DNA of 60,236 nt, the filler included, from Malassezia furfur (lineage: Eukaryota), in the NCBI GenBank assembly GCA_052055015.1. It is 5 parts of 5 records of this genome, joined end to end, with 100 filler letters (N's around TTAATTAATTAA, not from the genome) between each part and the next. Parts side by side here need not be neighbours in the genome. Positions count along the whole stretch, not along the records: positions 48,362 to 60,236 come from JBQJIT010000350.1; 4 more parts are not named here. One strand, 5' to 3'. The position numbers and the translations under genes are program-made. The notes under the pieces were generated by a model. The model was not told the origin of the DNA. It did no database searches and saw only the letters and a list, made by a program, of their open reading frames with translations. This document shows, one piece after another, positions 1 through 60,236 of this stretch. Position 1 is the stretch's first letter. Each line of letters begins with the position of its first letter.

Positions 1-810
1 GCGGCGGACCGTCGGCGCGCGGCGCGGCGCATACGCGGCGGCAGAGCCCACGGGCGCGTCAAGCTCCGACGTAGAGTCGCTCAATGTCGACGCCGTGTCG
101 CTCTCACCCACGGCGCTTCCGCCGGTGATCTCCTCGAGGCGGCCCACGAGTGGCATCGCAAACTGCGGCGGCTCGACGTGGCCCGTGAGGATTTCTTGTG
201 CGCTCAGCTGCTTGCCGTACATCTTGCGGTTTGCATCGGGGCGATCGAGCAGCACGGTACCTTCGATCGTCACGCCGCCGTACAGGCCGCGGCTCATGCT
301 GTAGCTAAACATGGCGGACATCTTCATCTCGGCGTTCATCGCAGCGCTTGCCTCGCCGGAGCGCCCAAGCGGCCCCACTGCCAGCGCCATGTTGCCGCCC
401 AGCTGCAGGGAGCCGGACGACATAAAGGTGCGCACGGCTGCGCGCGAGTTGAGCACGATCAGGAAATCGACCATCTCCGCGCCCGCGTTGAAGCCGCCGC
501 CAAGCCCGCCGATCCCAATCGCCGTCGGCGCGGACCATTCTGTGTAAGTGTGCCGACGTACCGCCGTTCGGCAGCTTCGCGAGCACCACCCCGGTGCCGG
601 CGCGTGCGCTCATCAGGAACCCGATCCGATACACCGTGAAGCTGCGTCAGTGCGCGGCGACCTACATCGCGATCCCCTTGGCCTTGCGCATCACGCTCGA
701 CGGGATCACCTTATCGAGCGACTTCGTGGTGCCCGGGGGGCAAAACTTATCGAGGATCTGCGTGAGCCGCGCCGACGTGCCTTCTTCGCCCGGCGCACAT
801 CAGACTCCAT
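1..810 (-). CDS. YSC84: Ysc84/Lsb3/SH3YL1-family SYLF-domain protein; 3' end truncated at window start; introns 758-780 (GC-AG), 642-665, 540-561
   Basis: Spliced translation MESDVRRAKKILDKFCPPGTTKSLDKVIPSSVMRKAKGIAIFTVYRIGFLMSARAGTGVVLAKLPNGEWSAPTAIGIGGLGGGFNAGAEMVDFLIVLN...GGNMALAVGPLGR matches the SYLF signature. Confidence 0.88.
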
Positions 811-1056
811 CGTCGTCCACCGGTGAGCGCCGTCGCCACGTGGCAGCGTATCCGCACGAGGGCGGCGGGCACGGGGGACAGCGACGCCGTGCTGGCTCGG
901 CCCTACACGGCGGCGGGGGACGTCGTACGGGCTCCAGGAGTACGACGCGACCCGAGCGCGCCGCTACGCCCACCCACGCGCCGTCGCCGTCGCGGTCGGC
1001 GCCCGCGCGCGTCCGCACGGGCCATGCCACGTGGGCACGATCGTCCTCCAGCGACC

Positions 1057-4000
1057 ATGGGGGAGCCGCCGCGGCCTGCCGAGGAGCTCGCGGAGCTGCG
1101 GCGCACGGAGAAAGAGGTGATTGCTTCGATTCTCGGCGACGACTTTGCCGTGGTTCCATCTACTGCGTGGCATGGCGCCGCACAGGTCGAGACATACGAG
1201 GTGGTGCTGCGCCCCGAAGACGAGTCACAAAAGGCGCACGTCGCGGTGGTCGTGCGCCTGGCGCTCACACGCACCTACCCCAACTCGGTTCCTACCGTGC
1301 TGGTGCGCAGCAATGACCCACGCACGCACGGGCTCACCGCCGAGCAACTCGCGGCGCTCGGCGAGGCGCTGCACGCCAAGGCCCGCACGCTTCTCGGCGC
1401 CGAGATGGTGTGGGAGCTGGTGAGCGCCGGCCAAGAGTTTATCAGTGTGCACAACACCGCGCCCGCGCGCGACTCGTCCACGTCGCGGCTGAGTCTCGAG
1501 GAGCGCATGAAGCAGCGCGCGCGCACCGAGCAACAGGACGAGGCACGGCGCGCTCAGGAGCAGCACGCGCAGGAGGAGGAGGCCGAGCGCGAGCGCGAGC
1601 AGCGCCTCGCGGACCAGATCGAGCAGGCGACGCAGCGGCAAAAGGCGGCGATCCGCGAGGAGCGCAAGAAGCTGCGCGACGCGCCGGTGCCGGCGCCAGC
1701 AGTCCCTGCGCCGAGCGAGGCGCGCCGCGCCGACTGGGAGCGTGCGGACGCCGAGGCGTTTGCGCTCGAGGCCGTGCGCATCGGAGACCACACGATGCGC
1801 CGCGGCACGCTGCTCGAGACACATGCGCTCACCCACAGCTTCCTCGCGATGCCGGCCGAGCCGATGCCGGATACGATGCTGTATGCGCTTGACGTGACGC
1901 CGATCAGCGCGCCGTACTATGCGGGCACGAATGGCGCACGCAAGCTGGCCGAGGTAGAAGCAGAGCTCGCGGCACTGCAGCGGCTCACGGCGCCGACGCT
2001 CGTGCCGATCCTCGGGTTCGCACGCGTGTCGCGCCCGACGCCCGACCTGCCGCAGGCGACGGCGCTGTGCGTCGTGCGTGGGTGTGCGAACGCATGGCGC
2101 ATGAACCAGCTTCTGGCACAGTGCCGCACGCTGCCGTGGCCGAGCGTGCGGACCCACGTGCAGCGCCTGCTCGACGCGCTGCACACGCTGCACGCCGCGG
2201 GCCTCGTGCACCGCCAGGTGGCGCCGGAGCACATTGTGCTCGAGCACGACCGCGTGCGACTTGGCGGCGCAGGCACCCCGCGGCGCCTGCTTGACCTGCA
2301 CCGCTCGAACGCGCTCAATGCGCTGCCGACGCACGAGGCGCCCGCGCCGGACGCGTGGCGCTCGCCCGAGGCGATCAGCGATCCGATCACCTATGCGCCG
2401 CCGCGCGACCTGTGGGATTTGGGCCGGTGTGCGTGCCAAATGTTGTTTGGCACGCAGGTGATCTATACGTACGCGTCGCCCGAGCAGCTGTTTGACTCGA
2501 TGCACGGCAGCGACATGGACGAGGCGCGCTCGTTCTTGCAGCGGCTCATGCACCGCTCGCCCAAGGTGCGGCGCAGCGCCGCCGAGCTGCGCGCGCTGCT
2601 GGACGAGACGAGCGCGGCGCTGTGGCGCAGGGACGACACCGCGGCGTCGGTGCCCGCGCTGCCGACGCACTCGCTCGACGTGCCGACGCGCGCGACACCG
2701 ACGCACCGCGCCCCCAAAGCGCGCGAGCCCATCGGCTCGTTCTGGCAGCTGCGCAACCTGCCCGCCGCACCCGCGCCGCAGCCCGTGTCGCGCTACTTGA
2801 GCGACTTTGAGGAGGTCGAGTTCCTCGGGAAGGGCGCGTTTGGCGTCGTGGTCAAGGCGCGCAACAAGCTCGACGGGCGCTTCTATGCGGTGAAAAAGGT
2901 GCGGCTCAGCAGCTCGGCAGCCGAGGAGGAGCGCACGATGCGCGAGATCATGACGCTCTCGCGCCTCGACCACCCACACATTGTGCGCTACGTCACCTGC
3001 TGGATCGAAGAGACCCTCGTGCCCGGCATCGCGGGCCTCGGCACCGAGTCGTCGACGGATGCGGCGATGACTACGAGCCAGCAGATGGACGCGAGTCTGC
3101 TGCGTGCGCTCAACCGCTTCACGCCCGCGGGCCTCGGCGGCGGCGGCGGCGAGGACGACTTCCTGTCCACGGACCGCACCGACCCGCTGAGCGACGCCGA
3201 TGCGCTTGTCGAGTTTGGGCCCATGTCGAGCGACGCGTCCGGCGCGCAGGCCGATGGCGCGTCGAGCTGCTCGTTTGCGAGCAGCGACTCGGACTCGACG
3301 CTGTCGTCGAGCGGCGCGAGCCTCGTGAGCCCGCCGCGTGCGCCAATGTCCTCGTCGCACGACCGCAGCACGAGTGCGACGCGCGTGCTCTACATCCAGA
3401 TGGAGTACGTCGAGAACCAGACGCTGAGCGACGCGATCGAGCGTGGCCTGTCGATCGACGAGGCGTGGCACATCTTCCGGCAGATGCTCGAGGCGCTCGC
3501 GCACATCGCGAGCGTCGGCATCATCCACCGCGACCTCAAGCCGAGCAACGTGCTGATGTACGCGAATGGCGACATTAAGATCGGTGACTTTGGCCTCGCC
3601 ACGACCAACCTGCAGACCATCGAGACGGGACTGCGCGAGTCGGTCCTGGGCGAGCACGCCGCGAGCACGCATGGCGATGACACGGAGCTTACGTCGGGCC
3701 TCGGCACCTTCTCGTACATCGCGCCCGAGGTCCTGTCGAAGCACGGGCTGAGCACGCGCTACAACTTCAAGGTCGACATGTTCTCGCTCGGGATCATGTT
3801 CTTCGAGATGATCGCATCGCAGCGCTACTACAAGACGACCATGGAGCGCTACCAGCTGCTGCGCGACCTGCGGCAGCCCACGATCAACTTCCCCGCCGCG
3901 TGGGACGAGACGCAGTTTGCCGCCCAGACGCAGATCATCCGCCAGCTGCTCGACCACGACCCGAGCCGCCGGCCGTCGCCGATGGACATGCTGCACAGCC

Positions 4001-6110
4001 CGCTGCTTCCGCCCAAGATGCAGGACGAGTACGTCGAGGAGCTGCTGCGTCTCGCGGCGCGGCCCACCAGCACGCACCGGCACCAGCTCATCGCCTCGCT
4101 CTTCTCCAAGACGGACGCGGACGAGGTGCGCGACTACACGTTCGACACGGGCGCACAAAGCGATGAGGACGACGTGCTCGTCGGCGTCGTCTGCCAGTAC
4201 CTCCGCAGCGTGTTCCAGAAGCGCGGCGCAGTGCCGGTGCACCCCCCGCTGCTTGTCCCGCCGAACGACGTGTACGCGGGCGAGACGAACGTGGTCAAGC
4301 TGCTCGACCGCACGGGCAACCTCGTGCTCCTCCCGTACGACCTCACGGTGCCGTTCGCGCGTGTGTGCGCGCGCAGCGGCCACCTGCGCCTGAAGCGCTT
4401 CGACATCGCCGACGTCTACCGCGAGAACCTGCTCGCCGGCGGGCAGCCGCGCGCGGTGCTGGCCGCGAGCTACGACATCGTCTCGCCCGAGGCCGACTTC
4501 ACGTCCGAGGCCGAGGTGCTCGGCGTGCTCGACGAGCTGCTCGAGATCCCCGGGCTCGCAGGCAACCCATGGGAGATCGAGGTGGGGCACGCCTCCATTG
4601 GCGACACGCTCCTCGCGCGCTTCCCCGCGCGGCTGCGTGCGCCGATCCTCGGTGCCCTGCCGCACCTCGGCGTGCGTGGCAGCGAGCACCGCGCGCGGCA
4701 GCAGCTCACGCAGCTCGGTATGTCGGCCTCGCAGCTCGACGAGCTCGAATCGTTCCACCTGCGTGGCGACGTCGCCGACACCACCGAGCAGCTGCGTGGC
4801 CTGCTGACCCCGACGGAGCGCGCCGCGCTCGACGCGCCCCTCGCGGACGTGCACCGCGTCGCACAGCTCGCGCGCCAGTTCGGCGTGCGCCGCCGCGTGC
4901 TGTTTGTGCCGTTGCTTGCGTACGGTTTCCAGCGCTACGAGCAGGGCATTATCCTCACCGTCGTCCAGCACACCAAGCACCGCGAGGTGCTTGCGGTCGG
5001 CGGGCGCTACGACGCACTCCTGCGCCGCTTTGCGTTCCCCCGCACCTCGTCGGCGGCGAGCCCGGTCCCGGGCGCCGCCGGCGTGCAGATCGCCGTTGGG
5101 AAGATCGTCGCGGCGCTCGCCAAGTACCAGCAGGTGAACGTGCCCAAGCTCATGGGGCGCCCCGAGGAGGAGCGCACACTCGGGCCCTGGACGCCACGCC
5201 GGTGCGGTACGTATGTCCCACTCACCCAGAATGTTACCTCGCGGCCAGTGCGCCGGGCCTGCTCGACCTGCGCATTGAGCTGTGTACGCTGTTGTGGGCT
5301 AACGGCGTGAGCGCCGATATCCAGTACGAGAGCAGCGCGGGCGAGTCGCTCGAGACGACCACGTCCATGTGCCGCGCCGAGGGCATTCTCTTCCTCATCC
5401 TCGTGCGTGCGCACAACCCGGCGCTCAAGGTGCGCGAAGTGATTCCACGCACCGAGCACGAGGTGCTGCGCGAGGACCTCCTGCCCTTCCTGCACGACCG
5501 CATTGCGCGCCAGCGCCGCATCGACCTGCATACCGCTGGCGGCACACAGGCGCGGCCCAACGTCCCAGACGTCCAGATCAAGGCGCCGACGCTCGCCAAG
5601 CTTGCGCCGTCGGCCGCCGCGCCGCTGCCCCTGCGCACGGTGCCGCCTTCGGACGTGCACGTGTCTCTCCCACCGCGGCCCGACCGCTCGCGCCGCGACC
5701 GCCATGGCGAGCGCAAGCTCAAGCCCGCGGCGCACCAGGCGCTTGCCGAAAAGGCCGCGGGCGAGACGGCGCGCCTCGCCGATGCCCTGTCGACGAACAA
5801 GATGCCGGTGTTTGCGGTAGACCTCGCGCCCAGCCTGCTCACGCGCTTTGCTGCGGTCGCCGTCGCGCCCGACGACGTGTTCCGTGCGCAGCTCGCCGAC
5901 ACCACCCACGAGGAGCGCGAGTACCTCCGCACGCTCCGCACGCAGATCCTCCATGCACTGCGCACCGACGACCCCGGCACACCGACGCCGCTGACCAGCA
6001 GTGCGCCACCCGGTGCGGCGCGCGCCGAGGCGCCGGCGGCCACACACGCAGGCGCGCACCGTGCGCTGCTCTATTCGATTCGCGAAGGACGCCTTGTATT
6101 GACGGAATAG
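1057..6110 (+). CDS. GCN2: eIF2-alpha kinase Gcn2 (RWD, pseudokinase, kinase, HisRS-like and C-terminal domains); intron 5207-5229
   Basis: RWD motif (TYPNSVP); kinase motifs LGKGAFGVVVKARNKLDGRFYAVKKV, LYIQMEY, HRDLKPSN, DFG; HisRS-like LLPYDLTVPFAR and AVGGRYD. A 23-nt GT-AG intron joins ORF 823-5310 to ORF 4365-6110 (RRCECYLAAS...LLWANGVSAD). Confidence 0.95.
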
Positions 6111-6121
6111 CCACTAGGTAC

Positions 6122-7074
6122 CTACTCGACTCGGTCGTGCTCGACGTCCGCAAAGTGGCTGTCGTGCGCATCGTCGTCCAGTGCGATCGGCGCGTCGTGC
6201 TCCGTCAGCACCGAGTCGTCGCCCGTGTAGAGGAACGCATCGTACAGACCCACGCCCAGCACGCCGCCCACGATCGGCGCCAGCACAGGGCCAAACAGCC
6301 AGTACGCGCTGTCGCGCGTCCAGAGCTCCTTGCCGTAGCCCAGCAGCGTGAGCGCCAAACGGGGGCCCAAGTCGCGCGCCGGGTTCAGCGCATAGCCCGT
6401 GTTGTAGCCCAGCGCGGAGCCAATCGCCAGCACCGCGAAAAAGAGGCCGATCGGCATCGCCCCACGGCGCAGCGCCCAGTTGCCCTGGTCGCCCATCGCG
6501 GCCACGAGGAAAAGCAGCGTCGCGGTGCCGACCACCTCGGTCATGTACGCCGTCGAGCGCGCAATCAGCGCGCTGGGGAACGTGACAAACAGACCGGCCG
6601 TCGCTCGGGGGCCGAGGACGGTCCGTCCCGCACCCCCCTCGTACGCGGTGATGCTGTCATGATACAGCGCATACACAACGAATGCCGCAGCCATGCACCC
6701 AAGCACCTGCGCAACAATGTAGCTCAGCACCTTGCGCTCGGGGAAGCGGCGCAGCAACCGCATCGCGATCGTCACCGCGGGATTCAGGTGCGCACCCGAG
6801 ATCCCGCCGGCCGCCCAGCACCCCAGAGCGATACCGGCCGCCCACGCAATCCGGCACTGCAGATAGTTGCCTGGATCAGCCCATCGTCACCTACCAAACG
6901 CGCCGGCCATGCCGTGCTCTGCATAGTGCAGACGCACCTCACACTCGACGCCCGTGCCGAACAGGATCACCATAAACGCGCCCCAGAATTCACTGGCTTA
7001 GTGCACACTACGTACGCAAACTCTTCCTTGTACGCTTGGCGCACACGGTGCCAGCGGTGCAGCGCCGAGGCCAT
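6122..7074 (-). CDS. Aquaglyceroporin (MIP family, glycerol facilitator type); introns 6993-7015, 6871-6894
   Basis: Spliced: FAEFWGAFMVILFGTG...GGISGAHLNPAVT...NTGYALNPARDLGPRL. Two NPA boxes, the second NPARD as in glyceroporins. Confidence 0.93.
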
Positions 7075-7112
7075 GGTGGACAATGTGCCGTCAGGCCCGT
7101 GCGCTCCACGTG

Positions 7113-8326
7113 CTACCACAGCTGCAGGTGGGCAATCGGGAGATAATACTGCGCCAGGGACCAGTACTGCCGCTTGACGCCGTTCCAGTCCTCGGCCTCG
7201 ACGCGCGGGCACAGCGTCTGCCACTCGGTCACGAGGCCAATCTCGCGCAGGTCCAGCTCGCTAACGCGCGTATACACCTCGTACAAGAACCGGTTCGTCG
7301 CCGCGAGGCCGTGGAAGAAGGAGAACCGCGCCTCGGGGCCCGACAGCACGTTGGGCAGGCACTCGAAAAAGGCGCGCAGGTCGTTGTAGTCTTGCGAATA
7401 GGTATCAAAGTAGATGGCATCAAACACCCCGAGCTTCATCGCAATCTCGCCGTCGGGGTCGTCTTGCGGCTGCAAAAATTCCTCCCACGTCCCTTCGAAG
7501 ATCTCCACGCCGGGCCGCTTGTCCCAGCCCTGCTCGCGCAGGAACCGCAGCGCGTCAGGGTGCGGCTCAATGATAACGTGCCGCCCCGGGCGGTACTTTT
7601 GGATCGCCTCGTCAATGATGCCGAGACCAAAGCCGACGTTGAGCACTGCAAAGCCCTCGTCCTGCCCTTCGCACAGCGCGCGCGCCGATGCGTGCATGAT
7701 CTCGTTCTCCCACTCGGCCATCACCATGTTGCGGTCTTTGTCCAGACACCGCCACTGCCCGCGCTCGTCCTTCTCGAACGTAAGCGGCGTCGCAAGGAAC
7801 GCGCGGTTGCTCGCACTCGCCTCGTTCTGCGTGCCAGGCACAAGCGTGAGCGATGCACCATTCGTCTGCTCGGTGAGCTCCGCGTGGTCCGCGGCCTGTG
7901 CCTCGTGCTCGGTCTCCGCATCGAGTTTGCGCTCAAGCAGGTTCGCCAAAAACGACTGCCGCACACCCTCTGTGGTGAGACGCGCCCCTACGCACCTTCG
8001 AGAAGCAGCATGTAGCACTCGGTCGCGTTGCGCGACCACGCCAGGTCGCCCGCCGTGTATTCAAGCCGATCGACGGCATTCCAAAGGCCACCGTAGCGCA
8101 GCAGCACACGCACAGTGTCGGCACTGCATGCATCGGCTGCATAGTGCAGGGCGTCCCAGCCTAGCGCTTCGTCGGCGTACCAAGCGTCGGCAGACCCGTC
8201 CCACGCGCCACCGTCATCATTCTTGTATTCAAGCAGCTGCTTGCACTGTGCGGCATCGCCCGCCGCAGCTGCGCGCAGCAGCTGCTCGTTGCGCTCCGTG
8301 CGGGCCGCCGGCCATGCGTCGTCCAT
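7113..8326 (-). CDS. RMT2: Protein arginine N-methyltransferase 2 (ankyrin repeat + GAMT-like SAM domain); intron 7970-7995
   Basis: Ankyrin-like LGWDALHYAA; VMAEWENEIM, VLNVGFGLGIID, IIEPHPD, FDAIYFDTY, FSFFHGL. Confidence 0.92.
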
Positions 8327-8372
8327 CGTCGCAAATTTTGGCCACGTGCGCCTTGCGTCCGGCGGCGATCGC

Positions 8373-10140
8373 ATGTCGCTCTTTGGATCGAGCAGCGCGA
8401 ACCCGGCGGGGGGGAGCAACCTCTCTCGCTCGGTATCGTTTGGCGGGCAAGAGAACAAGCCCACGTTCTCGTTTGGGAGCACCCAGCCCGCGCAAGGAAA
8501 CGCGGCGGGGGCGAAGCCGGCCTTGTTTGGCGCGTCCAGTACGCAGCCATCCCAGAGTACAGGCGGGCTGTTTGGCGCACAGAGCAACCAGCAGCCCGCG
8601 CAGGGCACGGGACTCTTTGGCCAGAACACGCAGCAGGGGCAGTCGGGCGGCATGTTCGGACAACAAAACAACCCACAACAGGGGCAGACAGGCGGAGGCC
8701 TGTTTGGAGCACAAAACAACACACAGCCAGGGCAGTCCGGCGGCCTGTTTGGCGCACAGAGCAACCAGCAGCAAGGACAGTCCGGCGGGCTGTTTGGTGC
8801 ACAGAGCAACCAGCAGCAAGGCCAGACCGGCGGGCTGTTTGGCACACAGAATAACCAGCAGGGCCAGTCTGGCGGCTTGTTTGGCACGCAGAACAACCAG
8901 CAGGGCCAGTCGGGCGGTCTGTTTGGCACCCAGAACAACCAACAGGGCCAGACCGGCGGCCTATTCGGTGCACAGAACAATGCTCAGCAGGGCCAGTCGG
9001 GTGGCCTGTTTGGTGCGCAGAACAATCAGCAAGGCCAGTCCGGTGGCCTGTTTGGNNNNNNNNNNNNNNNNNNNNNNNNNNNNNNNNNNNNNNNNNNNNN
9101 NNNNNNNNNNNNNNNNNNNNNNNNNNNNNNNNNNNNNNNNNGGTGGCCTGTTTGGTGCGCAGAACAATCAGCAAGGCCAGTCCGGTGGCCTGTTTGGAAC
9201 GCAGAACAATGCTCAGCAGGGCCAGTCCGGCGGCCTGTTCGGCGCGTCGCAGTCCAAGCCCAGCTTGTTTGGCCAGCCGAGCACTGGCACGTCGGCGCCC
9301 TCTGGTGGGCTGTTTGGGCAGTCGACCAGCAACACCCAGCCCGGCGCAGGGACGTCGGGCGGCCTGTTTGGCGCAAAGCCGGCGGGCGGCCTGTTCGGCG
9401 CGAGCACGGGCGGGATGGGTGCGCCCGGCGGCGCATCCGGCGGCCTGTTTGGTGCATCAACCACCGCGCAGCCCACACAGCCTACACAGGGCTTTATGCA
9501 GTTCCCCTACTACCAACGGGAGCGCTTCAACGAGCTGCCGGATACACAGCGCGCATTGCTCGAGGAGATGGACAAAGTGATCCAGACGCAGACGCAGATC
9601 AAGAACGAACTGCGTGCGCGCGACCAGACGAGCGAGCCGCGGCGGCTCCCCGCAGAGGTGCACGAGCTCAAGTCGCTGCAAGAGTCGATTGCCGCATCGC
9701 TCGAGTCGGACGTGCAGCGGCTGCAGACAATCAATGCGCGCGTTGAGCGCGACCGTATCGACCAGCTGCAGCTGCACCACGTTGCGGAGCACGCCAAGAG
9801 CAAGCTGAGCGACGGAAGCAGCTTTGTGGACTGGCTGCGCAGTTTCTACGAGCGTGCGGCGGACGAGGATGTGGCGCGCATCCATCGCTACCGCGTGACG
9901 ATGGAGCAGATCGAGCGCCACCTGCTCTCGCTCGACCAGCGCGAGCAGTTTGCGCCGCGGGTGATTGCCGAGATCATCTACGACCAGAATGCGTCGTTCA
10001 TGGGCTTTGCCGAGCAGATCGCCACGCTGCATGCCGAAATTGAAACACTCAAGAAGGATTATGTAAAATGGTACCAGGCCCGGTACCAGTCCGTGCGCGA
10101 CCCGTTCGCGCCGGGGGTGTCGGTGGCCGAGGGTGCGTAG
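8373..10140 (+). CDS. NUP49: GLFG nucleoporin, Nup49/Nup58-like; assembly gap 9056-9141 inside the repeats
   Basis: Many GGLFG repeats followed by a coiled coil starting RERFNELPDTQRALLEEMDKVIQ. The frame change falls within the N gap. Confidence 0.75.
8562..9453 (+). repeat. Coding tandem repeat of ~39-45-nt units (GGLFG[A/T]QNNQQGQS)
   Basis: Repeated ggcggcctgtttgg-like units; 56 nt on either side of the N gap are identical (9000-9055 = 9142-9197). Confidence 0.9.
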
Positions 10141-10142
10141 CG

Positions 10143-12032
10143 CTATAGTTGGGCCTCGACCAGTTCAAAGTAGCGGCCGTGCTTGTGGAGCAGCTCGTCG
10201 TGCGAGCCCATTTCGACAATCTTGCCGTCCTCCACGACGCAGATTAGATCGGCGCGCCGGATCGTCGAGAGGCGGTGCGCAATGGTAATTGTCGTGCATC
10301 CCTTGCACGCGTTGTCGAGCGCCTGCTGGACGAGCACCTCGGACTCGGCGTCGAGCGCAGAGGTCGCCTCGTCGAGCAGCAGGATGCGCGGGCGCCGCAG
10401 CAGCGCGCGCGCAATGCACACGCGCTGGCGCTGCCCGCCGCTGAGCGAAGAGCCTTTGAGGCCGATCATGGTATCGAGGCCCTCGGGCAGCGCCATCGCA
10501 AAGTCCCACACACACGCCTCGCGGCACGCCGCCTCGATCTCCGCATCCGTCACCTGCTCGGGGTCCACGGCGCCGAGCGACAGGTTCCAACGCAGCGTGC
10601 CCTCGTACAGCACCGGGTCCTGCGACACGTACGCCATCTCGGCACGCCACGTGGGCAGCGGAATCGCCCGCAGGTCGAGGCCGCCGTAGGTGATTGTGCC
10701 GCGACACGGGTCGTAGAAACGCTGCAGCAAGCTCAGAATCGACGACTTGCCGCTGCCCGACGTGCCGCAGAACGCCACCGTCTGGTTCTCGTGGATGGTC
10801 AGGTTCAGGTGGCGCAGCACCGGCACGTCGGGGCGCTGCGGGTAGCGCAGCTCGACGTGCGACAAGACGAGGTCGCGCGGGCCGCTCGGCGGCCACGCAA
10901 CACCCGCATCGGCGTCCTGCGAGATCTGCGGCGTGCGCGCCCACCAGCCCTCGACGACCTTGATCGCGTGCCGCGCGCGCGCAATGTCCGGCAAAAAGGT
11001 CGCCAGACGCACGGCGGCAAACACGCCGATGAACACGCCCTCGAACACGGCAAACATGGCGCTCGCGTCGATGCGCCGCGTCATGACGAGGCGCGTGCCC
11101 CAGTAGAGCATGAGGCCCGTCGAGCCGTACAGCGCAAACTGCGAGTACGCAAAGCACGCGCTGCTCGTCGCCAGCACCCAGCGGAACGGCTCGCGCACGG
11201 TGCTTTCGCGCGCCATATGGCGCAGCGCACGCTGCTCGCGCCCGAGCGACGCGACCGTCGGGATCGCGTCGATGATCTCGGCGATGTACGCGGCGGTGCC
11301 GTCGATCGGCGACTGCACCACCTTTTCGTAGCGCTCGGCCAGCCGCACGTTGAAGAAGCTCGCGACGAGCAGCGACAGCAGCCCGGGCACGCACGTCAGC
11401 GCAAGCTGCCAGCTCATCGAGATGGACATGATCACCGAGCCGATCAGGTTGCCCGCGGCCATAATGAGCTGCACGGCGACCACGCCCGTCGCGGTGCCGA
11501 TGCTCTGTGCGTGGCTAAACACGGCCGAGCTCAGCGCGCCACTGGCGTTTTCCTTGCGGTCAAAGAAGGCCACCTCCTGGCGCAGCAGCGCGTGCAGCGA
11601 CTTGACCTTGATCGCGTTCATCATGCGCTCCGACGCCAGCTCCAGGAAGAAGGACGCAAAGAAGCCCACCGTGAGCGCCACGGCCGCCACCACAATGAAC
11701 CACATGCCCCACCAGTTGCTCCGGTCGCGCAGGCGCCCGGGGTCGTTCTGGATACCGAGCGCGTCGATCGCGTACCCGCTGATCCACCCCGTGATGGGGA
11801 AGGACGCCGCGAGCGCCACGGCAAATGCAATGCCCACCAGGAACACGCCGTGCTGGCCCTCGGAGACGTGCCACAACCCGAGGTGCGGCACGCGCTGCGC
11901 CACCGCGCTGCGCCCTGCGCCCTCGTCCTTATCTGTGGCGCTGTCGGCGTCGTCGGCGCCGCGCGCCTCGTCGCGTCGGTCGCTCGCGCCCCAGCTCGCA
12001 CCGGTGACGCCGGCGCCACGCATCGACACGTC
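10143..12032 (-). CDS. ABCB/MDR-type ABC transporter, C-terminal TMD+NBD half; 5' part missing at contig end
   Basis: LLRQEVAFFD, Walker A GTSGSGKS, VSQDPVLY, signature LSGGQRQR, Walker B ILLLDEATSALD, IAHRLSTI. Confidence 0.92.
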   Translation of the reverse strand, partial: DVSMRGAGVTGASWGASDRRDEARGADDADSATDKDEGAGRSAVAQRVPHLGLWHVSEGQHGVFLVGIAFAVALAASFPITGWISGYAIDALGIQNDPGRLRDRSNWWGMWFIVVAAVALTVGFFASFFLELASERMMNAIKVKSLHALLRQEVAFFDRKENASGALSSAVFSHAQSIGTATGVVAVQLIMAAGNLIGSVIMSISMSWQLALTCVPGLLSLLVASFFNVRLAERYEKVVQSPIDGTAAYIAEIIDAIPTVASLGREQRALRHMARESTVREPFRWVLATSSACFAYSQFALYGSTGLMLYWGTRLVMTRRIDASAMFAVFEGVFIGVFAAVRLATFLPDIARARHAIKVVEGWWARTPQISQDADAGVAWPPSGPRDLVLSHVELRYPQRPDVPVLRHLNLTIHENQTVAFCGTSGSGKSSILSLLQRFYDPCRGTITYGGLDLRAIPLPTWRAEMAYVSQDPVLYEGTLRWNLSLGAVDPEQVTDAEIEAACREACVWDFAMALPEGLDTMIGLKGSSLSGGQRQRVCIARALLRRPRILLLDEATSALDAESEVLVQQALDNACKGCTTITIAHRLSTIRRADLICVVEDGKIVEMGSHDELLHKHGRYFELVEAQL

Positions 12033-12132
12033 NNNNNNNNNNNNNNNNNNNNNNNNNNNNNNNNNNNNNNNNNNNNTTAATTAATTAANNNNNNNNNNNN
12101 NNNNNNNNNNNNNNNNNNNNNNNNNNNNNNNN
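12033..12132. other. Artificial contig spacer
   Basis: 44 N + TTAATTAATTAA (stops in all six frames) + 44 N. Confidence 0.99.
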
Positions 12133-12133
12133 G

Positions 12134-13687
12134 ATGATGTTGAGCTCTGTGCTGAAGCGCTCGCCGCAGCTCTCTACTAAGGTATGGCCACGGAACTTAT
12201 GCCAGGCTCTGAAGCAGCCGCTTACGCTCCCGCGTCTGCTCCCCATTGGCGCTACGCCGCTGGCTCGTGGCTACGCCTCGAGCTCGGAGCCGTACGATGT
12301 CATTGTGATCGGCGGTGGCCCCGGTGGCTACGTGGCCGCCATCAAGGCCGCACAGGGTGGTCTGAAGACTGCGTGTGTTGAGAAGCGTGGTGCCCTTGGC
12401 GGTACGTGCTTGAACGTGGGCTGTATCCCGTCCAAGTCGTTGCTCAACAACTCGCACATCTACCACCAGACGCAGCATGACCTCAAGAACCGCGGTATTG
12501 ACGTCGGCGACATTAAGCTGAACCTGCCGCAGATGCTCAAGGCGAAGGAGAGCTCGGTTACTGCACTCACCAAGGGTGTCGAGGGTCTGTTCAAGAAGAA
12601 CAAGGTCGACTACATCAAGGGCACTGCCAGCTTTGCCAGCCCCACGACGGTGGACGTGAAGCTGAACGATGGTGGTGAGCAGCAGATCGAGGGCAAGAAC
12701 ATCATCATTGCAACCGGCTCTGAGGTGACGCCCTTCCCGGGTGTTGAGATCGACGAGGAGCAGATCATCAGCTCGACGGGTGCGCTCTCGCTCAAGGAGG
12801 TGCCCGAGAAGATGGTCGTGATCGGTGGTGGTGTGATCGGTCTTGAGCTTGGCAGCGTGTGGAGCCGTCTGGGTGCCAAGGTGACCGTGGTCGAGTTCCA
12901 GGAGGCGATCGGTGGTCCCGGTCTGGACAGCGAGGTGAGCCAGCAGTTCAAGAAGCTGCTCGAGAAGCAGGGCATCCAGTTCAAGCTCGGCACCAAGGTC
13001 AACGGCATTGAGAAGGAGAACGGCAAGGTGACTGTCCGCACTGAGGGTAAGGATGGCAAGGAGCAGGACTACGATGCCAATGTTGTGCTCGTGTCCATTG
13101 GCCGTCGCCCGGTGACCAAGGGCCTCAACCTCGAGGCGATCGGGGTCGAGCTCGACAAGAAGGGCCGCGTGGTGGTGGACGACGAGTTCAACACGACGTG
13201 CAAGGGTGTCAAGTGCATTGGTGACGCGACGTTCGGCCCCATGCTTGCGCACAAGGCCGAGGACGAGGGTATTGCCGTCGCCGAGATGCTTGCGACCGGT
13301 TATGGCCACGTCAACTACGACGTGATCCCTGCGGTGATCTACACGCACCCTGAGATCGCGTGGGTCGGCAAGTCGGAGCAGGAGCTCAAGAACGAGGGCG
13401 TCCAGTACAAGGTGGGCAAGTTCCCCTTCCTGGCCAACTCGCGTGCCAAGACCAACGTCGACACCGACGGCTTCGTCAAGTTCCTCGTGGAGAAGGAGAC
13501 CGACAAGATTCTCGGCGTGTTCATTATCGGCCCGAACGCTGGCGAGATGATCGCCGAGGCTGGCCTGGCTATGGAGTACGGCGCGAGTGCTGAGGATGTT
13601 GCGCGCACCTGCCACGCGCACCCGACGCTCTCCGAGGCGTTCAAGGAGGGTGCGATGGCCGCCTACTCGAAGCCCATCCACTTTTGA
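12134..13687 (+). CDS. LPD1: Dihydrolipoamide dehydrogenase (E3), mitochondrial; possible in-frame intron 12182-12205
   Basis: [17 protein letters not shown], redox [34 protein letters not shown]; basic N-terminal presequence. Confidence 0.97.
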
Positions 13688-13745
13688 TTTCGTAGGCTAC
13701 CCCCGATAGGCGCCCGATACGTTTTCTCTCCGCACCGTGGCCGAG

Positions 13746-15227
13746 ATGGGCCCACCGGCGTGGTGGACCGGCATCTGCGTCACAATAGCCAGCAATGTGC
13801 TCATATCGCTTGCACTCAATTGCCAGAAGCTCGCTCATATGCGCCTAGATGCTCAGGCACAGGACACTACGCCGCCTTCCGAAGAGACGCGTCTGCTTAC
13901 GTCGGCGCCGCCGCCAGCCTCCTATCTCCGAAGCAAGCTATGGTGGACCGGCCTTGCGCTGATGGGGCTAGGCGAGTCTGGCAACTTCTTGTCGTATGGA
14001 ATGGCACCTGCATCGCTCGTGGCTCCGCTCGGCGCCGTCTCGTTGCTGTCCAACGTAATCATCGCACCGGCCATGCTCCATGAGACCATCCATGCGTTTG
14101 ACCTAATCGGCATCTTTCTCGCGATTTCCGGAGCAGTGGCAGTCGTGAGCAGCGCAGGGCCCTCGGGAAGCGAGCCACTTGACCCACAGCACCTGTGGGC
14201 AGCGCTTTCCCGGCCCACCTTCCTCGTGTATACTGGTACGATGTTGGTTCTGGCTGTTGCACTCATGATCCTTTGCAGCACGTCTGTGGGAAAGCGCTCC
14301 GTGCTGGCACACGTCGGGACCTGCGCAGTGTTTGGCGCATTCACTGTGCTTGCCACCAAGGGCATCTCATCTTTCCTGGTGCTGGATATGGGGGATGACA
14401 GCCCCGCATGGATGCTGCACGAGCCACTTTTCTATATCCTCGTCGCTGTGTTGGCGAGCACGGCCGTGGCGCAGCTTGCCTACTTGAACCGCGCACTTCA
14501 ATCATTTGACTCGCGCAAGGTCGTGCCGACCCAGTTTGTCCTATTCACCGTGTCGACGATCGTGGGGTCCTCGATCCTCTACCACGACTTCGCCCGCATG
14601 TCCTGGGGACAGGTCACGGGCTTCACCGTCGGTGTGCTCATCACCTTCTTGGGGGTGATTGTGCTGACCTGCTCGCCCAGCTCGGAAACTGAGGAGGAAG
14701 AGGAGACGGAAGCCGAGACGACCGGACCAATGGAGATTATCGTCGATCCAACCGCCGACACATCACAGGGTGTGCCGGCGGAGATCGTGAGCACAGATGA
14801 ACCTGCAAAAACAGCGTCTTTGAAACCCAAAATGGGTACACGACGTCGCGCTTATACATTGCCAGGACCCGAGGACGGGCGGATGCTACAGCGTCCGCGT
14901 CAGCGGCTCGCCGATATGGCCGCATCGCTCGTCGAGCAGTCACAGTCTCTCTTGTCATCCGGTGAACCCATCCCTCGGCGCGTGCGCTCGCGTCCAACGC
15001 GGTCACACACTCCCTCGTCTCTTACGGGATCGATGGACGAAGATGGACATTTACGTGCGCCGCTGGGGCATGCGTTCTTAGGGATCAGCCCCGGGCGCAA
15101 CTTGCTGCTCATTCCCAACCAGGGAGCCCCTTCGTTATTACCCCTGGACCTCCCTCGGCACCGTCTGGGGCACGCACGGCGCGGATCTGCCCTTGCGTCC
15201 CTCTTTCATTACGGTGGATACGAGTAG
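13746..15227 (+). CDS. NIPA-family (DUF803) magnesium transporter
   Basis: LISLALNCQKLAH, SYLRSKLWWTG...GESGNFLSYGMAPASLVAPLG, YLNRALQSFD...VVPTQFVLFT. Confidence 0.9.
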   Translation: MGPPAWWTGICVTIASNVLISLALNCQKLAHMRLDAQAQDTTPPSEETRLLTSAPPPASYLRSKLWWTGLALMGLGESGNFLSYGMAPASLVAPLGAVSLLSNVIIAPAMLHETIHAFDLIGIFLAISGAVAVVSSAGPSGSEPLDPQHLWAALSRPTFLVYTGTMLVLAVALMILCSTSVGKRSVLAHVGTCAVFGAFTVLATKGISSFLVLDMGDDSPAWMLHEPLFYILVAVLASTAVAQLAYLNRALQSFDSRKVVPTQFVLFTVSTIVGSSILYHDFARMSWGQVTGFTVGVLITFLGVIVLTCSPSSETEEEEETEAETTGPMEIIVDPTADTSQGVPAEIVSTDEPAKTASLKPKMGTRRRAYTLPGPEDGRMLQRPRQRLADMAASLVEQSQSLLSSGEPIPRRVRSRPTRSHTPSSLTGSMDEDGHLRAPLGHAFLGISPGRNLLLIPNQGAPSLLPLDLPRHRLGHARRGSALASLFHYGGYE

Positions 15228-15232
15228 TCTCG

Positions 15233-17166
15233 CTAGATACCCTCATTCTCTACAATTTTGCGGCTTTGTTGCAAGACTTGCACTTGCGCACCGCTGAATC
15301 GCTCGCTCTCGCTGCGGACGCTCACCGTTTCACGACCCCCTGCGCCTTGGCCCAGCAGCGCACTACGTGGTGGCTGACGCTGGAAGAAGCGCGGTGGTAC
15401 TCCCACCGGTACACCCTGGTACGGTCCCATGTAGGTCTGTGGCGCACCGGGCATGGATGGCCAGCCAGCAGCATACATGTTCCCATGCACAGGGCCATAC
15501 GGATTGTGGGTCATGTTGGGTGCGCCGTAAGGGACCCCCGGGAACATGGGCATGGGTGTGCCATACGGCGGGGCATACATCACCCCGTAGTCGATCGGGT
15601 GCCCTGTACCATGGGGCATAGGATACGCTCCGTGCGACGCTGTTTCGTGGAAAGGCGGCATGGACGCCGACCCCATGTATCCATTCCCCATGGGCGTCGA
15701 GCCAAAATGCCCTAACAGGGGACTTGGTACGAACCCCGCAGACGACATAGGCGGCGGCAGCATTTGGGCTCCGTGAGGCGGCGACAATGCCGCAGCAGAT
15801 ATGCCTTCGGGGTGTGAGGAATACGGCGTACCCATGCCAACGTCTGCGCCAGTCTGCTGAAACGTTTTAGCGCGGCGCGACGCACTTGGCGGCGTTTTGG
15901 GCCGCAAATCCTCACACACTTGAGAAAACGGCAAGATGTTGGTGCGGAAGTTTAACTGGCATCCCGGCGGATCAAAGCCGAAGCGGGTGGGGTATAGTGC
16001 CGAGAGCACCTCGGGCGGATGACGCGGGTCCGGCGACCACTCTGGGAATTCGGGACCCAGCTCTGTGCCGACCGTAAGCCAACCCCGCCGTAGGTTGCGG
16101 TTCGTGCCAAAAAGTTCCAAGCGGCGCGTCCCGAGACAAAAATTTTCCGCAATGGTATAGAGCTCGTGGGGCTTTTTGAGCGGAGATATGATGTCCACGC
16201 CCGGTTCAATCGTTTCCCCTGGCCAAAGGATGACGTCGGTGTCAATGTTGCAATGCACAAAGAACGAGTCGGTGCTCCGCACGACTGTTCCCCGGATACC
16301 CATCAGGCAGTGCTGCACCGAATTCCGCAGCAAGGACGTGGTGGACTCTGCCTCGTCACCCTCTTTGCTCGTGCGAATCCACACAATGTCTTCACAACGT
16401 CGGTACCCCCACCGCTGCAGCACTTCTCGCCCACGTTCAAGTCCGTCGTTGTTGCCAGAGCCAACCCAGAGGAAAATAAAGCTGTCGTGGGACGCGAGTT
16501 GGGGGATCGGTAGTGCCGCAATTTCATCCCAAGACCACGTCGGCATGTTTGGTAGACTTGGTTCATCCCATTCGTATGATGCAAGTGGGGGGTCCAGCAT
16601 AATTACGTCGTAGGTCATGCCAGTGAGTTCCGAAGGTAGAGAGCGATGCACCCAATGTTTCAGGTCGGTTTTGTGGTACGTGGGGGGGATGGCCGTGCGC
16701 TCAACAATTTCTGCTTTGGCGTGAATGAGACGGCGCAATTTGGGGTGCCTGTGTAAGCCATGCGTGGTACGTACTCGATAAAGCGCGTCTCAGGCGACAC
16801 GTTTTGGACCCATGTGCCAGGAAGCACCTTCAGACCTGAGTCGACATAGTATTGGTTGTAGTCGTTGCATATCAGATCTGCCTCTTCTTCAAGCTGTACA
16901 GCACCAGCTTCCAGCTGTTTGTCATCCGCCGCAGCTACGACGGATGAGAGGTGGAGCGACGTCAGCGCATTCACGGCCTCCTCGACTTTGTCGTGCTTGC
17001 CTCCCACTGCATGTATGCGCGAAGATCCAAGGCCAAGATCGAGCCACCGTGGATGGTCCGCAGCATGCGCACATCCGATGTCTGGCACGCCTTGACGTAG
17101 GATCTCGAGAACGTCGGCATGCCGAGAACGGACCTCGTGCCTGAAACGCCCACGGTCGGGCGACAT
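15233..17166 (-). CDS. METTL14: MT-A70-family m6A writer scaffold subunit, METTL14/Kar4-like; intron 16749-16774
   Basis: NDYNQYYVDSG...RFIEHPKLRRLI..K; YDVIMLDPPL, SFIFLWVGSG, GLERGREVLQRWGYRRCEDIVWI, HCLMGIRGTVVRSTD, ENFCLGTRRLELFG. Confidence 0.9.
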
Positions 17167-17245
17167 CTGCGGGTGGAGGAACGAGAAGTGGAGGGGATAG
17201 AAGGGGGAGCACTTGGGACGTCTATTCACGTATGCTAGAGATCAA

Positions 17246-17806
17246 TTAATCAAACTTTTTGTCGGACACTTCAGACTTGGCCTTGGCGAGCTCATCCGAG
17301 AGACGGTTGTACTCCTTCTGCTGCTGGTCGACCTGCTTGCGCAGCGTCTCGATCTCGACCTTGGACTGCTTGTCAGCCGCGCCGTTCTCGATCGAGCTCG
17401 CAAGCTCCTCCTGGGCGTTGATCAGGTCAAGCACAAGCGAGTGCGTGCGGGCCAGGATAAGGCTGAGGAATAGCGTAAAGCCAGTAAGATACACGTTGCG
17501 CTGAGCATAGAACTTCTTGGCGTGGTAGTTCGCCTCGGTGCGGTAGTCCGCAAAGCCCTTCTGCTCCTGGGGAGTGTGCGCCTCAACGCTGACCTTCATC
17601 ATGCGCTGGAATGCGTCGATGAAGAGCACGGCGACGAAGATGAACGTGATGCGCACGCCGTAGTTGATCTTGGCAACCACCTCGCTAGTGGCCAGGAACT
17701 GGAAGAGTTTGCGCCGCGCAGAGAATGGCAATGGCACAATCAGCACCATAAACATGGCCATCTCAAATACAAGCAGCGCAAACACGATCGAGTAGTACAG
17801 CGTCAT
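17246..17806 (-). CDS. YET3: BAP31/Yet3-family ER membrane protein
   Basis: MTLYYSIVFALLVFEM..., AKKFYAQRNVYLTGFTLFL, coiled coil, C-terminal KKFD ER-retrieval motif. Confidence 0.92.
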   Translation of the reverse strand: MTLYYSIVFALLVFEMAMFMVLIVPLPFSARRKLFQFLATSEVVAKINYGVRITFIFVAVLFIDAFQRMMKVSVEAHTPQEQKGFADYRTEANYHAKKFYAQRNVYLTGFTLFLSLILARTHSLVLDLINAQEELASSIENGAADKQSKVEIETLRKQVDQQQKEYNRLSDELAKAKSEVSDKKFD

Positions 17807-17993
17807 CGTTGAATGAAAGGAGGAACAGTTTGCCCGCCAGTAGCCCGTGTGGAGTTCAGCTGTGCCCTTTACGTCATGGGGCGGGGAAGGGGCCACCACA
17901 CCTGACGCGTAATTCCCCGAAAGGGCCCGTGCAGTCTTGGCCCGACACGGGCGACGCCGCTGCCCCAGTCAAAGAAGAAAGCACTTTGCCTCG

Positions 17994-19529
17994 ATGAGCG
18001 ATCGTAACCATGCTTCCGCTCGCCCTGCGAGCAAAACGCTTCTGAACCTAGGCAATCTGCCGCCGAAGCAGATGAACTTTACGACGGATGGAGCAAGTGC
18101 ATCCTACCCTCGCACGGCGTCGCGCGTCGATCCCAACAATCCGCCGTGGCCGGCATACCGTGGCTACCATGAGTACTCGTTTGCCCATGAGACGATGGGC
18201 AAGCGTCTGCCGACTATTCTTGGCAATGCTGTGAATGACGTGATCTTGACGCTGAACCAGCAGTATGACGAGGAGCAGATTACCGACCTGATCGCGTGCA
18301 TGGACCGCATGAACGTGTTGATGAAGGAGCTGCAGGCCAACAAGGAGCTGCGCCCCATTATTGATGACGAGGAGGGCGATGTTCCGCTGTGGAACAAGGC
18401 CATTGCGAAATATTTCAAGGGCAAGGACTTTATGAACGCGCCGTGGCTGTTTGCCGAGGCATACAAGTACCGTCGTCTGCACGAGTGCTTCTCGCTGTCG
18501 CGCTACTGGAAAAACTATGACGTCTTTTTCCGCCAAAAGTGCGACACGTTCAGCCGCTCGGGTACGGCGGTGTTCGAGCTTTCGATGCGCTTTGCCACGC
18601 CACAGAAGCAGGATTCCAGCCTGAGCCACGAAGAGGCGCAGCAGGTCAAGAAGCTCCTCTTCCTCGAGCTGACGCAGGTGTCGCTGTGGGGCAACGCGAC
18701 GGACCTGTCGCTGCTAATCAACATGACTGAGGAGGACATCAAGAAGATCCAGTCGACCGGTGGCGAGCACCTTGCCTCTACGGAGAAGAACATTCTCGGC
18801 AACCACCTGAACCGCGTGTGGGACCTCGTGGCGAACATGAAGGGCGGGCGCATCGACATTGTGCTCGACAATGCTGGTTTCGAGCTGTACTGTGACTGCG
18901 TCTATGCCGACTGGCTCATCCAGTCGGGCATCGCGCGCGAGGTACACTTCCACGGCAAGCGCCTTCCGTGGTTTGTGTCGGACGTCACGCGCAAGGACTG
19001 GAACTGGCTGCTGAACATGATGGTGTACGGCTTCCTCTTCCCGGATGCGTCTGAAGCGGAGAACCAGTCGCTGCGCCAGCTCGGCAAGCGCTGGAAGCAG
19101 TACGTCGCCGAAGGCAAGTGGGTCTACGAGCAGCACCCCTTCTGGTGCACCGGCTACACCTTCTGGTCGATCTCGACCGAGGCGCCCGATCTGTTCCACT
19201 ATCTGTGTGAAAGCGACCTGGTGATCTTCAAGGGCGACCTGAACCACCGCAAGCTTACCTACGACTGCCAGGCGCCGACGAACACGCCGTTCGACGTGGC
19301 GATCGGCCCGCTCGCAAATGAGGCGGGCGCGCCGCCGGTTGTGTCGCTGCGCACGATCAAGTCGGACGTGGTGGTGGATGTGCCGCTGGAGGTGTCGCAG
19401 CGCCTGGACTCGGAGGAGCCTGGCTGGCGCATCTCGGGCAAGTACGCCGTGGTGCTGCTCAGCGACGAGGAACGCAAGAAGCAACAGGATACACAGCAGG
19501 GTGCAAATGCGGGATCCGAGGGCAAATAA
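17994..19529 (+). CDS. ARMT1/DUF89 damage-control phosphatase
   Basis: SFAHETMGKRLPTIL, APWLFAEAYKYRR, SLWGNATDLS, DIVLDNAGFEL, PWFVSDV, LVIFKGDLNHRKL, LRTIKSD. Confidence 0.92.
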   Translation: MSDRNHASARPASKTLLNLGNLPPKQMNFTTDGASASYPRTASRVDPNNPPWPAYRGYHEYSFAHETMGKRLPTILGNAVNDVILTLNQQYDEEQITDLIACMDRMNVLMKELQANKELRPIIDDEEGDVPLWNKAIAKYFKGKDFMNAPWLFAEAYKYRRLHECFSLSRYWKNYDVFFRQKCDTFSRSGTAVFELSMRFATPQKQDSSLSHEEAQQVKKLLFLELTQVSLWGNATDLSLLINMTEEDIKKIQSTGGEHLASTEKNILGNHLNRVWDLVANMKGGRIDIVLDNAGFELYCDCVYADWLIQSGIAREVHFHGKRLPWFVSDVTRKDWNWLLNMMVYGFLFPDASEAENQSLRQLGKRWKQYVAEGKWVYEQHPFWCTGYTFWSISTEAPDLFHYLCESDLVIFKGDLNHRKLTYDCQAPTNTPFDVAIGPLANEAGAPPVVSLRTIKSDVVVDVPLEVSQRLDSEEPGWRISGKYAVVLLSDEERKKQQDTQQGANAGSEGK

Positions 19530-19544
19530 ATAGGAAGAATAGGG

Positions 19545-20482
19545 CTATTCCGTATGAAGCGGGTCGCAATCCTTTTCGGAGACGTGCACGGTCAACTCGG
19601 GGAGCTGCTCGCGCAGCAGCGGCGCAAACAGCGAGCGGAAGAAGCGGCGCTCGGTGTTGCTGTGGTTCGTCAGGATGACCGAGATGCCCTGAGCCACGGC
19701 GGCGAGCACCTCGTGGTGCCCGAGCTCGCCCGTGACCCACACGTCTGCGTCCTTGGCCTGACGGAGCACACTGCCGCCGCTTCCCGCGCACACGGCGACG
19801 CGGCGCATCGGCGTGTCGTCCGACACGTCCTGGCCAAGCGCGACGTGCACGGCGTCAATGGCGAAGTGCTCCTTGGCGCGCGCGATGAGCGTGCGGATGG
19901 GCACGGGCTGGTCGAGCGAGAACACGCGCCCCATGCCCTCGGTTTCCGTGCGTGCGTTGGGGATGGGCTCGATGGGCTGGGCCTTGGTGCCCTCGCGCAC
20001 GGCCTGGTAGAGAGTCTCGTCGAGGAGCGGCTCCTTTTCCCAAGCGTGCTGGAGCCCCGCGACGATCCAGTCGTTGATGCCGCCGTCGATCGCGTCGAGG
20101 CACGTGTGTGGGCAGTAGATGCTGATGCCCGCGGCGACGAGGCTGAGGATGGAGCGCTGCAGCGGCTGAGCGAGCGTGAGCGAGCGCACCGGGCTGAAGA
20201 TGACCGGGTGGTAGATGATGGCGGTGTTCACGTCGGGCAGTGCGAGGGCCTCTTCGGCGACGTCCGTGGTGAGGTCCACGGCGAGAAAGACGCCGCGGCC
20301 GGTGCGGGGCACGGGCGATTCTGGGTCAGGGTGCGTGGGTGCGTACGGGCAATCAGGCCGACATTGTCCCAGCTGCCAGCGAGGCGTGTGGGTGCTGTGT
20401 GAGACGCACCGCAATGCGTACCGATGAGCTGCAAGAAGTCGACGACGCGGCGCAGCGTCGGGTCGCGTGCGAGGTGGGCCAT
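19545..20482 (-). CDS. NIF3: NIF3/YbgI-family protein; introns 20395-20421, 20321-20346
   Basis: Spliced: APTRLAGSWDNVGL..., AVDLT, IIYHPVIF, IYCPHTCLD, AVCAGSG, TGELGHHE, HSNTER. Confidence 0.92.
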
Positions 20483-20550
20483 CGTGCGCGGTCGCTCGGA
20501 CCCATCATCACGTGCGCGCGATTTTTCGGTGGCGCTTGTGGTGAGCGACG

Positions 20551-23500
20551 ATGCACGGCGGGGGCAGCGCGGCCGACGGCATGCGCCGCGTCGTGGAGGA
20601 GGCCGAGGCGGCCGGCAAGCGGCTGGGCGACCCGGTGAAGACGATCGAGGACAAGTGGATGCTGCTCCCCGCGTTCCTGCAGGTGAAGGGGCTGGTGAAG
20701 CAGCACATTGACTCGTTCAACTACTTTGTGGACGTCGACCTGCAAAACATCCTGCGCGCGAACGAGCGGGTCACGGTACGTGTGTGTGCGCTGACGGCAG
20801 TCGGACATCGACCCCAAGTTCTACCTCAAGTACACCAACATCTCGGTCGGGCGCCCCGAGCGCGCGGACCCCGACGCGATCGACCGGAGCATTACGCCGC
20901 ACGAGTGCCGTCTGCGCGACATTACGTACAGCGCGTTCATCTACGTGGACATTGAGTACACGCGCGGCGGCAAGATTGTGCGGCGCAAGAACGTGCCGAT
21001 CGGGCGGCTGCCCATTATGCTGCGGAGCAACAAGTGCTGGCTCGCGGGCCAGGACGACGCGGCGCTCGCGCGCATGAACGAGTGCCCGCTGGACCCCGGC
21101 GGGTACTTTGTGGTGAAAGGCACCGAGAAGGTGATTTTGGTGCAGGAGCAGCTGTCCAAGAACCGCATCATCGTCGAGGCGGACGCGCGCAAAGGCCTCG
21201 TGCAGGCGTCGGTCACCAGTTCGACGCACGAGCGCAAGTCGAAGTCGTACGTGCTGACCAAGCACGGCCTGATCTATGTCAAGCACAACTCGCTGCACGA
21301 AGACATCCCGATCGTGGTCGTGTTCCGTGCGCTCGGCATCCAGTCGGACCGCGAGATTCTGCAGCTGGCCGCGGGGCAGGACGAGACGTACGCGGAGCTG
21401 TTTGCGGTCAACCTGGAGAAGGCCGCGAAGCTCGAGGTGTTTACGCGGCGGCAAGCGCTCGAGTACATTGGCGCGCGCGTCAAGATCATGCGGCGCGGCG
21501 TCGGCCTGCGGCGGTCCACGGTGGACGAGGCGCTCGATGTGCTTGCGACGGTCATCATGGCGCATGTGCCGGTGGAGAACTTCGACTTCCGGAACAAGGC
21601 GATCTACATCGCGGCCATGGTGCGCCGCGTGCTCGTGTGCATGGTGGACGAGAGCAAGGTGGACGACCGTGACTATGTGGGCAACAAGCGCCTCGAGCTG
21701 GCCGGCCAGCTGCTCGCGCTGCTGTTCGAGGACCTGTTCAAGAAGTTCAACCACGACCTCAAGACGAACATCGACAAGGTGCTCAAGAAGCCGAACCGCA
21801 CCGCCGAGTTCGACGCGTACAACCAGTTCTTCTACCACGGCGACTACATCACCGCGGGCTTTGTGCGGGCGATCTCGACGGGCAACTGGAGTCTGAAGCG
21901 CTTCAAGATGGAGCGCGCGGGCGTGACGCATGTGCTGTCGCGCCTGAGCTACATCAGCGCGCTCGGCATGATGACGCGCATCAGCTCGCAGTTTGAAAAG
22001 ACGCGCAAAGTGTCCGGCCCGCGCGCGCTGCAGCCGAGCCAGTGGGGCGTGCTGTGCCCCTCGGACACGCCCGAGGGCGAGGCGTGTGGGCTCGTCAAGA
22101 ACCTCGCGCTGATGACGCACATCACGACGGACGTCGACGAGGCGCCGATCGTCAAGCTGTGCTACACGCTCGGCCTCGAGGACATCAACCTGCTCACCGG
22201 CGCCGAGCTGTACCAGCCGTCGATGTACGTCGTGTACCTCAACGGCAACGTGCTCGGTGTAACGCGCACGCCCCAGCGCTTTGTCGCGCAGTTCCGGCGC
22301 GTGCGCCGCGGCGGGCACGTGTCGGCGTTTGTGGGCATCTACACCAACGCGCACCAGCGCACCGTGCACATTGCGTCGGACGGCGGGCGCATCTGCCGCC
22401 CGATGATCATCGTCGAGCGCGGGCAGCCGCGCGTGCGCAGCGAGCACATGCACGCGCTGCAGGCGGGGCGCATGGTGTTTGACGACTTTCTGCGCGCGGG
22501 CCTCGTCGAGTACCTCGACGTGAACGAGGAGAACGACAGCAACATTGCGCTGTTCGAGCACAACATCCACGCGAACACGACGCACCTCGAGATCGAGTGC
22601 TTCACGATCCTCGGCGCGGTCGCGGGCCTCATCCCGTACCCGCACCACAACCAGTCGCCGCGCAACACGTACCAGTGCGCGATGGGCAAGCAGGCGATCG
22701 GTGCGATTGCGTACAACCAGCTGAACCGCATCGACACGCTGCTCTACCTCATGGTGTACCCGCAGCAGCCGATGGTCAAGACCAAGACGATCGAGCTGAT
22801 CGGCTACGACAAGCTGCCCGCGGGCCAGAACGCCATGGTCGCGGTGATGAGCTACTCCGGCTACGACATCGAGGACGCGCTCGTGCTGAACAAGGCGTCG
22901 CTCGACCGCGGCTTTGGGCGCTGCCAGGTGATGCGCAAGCAGTCGACCGTCCTGCGCAAGTACGCCAACGGCACGTTTGACCGCCTCGCGGACGCGCCAC
23001 TCACCGACGCCGGCGAGCGCGTGCGTCGCTTCGAGGCGCTCGAGCCCGACGGCATCGCGGGCGCCGGCGAGCGCCTCGAGCCGGGCGACGTGTTTGTCAA
23101 CAAGCAGACGCCCACGAACGCCAACGACAACAGCGCCGGCACGATGCTCGACACCGCCGTGATGTACAAGAGCGCCCCGCTCTCGTACAAGGCGCCCGTC
23201 GAGGGCTACGTCGACCAGGTGCTCGTGAGCGACACCGACTCGGACCAGACGCTCGTCAAGGCGCTCATCCGCCAGACGCGCCGCCCGGAGCTGGGCGACA
23301 AGTTCTCCTCGCGCCACGGCCAGAAGGGCGTGTGCGGGCTGATCGTGCAGCAGGAGGACATGCCGTTCACCGACCAGGGCATCTGCCCGGACATCATCAT
23401 GAACCCGCACGGCTTCCCGTCGCGCATGACCGTCGGCAAGATGATCGAGCTGCTCGCCGGCAAGGCGGGCGTCATCGACGGCTCGCTGCAGTACGGCACG

Positions 23501-24013
23501 GCGTTTGGCGGCTCCAAGGTCGAGGACATGGCACGCATCCTCGTCGCCAACGGCTACAACTACGCGGGCAAGGAGTACCTCACGAGCGGCACCACCGGCG
23601 AGCCGATGGAGGCCTACGTGTACTTCGGCCCGATCTACTACCAGAAGCTCAAGCACATGGTCATGGACAAGATGCACGCACGCGCCCGGGGGCCGCGCGC
23701 GGTGCTCACGCGCCAGCCGACCGAGGGCCGCTCGCGCGACGGCGGCCTGCGCCTCGGCGAGATGGAGCGCGACTGCCTCATCGGATACGGCGCCACGCAG
23801 CTCCTCCTCGAGCGCCTCATGATCAGCTCCGACGCGTTTGTGGTGAACGTGTGCGAGCAGTGCGGCCTGCTCGGCTACAACGGCTACTGCGGCTACTGCA
23901 AGAGCTCCAAGAACGTCGTCAAGCTCACCGTCCCATACGCCACCAAGCTCCTCTTCCAGGAGCTGATGGCCATGCAGGTCGTGCCGCGCCTCGTGCTCGA
24001 AGACGCCGTCTAA
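20551..24013 (+). CDS. RPC2: RNA polymerase III second-largest subunit (C128); intron 20776-20800
   Basis: [68 protein letters not shown]. Confidence 0.97.
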
Positions 24014-24063
24014 GTAGCCAGATACCCTTGCATCACGTGCCCTCCTTTTTCCTCCCGCCGGCC

Positions 24064-24160
24064 ATGGGCGCGCACGCTTCGCTGCCCACCGACGCGCCGC
24101 CCGCTGCGGCGGCGCCGTCCGTTCCGCCGCCGCGTCGCGACTTTGACACGCTCGTTCGCG
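24064..24160 (+). CDS. N-terminal fragment of an unidentified gene, truncated by the contig end
   Basis: GCCATGG start 24 nt after a CACGTG; open to contig end (MGAHASLPTDAPPAAAAPSVPPPRRDFDTLVR). Confidence 0.45.
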
Positions 24161-24260
24161 NNNNNNNNNNNNNNNNNNNNNNNNNNNNNNNNNNNNNNNN
24201 NNNNTTAATTAATTAANNNNNNNNNNNNNNNNNNNNNNNNNNNNNNNNNNNNNNNNNNNN
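24161..24260. other. Artificial contig spacer
   Basis: N44-TTAATTAATTAA-N44. Confidence 0.99.
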
Positions 24261-24303
24261 CGCATGCGCGTTGACTGACGACGACGGTCGTGGCGGAGAC
24301 AAG

Positions 24304-24940
24304 AGTAGGTGGATGACCTGACCCAGTGAGTATTATGGAATACAATGGTGGCAGCGTCATTGCCATGCGTGGCAAGAACTGCGTGGCCATCGCAACGGAC
24401 CTGCGCATCGGTAACCAAGCGCTGCTTCTCTCGACAAACTACGACAAAGTGTTCAAGGTGACCGACAAGACCTACGTCGGCCTGCCCGGCCTCGCGACGG
24501 ATTTGACCACGCTGCGTGAAAAGTTTCGTTACCGGCTAAACATGTACCGCATGAAGGAGGACCGCGAAATCGAGCCCGAGACGTTTGCACACCTCATGAG
24601 CTCGACGCTGTATGAGCGACGATTCGGCCCCTACTTCATCGAACCTGTCGTGGCTGGGCTGAACAGCAAGAACGAGCCCTTCATCGCGGCGTCTGATCTG
24701 ATCGGATGCCTCAACTTTGCCAAAGACTTTGTCGTGAGCGGCACTGCAAGCGACCGCCTGTTTGGTATGGCTGAAGGCCTCTGGGAGCCGGATTTGGAAC
24801 CCGAGGACCTGTTTGAAACCATCTCGCAGACCATGCTGGGCGGTATTGAGCGTGATGCACTGTCGGGCATGGGCGTAATTGTGCGCATCATTACCCCGGA
24901 AAAGGTGATCGAGCGGACACTCAAGTGCCGTATGGACTAG
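24304..24940 (+). CDS. PUP3: 20S proteasome beta-3 subunit; start codon split by intron 24305-24326
   Basis: A24304 + TG(24327-24328) gives MSIMEYNGGSVIAMRGKNCVAIA; YERRFGPYF, DLIGC, GLWEPDLEPEDLFETISQ, C-terminal RMD. Confidence 0.95.
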
Positions 24941-24992
24941 AAGTATACCATATGAATCACATATTTTGTAACGTGGGTATAAGCTATGTACG

Positions 24993-27206
24993 TTAAATTG
25001 GTACATGGACCACCGAAGAGTGGGAAGGTGCGTGTTCGTGGTGGTGCCCGCCATGCTCGTGGGCATGAACATGGCCCATGGTCTCATGGCTGTGCACATG
25101 GCCGGCACCCTCGTCGGACGCTTCCTGCACATAGACATGCGGATGATCGTGGTGGACATGGTCATGAGAACTGTGGTCGTGGCACTCATGATCATGACGA
25201 CAGTGATTATGGTGACCGTGATCGTGGTGGCCGTGATCATCGTGACCATGATCATGGTGGGCGTGGTCATGGAGGTCATGATGGTGCCCATGCTCGTGGT
25301 CGTGTCCACAGCCGTGCGCTGCATACAATGGCACATGCTGTCCTTCCCGCGTGACCTGTACCGTGAGCTCACTGGCCACAAGCGCGCCGCGTAGGTGCTC
25401 TCCGGCGGTCACTTGCTGACTAGCGCCTAGGATCGGCGCACACTGCTGCCAGGCATACCGCGTTAGCTCCGCGCAAACGTCGGCCGATGCATCTGCCTTG
25501 GCGAGCACATGGAGGGTGACGACCAACGATGCCGATTTGGCGCCCTGTTTCATGGACATGATTCCAGCCAGGCCCGGGCGGCCATCAGTGCCTGCGCCCG
25601 CTTTGGTATACGACAAGGACGGTAGCGTGAGCTGCCACACTTTCGTACTGGCGACGCGGGCCACGGCAGGATGGGACTCGATGATGCCCAGTGCGCGGTT
25701 GAGTTGAGTGAGTTGTGGCGCCTTGGGCGAAGGGGCTGCCTGCAACAGCACCTTGGACAAAGGAGAGAGCGCACATGCCGAAAGGTACAGCATCGTAGCG
25801 CCCTCAAGACCTGCCAGCACCTTATCGAGCGACGCCATTTGCTGAGGGGGAAGGAACAGTGCAGCCATAAACAGGCCGACCGAGAAGAAGAGCATCATCA
25901 GGCTAAAGGGATTGGTCAGCGCATCGTAAAGCGGTCCACGCGCCAGTGTCGGCATGGGCAGCACGGACGTGTGCCGCGCGTGTCGCGACTGGCGAGCGTT
26001 AGTCCCGTCGAGGCCGACGCCATTGTCGATGCTCATTGCACATGCCGCCGCGATGCGGGCGTGGTTCCGAAGTACCACGTTGGTGAACAAAATTAGCACC
26101 ACAGACAGAAGGAGCAGGATCACAGGGAGCTGCGTGCCTTCGCGGTCTTCCTCATGTGGAAGGCTTGCTGCGAGCAATGCATGCTCGACGTTTTCCTTGC
26201 ACATGTAGATCCCCGAAAACATCAGGAACACCATGAGCGAGAAGTCCGACAGAGTTTCGAGACGGCGCAAGCTGTGTTAGTGGTAGGGACATACCCGAAT
26301 GGCCGCTTGAGGTCCATGGGGGCTGTTATTGTCTCGCTTGCCGAGGCATTGCTCTGTTCGACTTCCAAGCGCTTCCGACGAGCGACATCGAGCGCCTGCA
26401 TCCATACCGTGCTCAGCAGACTCAGTCCGTCAAACACTACCAGGAATCCAAGGCCGACAAGAGCAAGCGAGTCGCGGACTAGGCCAATGACCCACAGCCC
26501 GGCACCCAGCGCCGTGTATGCCGCACAGAATAGCACCAACGGGCGCATCGCAAAGGTGACGGGCATCGCTTGCGATTGCGACTGTGTCGCGTAGGAGTGC
26601 GATGGCGCGCGCTTGGGCGAGTTTTGAAAGACATCGTTGGGCCACACTCCCGATGCCGGGCGCGACGGTAAATGCGACCACGCGCCCGACAAGACACGAC
26701 CGTCAGACATCTTGCGTGCTGCTGTGGGGTCCGGTGAGAGGAGGTCGCCGCGGTCGGTGGCCACTATGTGAGCAAAGCAACGTACAAGAAGGTAGCTGCG
26801 ACGGCATGCGCCGCGCGACGTTTACGTTTCCTGTTGGATCGGTCATGAGATAACTCGCGCGCCGAATCTGACGAGAATCGCGCTTATGCTTGAGAGTCGG
26901 TGATTCTTGTGTCACATTACCGGCCGGTGCAACACCAACAGGCGAAGGTGAGCGCGTGCTTGCATGCGAAGCATGGTACTCAAACTCGGCGGCAGTTCCT
27001 GGCCGAGGAAAGAACGCCGACAGGTTGCGCGTATGGATGTTGGAGAATCGGCGCGAGTGTTCACGCCGTTCAGCAGAGCTCGGGTCAAGCCGATTGGCGT
27101 CAGAAGCCGTTCCAGACTCCTCGGCCATTTCGGACCGCGCTCGGTCCTCTGGCGGCGTGAGGCTGGTCAGTGCACTCGCCTCCGCACTCGCACGTTCCGA
27201 ACCCAT
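24993..27206 (-). CDS. CDF-family zinc transporter, Zrg17-like, with His-rich C-tail; introns 26764-26785, 26272-26294
   Basis: SLALVGLGFLVVFD, RPFGLRRLETL..F, KENVEH, VLLQAAP; long His/Asp tail. Exact start codon uncertain. Confidence 0.8.
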
Positions 27207-27464
27207 AGCCCAGACTCAGTGTGGAGGATCGGATGGGATGCGTGCAATGTCCGAAAAACTGACGCGGTGTGTCGTGCTGCCGGGCCGACGGGCTGAACGC
27301 GCTGACTAAATATAGATATGATCTAAGGTGTGTCCACGTTTTCGGACTTTCTCCGAAATTGGGTCACCGTGCGCCGGGGGATGGCCACGTCCCTGGGGCA
27401 TGGTCCATGCGCGGTGTTTCGGATAATCGAAACTCGACCGAAGTTGAGTCCCGTCCGCGAAGGA

Positions 27465-27471
27465 TATAAAA
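27465..27471 (+). promoter_or_regulatory. TATA box upstream of FDH
   Basis: TATAAAA 45 nt upstream of the FDH ATG in an AT-richer intergenic region. Confidence 0.6.
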
Positions 27472-27516
27472 GCGAGGGCTAATTCTATGTCCTCCTGTAC
27501 CTAAGCAATTCTGACA

Positions 27517-28695
27517 ATGGTTGTGCTTCGTGCTGCTAAGCCTGCTGCCTCTGCTCTGAGCCGGGCGACTCTCTCGCGCTCGTTCGCATCGTCGGCGATC
27601 GCCAAGGACAAGGTCCTTGCTGTACTCTACCCTGGTGGTGAATACGCCAAGCGTCAGCCCAAAATGCTCGGCTCTGTTGAGAATGAGCTTGGTCTTCGTG
27701 AATGGATCGAGAAGCAGGGACACACACTTGTTGTAACTGCCGACAAGGACGGCCCCAACTCGGAGTTTGCTAAGGAGGCGGTCGACGCGTCGATTATTAT
27801 TACGACGCCCTTCCACCCCGCCTACGTCACCAAGGAGATCATTGAAAAAGCCAAGGACCTTAAGGCTTGCGTGACCGCCGGCGTGGGTTCGGACCACGTC
27901 GATCTGGATGCGGCCAACGCGCGCAAGATTGGTGTGTACGAGGTGACCGGCTCAAACGTGACGTCCGTCGCCGAGCATGCCGTCATGACCATTCTGGTTC
28001 TCGTTCGCAACTTTGTGCCTGCGCACAATCAGTACGTCAACGGCACCTGGGACGTGGCCGAGGTTGCTATGAACTCGTACGACGTGGAGAACAAGGTGGT
28101 CGGTACGCTCGGTATCGGTCGCATTGGTCGCCGTATCCTGCAGCGTCTGAAGCCCTTCGACTGCAAGGAGCTGCTGTATTACGATTACAACAAGCTCGAT
28201 GATGCCACCGAGAAGGAGATTGGCTGCAAGCGTGTTGAGGATCTCGAAGACTTTGTGTCACGCTGCGATGTGATTACCATCAATGCGCCTCTCCACGCCG
28301 GCACCATGGGTCTCTTCAACAAGGAGCTCATTAGCAAGATGAAGCCGGGCGCTTGGATTGTTAACACTGCCCGTGGTGCGATTTGTGTAAAGGAGGACAT
28401 TGCTAAGGCACTCGAGGATGGCCAGCTCAACGGCTACGGTGGTGATGTCTCCTACCCGCAGCCCCCGCCTGCGGACCACCCGTGGCATAAGATGCGCAAC
28501 GTGTGGAACCCTGAACTTGGTGGCGGTAACGCCATGACGCCCCATATTTCGGGTACCTCGCTCGATGCCCAGGCCCGCTATGTGGCCGGCACCAAGGACA
28601 TCCTTGAGCGTCTTTGGAACAAGAAGCCCCAGGTCGATGCCAACGTCATTGTCGAGGACGGCCACTATGTCTCGAAGTCGTACGGAAAGCACTAG
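27517..28695 (+). CDS. FDH1: NAD-dependent formate dehydrogenase with a presequence-like N-terminus
   Basis: [69 protein letters not shown]. Confidence 0.96.
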
Positions 28696-28880
28696 ATAAA
28701 TGATTAGATACAATGTATATGCTATCGGTTTCCCTCTGCGTGTGCCACAAACGACGTGAGATTGTTTCGGCGGCGGGCACCGTTTCGGGATGGTATGTGC
28801 GCATCACCGCACGGGCCAAGGCCAAGCGTATCACGTGCTGTAACATCTCCAGGCCGGCGTCGTGTGAGTTCGCGCCTGAC

Positions 28881-29395
28881 ATGGTCGCCACGAAAAGCAG
28901 GACGGGCAACGCGCTCGGTCTAACTAGTCAGAAGGCACGATCTTCGTCTGCTGCACGAGGAAAACCGAAAGGGGTGTCTGACTCGGTCAATAAGGATGTA
29001 AAAGTGGCGAGCAAGAAGGTGAATGCGGAGAGCGAAGAGCGGACCTATCCCAAAGAGCTGCTTAAATTGGCTGAGGGCCGGCCAGAGCTGGACGTAAACT
29101 CGCCAAAATACAACCGCCTTTGGGAAGAAACGCGGAAACAGATGGGACGCGCTGCTGGTAAGTATATCGTACTGACCAAGTGCATGGCGAAGGCGTCAAT
29201 CGGATCGACCGTATTTTGCGGGTATTTGATTTCAATGCAAACTATGGTCCTTGTACCGGGATGACCCGTCTGGAACGGTGGGAACGAGCGCGCGACATTG
29301 GTGAGGAGCCACCAGCTGAAATTGCTGAAATCCTCAACACGCGGCAAGGCATTTTGGACTTCCGTTGGAGCATACTGGAGCAAGATGTAGTGTAA
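28881..29395 (+). CDS. POLD4: DNA polymerase delta subunit 4 (Cdm1/p12); intron 29158-29180
   Basis: Spliced: AAVHGEGVNRIDRILRVFDFNANYGPCTGMTRLERWERA. Confidence 0.9.
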
Positions 29396-29406
29396 AGCTA
29401 GGTAGA

Positions 29407-31062
29407 TTACGCAAACAGCACGCTACGGGGAAGACGGAAGGAGAGACAGTACATGTCTTTACTGGGCGCCACAGAGCGAACCAGGTGCAGCGAGAGATCA
29501 GGCGTGGGGTCCGATGTGTCGTCGCCTGGTGGCATAAGGCATTCGGGACCGGACAGGCCCAACGCGGCATTGGCGCGCTGGCATATATCAGCTGCAGCAT
29601 TTTCAACTTCTTTGGTGAAGCAATGCACGTGGACCATAGGTAGTGGTTCCACGTCGTTCTGCTCACTTCGTGCCGCGATCTCGGCGTCGAGCGCATCGCG
29701 TCCGACATGCGAAGCGAGATGCGTGTATAGACCCCGGTATGCATCGAGGAATTCAAGTGCCGTCGCGGGAAGGTTCATAACAAAGTGATCCACCAGACGC
29801 CGCGGCGGCTTGGACTTTGCCGGCGCCGGTGCGGGGGGTACCGGTTCGGCTGGAGCCGTACCCTCCTGTTGCGCGCGCCGCTGCGCGCTCTTTTCTTTAC
29901 GTTTTTGCCGCGCACTCATTAGTTCATCGCCGGTTGGCTCGCCCAGAAAGGCGGCGTTCCATGTGGTGAGCGCAGACTGCCGGATGAATTCGCGACCGTC
30001 AAGACAGGTCGCCTGTAAGTGCGCGTCCACATGATTGCGGGTGCTGTTCTTTTGCAGGCTCGCAAAACAGTGAGGGTTCAAGTCGTTGGCCAGCACCCAT
30101 GCGCCCTTTTTGGCGGCCGGTACAGCAAACGGCCCAACGCCTGCCATCACGTCGGCGAGCACCTGGAACGGCTTGAACTGCGCAATGAGGCGCCCGTGTT
30201 CGGTATGGAGACGGCTGTTCCAGTAGACGTTGCGGAAGTCAAGGTGAAATACGCAATTGGACTCCGACACTTCCGCCTCGTATTCCGGAACACCGGCCAG
30301 GAGCTCCATGGCAAACACGCGGAATTCCGTTTCGATCGAGTCGAGCTTGTTCACCACCGTTCGGACCCGCGGAGTCTTTTCCAGGATGACTTGTCCAATC
30401 AGGTAGCGATATGCCAGGTATTCTTCGCGCAGGTTGACGTGCGCAAGATGACCGACCATGGCAAACGCACTGGGCGCGCCCTCTTCGAGCTCGGAAGGTA
30501 GCACGGCACGAAGTACTTGCTCGACCGTCCAGTAGTCGTATGGGAGCTCGACTGGGTGCGGCATGATCTCACCATGGACCTCGGCGATTGCGGCGTGGGC
30601 CTCGGACGAGAGCGCCGTGGCGTCCTCGACCCCGAGCTGCAGAACGCGCACCGCATCGTCTCCACGTGGATCTGGATTGATGTGCTTCGACCTCCGCGAG
30701 CGGAACACGAGTCCGTTCACAGCTGGATGGCGCGCGAGTGCACTGACCTTCGTTGCGGGCACGCGAACGCCAAGTAGCGGCAGGGTCTTATGCAGCGCGA
30801 CACGAGCCTTGTCGAGCCACGCAAGCTGTTCCTTTTGCTGCCGAACGCGTTCTGCGTCGTCGTTAGCTGCGCGCTCTTGCATTTCAATGCCTGCTTGCGC
30901 ATGCGACTGTAGCGGTGGTGCATCCTCCGGCACGGCTGCGGAGCGGCGCAGCGCAAGGCGTGGCACCTGGCTGCTTGGCTCCAGAAGCGGGTCTTTGACA
31001 GGCGGTTTGGTACGCGCTGGATGCGCCGGCTTGTGGAATCGGGGCTTGTCGATGTAGGCCAT
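29407..31062 (-). CDS. TRM5: tRNA (guanine37-N1)-methyltransferase
   Basis: VGHLAHVNLR, TVVNKLD.I...FRVF.MELLAG, VYWNSRLHTEH, DVMAGVGPFAVPA, ANDLNP, HFVMNLP, VRSVAP.K.MYC. Confidence 0.94.
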   Translation of the reverse strand: MAYIDKPRFHKPAHPARTKPPVKDPLLEPSSQVPRLALRRSAAVPEDAPPLQSHAQAGIEMQERAANDDAERVRQQKEQLAWLDKARVALHKTLPLLGVRVPATKVSALARHPAVNGLVFRSRRSKHINPDPRGDDAVRVLQLGVEDATALSSEAHAAIAEVHGEIMPHPVELPYDYWTVEQVLRAVLPSELEEGAPSAFAMVGHLAHVNLREEYLAYRYLIGQVILEKTPRVRTVVNKLDSIETEFRVFAMELLAGVPEYEAEVSESNCVFHLDFRNVYWNSRLHTEHGRLIAQFKPFQVLADVMAGVGPFAVPAAKKGAWVLANDLNPHCFASLQKNSTRNHVDAHLQATCLDGREFIRQSALTTWNAAFLGEPTGDELMSARQKRKEKSAQRRAQQEGTAPAEPVPPAPAPAKSKPPRRLVDHFVMNLPATALEFLDAYRGLYTHLASHVGRDALDAEIAARSEQNDVEPLPMVHVHCFTKEVENAAADICQRANAALGLSGPECLMPPGDDTSDPTPDLSLHLVRSVAPSKDMYCLSFRLPRSVLFA

Positions 31063-31206
31063 TGTACGTGCCTGACTACGTTGTCGCAAACACCCCCCTA
31101 CCACGGACGACACGCGCACAGACAGGCGCGCAAGACCCCTAATGGTGCTAGCTGGAAGATCGGCTGCCTATGACTAAGCAAGCGTTCGCGCCTCGATCCC
31201 TGGAGG

Positions 31207-33633
31207 ATGAGTTTGGCAGCGACCCCGTCGTCGCCGTCGTCGGTCGGCAGCCGCGACGAATATGGACGCGACGAGCCATCCAGTCCTTCCTGGGCGGGGG
31301 ATGCAGCGTCTGGTGCTGAAGACAGCGATGCGGCGTTGTCAAGTGATGACGGAAACGAGGCACTCGAGTTGTCGCAGGCAAGCGTGCGGCCCAAGATTAA
31401 GTTCAAGCGTGACCTTGCCGCGCTTGATGAGGGCACCGACACAGATGCACCGGCATCAACGAGCCGTGCAACGCCATCTGTGTCACCGGCGCCCGGTACG
31501 CCGTCGATCTCAGGGACAGGTGAGAAACGCAAGCGGCCGATCAAGCAGCTGCGTGCGAAACCGCTTCGTGCGGCGCTTGAGTCGCTACTCGCCGCGTTCA
31601 AAAAGTAAGTCAATGATGACTGACCTAGACGCGACCCATACCAGTTCTTCCACGAGCCGGTGAATGCGGATGAAGTGCCTGGCTACCGGGAGGTCATTAC
31701 CCACCCCATGGACCTTGGCACGATGGAGAAGCGGCTTGCGGAACAATACTATACAAGCATGGATGCCTTTCGACACGACTTCTTGCTCATCACGCAAAAC
31801 GCTCAAACGTTCAATCCGCCGACGTCCATTTATCACACCGCTGCGCGGCGGCTCGAAACGTGGGGCGTCCGTGCCATCGAGCGCGAAGGACTGAGTGTAG
31901 TGGATGACGACGCCTTTGTCGCCGAGGCGCCACCGCGCCCCCCACCGACCGCATCACGTCGCGGCCGGCGGCGGACAATGGATCGTACGCGCCGCGATAC
32001 GTCCGCCGGAGCAGCCGGCAATGACGAGCTGGGTCCGGGCAGTCCGTATACGTCCGAGTCCGGCGGACGGCGGACGGTGCGAATCGGCAGTGCGCGAAGT
32101 ACCCCGTGGTCAGCCACACCGCCGGCCGGTGTGCCGGACACGTACGAGACGCGCCTCTTTCGTCGTACATTGGCGTATGCCGGAGTCTCGCCGCATACAC
32201 TCACAGGCAAGAGTGCGTGTGCGGCGCGTATGCAAGAGAAACCCAAGGTGCGGCTTGGCCCGATCCCAAGCTTTTTGGCCGAGCCCAATGGGGCTCAGAG
32301 CCAGGGCGAGGCCAGCGACGAAGCGCTGCCGGTGCAGAACTATACCTACATGGATGACGGGTCGCTCGACCCCGCGCGTCTCGCGAATACGTACGAGTAC
32401 ATGGCGCAGGCTCTGGGACCGGCGACGCTTGTGTGCCCTCGCATCGAGTCGCTGCGGCATCTACCCATGTCGCTCGCCATGCCGAACGCAAGCAACCCTC
32501 AAGCCGAGGCAAGTTTCGTGTTTCCTTCGATGCAACCAGGTCGTCCCGACCCGTTAAGCGCCGCGACGTTGGCGCAGCCCGGGCCGAGCGAGGAAAATTG
32601 GAGCCATACATTCCAAGGGACCAGCGTCCCATCCAAGGATCGCCTGCTTCCGTTTGCCGTGGCCGGTGCGCCGCCGCCGCCTGGCCTTGCACAGGGCACC
32701 GCGGCGCCGAACGAGGCACGGGGGCTTCACCCCGTGTGGCCTGTCGCCCCGCCGCCGCCGATCCAGGACCCGCTGCAGTCTGGCCTGCGGTTAAACCGCC
32801 GCGAGCGCGAGCTGGAGCAGGAGCGCGACGAGCAAAACTGGACGTTTTTCCGCCCACATCTGCAGCGCCTGTTAGGTGCCGCGGACGTCGGGCTGTATAC
32901 CAATCTTCCTGCGTGGGCCGCATCGACCACCGATGGGCGTGCATTGCGACCGTTTGCGCAGGTCGCTGGTACGCATCTGACCGATGCCCTGCGCGAGCAT
33001 CTGCGTGCGATGCCGTACAGTGCGCTGGGTCTGCCGCGCACCGCACAGTATGTGCCGCGCACCTCGCTTCGGCAGCTGCCTGCGGCGCTACAGATCTCGA
33101 TGCAGGGCGCACAAGAGGCCGAGCGTCTGCTGGAGGTCGTCTATGGCGGCGTACAGGGTATGGCATTTGTGCGCTCCATCGCCGAGTTTGTCGGTGGCGC
33201 TGCGGCATCATGTGCGCCCGACGTGCCAGTCCGCGCCGGGAAGTCGGAGCCGGGGGCGTCGCCGGCCCCCGTGATCAAACGCGAGGCATCGGTCGAAGGC
33301 GATACGCTGCCCAAATCCGACGACGGTGCAATGGCGGTGCCATCCCCACGTGCGGATACTCTGCCGACGTCGTTGGTGGAGTACGTCAAGACGGACCTTG
33401 TGCGGCCGCTTACCGGCGGCCTGCTCGAGCTGCTCGAGCGGGTGGGCGAGCATTTGGCGCAGGTGGACGTTGGTCCTACGCCCGCGTCGCCGCACGACGA
33501 GCCGCTGTACACGCTGCTGGATGATCCAGAGGGTGCAGTATCGACAGCACTATGGCGCGCGCTGCACCCGGACGCGGCAGCGCCTGCGCCGCGGCTCAAC
33601 GAGGTGCTGGCGCGTGTGCTGCCATCTACGTAG
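31207..33633 (+). CDS. Bromodomain protein (BRD7/BRD9-like architecture); intron 31605-31628
   Basis: Spliced: FKKRDPYQFFHEPVNADEVPGYREVITHPMDLGTM...NAQTFNPPTSIYHTAA. Confidence 0.85.
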
Positions 33634-34653
33634 GCACATCGGTTTTGTAGTCGCGCCCGATCAAGTCGGCGCGGTGCGCAAGCTGTGTCTCGCTGGGGCC
33701 AAGGCCGAAGCGGTGCGTCGCATCATCGCCAACGCGTGCGAGTTCTTCGCGAAGAAACGCAGCGAGATGACTGCGGAGCGCCGCGTACGTCGGCGTATCC
33801 TCCGAGCGCAATGTGGCAGGCCGTGCGGGGTACAAGTCGTCGGGCGACGTACGCGACGACAGAGCGGGGAGCGCATGGGCAACTTTGGCGACGCTCATGT
33901 GCTCCCGCTGGGTATATAGGTTGACGTAGGGCTGGAGGAGCGCAGGCGCAATGGGCTCGCCAAACGTCACGGTGATCTCGGCACCAAGCCGCGGCAGGAA
34001 ACGCGGCGCGCGACGGTGCTCTGGCATTACCTGGTCAAAGCCTGTGAGCCACAGGGGGACCACCACGGGTGTCTTGGGAGCCTCGAGAACAAGACGTGCG
34101 ACGCCCCACTTGAAGCGGCGCATGCGCGTCGACTGTGTCAGGTTTACGGCGCCCTCGGGGAACAGATGCACCCAGCGCGTCTCGCCAAGCTTGGTGAGAG
34201 CCGTATCGATGGCTGGCTGGAAAATGCCACGCCCCCGAAAGGTCTCGAGGGTCTGGCCCTTGTTGAAGAAGGCGGACATGGCGCTACGTGAGCCGATGCA
34301 CGACGTACGCGTTTTTAAAAATAATGTCGCTCGCGCCGAGGCTCCAGCGCGTAAAATAGGGGTCGCGGAAGAGCGCGGCAGGGAGCGTGCCCCAGACGAG
34401 CGGCTCATCGAGTCTGTGTGTGAGTATCGCACATACACCGAGATGTGGTTGCTATCTGGGGTGAGCGGTGCACGTACAGGTTAGGACGCCGCGGCCTTCG
34501 GCGATGCGCTGCCTGTCGTTGAGCACGCGGACGAAACGGTCGATACCATGCGTGCGCACACGTTTGCACCCTGCGGCCAGGAACCAGCGCGAGAGGCGCG
34601 CAACCGCCTCTGTCGTGAGCGAGACACGTACGAATCACCTGGCGCTCGAACAT
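33626..34653 (-). CDS. TAZ1: Tafazzin (cardiolipin transacylase); introns 34610-34631, 34456-34477, 34414-34436, 34284-34308
   Basis: Spliced: RGVLTYSNHISVLDEPLVWG...RWSLGASDIIF...RGRGIFQP...WVHLFPEG...FKWGVARL. Confidence 0.93.
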
Positions 34654-34712
34654 GGTGCGTGGACAACTTCCCCCCACGTGGCACGAAGATCGGCGGCGTT
34701 TCTTGCACCACG

Positions 34713-35018
34713 ATGGAGCTCTTTGGCAGTAGCAAGCCCGCTGCGTCTTCGGCGGAGACCAAGGATGCGCTCAAGCAGCGCGTTGCAGCCGAGGTCGCAA
34801 TGGCGAATGCGCAGCAGCTCATCAGCAAGGCGACCGAGAAGTGCTACCTGAAGTGCGTCCCGTCTCCGGGCACGAGCTTCACCGGCAAGGAACAGACGTG
34901 CACGGAGCGTTGCCTCGAGCGCTACTTTGAGGCCTTCAACATTGTGAGCTCGACGTACGTGCGCCGTGTCGCTGCCGAGCGCCAGGCCGGTGCGCTCGCG
35001 ACGGACGTAATGGCGTAA
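34713..35018 (+). CDS. TIM13: Mitochondrial intermembrane-space chaperone Tim13
   Basis: EVAMANAQQLI, twin CX3C motifs (CYLKC, CTERC), YFEAFNIVS. Confidence 0.92.
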   Translation: MELFGSSKPAASSAETKDALKQRVAAEVAMANAQQLISKATEKCYLKCVPSPGTSFTGKEQTCTERCLERYFEAFNIVSSTYVRRVAAERQAGALATDVMA

Positions 35019-35164
35019 GGGGCCGCACGCGGCCCGTGGCAGGACGACGCGGGCGCCCAGCGCCCCGCACCTGTGCAATGCCCGCCCGGGCGGCAGTGCC
35101 CGTGCCCCGCCCGCGGAGGCGACCTTGACGAGCGATTGTCATCATAGCGAATCAAGTTCTTCAT

Positions 35165-36216
35165 CTAGCGACGGCTGCGGGCAATACTATGAAGCCCCGG
35201 CGGGAGCTGGACAGAGGGGTTGTAGTCGAGAGCCTTGCTCTTTTTCTTCCGTGCATCCGACTTGGGCTGGATGGTGCCGGTGGCGAGGCCGAGGTGCCGC
35301 GTCGCACTGCCAAACGCCTTGCGCGCATTCTTGTAGGCGTCCGGGTTGCCCGACTCGGTCTCTTCGTCGCTAGAGACGTCGTGCGTGCCGATGCGCGTGC
35401 TCCACGCGCTGCGCGCTCGTCCACCGTCCAGCGTGTCGTCCTCGTCCTCGTCTTCGCGCGACGCCGGTGCATGCGCCACAGGCTCCTCGCTTTCGATGCG
35501 CACGCTCTTGCGTGCATTGGGCGACGCGGTAACGGGCGCCGCGGCCGGTGCCGGGGCGGGTGTCTCGGTGGCGGGCGTTGCGGCCGTGCTCGTGGCGGCC
35601 GCCGCCGTGTAGAAGCTGGGCAGGCCCACGAGCGGCGGTGCGAGGCCCTGGTGGCCGCTGGGCTGCTCGCTGGCAGTCAGGCTGCGGAGCGCCTCGGCGC
35701 CCGGGGCCTCGGTGGAGGCGGCCGGCGCCGCAGGCACCGCCGAAGGGGCCGGGCCCGAGGACGTCTCCTTGGTGGGCGACATGCCCGTCGAGATCATCTC
35801 GGCAAGCTCAAAGTCGATGTGGCCCGTGCCGTCGAAGCGGTTGTCCAAGTCGAGGCTGAGCCCCGGCTCGTCCTTGGGCGCGTCCTGCACCGACAGGCGC
35901 TTGGGCGTCGAAGCCACGGCGCCCTTGCTGCCCTTGAGCGCCGACTTGGTCGGCTGTGTGCGGCTGCTGCTCGGCGACAGGTAGCTTGCGGCGCGCGTAC
36001 GCTCTGCGACCGGTGTGCGCTGTGCCGAGGGTGCGGTAACGGGCGGCGGTGCGGTCGGCGTCTCAAACGAGGTCGAGGCCGGCGCGTCGCCGGCCTTGGC
36101 GACCCACGAGTCGGTGGCAAACTTCCCCGGGTTGTTCGAGAAGCCCACGTAGAACGACGACGGGGCGGGCGGCGGGTGCGACGGCCGCGCGTTGGCCGAG
36201 TCGCGGCGCTTGCGGC
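35165..36216 (-). CDS. C-terminal fragment of an unidentified S/T/P/A-rich protein
   Basis: Long GC-rich open frame ending at 35165 with coding-like codon usage; 5' end probably lost at the contig end; no family recognised. Confidence 0.6.
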
Positions 36217-36316
36217 NNNNNNNNNNNNNNNNNNNNNNNNNNNNNNNNNNNNNNNNNNNNTTAATTAATTAANNNNNNNNNNNNNNNNNNNNNNNNNNNN
36301 NNNNNNNNNNNNNNNN
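36217..36316. other. Artificial contig spacer
   Basis: N44-TTAATTAATTAA-N44. Confidence 0.99.
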
Positions 36317-37111
36317 CGTTGCCGCCGTCAAAGTCGAAGTCGAAGATGTCAGACACCCCAAACATGCTCGCGAAATCGTCTGCACCACCTGCCCCACCAC
36401 TTGCCGCGGCACCCATCCCAAGTGCACTGGGGTTGCCAAGGTCAGCGGAGAGCGTCGCATCCAGATGGGTGTTCATGTCGTCCATGGACGAAGGCATGCT
36501 CAGCCCATTGTTGCCCGGCATCGTCTGAAGCGGCTGCTGTCCGAGCATGCTCTGCGAAAGCGTCTTGTTTCCAAGAGAAGGGTGGTTCATGTTGGCGCTC
36601 GCGGAGGGGACGCCGCTGTCGCTCTTGGAGCTCGCTGCGTCCCAATCTCCTTGCTCAGCCGACCGATCCTGGTTGCTGTCCGTGCCACTGTCACCACCCA
36701 TGTTGGGCGTCCGGTGTGACGGCACAGGCGTCTTGTTGCCGCGCGGGGGCTTTTTGGGCTTTTGTTTGGCCGACGCCGGCGTCGACGGCGAGCCGAGATT
36801 GTGCTGTGCGCCACTCTGCCAGGACGTCATGAGCTGCTCCGACGGGTTGTAAGCACGCCCACTGTTATCGGCTTGACCTTGCGACGTCGTGCGTTGCTGA
36901 GCCGGCGCCATGCGTGCTTTGGTAGGGCCAACTCCTGGAACGTTGGCGTGCATCGACACGGGTGTAGAAGGCGCCGTAGCACTACCACGCACCGCGTGTG
37001 CCTGGGCACTCGAAGCATCCCCAGCCTTGGAGGGGTCATTGACGCCCATCATCGACATAGCTCGAACACCTTTCCCAGGCATGCTGGGGGTTTGCTGCTG
37101 CATACCCATCC

Positions 37112-37166
<55 letters not shown>

Positions 37167-37503
37167 ATGGTGCTGCTGCTGCTGGAATGCCAAAGCCCCC
37201 GCGGGATTATTGAGCATCTGTTGGAAATAGGGAGCCATCGTTGCGCCATTCACATTGGTGCCGGAGAAATCCAGCTCGTTAAATGTTCCACCATGGCGCA
37301 TATTGGGCGGCACTTGTGAACCGTTCTGGGTATTAGACAGGAAAGCTGATTTTTGTTGCATCGTCTGGTTCATCAGCGCGGCCATCGCGTTGGGGTTCTG
37401 GGCCAAGTTGGGTGCCCCGGGTTGGCTTGGCTGACCTGGTTGTGCTTGGCCCACCTGACCTTGGCTTGGCTGAGCAGGCTGCTGTTGCTGTTGCTGCTGC
37501 TGT

Positions 37504-37535
<32 letters not shown>

Positions 37536-39866
37536 CTGTTGCTGCTGCTGCTGCTGCAATTGCAACTGCAGCTGGAACATAGGGTTCATCCCTTGGCTCT
37601 GTGTCGCACCTGCAAATACGGCCGATGTCTGCTGCGGATCACTCTGCAGCAGCGCCACAATCGACTGTGCCTTGACCTGCAGCTGTTGTGCATTGACCAG
37701 GAACTGCTGCGAGGCGGCTGGAGTCGGGGCACTCTGAGCCTTCATCCACTCCGTCTTGACTGCCGTTTGGAGCGTCTGATATTGCATGACCAGCATCTGG
37801 CGCTGCTGCGGCGTGAGTTGTGCTGCCGCCTGTGCTGCCACCGATGGCTGCGGTGCCTGTGATGTCGCACTCGTCGGATCAGTCCGGCTAAACGAGCCCA
37901 CGGGCCGTCCGGCCAAATCGTGTGAAGCCTCTTGTGCATGCTGGGGCTCGTCATGCAGCCCCGACTGCGGCCCTTTGCCGTTCGCGCCCATCTGCACGGA
38001 TGCTGCCATGCGCTGCCGCGGCTGCCGATTGAACAACGCCTGGATCGCAGCTGGCGAAGACGGCTGGGGCTTCCCAGCCTGGGCGCCCTGGCCCTGCAAT
38101 TGTTGTTGCTGCTGTTGTTGCTGCTGCTGCTGCAAGAAAAGGCGGGCTTGGAGTTGTGCATCGACCGGACGATTCGCCTGTTGCTGTGCCTGCAGCGCCG
38201 CTGTATTGGGCATTAAGCTGCTGAACAGTGCGAGGCGGGCCGCAGGCGTCATATTCTTGAGTTCTTCCAAGGGAATCCCTTGACGAAGCGCAGCGGTAAT
38301 CATCAGGTTCTGCTGCTGCTGTGGGGTCAATGCACCGAGGTTCCAATTCTGTCCGAATTGTGCACGCGCCAGCGCTTGTTGCAACTGCACCTGTTGCTGC
38401 TGTGCCGCGGCTGTTTGGGCATTGGCCATCGGGATCTGGCCCACCTGCATTCCCTGGGGCACACCCGGCTGCTGCGGCAGGTGCTGCTGCTGCTGTACAG
38501 GGGTGGACTTCAACGACATCGACATCTGTGACCCCGGCATGGCATGCTGGACAGCAGGCGTACGCTGCTGCTGCGCATGTGCTTCTTGGCCAGGTTGCGT
38601 CGGTGCATTGGGCTGCGGCGTAGGTGGCTGTTGCGGCGAGGGCTGCGGCTGTCTCGCCTGCGTGGGCTGCGCAGGCTGCGGTTGCGCTTGCTGGTGGTGG
38701 TGCGACTGCTGCGGTTGCGATGGCGGCTGGTGCGGTTTTGGCGGCTGCTGGGTGTCAGGTGCAGGAGTTCCTGTATTCCGCCCCGTTGATGGACCAGGCG
38801 TTTGTCGTTGCGGTCCGCTGCTGGCCGACGGAGCACTGGATGGCCCAGCTGCACCAGGCGCCGGGCTGGAGAGTATGGTGCCTTGTGCGATGGCTGACAT
38901 CGTGGCGGGGTCTTGATCCGCAAGCAGCAGCGTCTGGGCTGCGTTTGCAGTTTGCAGTGCATTTCCGGATGCAATGTTCAGCGCGAGGTCAGCCTGCATC
39001 GGCGCCGTAACCGCCGCTTGCGCAGGGTTCATGGCCGGCGCAGCGGTCTCATTGAACAAACTGGGACCGAGTAGCGAGCTCCTGTTTTTGGCTTCTTGCA
39101 CGCGTTGTGTTCTCCGATACTCAAGGAACTCGTTGTAGGCGGCAGCTTCCTTGCTTGCGCGCCCGGCCCGAGCAGAAAACAGGTCCCAGAACACGTTCCA
39201 GTACTCAAACAAGAGCCCCATGGACGTCTGCAGGGGCACTTCAGGCTCTGCCGGCAAGTGGGCTTCCTCTTTCAACGCTTCTGCAGCTCGTGCAAATTTG
39301 CGCCGCTGCAGATAATCCCAGATGTACGTGTTGAGCGTGCCCGTGTCTTCGCCCCACAGAGTGCGCTCTTGTGTCGCGACAGGCGTCGATCGCTCGACAT
39401 GCGACGTATTTGGGTTGGACGACGCATTCTGTTCTGGCTCCGTCAGAACTCGCTTGTCTCCTGGGGTCGCATCGGCCGCCGCAGCCATATCGCCACCGCG
39501 CATGCGTTTTTCACGCGCGTCTTGATCCGAGTTGGGGGACCCAGGCCGCTTCCGTGAATCGGTAGAGCTGGCCACTGAGACTTCTGCCGTATCAGTGGCT
39601 TCTTTGGGTGCTGCAGCGGTCTCGGCCTCGGATTGGGGCGCGTCGGGCGCGGGTGATGCCCTGGCAGGACCCTGGTCCGACGGACCCGCATCTGATCCAT
39701 TCTGCATTATACTTGCACCATGCGAGGCGTCTTTATCTCCCGCACTGCGTGGGCTGCTTCCCCCACGATCCGCGATCTCCGCGTCTCCACTGGATGCATC
39801 GGGGGGCGCCGCGTGCTCGACGCGCTCCTCGGCGCGTTTTTGTTCTTCGGTATCAGTGCCAGCCAT
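36317..39866 (-). CDS. LisH/LUFS-domain, Q-rich transcriptional regulator (Flo8/Som1-like); 3' end truncated
   Basis: LNTYIWDYLQRRKFARAAEAL...GLLFEYWNVFWDLFSA (LUFS domain) followed by several polyQ tracts. Confidence 0.82.
37116..37166 (-). repeat. Perfect (CAG)17 coding microsatellite
   Basis: 17 uninterrupted CTG units on the + strand; a mixed CAG/CAA tract lies at ~37480-37570. Confidence 0.93.
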
Positions 39867-40463
39867 TAAAAGGAAATAGACAGCAGTAGGATGAGAAATG
39901 ACAGATACACTGCGTCGATCGAGTTGGCCTGCCGAGCGCAGGTACGGAACCCAGCGTTCGCGTTTTGCTCACCAAGCAGAACTTGGGGTCACTCGAAAGT
40001 GCGACTCCGATCAGATCAATCCAGCCGAGTGGCAGCCGGCTTCCTCCCAACGTGCAATGGCGTTACGAGACAGAACAACGCTTCACCAACACACTGCAAT
40101 CGAGCAAATGTGGAAGATGACAGGAATTCCCGTTCCCATCAACGAGCAGCGCGTTCTATTCACGCAGCTGTGTTTCTAGGAATTAATTTTGATTGGCCTG
40201 AGATCCTTAACTATTCGCTCAAGACTATGGTAATGCGCCGCCCAACGACGCGGCGAAAACGATCCGTAATACAATTCAGTGACAGCACGATAGAGGCTAG
40301 TAAAGTCGCCACAGATGTAGAGCATCCATATGCCACGCCATCGGGTCTCGGTGTGCCCGTCGTGTAAGCTGGGGGAGCGCGAGTGCGGAGGCATCCCCAC
40401 GTGCGTATCACGTGGGTCCCATTCGTTGTAGTGCGCCAAGGTGACGTCTGGCGTCGCGTAACC

Positions 40464-42004
40464 ATGGCCAGCGTCGTTGCAATCTTGGATGTCAAGGGCA
40501 AGCCGTTGATCCAACGCTCGTACCGGGACGATGTCGATTCATCGGCGATCGAACGATTCCTGCCCCTTGTGCTCGAAATTGAGGAAGAACATGGTGCTGG
40601 AGCCGTCCAGCCGTGCATGACTTCTCAAGGCGTGAATTACATGCATGTGCGGCACAACAACCTGTATCGTGCGTATTATCGCTCTCACACAGTCCTCGCC
40701 CTATCGAGACGCAACTCCAATGCTGCCGAGATTCTGCTCTTCCTGCACAAACTCGCCTCCGTGCTGGAGGAATACTTCAAGCAGCTTGAGGAAGAATCCA
40801 TTCGTGACAATTTCGTCATCCTGTACGAGCTACTGGACGAGATGATGGATTTTGGATACCCACAGACAACGGAGAGCAAGATTCTGCAAGAGTATGTGTG
40901 CATTACTCACCTAGGTATATTACCCAGGAATCGCACAAGCTCGAGCTCCAAGTGCGACCGCCTATGGCCGTCACCAATGCCGTCTCGTGGCGGTCGGAGG
41001 GCATCCGGTATCGCAAGAATGAAGTGTTTTTGGACGTGGTGGAGAGTGTCAACCTTCTAGTGAATGCCAACGGCCATGTCGTGCGGAGTGAGATTGTGGG
41101 TGCGGTCAAAATGAAATGCTATCTTTCTGGCATGCCCGAGCTCCGTCTCGGTCTCAATGACAAGGTGATGTTCGAAAGCATGGGTCGAAGTACGTACACT
41201 GGCGCTGACAAAGCCTCGCGCGGAAAGGCAATTGAGATGGAAGACGTCAAGTTCCACCAGTGTGTGCGCTTGTCTCGTTTCGAGAACGATCGTACAATTT
41301 CCTTTATTCCGCCCGATGGCGAGTTTGAGCTGATGAGCTATCGCCTGAACACTCAAATCAAGCCTCTGATTTGGGCAGAAGCCGTTGTTGAACGGCACGA
41401 AGGCAGTCGCATCGAGTTCATGGTCAAGGTGAAGGCCCAGTTCAAGCGTCGGTCCACGGCGAACAATGTTGAAATCTTTATTTCTGTCCCGGAGGATGCC
41501 GACTCGCCCAAGTTCCGCGTACGTTTCGCCCGAAGCTGACCCAGGCCGCGATTGGATCAGTGACCTATGCGCCAGAGCTGTCTGCGATGGTGTGGAAAAT
41601 CAAGCAGTTGGGCGGCGGCAAGGAATACCTCATGCGCGCACACTTTGGTCTGCCCAGTGTCCGCAACGGTATGTGCCTGTGTTTGACTGACCGTTCAGAG
41701 GAAACGCTAGCGCGGCGCACACCGATCAACGTCAAGTTCGAAATACCCTACTTTACCGTGTCCGGCATCCAGGTGCGCTACCTGAAAATTGTGGAGAAGT
41801 CTGGCTACCAGGCACTTCGTACGTATTGCGTGTGCCTAGGGCGTGGACATGGCTAACACAGCAATCGTGCAGCATGGGTTCGCTACATCACACAGGTACG
41901 TTGTGATCCTTGTCTCCACAGGACTAACACGGCAGAATGGCGAATACGATCTGCGGACACAGACGGAAAAGTCTCAGGCCCGTCTCGCTCATTTCTCTTC
42001 GTAG
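40464..42004 (+). CDS. APM1: AP-1 clathrin adaptor mu subunit; introns 40669-40692, 40892-40914, 41190-41213, 41519-41544, 41669-41698, 41819-41872, 41896-41935
   Basis: LEEESIRDNFV, MMDFGYPQTTE, VTNAVSWR, KNEVFLDV, FHQCVRL, SFIPPDG, YFTVSGIQVRYLKI, GYQALPWVRYITQNGEY. Confidence 0.95.
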
Positions 42005-42918
42005 TCTATGCGCCTATAGTGTAGGACGCTGCGGCAGAACCCTTCCCTACCCATACACACATGATTGAGTTACTTGTCTCCTCGAGCAGAACTGGCCCTT
42101 GTGGGTGCGGCTGCATACGTTAAAAGGCATGGGTCCGTCGCGCGCTGTCGGCATGCGCGACCGCTGGCCGGCGAGAACCTAACTTGACGTCATAGGTACG
42201 GACCGACGGGATGCTCCGTGCGTTTCAAGCTGGTAAGATCCGTGCACCCAGGCTTTGTGCAGGTCCAGCACCAAGCGTCCAACGAGCGTCCGGATACGGC
42301 CCTAAATCGAGCGTCACAAATCGATTTGGATGCACGGATGCATCCATAAACACCGGTAAAAACGTGCTTGGGTGAGGAAATATGCTGACCCTGAAAACTT
42401 TCAGGTGTGGTGCACCTTCTTGGACTCATTGATTGGTCGAATGGCCAGCTGCACGCTTCAATCCACCACAGGGAGTGGCGGACCTGCAGCTCATAGATCG
42501 CGGAGTTATGTGCTAAGCTTGGAGCTTGGCGCATCGTGCTGAGGAAATAATACGATGGTCCAATCAGTGTGAGCACACCAGGCGGCGCCCACGGCTGCCA
42601 TATGCGATTCAGCCCTGAGAGGCTCGTTGCTTGCATTTCTAGCTCAGTCGCCGGTGTCACGCTCCTTGTCTCGGTCCTGTTGGCGAGGGTGGTTTTGCCG
42701 TTCCCCCTTGAGAATAGGAAGGAACACGTCGTTAGCGCGACCAGCTGAAGGGGTCTGGAATTGACGCAGGAAGTCGCGTGAATTGCTGCATCTTCCCGTG
42801 CCAACGTACGCTGTCACCGCGAGACGATTGGCGCAATCGACCTTATCTGCCTAGCTACGAGGGCGTTGTACCATACTTGGCTCTTCACCGAAATTGACAC
42901 GGAATTCTACGCCAGTGC

Positions 42919-45918
42919 ATGATGTTTTCTGGGGACGTTGCCACGGTGGAAAACTCCATTGGCAGACTGCTCTCGGACGACCTGGGCAAAGGCGACCAGG
43001 ATTCCGTGCTGACGGCCTCCGAGATGCTTGACCGGCTTTCGCTCTCGCATACGAGCTCTGATGATGGCCGGTCGCAGTCGCCACCGCCCAGCGCGAACGA
43101 CGAGGTAGAGACATACCACCTCGCACAAACAGCGCAGAATCCCGAGTCGATCAACTTTCTGCAGGAGCGTCTGACTGAGAAGCCATTTACGTCACAGCCT
43201 CTGCCTGCGCTCAATATCAAGTGGTCTTCGTTGAAGCTTGCGACGCCGCGCGGGGTGCATCCTGTGAGCTTGGACCACGACGGGGAGGGGTCTGAAGCGA
43301 ATCCTGCGCCGCGGCTGGATGCGGATCTACTTACGCTGCGGGACGCGTCCTCTCCCGAGATCGACACCGACATCAGTCGCACCTCATCGACGTCTACCCG
43401 GGGCTCGAGCCAGGGTAGTACCGAGGCGACCGGGCAGTGGTCCGTGAAAGGCAGCGTGCAGAGCAGCGCAGCGGGGGAGGGACTTGCGCCAAGCATTGTG
43501 CTCCAGAGCGAGCAGCGCAAGAAGGAGGAAGCGATGGCGAGCAGTGAGGACGAGAGCAAGGCGGCGCGACTGAATGTGCGGCGCTTGCACTCTATCCTCG
43601 AGCTGCTCGAGACGGAGCGCAACTACACAGAAGACCTCGACTTGCTGGTCCACGTCTTTTTTGCGCAGCTGCCGTCGTTGCCGTACTTTAGTGAGAACGT
43701 ACAGCGTCTGCGCACCGTTGTGCGCAACGCTGACGAGCTCCTTGCCCTACACCGCGAGCTTACCATGCAACTGCGTACGATTGTGGATCGCGCGACCGCC
43801 GAGGACGCGCCGAGCGACTCGGCAGACCGGGCGGTGGTCGCCTGTGCCGAGACGATTGCGTCGCTTGCACCGCGGTTTTCCGTGTACAACGAATTTTGTG
43901 CGCGGCACAAGGAGGCACTTGCCCACATCGATACGCTTGAGAGTCGCTCGGGCGAGTGGGAACAGTTCCGCCAGCGCAGCACCGAGGCGGCTGGCCGTTA
44001 CGTGCCACACGCTGATGACCAGGGTGCGCCCACGGGCGGGACGGTGCGCTCGCCGCGGGCCGTGACGCAACGGCGCCTGTTGTTCCGTGACTTTTTCATC
44101 AAGCCGATCCAGCGCGTGTGTCTGTATCCCATTTTGCTGCAGACGATCCAAAAGAACTCGCCCAACGTCGGCCAAGAGGAACTCGGGCATGCCATCGAGC
44201 TCATGCGCCAAGTGACGCTCGCCGTGGACAGCGCGAGCAAGCAGCGCGAGTCGGCACTGTTGACTGAGATGATTGGGTCGCGCCTTGAATACACTACGGC
44301 GCTGTCGCCGTCGCTCTTCAACTCGCTTGGCGAGTGCCGCATGGCGGGCAATTTGGACGTGCTACATCACCACCCTACGCTGGCGCCGCTGTCAACGCCA
44401 CTCCCCATCAAGTACTACGGGTGCTTCTTGTTTGCCCACTTTGTGTTGATCGTAAAGGTGCGGCGCAACCACATGTTCACTGCGCGGTACTGGTTCCCGC
44501 TGGGCGAGGCGCGTCTCGAGCGCAACATGGCGCACGAGCGCTTCCTGCCAAACGCCTTCCGCCTGTCGGTGCGCGGCCACTACTTTGAGTTTATCGCCTC
44601 CACCGCGAAAGAGTGCCAGCTGTGGCTCAGTGCGCTCGAGGAGGCCTTTGCGCAAGGCCCGTCCAAGACGCGCTTCCTGAACGGCGCCGAGATCCCGTAC
44701 CCGTGCAACCTGAGCGCTGAGAAGCCCCCCGCGGGAGCGGCCCACAGCGACCCGCTCATCGACTTTTTCACGCACCACACTTCGGCCACCGACGCCGCGT
44801 CGGGCCGCGGGCGCGGCGGGTCCGAATCCCCTTCCGGCGAAATCCTGCTGCGGCACAAGTCACCGCCGCGGCGCGCCGCCATCGACCGTGGCATGCTGTT
44901 CAGTGACGCGTGCATTTCGGCACGGACGTCGTTTGACCACGACGGCTCGTTTGCTCCCGCCCCTTCGTCGACGCTAGGCTCGACGATGGGCGCGATCGTA
45001 AATTTGAGCCGTTTGTCGGGCAGTGAGACAGTCTCGCTCAAGCTGCCGTCGCGCGCCTCGACTGCGCTGGGGACGGCACCTACCCAGCTCCCCCCCAACT
45101 CAACTCAGCTGCGCTCTTCGGACGTGACGCCGGTCGACTCGCCGAGCGGTACGGCGCCGTCATCGCCGACGCAGCGCGCCTTCTTCTCGCTGGACGATGG
45201 CAGCGATCCCACCAGCCGCGGCTTCCGCCGACGCATGCGCGACAGCTTCTCCCGGCGCAGTAGCGTGCAGCTCGACGCGAGCGACATTGCCGCAGCGCGC
45301 GAGCTGGCAGCCGGCGGGCCATCGCTGAGTCGCAGCAGCTCGCAGCTGACGCTCGACATACGCAGCGCCGCGTCAGTGACCGAGCTAGGACAGACGATGC
45401 GTGGCAACGTACCCCTCTCTATCGACGCGCTTGCGGCGCAGTCGCCGACCCATACCCCGCGTGCGAGCCAGTCTCTGGCACGCACCGTGCGCAATCCGAA
45501 AGGCTGGTTCTCGCCGACGACCCCGCGGGCTTCGTATACCAACGACGATAACGACCCCTGGCCCTACAATGACACCGTCCCCGCTGGTACGCTCAAGCGC
45601 AGCAGCTCGTTGAACTGGAGTGCATTGCGGTCACGGAGCTGGTCCACCACGTCCCTCAAGGGCCTCGTGTCGCGACGCAGCTCGATGGACTTGGACCGGG
45701 ACGTGCCCAACACCGACACCCGCGGGTCAAGCAACGAATACTCGGACCAGTCGCGCCCCGGCTCGGCGCTCTCAATGCACGCCGAACCCCCAACGTCGCC
45801 TACGTCGCGGGCGCTTGGTCCCAAGCGCAAGTTTGCGATGCGCTTTTTGCAGCGCAACCGTCTTTCCCCTATGGCGCCGACCGACGCCCAGGGCGGCGGC
45901 GCCCCGGCAAATATCTAG
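42919..45918 (+). CDS. Rho guanine-nucleotide exchange factor (DH domain + PH-like domain)
   Basis: ILELLETERNYTEDLDLL, FSVYNEFC, FFIKPIQRVCLYPILL, then a PH-like region ending LWLSAL. Confidence 0.88.
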   Translation: MMFSGDVATVENSIGRLLSDDLGKGDQDSVLTASEMLDRLSLSHTSSDDGRSQSPPPSANDEVETYHLAQTAQNPESINFLQERLTEKPFTSQPLPALNIKWSSLKLATPRGVHPVSLDHDGEGSEANPAPRLDADLLTLRDASSPEIDTDISRTSSTSTRGSSQGSTEATGQWSVKGSVQSSAAGEGLAPSIVLQSEQRKKEEAMASSEDESKAARLNVRRLHSILELLETERNYTEDLDLLVHVFFAQLPSLPYFSENVQRLRTVVRNADELLALHRELTMQLRTIVDRATAEDAPSDSADRAVVACAETIASLAPRFSVYNEFCARHKEALAHIDTLESRSGEWEQFRQRSTEAAGRYVPHADDQGAPTGGTVRSPRAVTQRRLLFRDFFIKPIQRVCLYPILLQTIQKNSPNVGQEELGHAIELMRQVTLAVDSASKQRESALLTEMIGSRLEYTTALSPSLFNSLGECRMAGNLDVLHHHPTLAPLSTPLPIKYYGCFLFAHFVLIVKVRRNHMFTARYWFPLGEARLERNMAHERFLPNAFRLSVRGHYFEFIASTAKECQLWLSALEEAFAQGPSKTRFLNGAEIPYPCNLSAEKPPAGAAHSDPLIDFFTHHTSATDAASGRGRGGSESPSGEILLRHKSPPRRAAIDRGMLFSDACISARTSFDHDGSFAPAPSSTLGSTMGAIVNLSRLSGSETVSLKLPSRASTALGTAPTQLPPNSTQLRSSDVTPVDSPSGTAPSSPTQRAFFSLDDGSDPTSRGFRRRMRDSFSRRSSVQLDASDIAAARELAAGGPSLSRSSSQLTLDIRSAASVTELGQTMRGNVPLSIDALAAQSPTHTPRASQSLARTVRNPKGWFSPTTPRASYTNDDNDPWPYNDTVPAGTLKRSSSLNWSALRSRSWSTTSLKGLVSRRSSMDLDRDVPNTDTRGSSNEYSDQSRPGSALSMHAEPPTSPTSRALGPKRKFAMRFLQRNRLSPMAPTDAQGGGAPANI

Positions 45919-45997
45919 GGCCGGACGCATCTTTTGACTTGTACGATAAGTTCGTGTGAACACCTCCGCTCGCATTTGCTTTTGTAATTAGCCAAGA

Positions 45998-46918
45998 CTA
46001 TATGTACTGTTGACCCCGAAGCGCCTGCGCAGCCGACGCGGCTGCGTCGACCACGACATTCACGCGCGTCACCGCGTGGCCGCCGCGCCGCAGCGCATCC
46101 AGCACCTCGGCACGGTACGCCTCCTGCTGCACCACGCTACCGCCAAACACGAGCTCCCAGGTTGACGCCTCGAGCGCCGGAGCCACGCGCGCGATTTGGT
46201 CGGCTAGCGCAGCCGCTTGCTCCTGCATCACGGCACGCGCGTGCGCATCGCTGTCGTCCAAGGCCAGCGAAAAGACGACGGGTGCGAGCGATGCAACACG
46301 CTCGGGACCTATACCCGGGGCATAGACCGCGTTCAGCAGCGCTGCGCGGGTTTCCACCGCGTAGTGCGCCAGTACCGCCGCGCGCAGGGCCGGCGCCTCG
46401 TCGGACAAGACGCATCGCAGCGCTGCGCGGCCCACACCAAAGGCACTCCCTTCATCGCCCAAAATCCATCCGAGCCCCCCGGCACTCTCTACATAGCGGG
46501 GCCCCTGCGGCGTGCCCACAAACCCGTGCACGACGCTACCCGTGCCCGCGATCACGGCCATCCCCGTGCCGCGCAAGCCAGCACTCAGCAGTGCTGCGTC
46601 GCTCGTCACACGTACGGCTTTACAGTCCAGTCCTAATACTTTGCAGACCGCTGCATGCGCCTCGGGAACTTGTTCGTCGCCGTGGATTCCCGCCGTGCCG
46701 ATCCACGCGCGCACCAGTGTGAATGGCTGCGCAAGCTGCTGCCAAAGTGCCGAGACCACCGTCGCAATCACCTCCGACCATGCCTCGATGCCGATGCGTG
46801 TCAAATTACTCGGACCTGTGCTTGCGCGTGCGAGCACCTGGCCGTGCTCGTCAACCAGCACGGCCGCCGTCTTCGTGGCCCCACCGTCCACGGCCAGGAA
46901 CGCCGGTGCGGTGGCCAT
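45998..46918 (-). CDS. BadF/BadG/BcrA/BcrD-type sugar kinase (N-acetylglucosamine/MurNAc kinase-like)
   Basis: AVDGGATKT, GPSN, TSDAALL, IAGTGS, GGLGWILGDEGSA, VFGGSV. Confidence 0.85.
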   Translation of the reverse strand: MATAPAFLAVDGGATKTAAVLVDEHGQVLARASTGPSNLTRIGIEAWSEVIATVVSALWQQLAQPFTLVRAWIGTAGIHGDEQVPEAHAAVCKVLGLDCKAVRVTSDAALLSAGLRGTGMAVIAGTGSVVHGFVGTPQGPRYVESAGGLGWILGDEGSAFGVGRAALRCVLSDEAPALRAAVLAHYAVETRAALLNAVYAPGIGPERVASLAPVVFSLALDDSDAHARAVMQEQAAALADQIARVAPALEASTWELVFGGSVVQQEAYRAEVLDALRRGGHAVTRVNVVVDAAASAAQALRGQQYI

Positions 46919-46999
46919 GTGGAGAAAGCCAAGCGGCAGGTGGAGGCCCGTGATGCGCCCCGGACACGCGTGTCATTCGTCGTTTCCCTGTAGGTCGTT

Positions 47000-48238
47000 A
47001 TGGCATCCGCGGAGCGCCCAGAAGTGCTGCTGATCGGCTTCGGAGGAGTCGGAGTACTGTATGCGTATGTTCTACAATGTGGTGGTGCGCGCATCACCGC
47101 CGTGTGCCGCTCCAACTACGAGACCGTCAAGGCTAACGGGATCAACGTGTTCTCGGACAAGTTTGGGCAGCACCCCAACTGGCACCCGGATCAGGTCGTG
47201 CGGTCGCCCGACGAGATCGAAGGCAATGCATTTGACTGTGCGTAGAAGCAGCGTCGGCCCCTGACCTCAGATGTGATCTGTACCTTCAAGGTCGTCCCTG
47301 ACGTGTGCCCCAGCAGCGAGACGATTCGTCCGTATCTCGAGAAGAACCTGTCGTTGTCGCCCAAGAACAATCTGCCGCTGGTGGTGCTCATTCAAAATGG
47401 CGTGGACATCGAGAACGAGGTGTACGAGTCGCTCGTTTGTAGTGACCAGCCCCTCGCGAGCGGCGTCGTGGGCGGATTGACGTGGGTCGGCGTCACGCTG
47501 CTCGGCAATGGCAGCCGCATCGAGCATGGATTTTTGGAGCGGCTCAAAATTGGTCTGTATCCACCGCCGCTGTCGGACGAGGTGCCCTCCGATATGGTAT
47601 CCGCCTTTGACCAGCTCGTCCAGCTCTTCCGCCAAGGCGGCTCCAGCGTGGAAGGCACAAACGACATTGTGGGAGTACGCTGGAGCAAGGTTCTCTGGAA
47701 CATTAGCTGGGGAGGACTGACCACGCTTGCGCGCCAGCCAGTGTCGGCCATGCTCGAGGCCGAGACGCTGCCGTACTCGGCCGGCGTCGTGTATGGGATC
47801 ATGCTGGAACTGCTGGCAATCGCACGCGCTCATGGGATCAATGAGGACCGTCTGCCCTCGGCGACGATTGATCAAGTGTACGATATGACGGTGCGCAACA
47901 CCAGTGCCAAGATTCGCGTTACACAGAATCCGGACCAGTTCTTGGAGCCGATGGAAAACAAGAACCTTCAGGACGACTTTAAGCCAAGCATCCTGGTAGA
48001 CTTGGAGCGCGAGCGGCCTATGGAGCTGCAGGTCATCTTTGGCACGCTGCTTGAGCGTGCGCGAGCGGCCAACGTTGCCACGCCGCGTCTTGACCTGATC
48101 GTCGCTGCGTTGATGCCGTCGCAGGTGGCTTTCGTGCGCAAAGCCAAAGGTCTGGAGAAAGAAGACCAGAGTACCAAGATCTACGATGCAAACCCTGCGT
48201 TGAACAAGACGGGAGGAGCACCTGTGCTAGGCCCATAG
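47000..48238 (+). CDS. Ketopantoate reductase PanE/ApbA-family protein; intron 47238-47270
   Basis: LIGFGGVG, AVCRSNY, FDYVICTFK, VLIQNG, RWSKVLWN, FKPSILVD...RPME. Confidence 0.87.
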
Positions 48239-48261
48239 ATACGGACATAGGGCTGACCCCT

Positions 48262-48361
48262 NNNNNNNNNNNNNNNNNNNNNNNNNNNNNNNNNNNNNNN
48301 NNNNNTTAATTAATTAANNNNNNNNNNNNNNNNNNNNNNNNNNNNNNNNNNNNNNNNNNNN
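48262..48361. other. Artificial contig spacer
   Basis: N44-TTAATTAATTAA-N44. Confidence 0.99.
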
Positions 48362-48546
48362 CGGCGCGGACGCTGCTGCACCGCACGGGGGGGCAGCGCG
48401 CCGGGCTGTACGGCGCCACGACGCCCGGGCGTACGCCGCGCACAGCGACGCGCGAAGACGCGGCGCGGCAGAGCCGCATCGGTGCACAGCGCTGGACCCC
48501 TGCGCCGAGCCCCGCGGCAAGCCCCGTGGTGCGTCGTGATCCGTAG
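48362..48546 (+). CDS. 3' end of a gene, possibly the ESS2/DGCR14 splicing factor
   Basis: Open frame ARTLLHRT...TPGRTP...RWTPAPSP...DP* ending at TAG 48544-48546. Family assignment is a weak resemblance only. Confidence 0.4.
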
Positions 48547-48560
48547 ACGGTCTATGCCAG

Positions 48561-49631
48561 CTAGATACCCCAAATCATGACCTTAGCATCCCAGCCGCCC
48601 GTCGCAACGGAGCCGCCCGTCGGACTCACCCGCACGCACGCGATCCGTGCGTCGTGGCCGCGCAGAACGCCGATGCGTTCGGAGCGGAGGGTATCCCAGA
48701 GCTGTGCGTCGTTGTCCTCCGAGGCGCTCACGAGCACACGCCCCGACTTGGAGAACGCGACGGACGTCACGCCTGCGTGGTCCGTGCCGTGCGAATAGTT
48801 GGCCAGCTCGCGGTTCGCCCGCATGTCGAACAGGCGGCTCGTCGCGTCGTCTGAGCCGGTCGCGATCGCGAAGCCGTCCGGAAAGTAGTCGACGGCATTC
48901 ACGTCGCGTGCGTGCCCCGCAAACATCTGCACGGGGTGTGTAGTGCGTGTGTCCCAGATAAAGGCGCGCGCATCGCACGAGCCAGACACAAAGAGGTGGG
49001 GGTCCTTGGGCGAGAGGGCGACGCTGGTGACGTCGCCCATGTGCCCGGTAAAGTGCCGTATGCGGCTCTCGGTCTCAATGTCCCACAGCGCACACGTCGC
49101 GTCGCCGGAGCCGGTGACCATCTCGCGGTCGCTGCGGAAGCGGCAGGCACTCACGTATGCCGTATGGCCGATCAGCTCGCGCGCGACGGGCACCTCGACG
49201 ACCGACTGTTTCCGCCGGAGGTCATACACGCTGCAGACGTTGTCGAGCCCACCGGAGGCGATGAGGTGCCCCGACGGCGCGTACGCACATGACATGACCC
49301 AATTCATGCGCAGCGTCACGGCCTGCACCTTGTGGCCGGTGTACGCATTCCACAAAATGAGGTGGCCGTCCTGCGATGCGGACAGCAGATGCAGGCCGTC
49401 TGAGGCCCAGTCGACCGCATACACCTTGGCATTCGGGCACCGGAGCACGTTGCGCCGTTTCAGCGCGAGCATGCGCAGCGACGGCACATTTGCAGCAGCC
49501 GCGCGTACTGTGTCAGGGGTCGACGTACATGTTGTATCAGATAGGCTTGCATTTCTGCTCTGAATTCGGTCCTTCAGCAGATCGGATTCGATCCGCGCAG
49601 CAGCAATCGCATCCTGCAGCGGGGCGGCCAT
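48561..49631 (-). CDS. GPB1: Heterotrimeric G-protein beta subunit; probable in-frame intron 49508-49528
   Basis: SASQDGHLILWNAYT, WVMSCAYAPSG, GGLDNVCSVY, TGSGDATCALWD, SGSCD, ATGSDDATSRLFD. Confidence 0.94.
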   Translation of the reverse strand: MAAPLQDAIAAARIESDLLKDRIQSRNASLSDTTCTSTPDTVRAAAANVPSLRMLALKRRNVLRCPNAKVYAVDWASDGLHLLSASQDGHLILWNAYTGHKVQAVTLRMNWVMSCAYAPSGHLIASGGLDNVCSVYDLRRKQSVVEVPVARELIGHTAYVSACRFRSDREMVTGSGDATCALWDIETESRIRHFTGHMGDVTSVALSPKDPHLFVSGSCDARAFIWDTRTTHPVQMFAGHARDVNAVDYFPDGFAIATGSDDATSRLFDMRANRELANYSHGTDHAGVTSVAFSKSGRVLVSASEDNDAQLWDTLRSERIGVLRGHDARIACVRVSPTGGSVATGGWDAKVMIWGI

Positions 49632-49714
49632 CGCCCAGGCAATGCACGACGCTCACGAGGCCGCGGAGTAGCGCCCACTTCGGCCGAACCCGCGCACGTC
49701 CGTCGGCCTCCACC

Positions 49715-52700
49715 ATGGCACTGCGCGGTGAGCCGCGCGCGCAGCGGCGGTCCGCGTTCGAGCACTTTGACGAGAGCCGCTGGCTCACGGGCGTGCGTGA
49801 GCGCCTCCGTACGGCGCTGTGGGAGCATGCCGAGCCACTCGATACGGTAGCGCCCCCCGCGCCCCCCGAGCACGACGACGTCCCCGAGGATCCACACGCC
49901 AAGGCGCATATGCAGCGCGCGTCGGACGCGATGCAGGAGCTGCTTGCGCTCGGTGGCATCGTCGATGAAGAGCACAATAGGCCTGTGCGTGTGGACGGCT
50001 TTGCAGAACGCGTATGGCGCGTCGATCAGCCGCCAGAGGAGTCGACACCCTCGTCGCTCTTCTCTGCATTCGACCGCGGGACCGGCGTCGACATTGATGC
50101 TTTGCTCCAGTTCCGTATGCAGGCGGCCGAGCGGGAGGAGGCACGAGCTGATGCGCCAAAGCCAAAAAAGCCGAAGCCTATGATTGAAGAGATTGGCTCG
50201 GATACGCGAGAGAGCGCGCGGGAGACGGAAGAAAGCAGCGAGAGCGAGGAGAGCGAGAGCGAGAGCGAAGAAAGCGAGGAGGGCGAGGAGGGCGAGGAGA
50301 GCGAGGAGAGCGAGGAGAGCAAGAGTGACGAGAGCGAAGAACGCGACGCAAGCGATGCGTACGACGAAGAGGACGAACTCGTCGACGACCAGGGACGTGG
50401 TGCATCTCAGGTTCAACCGGAAGCTGACGATACACATGTCCTTCCCGCCGCACATGACTCACCCTCCCACCATGCCGAAGGACCTTACGAGGACGACCAA
50501 GACGGCGAAGAGTACGGCTCCGAAGAAGAGGGCTACGATGACCATGACGAAGGCGAGTACAGCGAAGAGGCAGACGAGGACGATTTGGCGCCGACATCTA
50601 GCCACTATGATGCAGACGAGCCGCTGCATGACTCGGAATCCATGTACGACTCTGCGTCGTATCCGTCGGTGCCATCCACCGACCGCTTCATGATGCGTCC
50701 ATCGGCGCTTCTGTCGAAGCAGACCCATGCGCGCCCGTCGTATGCATCACACCGTGGGCAAGAAGACTCGCCAATCGTTGTACTTTCCGAGAGCGAGGAC
50801 GAGGAGCGCATCGACGAGGCAGCTCCTGATGACGAACGTGCCGAGTGGTCCGATGCGACGCAGCGTTCGGAGGAAGAGTTTACGGACGACTCGCATACAG
50901 AGGAAGACGACGAGGCAGAGGAAATGGGCGAGGAGGACGAGGAAGACGGGGCTCATGCGCCAATGCCAGAGCATTCCGATGAGGCGGAAGCGGCCTCTGA
51001 AGACGAGATGGACGATCCTGATGGACCACGTCCTGCCGGCGATGCAACCATGGAGACGGGCGAGACAGACGACGCCATGCGGGAAGATCATGGCGAAACA
51101 GTCGTGGCACAAGCGCCTGGGCCATCAGCGATGCAAGAGACAGGGACGGCTGCAGAAGACACCGCAGTAGACGCTGGAGCGGCGAAAGGCGGCCTAGACC
51201 CTGCCCATCCCCACAACACACTCGACGAAGACGAACGGGCCGGGGAGGACGTCCAAGACAGCGCCGAAGCTCATCCCCCGATGGAGGACGGTGCCGAACT
51301 GGACGCCAGGGAGGACACTGCCCCCGCGACTGACCCAGACAAGGAGGATGCCGAGGCTGTCTCGGATGCACGCACGGCTGCACCACATGAGGACCACGCC
51401 GAGAACCATCCCTCTTCGCCGATCCGCTTCTCGAAAGAGGCGCACGACGAGGCGCAACAAGCAGGACACTCTGCCGATACCTTTGCGCGCGAGTTGGCGT
51501 CCGAGATGGGATTGGAGATGCCACTGTCTATGCCTGAGGTGTCTGGCGCCATTGCCGAGGATGCATGGCCGTCGTTCGCCCATACGCTGCATACGGGAGC
51601 GCCGCTTTCGGCGCCGCTTTTGCTGGATGACGAGGGCCATCCACGCTTTGACATGTCGGCTCTGCTGCATGACGAATATGCAGAGGCCCACGGCCACGAA
51701 GGGTCTCACCGTATGCCGCTGCGGTACGGTGCGCTGCCTATGGACGATCGCGAGGCCGGCGAGGCAGCGGAGGAAGACAAACCAACCGAGGCACATCCAG
51801 ACAAGGCACCTACGGAGCTGGCTTCCCAGACAGTGAGCCGCGCATCCACACCGGCAGATGCCGAAGAGGACGGTGTGGCTGCATCAGAAGACGCCGAAGC
51901 CGCCGAGGAAGACGATGCAGGCGTCCCGGAGAGTGTGGACGCTGCCAACGATGCTGCCGGCGCGGCGGACGTCGTTCATGCTACCAACGACGATGTTCCT
52001 ACCAAGCAAGATGTAGAAACAGCCTCTGTCGACGGTGCAGTTCCCGCAGAACTGGGCACGGCCCAAAAGGAGGAGGCCGCGCAGTTGGACGCAGAGACCG
52101 CGGAGCGCCGCACCAATGTGGAGGCCCAGGACGAGGAAGGCCGTGCGCGACCCACCTCGCCGCGTGCTGTCGACGCCAAGTCGGATGAGGCGTCCCCCTC
52201 TTCGCGTGGAGATCACGGCCCAGATGTGGCTGAGCCCAACACCGAGTCCGAGATACCCCAGGACGGCGATCATTCCGCCGACCAAGTCGAGGCGGCACTG
52301 CCGAAACGCGGCGCCGTAACCACCTCGCAGGCCCATGCGGCACACACGAGCCGGCATGCGTCGGACGGCCCGATTACGCGGTCACACTGTACACTGCAGC
52401 GCGTCACTTTGCTGCGCGAAGCGGGCGCGCCGACGTTCCTGGTGCCGTCGTGCGCATTGGACACCGAGACGCTGGACGAGGAGGGCGCCGAGAAGCAGGA
52501 CCTATTTACCGACCAGCTCGAGATGATGCCGCTGGACCCTGGGGCGCTGCCCGAGCCAGTGTACCACGCGCTGTGTCGCATTGTGAGCCCGAGTTTGTTG
52601 GATGATGTGTATGTGACACCGAGCTCGCTGGGGGCGCAGTGGATGGCGCAGGACGATTCCGACACCGCGTCTGACAGTGCATCGCTGCACGATGACCAGG

Positions 52701-52972
52701 ACGTACCCCCCGCTCATGCGGTGCGCCAGACGTACAGCCGGCGCCACCGCCGTCCGCGCAAGTCGGACCCGAGCAGCGACGTGGCCAACTATGTACCCCC
52801 CGAGACGGCGCCGCACCGGCCCTCATCGCCTGCCGACGTCTCGATCGAGGAGCTCGAGGCGCTGGCGGAGCCGTCGCCCAAGCGTGCGCGCACGTCGGCG
52901 TCGCCGCCGCCACGGATGCAGCTGCGCACGGCGCGTGAGCGGCGGCGCACGCGGCGCTTCTCGCCCAGTTAA
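49715..52972 (+). CDS. Large acidic, probably disordered protein of unknown function
   Basis: 1085-codon ORF from CACCATGG; E/D-rich tracts; small folded-looking C-terminal block; basic NLS-like C-terminus. Confidence 0.75.
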   Translation: MALRGEPRAQRRSAFEHFDESRWLTGVRERLRTALWEHAEPLDTVAPPAPPEHDDVPEDPHAKAHMQRASDAMQELLALGGIVDEEHNRPVRVDGFAERVWRVDQPPEESTPSSLFSAFDRGTGVDIDALLQFRMQAAEREEARADAPKPKKPKPMIEEIGSDTRESARETEESSESEESESESEESEEGEEGEESEESEESKSDESEERDASDAYDEEDELVDDQGRGASQVQPEADDTHVLPAAHDSPSHHAEGPYEDDQDGEEYGSEEEGYDDHDEGEYSEEADEDDLAPTSSHYDADEPLHDSESMYDSASYPSVPSTDRFMMRPSALLSKQTHARPSYASHRGQEDSPIVVLSESEDEERIDEAAPDDERAEWSDATQRSEEEFTDDSHTEEDDEAEEMGEEDEEDGAHAPMPEHSDEAEAASEDEMDDPDGPRPAGDATMETGETDDAMREDHGETVVAQAPGPSAMQETGTAAEDTAVDAGAAKGGLDPAHPHNTLDEDERAGEDVQDSAEAHPPMEDGAELDAREDTAPATDPDKEDAEAVSDARTAAPHEDHAENHPSSPIRFSKEAHDEAQQAGHSADTFARELASEMGLEMPLSMPEVSGAIAEDAWPSFAHTLHTGAPLSAPLLLDDEGHPRFDMSALLHDEYAEAHGHEGSHRMPLRYGALPMDDREAGEAAEEDKPTEAHPDKAPTELASQTVSRASTPADAEEDGVAASEDAEAAEEDDAGVPESVDAANDAAGAADVVHATNDDVPTKQDVETASVDGAVPAELGTAQKEEAAQLDAETAERRTNVEAQDEEGRARPTSPRAVDAKSDEASPSSRGDHGPDVAEPNTESEIPQDGDHSADQVEAALPKRGAVTTSQAHAAHTSRHASDGPITRSHCTLQRVTLLREAGAPTFLVPSCALDTETLDEEGAEKQDLFTDQLEMMPLDPGALPEPVYHALCRIVSPSLLDDVYVTPSSLGAQWMAQDDSDTASDSASLHDDQDVPPAHAVRQTYSRRHRRPRKSDPSSDVANYVPPETAPHRPSSPADVSIEELEALAEPSPKRARTSASPPPRMQLRTARERRRTRRFSPS

Positions 52973-53009
52973 CTCGGTAGTGGTTAGTCAGCCCTCGACC
53001 CAGACGACC

Positions 53010-53618
53010 ATGACTTCGCTGTTGCGCCGCGCCGCGGCCCGGACGCCGCCCGTGCGGGCGGCGCGTATGTACAGCGCCCAGTCGCTTCCGCCCATGGAGG
53101 AAATCCGTGCGGAGCAGGAGCGGCGCGAGCAGGAGATCCGCGAGGCGGAGAGCGCCGTGGCGGCGCTCGGCTTCCCGGAGCAGGGCATCCTCCGGCAGCC
53201 GGTCGCGTGGGCGGACGTGGACCAGTTCCGCCATGTGAACAATGCGCACTACATCCGCTGGCTTGAGAATGGGCGCATGCACTGGCTTAAGCAGCTGTCG
53301 CGTAACCTGCCGCAGTCGTTGTACGAGGACATTGAGCAAGGCCGCAACATTGGCGTGATCCTCGCGACCAACTACTGCCGCTACCGTCGCCCGCTCAACT
53401 ACCCCGACACGGCGCTCGTCGGTACGGCGGTGCAGATGCCGCTCGAGCGCAACGACCGTTTCAAGACGCGCTCGGTGATCTACTCCGTGAACCAGCGTGC
53501 GGTGGTCGCCGACGGCGAGAACGACGTTGTGGCGTACGATTACAACAAGTTGCAGAAGACGCCGATGCCGCAGGCGCTGCGCGACGCGCTCGAGGCGTGG
53601 GCCTACCGTGGAAAATAG
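53010..53618 (+). CDS. Hot-dog-fold acyl-CoA thioesterase (4HBT-like), probably mitochondrial
   Basis: PVAWADVDQFRHVNNAHYIRWLENGR, YRRPLNYPD, VAYDY; Arg-rich N-terminus. Confidence 0.88.
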   Translation: MTSLLRRAAARTPPVRAARMYSAQSLPPMEEIRAEQERREQEIREAESAVAALGFPEQGILRQPVAWADVDQFRHVNNAHYIRWLENGRMHWLKQLSRNLPQSLYEDIEQGRNIGVILATNYCRYRRPLNYPDTALVGTAVQMPLERNDRFKTRSVIYSVNQRAVVADGENDVVAYDYNKLQKTPMPQALRDALEAWAYRGK

Positions 53619-53652
53619 GTTCATTACATACGTTTCAATGGGTATTGCTAAC

Positions 53653-55338
53653 TTACACCGAGATCGTCTTGAAAAAGTGGAAGCCGTCGGCGCTCGTGCT
53701 GCCGAGCATGCCGGGGATCTGCGGGTGCCAGTGCACCTCCTTGATCTCGGACGCGCCGTGGTGGCAGAAGAGCAGCTGGCTCGGCACGGGCTCGCCGTTC
53801 GGGCCCTTGGGCAGCTGCGACGCGTCTTCGTCCTCGTCGCGCTCCACGGCCAGGTCCCAGAGCGTCACCTGGTCGTCGCGGCCGCTGGCCGCAAAGATGC
53901 TGTCCTCCTCGCGGTTCCACTCCACCGAGCTGATCGGGCCCTGGTGCCATTCGAAGTGCGCGACGGGCGCCGCCTTTTGCTTTGCCTGGAAGTTGCGCAT
54001 GTCCCACACGTTCAGTGCGCCTTCGTCGCCGCCCGACAGCAGCAGGTACTGCGTACCGTGGTTCCAGCTGATCACGTTGACGTCCTGCGCGTGGGCCTCC
54101 TCGATGGCGAGTGCGGAGCGGCGCGACTTGACACGCACGTCCCAGATCCGGATGCTCCGGTCCGCCGAGCACGACGCAAACACGGTCGGCTCCGACGGGC
54201 TCCACTGCAGGTCCTCGACGCTGCTCGTGTGGCTCTCGAACGGCTGCGGGTTCGTGGTGAAGCCCGTGTTGTTGCTCGTGGTCAAGAAGATCTTGCTGTG
54301 AATGTCGCCAGTGACGAGGCGCAGGTGGCCGCCCTTGCTGCTCGAGCCGCCGCCCAGCAGACCGCCCCAGTCCATCGCATAGCCCTCGACACCACGGTGC
54401 GCCTCGACAGTGTACAACGGGGTGTGTGCGCGCTTCTTGTCAAACGTTGTGCCTGGGTTCTGCAGCACGTTGTACAGCGGCCGTGCGTCAAAGATGGGCA
54501 CTTTGCCCGTCTCAGACCAGACGGCCACCGGGTATGGGTCGAGGCACACCTCGAGGTCCGACGTCGGCGTCGACGTCGGTGCCGCACGCACGCGGTTCAC
54601 TGCACCGAGCGTCGGGATCGTGCGGTACTCGAGGACGGCGTCCTCATCGACGTCGTCGTCATCGTCATCGTCGTCGTCCGAGAGGTCTGTGGTCAGCATG
54701 CTCTTTCGTGCAAGGCGACGGCGTCCGCAGCAGGCTCAGTGGTAAAAAGTTAGGTAGCGAGTTTGTTTTCGGCATCGAGCAAGAGCTCATACAGCCAAAT
54801 GCCTCAAGGCATCCTCGCCGCCGCGGACGCTGTCGCTCCGGTACGTACCATCGTCCTTGGACGTGCGGTGCATGGAGCTGGCCTTCATCACCAGCACCTC
54901 GTTGTTCTTGGCGACGTCCGCCTGCGTGCCCGTGACCAGGTAGGCGGTGTGTGGGAATGCCTGGCGCTGGTTGCCCAGGTTGTCGCGCAGGAAGTCGAAC
55001 GACAGACACGGCCAGGTGACGTTCATGCGGTGCAGCATGTGGTATGCTGACTGGTCCGGCACGAGCGTCTGGCCCTCGGGCAGGGGCTTGCTGCCTGGCA
55101 TGTATGCCTCGGTCGGTGCGGGCTCCTCGTCGTCGTCGTCGCCAAGCTCCTGAATCTTGCCGTGGAGCGGCTGGCCGTCGATGTCCATGGTGTCTTCGTC
55201 GGCCGCGTCAACGACCTCACCCTCGTCGCTCTCGATCTCGTCCTCAAAGGGGTCCTCGAACTCCCCCATCTCATCGTCGTTCTCGACCTGCTTGCGCGCA
55301 GGCCGGTCCTCCGGCTCGGCCAACTCGCGCTTCGACAT
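53653..55338 (-). CDS. RRB1: Ribosome assembly WD40 protein Rrb1/GRWD1; one 162-nt intron 54687-54848
   Basis: [16 protein letters not shown]...[53 protein letters not shown]. Confidence 0.94.
54733..54819 (-). ncRNA. snR13: Intronic box C/D snoRNA, snR13/U15-type (guide for LSU rRNA AGCCAAAUGCCUC)
   Basis: C-like box AGGATGC (54809-54815), D box CTGA (54736-54739), 13-nt antisense GAGGCATTTGGCT (54793-54805), GCTACCT (54752-54758), ~20-bp flanking stem. Ends approximate. Confidence 0.8.
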
Positions 55339-55409
55339 GGTGCAAAGGCAAAGAGCCTGCCTCGCACGCTTTTCCGATTTTTCTTCCGGCCGGGCAAAAA
55401 AAAAGCGGC

Positions 55410-55416
55410 TGAGTCA
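55410..55416. promoter_or_regulatory. TGA(C/G)TCA Gcn4/AP-1 site (contains the Bas1-type TGACTC)
   Basis: TGAGTCA 37 nt upstream of the ADE5,7 ATG, next to an A9 tract. Confidence 0.5.
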
Positions 55417-55453
55417 GCGTGTCGGCGCCGCGGATGCACGGCCTGCCGCTACG

Positions 55454-57862
55454 ATGTCGTCCCTCCGTGCTCTCATTCTCGGCGCCGGTGGCCGCGAGCA
55501 TGCGCTGGCGCTGCACCTGCTGCGCTCCGACCGCGTGGAGCATGTGTACGTTGCGCCCGGCAATGGCGGCACCGCTGTGATGGGCGACCGCTGCTCGAAC
55601 GTCACGTCGCCGAAAGCGTCGGGCGACTTTAGTGCGATTGCACAGTGGGCGGTCGAGAACAACGTGAACCTCGTGGTGCCTGGCCCCGAGGCGCCGCTGG
55701 TCGAGGGTGTGGAGTTTGCGTTCCGCAAAGTGGGCATCCCCGTGTTCGGCCCGTCGCCCGTCGCGGCGCAGATGGAGGGCTCCAAGAAGTTTGCCAAGGA
55801 GTTTATGGACCGGCACAACATCCCCACGGCTGCGTTCCGCTCGTTCACGGCGTCGCAGGTGGACGAGTGCATGCGCTTCATTGCCGAGCTTGGCGGCGCC
55901 AAGAGCGTCGTGCTCAAGGCGAGCGGCCTGGCGGGCGGCAAAGGTGTTCTTCTGCCCGAGACCGAGGAGGAGGCCAAGGAGGGTGTCGAGGACCTCTTGG
56001 TGAAGAAGGTGTTTGGCGACGCGGGCGACGCGCTCGTGGTCGAGGAGCGCCTCGACGGCTCCGAGCTGTCCGTGCTAGCGTTCTCGGACGGGTACACGGT
56101 GCGTGCGCTGCCTGGCTGCCAGGACCACAAGCGCATCGGCGAGGGCGACACGGGCCTCAACACGGGCGGGATGGGCGCCTACTGCCCGACGCCCGATGGC
56201 ACAGCGCCCGGCATGGAGGAGCGCATCCGCAACGAGGTGCTGCTCCCGACGATTGCCGGCATGCGCAAGGACGGCTACCCGTTCGTGGGCATGCTGTTTG
56301 TCGGCCTGATGCTCACGTCCAAGGGCCCCAAGGTACTCGAGTACAATGTACGCTTCGGTGACCCCGAGACCGAGGCGGTGCTCGAGCTGCTCCAGCCGGC
56401 CGGCGCGCTCACCGACATCCTGATGGCGTGCGTGGAGCGCCGCTTGGACTGTGCGGAATTCTCCATCCTGCCCGGCTACGCGGTGAGCGTCGTGATTGCC
56501 AGCGGCGGCTACCCCGGCAAGTACGCGACGGGAGTCCCGATGACGATCGATACGCTGCCCAAGGGCGTCACCGTGTACCATGCCGGGACACGCCTCGAGA
56601 ACGACCAGTTGGTCACTGCGGGAGGGCGTGTCGTCGTGGTGAGCGCGACGGGTGAGACGCTCGAGGAGGCGCTGCAGCACGCGTACGACGGCGTGCGGTG
56701 CGTGCATTTTGACGGGATGGTGTACCGCCGCGACATTGCGCACCGCGCGCTGGCTGCCGCGAAGCAGCAGCGCGACGCCGGCCTGACGTATGCTGCGGCG
56801 GGCGTCGACATCGACGCCGGCAACGCGCTGGTGGAGCGAATCAAGCCGATGGCCAAGAGCACGCAGCGCACGGGGTGCGTGGGCCACCTCGGCGGGTTTG
56901 GCGGCGTGTTTGACCTGGCCGCGCTCCAGTACCGCGACCCGGTGCTGGTGAGCGGCACGGACGGCGTCGGCACGAAGCTGCGTGTTGCGCTCGACTACGG
57001 CAAGCACGACGCGATCGGCATCGACCTTGTGGCGATGTCGGTCAACGACCTGGTCGTGCAGGGTGCGCAGCCGCTCTACTTCCTCGACTACTTTGCGTGC
57101 TCCAAGCTCGATGTCGACACTGCTGCGCAGGTGATCTCGGGCGTCGCCGAGGGCTGTCGCCAGGCGGAGAGCGCGCTGATTGGCGGCGAGACCGCCGAGA
57201 TGCCCGGCATGTACGTGGGCGACGAGTACGACGTGGCGGGCTTTGCGGTCGGCGCCGTGGAGCGCTCAGCGATTCTGCCGCGCACCGACGTGATGCAGGC
57301 GGGCGACAAGCTGCTGGGTCTGCGCAGCAGCGGCGCGCACTCGAACGGCTACTCGCTGCTGCGCAAGTGTGTCGCGCGGGCGCAGGCGTCGCTCGATGCG
57401 CCGCCGCCGTGGGGCGCGCCCGGCTCGGTAGTGGCCGGTGTCGAGACGCCCACGACGCTCGGTGATGCGCTGCTTGCGCCGACGCGTATCTATGTGAAGC
57501 CGCTGGCGTTTGTGCTGCGCTCTACGGACCACGACGTGCTGGGTCTTGCACATATCACCGGCGGTGGCTTCACCGAGAACGTGCCGCGCATGCTGCCCAA
57601 GCACCTCGGTGCGCACATCGACCTCGGTGCGTGGGAGCGCCCGCCGCTGTTCCCGTGGGTGCAGCGTGCGGGCGGCGTTGCACCCGAGGAGATGGCGCGC
57701 ACGTTCAACAACGGCATCGGCATGGTGCTGGTGGTGCCTGCGGCGAAGGCGGACGCGGTGCTTGCGCAGCTGCGTGACGCCGGTGAAGATGCCGTGGCGA
57801 TGGGCGAGCTGACGTCGACGCCCGGCGTGTCCTATAGCGGCCTTGACGGCTGGCGTGTGTAG
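55454..57862 (+). CDS. ADE5,7: Bifunctional GAR synthetase / AIR synthetase
   Basis: [83 protein letters not shown]. Confidence 0.97.
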
Positions 57863-57980
57863 ACGCACACACAGGGGAAGCGGCAAACAGGCACGCGGCG
57901 CGCGTGCAGGCGCAGCACGCTGGGGTTCGGCCGATCCGCGTCGCGTACGTATCTCCACACGACGGTTCGGGGCATTGGCC

Positions 57981-60236
57981 ATGGTCTTCCGTGAGCCACC
58001 GATCGAGATGGACACGCTCACGTCGCATGTGCCTGAGGACGCGGTGCGCGACAAGCCGCCGAGTCCGACGTTCGTCACGACGGAGTTGGGTGTGTCGCCC
58101 AAGTCTGTGGCGCTCATGCGGAGCGGCATGGAGCGTTCGGGGTGGACGCTGTGGATGCTCACTGTGTGTGCCGGCCTGTCCGGCTCGCTGTTTGGTTACG
58201 ATACGGGCTACATGTGCGTGTGTGCTTGGCTGACGCAGCTCGTCCGTGCTTGTCAGCGTCGGCTCCGACCTCGGCCACCCGCTGACCGACTGGCAGAAGG
58301 AGATGGCGACGTCCTCGACGTCGCTCGGCGCGCTCATCGGCGCGCTGTTCGCGGGCTTCCCCTCGGACTGGTTTGGGCGCAAGGTAGTGATTGCGATCGC
58401 CAACGTTGTGTTTATTGTCGGCGCCGTCGTGCAGGCGGCCGCGCACAACATCGGGACGCTGATCGCCGGGCGCTTCGTTGTGGGCATCGGCGTGGGTGTC
58501 GCGAGTATGATTGTGCCCGTGTGGATCGGCGAGCTGGCGCCGACACACCTGCGTGGGCGCCTGGTGACGCTCAACGTGGCGTTCTTGACGCTCGGCCAGG
58601 TGATCGCGAACGGCGTCGGCGCCGGGTTCGTCGACGTGCACGGCGGCTGGCGGTACACGGTGGCCGGCGGCGCCGTCCCCGCGATTGTGTCGCTGATCAG
58701 CATGTCGTGGCTGCCCGAGTCGCCGCGGTTTGACGGGCGCAAGGGGCGCGTCGACAAGGTCGCGCGCACCTTCCGGCGCATCTTCCCCGACGCGAGCGAA
58801 GAGTACTGCCGCATGCGCGCCGAGGAGGTGTGCCGCAGCGTGCAAGAGGGCCCCGCGGACGGCAACGGTGTGCACCAGCACTCGCTGCGCACGCGGCTGC
58901 GCCTGCTGCTCACGGGACCGAACGCGCGTGCGCTGGCGATTGCCGCGGGGCTGCAGGCGCTGCAGCAGCTGTCCGGCTTCAACACGCTGATGTACTACAG
59001 CGCGACCATCTTTGAGAGCGTCGGGCTCAAGAGCCCGGTGGCCGTGTCGATGGTGGTGAGTGTGACCAACTTCCTCGGCACGCTCATTGCGTTCTGGTTC
59101 ATCGACATTGTCGGCCGGCGGCGCGCGATCATCTACACGGTGCCGATGATGAGCGCTGCGCTGGTGTTCTCGAGCATCTGCTTCTACTACGTGGTGCCCG
59201 GCACGCCGTCCAAGATCACGCCCGACATGCCGATCAACCACGTGTGGGCCGACCTGCTGATCGTGTCGTTCATCTTCTACGTGTTCTTCTATGCGCTGGG
59301 CCTCGGCAACGTGCCGTGGCAGCAGGGCGAGCTGTTCTCGATCGAGACGCGCGCGATCGCGACGAGCATCGCGACGGCGACCAACTGGGGGTGCAATCTG
59401 ATGATCAACGCGACCTACCTGTCGCTCAGCAACGCCATCACGCCGTCGGGCGCGTTTGGCTTCTACGCGGGGCTGTGTGCGCTCGGCGCGGTGCTGTGCA
59501 TCTTCGGCTTCCCCGACACGCGCCAGCTGTCGCTCGAGGAGGTGCACTACATCTTCCGGCACTCGTGGGGCATCCGCGAGGCCGACCGCCTGCGTGCCGA
59601 AAAGGCCGAGATCGCCGAGCGCGCGCGCGCGCGCGACCTCGACGCGGACGACACGCAGTCTGCGCTCGCCCTGTTCACGAGCGGCGCGCCGCGGCGGTGG
59701 CAGTCGGACGGGCACGCGACGCCGCGCCCGGCGGACCTGGACAAGGACGACGACGTGCGCATCGAGACGCGCTCCGTGCTCGAGACGCCCGACGCCAAGA
59801 TGCGCGTCGACCCGCTCGAGGCGTGGAGCGACGACGCGCCGCGCGCCTCGACGTCGACGTCGCGCATGAGCGGCAGCACGCCGGCGGCCATGCCGCTCCA
59901 GGTCCCGCCGAGCGCGCAGGAGGCGCCTGCGACGTCGCCGCCGCCCATCGAGCCGATGCGCCGCTCCATGTCGCTGCCGTACGGCGTGTCGCACGCCTCG
60001 TTCGAGGGCATCCGCCCGCCGCCCGTCGAGCTCGACGCGAGCACCAACCCACTGTCGCGCGCGGGTATCCGCGGGAGCTCGCTGATGCTGTTTGTGACGT
60101 GCTTTGCGAGTCTCGGCGTGTTCTTGTTCGGCTACGACCAGGGCGTGATGAGCGGCATTCTGACGCACCCCGCGTTCCTCGCCTACTTTGCGCACCCCAC
60201 CGCGTCGCAGATCGGCACCATGGTCGCGATCCTCGA
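57981..60236 (+). CDS. MFS sugar porter: complete ITR-like transporter fused in frame to the N-terminus of a second sugar porter; intron 58214-58238; runs off the window
   Basis: LFGYDTGYISSVL, DWFGRK, GELAP..LRGRL, PESPR, QQLSGFNTLMYY, GNVPWQQGELF, PDTRQLSLEEV, then no stop and SLGVFLFGYDQGVMSGIL...IGTMVAIL. Confidence 0.88.

Follow-up and report, generated by a model that had tools for sequence, protein, structure and literature searches.

The DNA analysed here (the window, 60,236 nt) carries on its minus strand a gene with two coding exons separated by one intron. The coding part of exon 1 (54849–55338, 490 nt) encodes an acidic N-terminus and a CAF1C_H4-bd domain (Pfam PF12265), and exon 2 through the stop codon (53653–54686) encodes a WD40 propeller, as judged by translation, Pfam and protein matches. 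Removal of the intron gives a protein of 508 amino acids. Among the best 120 of 2,349 database matches, the closest named relative was the M. psittaci “Ribosome assembly protein rrb1” (94% identity), and on this basis the host gene was assigned to RRB1 and the organism to the genus Malassezia. The acidic N-terminus, the CAF1C_H4-bd domain, the propeller and the nearest named relatives, all RRB1, agree with membership in the RRB1/GRWD1 family. A PDB sequence search with the host protein returned RBBP4 and other WD40 proteins, with no RRB1 among the 60 matches listed.

The minus-strand intron (54848–54687) reads as GT..AG, 162 nt, phase 1, as the preliminary description had proposed. Its 5′ splice site is GTACGT (54843–54848), and the first eight bases are identical in all four introns compared below. 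From the consensus, the branch site is predicted to be CTGAC (54692–54696), 6–7 nt upstream of the intron end, with the counterparts CTCAC (L002) and CTAAC (L081 and L084). Retention of the intron leaves the frame intact and adds two in-frame stop codons. A database protein of 428 amino acids (P0003) matches, without any difference, a stretch of the spliced product that begins at residue 80 and crosses the exon junction, while its longest contig (1,355 nt) is shorter than the 1,449 nt needed if the intron were included. Because P0003 matches across the junction on a contig this short, we infer a spliced RRB1 transcript and take both splice sites to be supported; read from the sequence, 54848–54687 is thus a real RRB1 intron whose splicing is shown indirectly by P0003.

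That this is the only long intron of the window, as had also been claimed, was not confirmed: a rough splice-signal scan, which misses introns, gave 24 candidates. Inspection of 13 other long candidates revealed no convincing long intron and no C/D layout with a guide (both predictions from sequence), and at least four of them end in a nested intron of 21–26 nt. Nine candidate short introns of 21–26 nt with clear splice signals were predicted in the window (49508–49528, 58214–58238, 20321–20346, 20776–20800, 31605–31628, 40892–40914, 642–665, 7970–7995 and 34284–34308). The introns of M. sympodialis have a mean length of 30 nt (PMC5389616).

RRB1 lies head to head with a GARS-AIRS gene (ADE5,7 type, Pfam), 115 nt (55339–55453) separating the two start codons, and the same arrangement is found in L002 and L081. 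This spacer contains A-tracts and, in the window and L002, the motif TGACTCA (a one-base variant in L081), which we take to be a Gcn4/AP-1-type site. A second copy of the region (G000:C175; L002, L126 and L127) is 92% identical to window positions 48364–60236 over 7.6 kb and 73–88% identical elsewhere; its RRB1 looks intact, with 98–99% protein identity. The assembly comprises 13.7 Mb in 1,856 contigs and, judging from this second copy, may represent a hybrid or a diverged diploid. Four identical spacers at steps of about 12 kb (12033–12132, 24161–24260, 36217–36316 and 48262–48361), each a 12-nt TTAA repeat flanked on either side by 44 N, are artificial contig joins, so gene order across them was not taken as evidence.

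A putative C/D box RNA within the RRB1 intron

Within the intron, the elements of a putative C/D box RNA of 80 nt from box C to box D are arranged on the minus strand. The 5′ arm of an outer stem (54817–54836) is followed by box C, AGGATGC (54809–54815; ATGATGC in L081, AAGATGC in L084), the methylation guide GAGGCATTTGG (54795–54805), an extended box D′, CTGTA (54790–54794), an inner hairpin (54776–54789), box C′, ATGCCGA (54769–54775), an A-rich spacer and the accessory guide GCTACCT (54752–54758). Downstream of these lie a U-rich run, box D, CTGA (54736–54739), and the 3′ arm of the outer stem (54715–54735). Read from the arm sequences (54836–54817 with 54735–54715), the outer stem has 19 pairs, one mismatch and one bulge, and folding of the 162-nt intron beats 200 of 200 shuffles (z = −3.27). 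The terminal boxes are thus closed by a stem; box C agrees with the consensus at 5/7 positions and keeps the GA, and box D is exact. Departures from consensus, which count against the assignment, include the final C of box C and a D′ without GA. In the inner hairpin the loop is variable and the stem is kept (longer in L081), and ATGCCGA occupies the position of C′ in the published snR13 alignment and is also aligned by a model that contains no Malassezia rows.

The guide comprises 11 nt directly before D′, within the 10–21 nt usual for a guide before box D or D′, and pairs with LSU rRNA 2277–2287 (yeast numbering); together with the first two bases of D′ it forms a perfect 13-nt rRNA complement, GAGGCATTTGGCT (54805–54793). 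Both the guide and CTGTA are invariant in the four introns. GCTACCT pairs with LSU 2271–2277, overlapping the target of the main guide, and the same element occurs in snR13. The LSU gene of this genome (L003, RF02543) contains the 17-nt rRNA target without a mismatch, which bears out the earlier claim of antisense to a conserved LSU sequence. For the yeast numbering, one offset in the genome's own rDNA accommodates 13 of the 14 residues that PMC4174444 names, and the next best offset 10. A count of five from the initial C of CTGTA leads to the equivalent of A2281, reproducing the +5 assignment made before; in yeast snR13 the first C of D′ determines the methylation site (PMC5389607). The stem of about 20 bp, AGGATGC, CTGA, GCTACCT and the 13-mer of the preliminary description were all found where it had placed them. 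Its D′ box CTGT is correctly located, and the 5-nt form CTGTA, at the position that a 5-nt D′ occupies in yeast snR13 (PMC5389607) and resembling yeast CUCGA, is to be preferred. A shifted reading, with ATGA directly 3′ of CTGT as D′, would point to C2277, which is not listed as ribose-methylated in the cited literature, and was rejected as the less likely one.

How often such complementarity arises by chance was estimated from dinucleotide shuffles. A 13-nt complement to mature rRNA alone was reached in 175 of 20,000 shuffles and a 13-nt complement with a separate adjacent 7-mer in 32 of 20,000; a looser 11 + 7 version was passed in 174 of 5,000. The window has 16 positions, in about 10 separate places, with a 13-mer complementary to the 7-kb rDNA contig. 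The rRNA complementarity is by itself only mildly unusual, suggestive and not decisive, and the case for a guide RNA rests on conservation. A second guide was also sought. The longest rRNA matches listed for the intron included none at D′ for G3771 (yeast G2288), and a guide before box D was rejected, the adjoining 12 nt being variable among the four introns and their best rRNA pairing needing four G–U pairs, one of them at the target position.

Conservation of the intronic RNA

Four introns were compared, namely those of the window, the second assembly copy (L002) and two metagenome loci (L081 and L084). The L002 intron is 94% identical to that of the window and lies in a block of about 92% identity, and a DNA search of the genome found no copy of the intron sequence besides the two RRB1 introns. 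A DNA pattern scan of metagenomes gave at least 118 loci, some only about 650 nt long, of which 11 were judged real by eye from their box motifs and 107 were dropped as chance. Two of the at least 118 loci, L081 and L084, encode RRB1 (exon 2 protein identity 78–83%) and carry the RNA in the same intron, and L081 adjoins M. caprae on an exon-2 tree. A protein-based locus search of metagenomes returned 598 stretches, none of which was confirmed.

In both L081 and L084, 61 of the 64 positions from box C to the accessory guide are identical to the window, compared with only 15–17 of 27 in the 5′ flank; between the window and L081, four-fold third positions of exon 2 are identical at 58 of 99. The stretches that do not vary among the four introns are precisely those that pair with rRNA or form boxes. 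Judged from these sequences, the RRB1 snoRNA intron is kept in two other species, in line with the conservation in relatives that had been proposed as a check. The remaining nine real loci resemble fungal snR13 outside RRB1, most of them, judged by eye, seemingly within intron 1 of a short transcript.

To look beyond Malassezia, we used database proteins in which an exon-2 reading frame called on unspliced DNA runs back into the intron, and back-translated these extensions. Of 122 proteins, 83 had an exon-1 motif, 26 extended little or not at all and four (P0064, P0082, P0089 and P0096) were dropped, their longer N-termini being spliced exon-1 sequence; nine were tested. Five extensions (P0010, P0027, P0028, P0038 and P0045) back-translate to the C′ region, 7–9 nt, the accessory guide and box D, a spacer range chosen after the peptides had been seen. 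Neither 55,866 coding residues nor 300 shuffles of each peptide gave a match in the same search, and in the P0045 extension 22 of 22 positions agree with the guide region as well. The motifs were not found in the extensions of P0020–22 and P0032, which probably start downstream of them. On the exon-2 tree (38 rows), P0010 falls within Malassezia and P0028 groups with Sporisorium and Ustilago (100/100), while P0038 and P0045 are placed close to Ceraceosorus (89/94) and P0027 close to Parajaminaea (87/97), both placements below the support threshold; the four proteins other than P0010 all lie outside the 100/100 Malassezia clade. Together with Malassezia they presumably span three classes of Ustilaginomycotina. 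On the evidence of these peptides rather than of DNA, the pairing of snR13 with the RRB1 intron very likely extends across Ustilaginomycotina. P0028 is labelled as a chicory protein and is probably a fungal contaminant, given its grouping with smut fungi.

At the gathering score, Rfam gave no match in the whole window; by E-value over 551 nt it gave four chance matches, none on the snoRNA, and over 101 nt SNORD15 at 9.7 bits (E = 2.6, to the 3′ guide of SNORD15) and sR39 (E = 2.8). The snR13 model RF01223 gave nothing genome-wide at E = 10, with no match among 53 scored candidates, and RF00067 gave three weak matches elsewhere in the genome (E = 1.3–9). The preliminary description had proposed a search with the Rfam snR13 and SNORD15 models and had named the lack of a match beforehand as one of three conditions counting against its claim; no significant match was obtained. 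The RF01223 cut-off of 47 bits, which was not reached, is the detection threshold of one model and not a feature of the RNA, and the miss is best explained, in our judgement, by model coverage. A sequence model built from nine non-Malassezia metagenome rows (R2) found the snoRNA site as its sole match in the window (E = 1.5e-5) and aligned C′, a match that is partly circular, the rows having been chosen with a pattern derived from the window. A further model (R1), applied to the window together with 99 of the at least 118 metagenome loci, gave nothing better than E = 0.35 beyond its own rows.

The outer stem and a possible role in splicing

The arms of the outer stem differ in sequence among the introns. 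The 5′ arm of the window pairs with its own 3′ arm at −40.9 kcal/mol and with that of L084 at −16.7, and the 5′ arm of L084 with its own 3′ arm at −26.6 and with that of the window at −15.2. In the window, L002 and L084 the pairing beats 1,000 of 1,000 shuffles. Pairing is thus clear in L084, of which an unconstrained fold favours another structure, and weak in L081, where 117 of 1,000 shuffles are as good, the stem has a 3-nt bulge, and the 3′ arm pairs better with the 5′ arm of the window than with its own.

Given its position, the stem could be mainly a splicing adaptor, looping the snoRNA out to leave a short distance between 5′ splice site and branch point for a spliceosome used to introns of 21–30 nt. 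In the window, L002 and L084 it begins 9–12 nt past the 5′ splice site and ends 18–24 nt before the branch A despite differing stem lengths, leaving 33–42 nt outside; the nine fungal copies outside RRB1 lie in roomier introns and show flank pairing of −1.9 to −9.0 kcal/mol, against −18.5 to −40.9 here, a comparison confounded by G+C content. The short mean intron of M. sympodialis noted above fits such a role. The 33–42 nt nevertheless exceed the 21–26-nt introns of the window, the L081 stem is interrupted by its bulge, only three species are covered, and external stems are known to aid snoRNA processing (PMC10932220), which would explain the stem without any splicing role. We therefore consider a mainly splicing function possible but doubtful; the stem may serve processing, splicing or both, and its position with the 33–42 nt outside is a lead toward a splicing role and not a result.

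A more far-reaching scenario, which we consider unlikely, is that snR13 was captured by the RRB1 intron across Ustilaginomycotina and kept through massive intron loss, and that in Malassezia the outer stem and snoRNP assembly make an intron of 143–162 nt spliceable, so that RRB1 mRNA output would be governed by how much C/D core protein is available. Were it true, scarcity of these proteins would leave the intron with its two in-frame stops in place and the RRB1 message would be destroyed. A ribosome-assembly factor would in this way be coupled to the availability of snoRNPs.

Family membership and host

For family assignment, the RNA was compared by eye with the snR13 alignment of van Nues 2011 (Fig. 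S1, PMC3116282), which has 46 rows, all ascomycetes. Element order and spacing agree with it throughout, including the surroundings of GCTACCT: the guide for A2280/A2281 lies at D′ in the 5′ half, a hairpin stands between D′ and C′, and the accessory guide lies between C′ and D. The two-element snR13 layout of the preliminary description therefore holds, with box C′ and the inner hairpin, which it had overlooked, to be added. A 5-nt D′ beginning with C is present in all four introns as CTGTA, a word that differs from those of the published rows (CTCGA, CTAGA and CTCTA; PMC3116282); one of these rows, from A. terreus, has the box C AGGATGA. In yeast snR13, overlapping 4- and 5-nt D′ boxes and the accessory guide direct methylation of A2280 and A2281 (PMC5389607), part of a cluster stabilising helices 70/71 (PMC4174444).

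Like S. cerevisiae snR13 (RF01223) and its ascomycete orthologues, the RRB1 intron RNA is predicted to be directed to 25S A2280/A2281 by a guide before a 5-nt, C-initial D′, followed by a hairpin, C′, the accessory guide GCTACCT, a short U-rich run and box D. It is shorter than S. cerevisiae snR13, with 80 nt from C to D (the Rfam model has 124 positions), and differs from it in being intronic, in its long, G+C-rich outer stem and in scoring below the Rfam cut-off. Compared with ascomycete snR13 its guide is without the extra base, and D′ (CTGTA), C′ (ATGCCGA) and box C (AGGATGC) differ. The yeast snR13 gene is independently transcribed. Layout, motifs, the RRB1 host and the guide conserved in relatives all support the snR13 identity, and we consider the RNA to be a conserved snR13 orthologue, with a probability of about 0.93.

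As an snR13 orthologue carried by the intron of RRB1 pre-mRNA, it would be released after splicing by debranching of the lariat and trimming to an RNA of about 85–90 nt. By analogy with known C/D snoRNPs, the outer stem would close boxes C and D into a kink-turn for Snu13 and Nop58, and C′/D′ across the inner hairpin would position Nop56 and fibrillarin. The guide, whose complementarity is seen in the sequence, would then pair with LSU helix 70/71, aided by the accessory guide. The ribose of the A2281 equivalent is probably methylated; for A2280, methylated in yeast, the chances appear slightly below even, being less certain because D′ here differs. Output of snR13 would be tied to RRB1 transcription, a host-intron pairing that would be old within Ustilaginomycotina.

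The non-consensus C, C′ and D′ boxes and the absent Rfam match could also be those of a degenerate remnant that no longer guides, and the two stops added by retention would allow the intron to act as an expression switch, as a conserved cis element controlling RRB1 splicing. We regard either as highly improbable. The invariant stretches coincide exactly with the rRNA-pairing and box elements, boxes of comparable degeneracy recur in the S. castellii row (D′ CTCTA, PMC3116282) as well as in other fungal copies, and the DNA search found no further copy of the sequence beyond the two RRB1 introns.

Vertebrate SNORD15/U15 (RF00067), of about 146 nt, carries an identical guide sequence directed at the equivalent adenosine (L3764), and the label “U15-type” of the preliminary description fits the target only: in the U15 alignment (22 of 46 rows) the A3764 guide adjoins the terminal box D and a second guide, for G3771, adjoins D′; here the guide precedes D′, and no G3771 guide was among the longest rRNA matches listed. 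An assignment to U15, or to snoRNAs with two guides, the second of them lying before box D, is scarcely credible, in spite of a guide that is U15-like in being without the extra base of the ascomycete rows and of an Rfam snoRNA-guide alignment that is solely to the 3′ end of SNORD15, as the guide stands here after box C and before D′ and, as described above, the 12 nt upstream of box D vary and pair poorly. On its sequence, the RRB1 intron RNA is of the snR13 type, sharing with U15 its target only.

Intronic snR13 homologues with a guide at D′ are known from other fungi. Nc CD1 of Neurospora crassa was cloned and seen on a northern blot (PMC2780460), and Cryptococcus snR13 is hosted by the non-coding transcript CNAG_12256 (bioRxiv 2024.10.08.617225) and not by RRB1 as here. 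Conserved snoRNA introns are described for RPL7 (snR59/snR39) and NOG2 (snR191) in intron-poor fungi including Malassezia (Lim et al. 2021); these are likewise kept in ribosome-biogenesis genes of Malassezia and smuts, and differ in being fungi-wide. Microsporidia also have long stem-loop introns with C/D-like motifs among very short ones (PMC6349667), in unrelated genes and lineage and with no rRNA guide assigned there. RRB1 and snR13 are unnamed in the main text and one supplement file of Lim et al. 2021, and the main text of Canzler 2018 mentions none of 2280, 2281, Malassezia or Ustilago. The literature on fungal, Malassezia and Ustilago snoRNAs, covered mostly outside subscription papers, contained no report of RRB1 as a host of snR13. 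The pairing thus appears to be unreported, although the Canzler 2018 alignments or the supplement of bioRxiv 2024.10.08.617225 may list Malassezia or Ustilago snR13; the RNA belongs to a known family and its host is apparently the new part.

Recognition of this RNA fills an annotation gap, with an snR13 missed by Rfam and its intron miscalled as protein N-termini in five database proteins (P0010, P0027, P0028, P0038 and P0045). RRB1 would likely be the third ribosome-biogenesis host intron, besides RPL7 and NOG2, in this intron-poor fungal group, and snR13 is seen to move from host to host within the fungi. A genetically tractable genus with very short introns offers a setting in which the processing and splicing roles of the outer stem may be separated, and the D′ variant bears on the model of van Nues and Watkins for methylation at two sites.

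Among the snR13-like loci outside RRB1, seven (L009, L013, L019, L047, L070, L095 and L108) have longer RNAs of 103–112 nt with an extra hairpin between the accessory guide and box D, and most of these apparently lie within intron 1 of a transcript in which no reading frame is evident.

Follow-up and report, generated by a model that had tools for sequence, protein, structure and literature searches.

The locus at the 3′ end of the DNA examined here raises the question of whether two sugar porters of Malassezia furfur are encoded in one reading frame and made as one protein. Fungal sugar porters are taken as 12-helix single units according to PMC5968117. The window, by which we mean the whole stretch of 60,236 nt (filler included), consists of five joined parts of assembly GCA_052055015.1, the last of which (48,362-60,236) comes from JBQJIT010000350.1. 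The initial annotation described a frame open from 58240 to the window end, and the translation of 58240-60234 is indeed a single stop-free frame of 665 residues. The Pfam model Sugar_tr covers residues 20-439 of this translation, matching the first porter (half 1) with E 1.9e-100, and a second stretch of the model starts close to the end, where the second porter (half 2) begins.

The gene lies on the plus strand. Exon 1 (57981-58213) encodes the cytosolic N-terminus and TM1 of half 1 with its GYDTG motif, and its translated N-terminus matches the M. yamatoensis gene model P0004. It is followed by a predicted 25-nt intron with a branch-like site (58214-58238), which was recovered by a control intron scan and whose retention would cause a frameshift with a stop near 58734. 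This intron is present in both copies of the region in this genome and absent from the raw DNA of three other lineages (L007, L010 and L011), where the frame runs uninterrupted through the same motif, which indicates a gain or loss within the genus. TM2 to TM12 of half 1, an inositol-transporter-like sugar porter, occupy 58239-59544, and a conserved helical C-terminal tail extends to 59637 (59545-59637), with no non-synonymous differences in 31 codons and a helix in the structural model of the relative P0007. The linker core (59638-59865) belongs to neither stand-alone parent and contains the first linker ATG at 59800. An M-x-G-x-x-P motif (59866-59895), which is probably the ancestral start of half 2 and a candidate internal start, is followed by the remaining Pro/Ser-rich linker (59896-60081), with an R-R-S-type motif and no hydrophobic segment. 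Half 2 opens with TM1 and part of TM2 (60082-60236), and the GYDQG signature reported earlier was found at 60130-60144. The linker had been put at about 160 residues; a long linker is present, and its length was revised to 179 codons from the end motif of half 1 to TM1 of half 2, or about 150 past the tail helix.

The window ends where contig C350 ends, and the remainder of half 2 was traced on two further contigs. C1794 overlaps the window end by 52 bases and continues the frame for 172 codons, with 169 of the 172 residues matching a second copy of the region; C1771 carries a further stop-free piece of half 2 of the window copy. No separate contig was found for the roughly 85 bases that separate these two pieces, nor for the 3′ end of the window copy. 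The second copy, 92% identical, lies on contig C175 of this 13.7 Mb genome, in which other genes are also doubled; doubled genes are likewise reported for hybrid M. furfur assemblies in PMC4634964. On C175, one stop-to-stop exon of 1,146 codons holds two complete sugar porters, and with exon 1 the product reaches about 1,220 residues. Sugar_tr gave two full matches (331.6 and 357.5 bits against a cut-off of 22.3), as had been anticipated for one open frame upon extension of the contig, and TIGR00879 gave two stretches (651.5 bits). The concern that the second domain might be only a short remnant is removed by the complete half 2 on C175 (L004 7589-5997, minus strand), located by contig search and with a full Pfam match. 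The doubled genome contains at least nine Sugar_tr matches.

Two adjacent genes could nevertheless share a frame by accident through GC-rich chance, or appear to do so through misassembly or annotation merging. High GC makes long open frames common, and in random DNA of local intergenic composition the chance of 179 open codons is 2.8%, so the window alone is only suggestive; the two other frames of the linker contain just 0-1 stops, gene spacing here goes down to 9-60 bases, and one database record of a fused protein, P0005, is chimeric. The strength of the case comes from the second copy and other species, which are also open: two separately assembled copies and three other lineages agree in raw DNA, and misassembly was rejected on this ground. 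Half 1 does not end in a stop codon. Comparison of the two copies gave dN/dS values of 0.042 for half 1, 0.195 for the linker and 0.044 for the C1794 part of half 2, with 0.185 for the linker core and 0.256 for 59866-60081. The linker has a GC3 of 0.97 (0.99 in the core), and its sole indel between copies is 3 bases long, in frame and within the core. In the 54 codons of 59638-59799, the differences at codon positions 1, 2 and 3 number 4, 3 and 15 (Fisher p=4e-4), a pattern from which we conclude that these codons are under purifying selection. This segment precedes every linker ATG and cannot be translated from an internal start, and is therefore read from half 1.

The earlier remark that the linker lacks an intron with the donor and branch consensus of this genome agrees with the scan of GT..AG pairs of 20-120 nt, in which 0 of 123 pairs in the window and 0 of 132 on C175 carried a branch-like site, whereas the same scan recovers the 5′ intron. 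A cryptic linker intron of this size range was rejected on this basis. The third-position bias and in-frame indel of the linker core, with no branch-bearing GT..AG pair, also argue against an accident or artefact, which is largely refuted and hardly credible to us. The fusion of two transporter genes in one frame, as first proposed, is thus supported at the DNA and evolutionary levels.

The distribution of the fused form was examined by a protein search, in which the best 120 of 589 matches were considered. Among these, 22 clusters show 96-100% query coverage and 57-96% identity; 20 remain after the window's own cluster (P0003) and the chimeric P0005 are set aside. Over the first 300 columns of the alignment P0005 has 100% identity with P0022, after which it is nearer to P0002. 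The 20 include M. yamatoensis, M. vespertilionis, M. pachydermatis, M. cuniculi and Malassezia sp. CBS 17886, and, outside the genus, Pseudozyma flocculosa and Violaceomyces palustris, both Ustilaginomycetes. The records of P. flocculosa, Violaceomyces and the named Malassezia species are predicted gene models, compared here as proteins, and the erroneous joining of neighbouring genes is a recognised problem of Malassezia annotation (PMC4634964). In raw DNA, L007, L010 and L011 have intronless open frames of 1,154, 1,200 and 1,184 codons, respectively, and the same gene order as here, with ADE5,7 upstream and bHLH, haspin and L1-like genes downstream. At 50% identity, in a library of 1.84 billion, the fused family appears as one representative and one linker-spanning fragment. 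The ESM Atlas returned sugar porter clusters only, the first of which (1,198 residues, 75 members) may be the fused family.

The neighbours of the fused gene were also noted. The ADE5,7-type GARS-AIRS gene (55154-57862, plus strand) ends 118 bases upstream of the fusion ATG; the corresponding gap is 18 bases in L007, 326 in L010 and 60 in L011, which leaves hardly any promoter room in L007. On C175, a bHLH gene (Pfam HLH; L004:5129-5962, plus strand) is convergent with the 3′ end of the fusion. In this genome and in L007, L010 and L011, four lineages in all, it adjoins the fused gene; synteny extends over the wider block, so this may be mere gene order. Its basic region may resemble that of Ino2/Ino4-type inositol regulators.

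The two halves carry the sugar porter signature in full. The halves were aligned to GlcP and STP10, and TM1 Asp, TM4 Arg, PESPR, GRR, TM10 Trp, TM11 Asn-Trp and the C-terminal PET-type motif were all found; of 35 motif positions checked in the two halves, 34 show no variation among the 23 fused sequences, a 23-row alignment whose counts still include the chimeric P0005. The TM1 motif of half 1 is present in 20 of the 23, the other three records being without exon 1. Contrary to the rule of one 12-helix unit per polypeptide in this family, two units stand in one frame. The linker is open in all 23 protein records, with a length of 136-240 residues; outside its own cluster its identity to the C175 copy is 30-66%, compared with 65-93% for the halves. 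A D-P-L-D/E-like motif occurs in 20/23 and an R-R-S-like motif in 19/23, and the variable core retains merely two invariant prolines. Taken together, these sequences indicate an old conserved fusion in Malassezia and two smut fungi that probably yields one double-size membrane protein.

Half 1 had been described as a full ITR-like porter, and this holds: it closes at 59544, its Sugar_tr match is complete, and it groups beside ITR-annotated proteins in the trees. It is 48-60% identical to stand-alone Agaricomycotina proteins among the matches listed, several of which are named myo-inositol transporters by their sources, the names being mostly transferred annotations. Half 1 resembles the fungal Itr1/Itr2 type (Cryptococcus group 1 in PMC2912663) in sequence and tree placement, as judged against relatives with such annotations; stand-alone myo-inositol transporters differ from the fused protein in being single units of 510-600 residues. 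Half 1 is thus a putative proton/myo-inositol-type porter, and inositol is its presumed substrate, going by the names of its relatives. Another porter, L091, may be a group-2 ITR-like protein, and for this reason half 1 is not claimed as the sole inositol porter. Two adjacent separate ITR-like genes also occur at L027:4605-6518 and 7269-8969 (plus strand) on an AT-rich, yeast-like contig, forming a tandem pair without fusion. Inositol auxotrophy was considered as a reason for the fusion and is not supported, because INO1-type genes are present twice as intact matches (n=2) in this genome.

Half 2 is 58-68% identical to stand-alone relatives among the matches listed, whose database names include "MFS monosaccharide transporter" and "sugar transport protein STP1". 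Half 2 belongs, together with A. niger An07g10370, whose motifs it also has, to an uncharacterised clade of fungal sugar porters, the members of which stand alone elsewhere. An07g10370 is expressed under all conditions listed in the PMC5968117 supplements, and no reliable functional test of any member of the clade was found in the literature examined. The TM5 residue of half 2 is Glu and its TM7 carries Ala-Gln, and because of these residues a pentose, glycerol or another polyol is proposed as its substrate; the TM5 Glu, as compared by eye, also occurs in NCU00821 and Xyp29, which belong to pentose/glycerol clade I of PMC5968117. Identity with the T. reesei glucose facilitator Stp1 was rejected, since by eye neither the Stp1 residues nor the kinship with HGT-1/-2 was found. 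The Stp1 residues are F50, Q179, Q314 and Q315 in PMC4642563, and STP1 is called an HGT-1/-2 homolog in PMC8290022. The 730-residue member of the clade entered as stp1_tree in supplement 1B of PMC5968117 does not, by eye, match the published T. reesei Stp1 residues and is possibly mislabelled. The C-terminal tail of half 2 comprises about 85 residues and contains an R-x-S-I-S-x-H-x-R motif (P0002 residues 1092-1100; L004 ~6130-6160, minus strand). Within a tail that otherwise varies, this motif is invariant in 23/23 fused sequences and is also found in stand-alone proteins of the Ustilaginomycotina; it is a possible regulatory site. Sugar sensors of the Snf3/Rgt2 type are characterised by a long C-tail for signalling together with lost transport.

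The two halves are only 23% identical to each other, compared with 51-68% to separate stand-alone families, and a tandem duplication of one porter was rejected because of this low value. By this comparison, they are assigned to two different sugar porter subfamilies. In the half-1 tree, built from 182 of 183 rows after the fragment P0260 was dropped, the 23 fused half-1 sequences all group in a single clade (support 1.0) that contains no stand-alone protein; a 25-row IQ-TREE gave the fused half-1 clade support of 100/99. No stand-alone half 1 with a Ustilaginomycotina name was found in the best 120 of two shorter-protein searches, each scoring 8,000 candidates. Half 2 occurs as a separate protein in Ustilago, Sporisorium, Tilletia and Ceraceosorus, and the separate Ustilago/Sporisorium forms nest together with the fused proteins of P. 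flocculosa and Violaceomyces (100/99). A single clade of fused half-2 sequences was rejected by the AU test (p=0.0004, 20 rows), the tested group having been chosen after an earlier tree had shown the grouping. In the half-2 tree, Violaceomyces and not P. flocculosa joins Ustilago, contrary to taxonomy.

Because the fused half 1 is monophyletic and the stand-alone half 2 is nested among fused forms, the simplest account would be one fusion before the split of Malassezia and Ustilaginomycetes, followed by loss of half 1 in the Ustilago/Sporisorium line; by this phylogeny, the fusion is older than Malassezia. The claimed loss depends on absence from the best-120 lists, since U. maydis has two group-1 ITR homologs according to PMC2912663 that are unplaced here. 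For Exobasidiomycetes, loss as against never having had the fusion hinges on the class relationships, which are disputed according to PMC4634964. The stand-alone Ustilago/Sporisorium half-2 proteins (P0028, P0030-P0032, P0034 and P0035) have altered TM7 residues that are invariant in the fused forms, and these proteins have a longer stem branch; the TM7 changes hint at a new function after the loss of half 1.

The structure of the product was examined using an AlphaFold2 model of P0007 based on a 22-row alignment, with a mean pLDDT of 59 and a pTM of 0.43. Counting by hand gave 12 + 12 long helical segments, with residues 550-652 lacking structure, so that each unit shows the 12-helix MFS fold in a model whose mean pLDDT is just 59. 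Foldseek returned single 12-helix porters only, the best being GLUT3 with a TM-score of 0.81 over the target. A complex prediction of the two P0007 halves scored 0.00 and was counted neither for nor against. No 19-residue stretch of linker exceeds a hydropathy of 0.98 across the fused set, which argues for halves that face the same way: the linker should not cross the membrane and half 1 probably ends in the cytosol; therefore half 2 should be oriented likewise.

We consider it somewhat probable that the gene gives a single 24-helix protein of about 1,220 residues, in which the halves transport separately and a cytosolic tether couples their amount, location and turnover. A porter of the proton/myo-inositol type would then stand at the N-terminus of the chain and a sugar or polyol porter at its C-terminus. 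Most likely, each half would go through an alternating-access cycle independently of the other, and its TM1 Asp and TM4 Arg would serve proton coupling. The roles of these and the other signature residues are assumed to apply in both halves. The disordered linker would be a tether that fixes 1:1 amounts and places both halves under one promoter, one trafficking route and one turnover, and phosphorylation of its S/T-P and R-R-S motifs would perhaps tune the protein. The variable linker of Paracoccus NarK was concluded to be a tether in PMC5217062. For the Malassezia protein, the 14,595 characters of text available from the PMC5389616 proteogenomics supplement contain no peptide or gene-table match.

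The tether might instead be a route of communication, with the halves in contact or signalling via the linker and one of them gating, supplying or acting as sensor for the other, as a transporter plus sensor or as linked two-polyol uptake. The inositol porter and the orphan polyol or sugar porter would then form a coupled 24-helix unit under mutual control, one of them serving as sensor or gate. Such a unit would have been kept throughout Malassezia because, on skin poor in sugar, it links the uptake of precursors for the head group and for the backbone of phospholipids, and the orphan clade would have changed its function in smuts without the inositol half. The retention of the fusion in every full-length Malassezia-type record found is in keeping with this, as are the failure to find half 1 alone in the subphylum among the matches listed and the altered TM7 and longer branch of the Ustilago/Sporisorium half 2 after fission. 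NarK halves are interdependent (PMC5217062), and Cryptococcus Itr1 has been proposed as a sensor (PMC2912663). However, the linker is long, length-variable and predicted to be disordered, each half has a complete set of transport motifs, and in other fungi relatives of either half commonly occur on their own; we therefore regard such coupling as improbable. The same long, exposed, low-complexity linker with short conserved motifs would suit a polyprotein cut into two ordinary 12-helix porters. Its variable core, however, has no candidate cut site common to all sequences, and fungal porters are not known to be processed in the cytosol in this manner, which makes cleavage very improbable.

The intact chain of separately working halves is compatible with a second output, in which half 2 is also made alone, either through a shorter transcript or by initiation inside the frame, at 59866 or at a different ATG of the linker. 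The Met at 59866 sits at the stand-alone half-2 start position and survives in 13/23 fused sequences, from Malassezia to Violaceomyces and including both smuts, within a linker otherwise 30-66% identical, which is why half 2 may be made alone too. The motif lies 67-100 residues before the TM1 motif; in 11 stand-alone proteins the start lies 58-90 residues before it. Each linker contains a Met 39 or more residues ahead of the TM1 motif. That half 2 stands alone in the four genera named above also speaks for this possibility. Against it, the motif is without Met in 5/23 and missing in 5/23, as would be expected of a protein motif more than of a start codon. Upstream of 59866, third-position divergence is not reduced in bins 59560 and 59680 (9 per 40 codons, compared with 3-13 in half 1), although it drops to 2 in bin 59800. 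A purine is expected at −3 of a start codon; the base there is C at 59866 and G at 57981. Of the four internal ATGs proposed earlier, 59866 is the one that aligns with Met in other species; 59956 and 59968 are not Met in C175. Overall, a separate half-2 product is unlikely, though not strongly so.

The gene is already public as a hypothetical protein of about 1,200 residues whose architecture appears to be undescribed; no published description of this fungal fusion was found in the literature searched, which was mostly open-access. A natural fusion of two different subfamilies has here lasted across two fungal classes, and it supplies two of the small number of porter types seen in this genome. 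Malassezia has shed carbohydrate genes, as stated in PMC4634964. Fused forms, a stand-alone half 2 in close relatives and a stand-alone half 1 in mushrooms constitute natural controls with which the benefit of joining two MFS transporters can be tested directly, and half 2 offers a handle on a widespread uncharacterised porter clade.

The closest known system is Paracoccus NarK (NarK1-NarK2; PMC5217062), in which two different 12-helix MFS units likewise form one 24-helix chain with a variable linker and the Met that began the second unit can still be made out. The interdependence of the halves has been shown for NarK. NarK is bacterial and belongs to the nitrate/nitrite porter family; the Malassezia fusion is eukaryotic, its linker is 136-240 residues long, and its best-scoring families are sugar porter models, with no nitrate/nitrite porter membership found. 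Three longer sugar porter records with 4-7 stretches (P0259, P0283 and P0349) also occur in the database and may be merged gene models. As 24-helix sugar porters, the fused proteins are not unique, because tandem porters of about 900 residues exist in the database (P0329, P0341, P0352 and P0361), which also have two Sugar_tr units per chain. Unlike the Malassezia fusion, these have halves that are 31-39% identical and a very short joint, and the two of the four that were scanned scored best with bacterial GlcP/XylE models. The tandem porters are likely an independent duplication.
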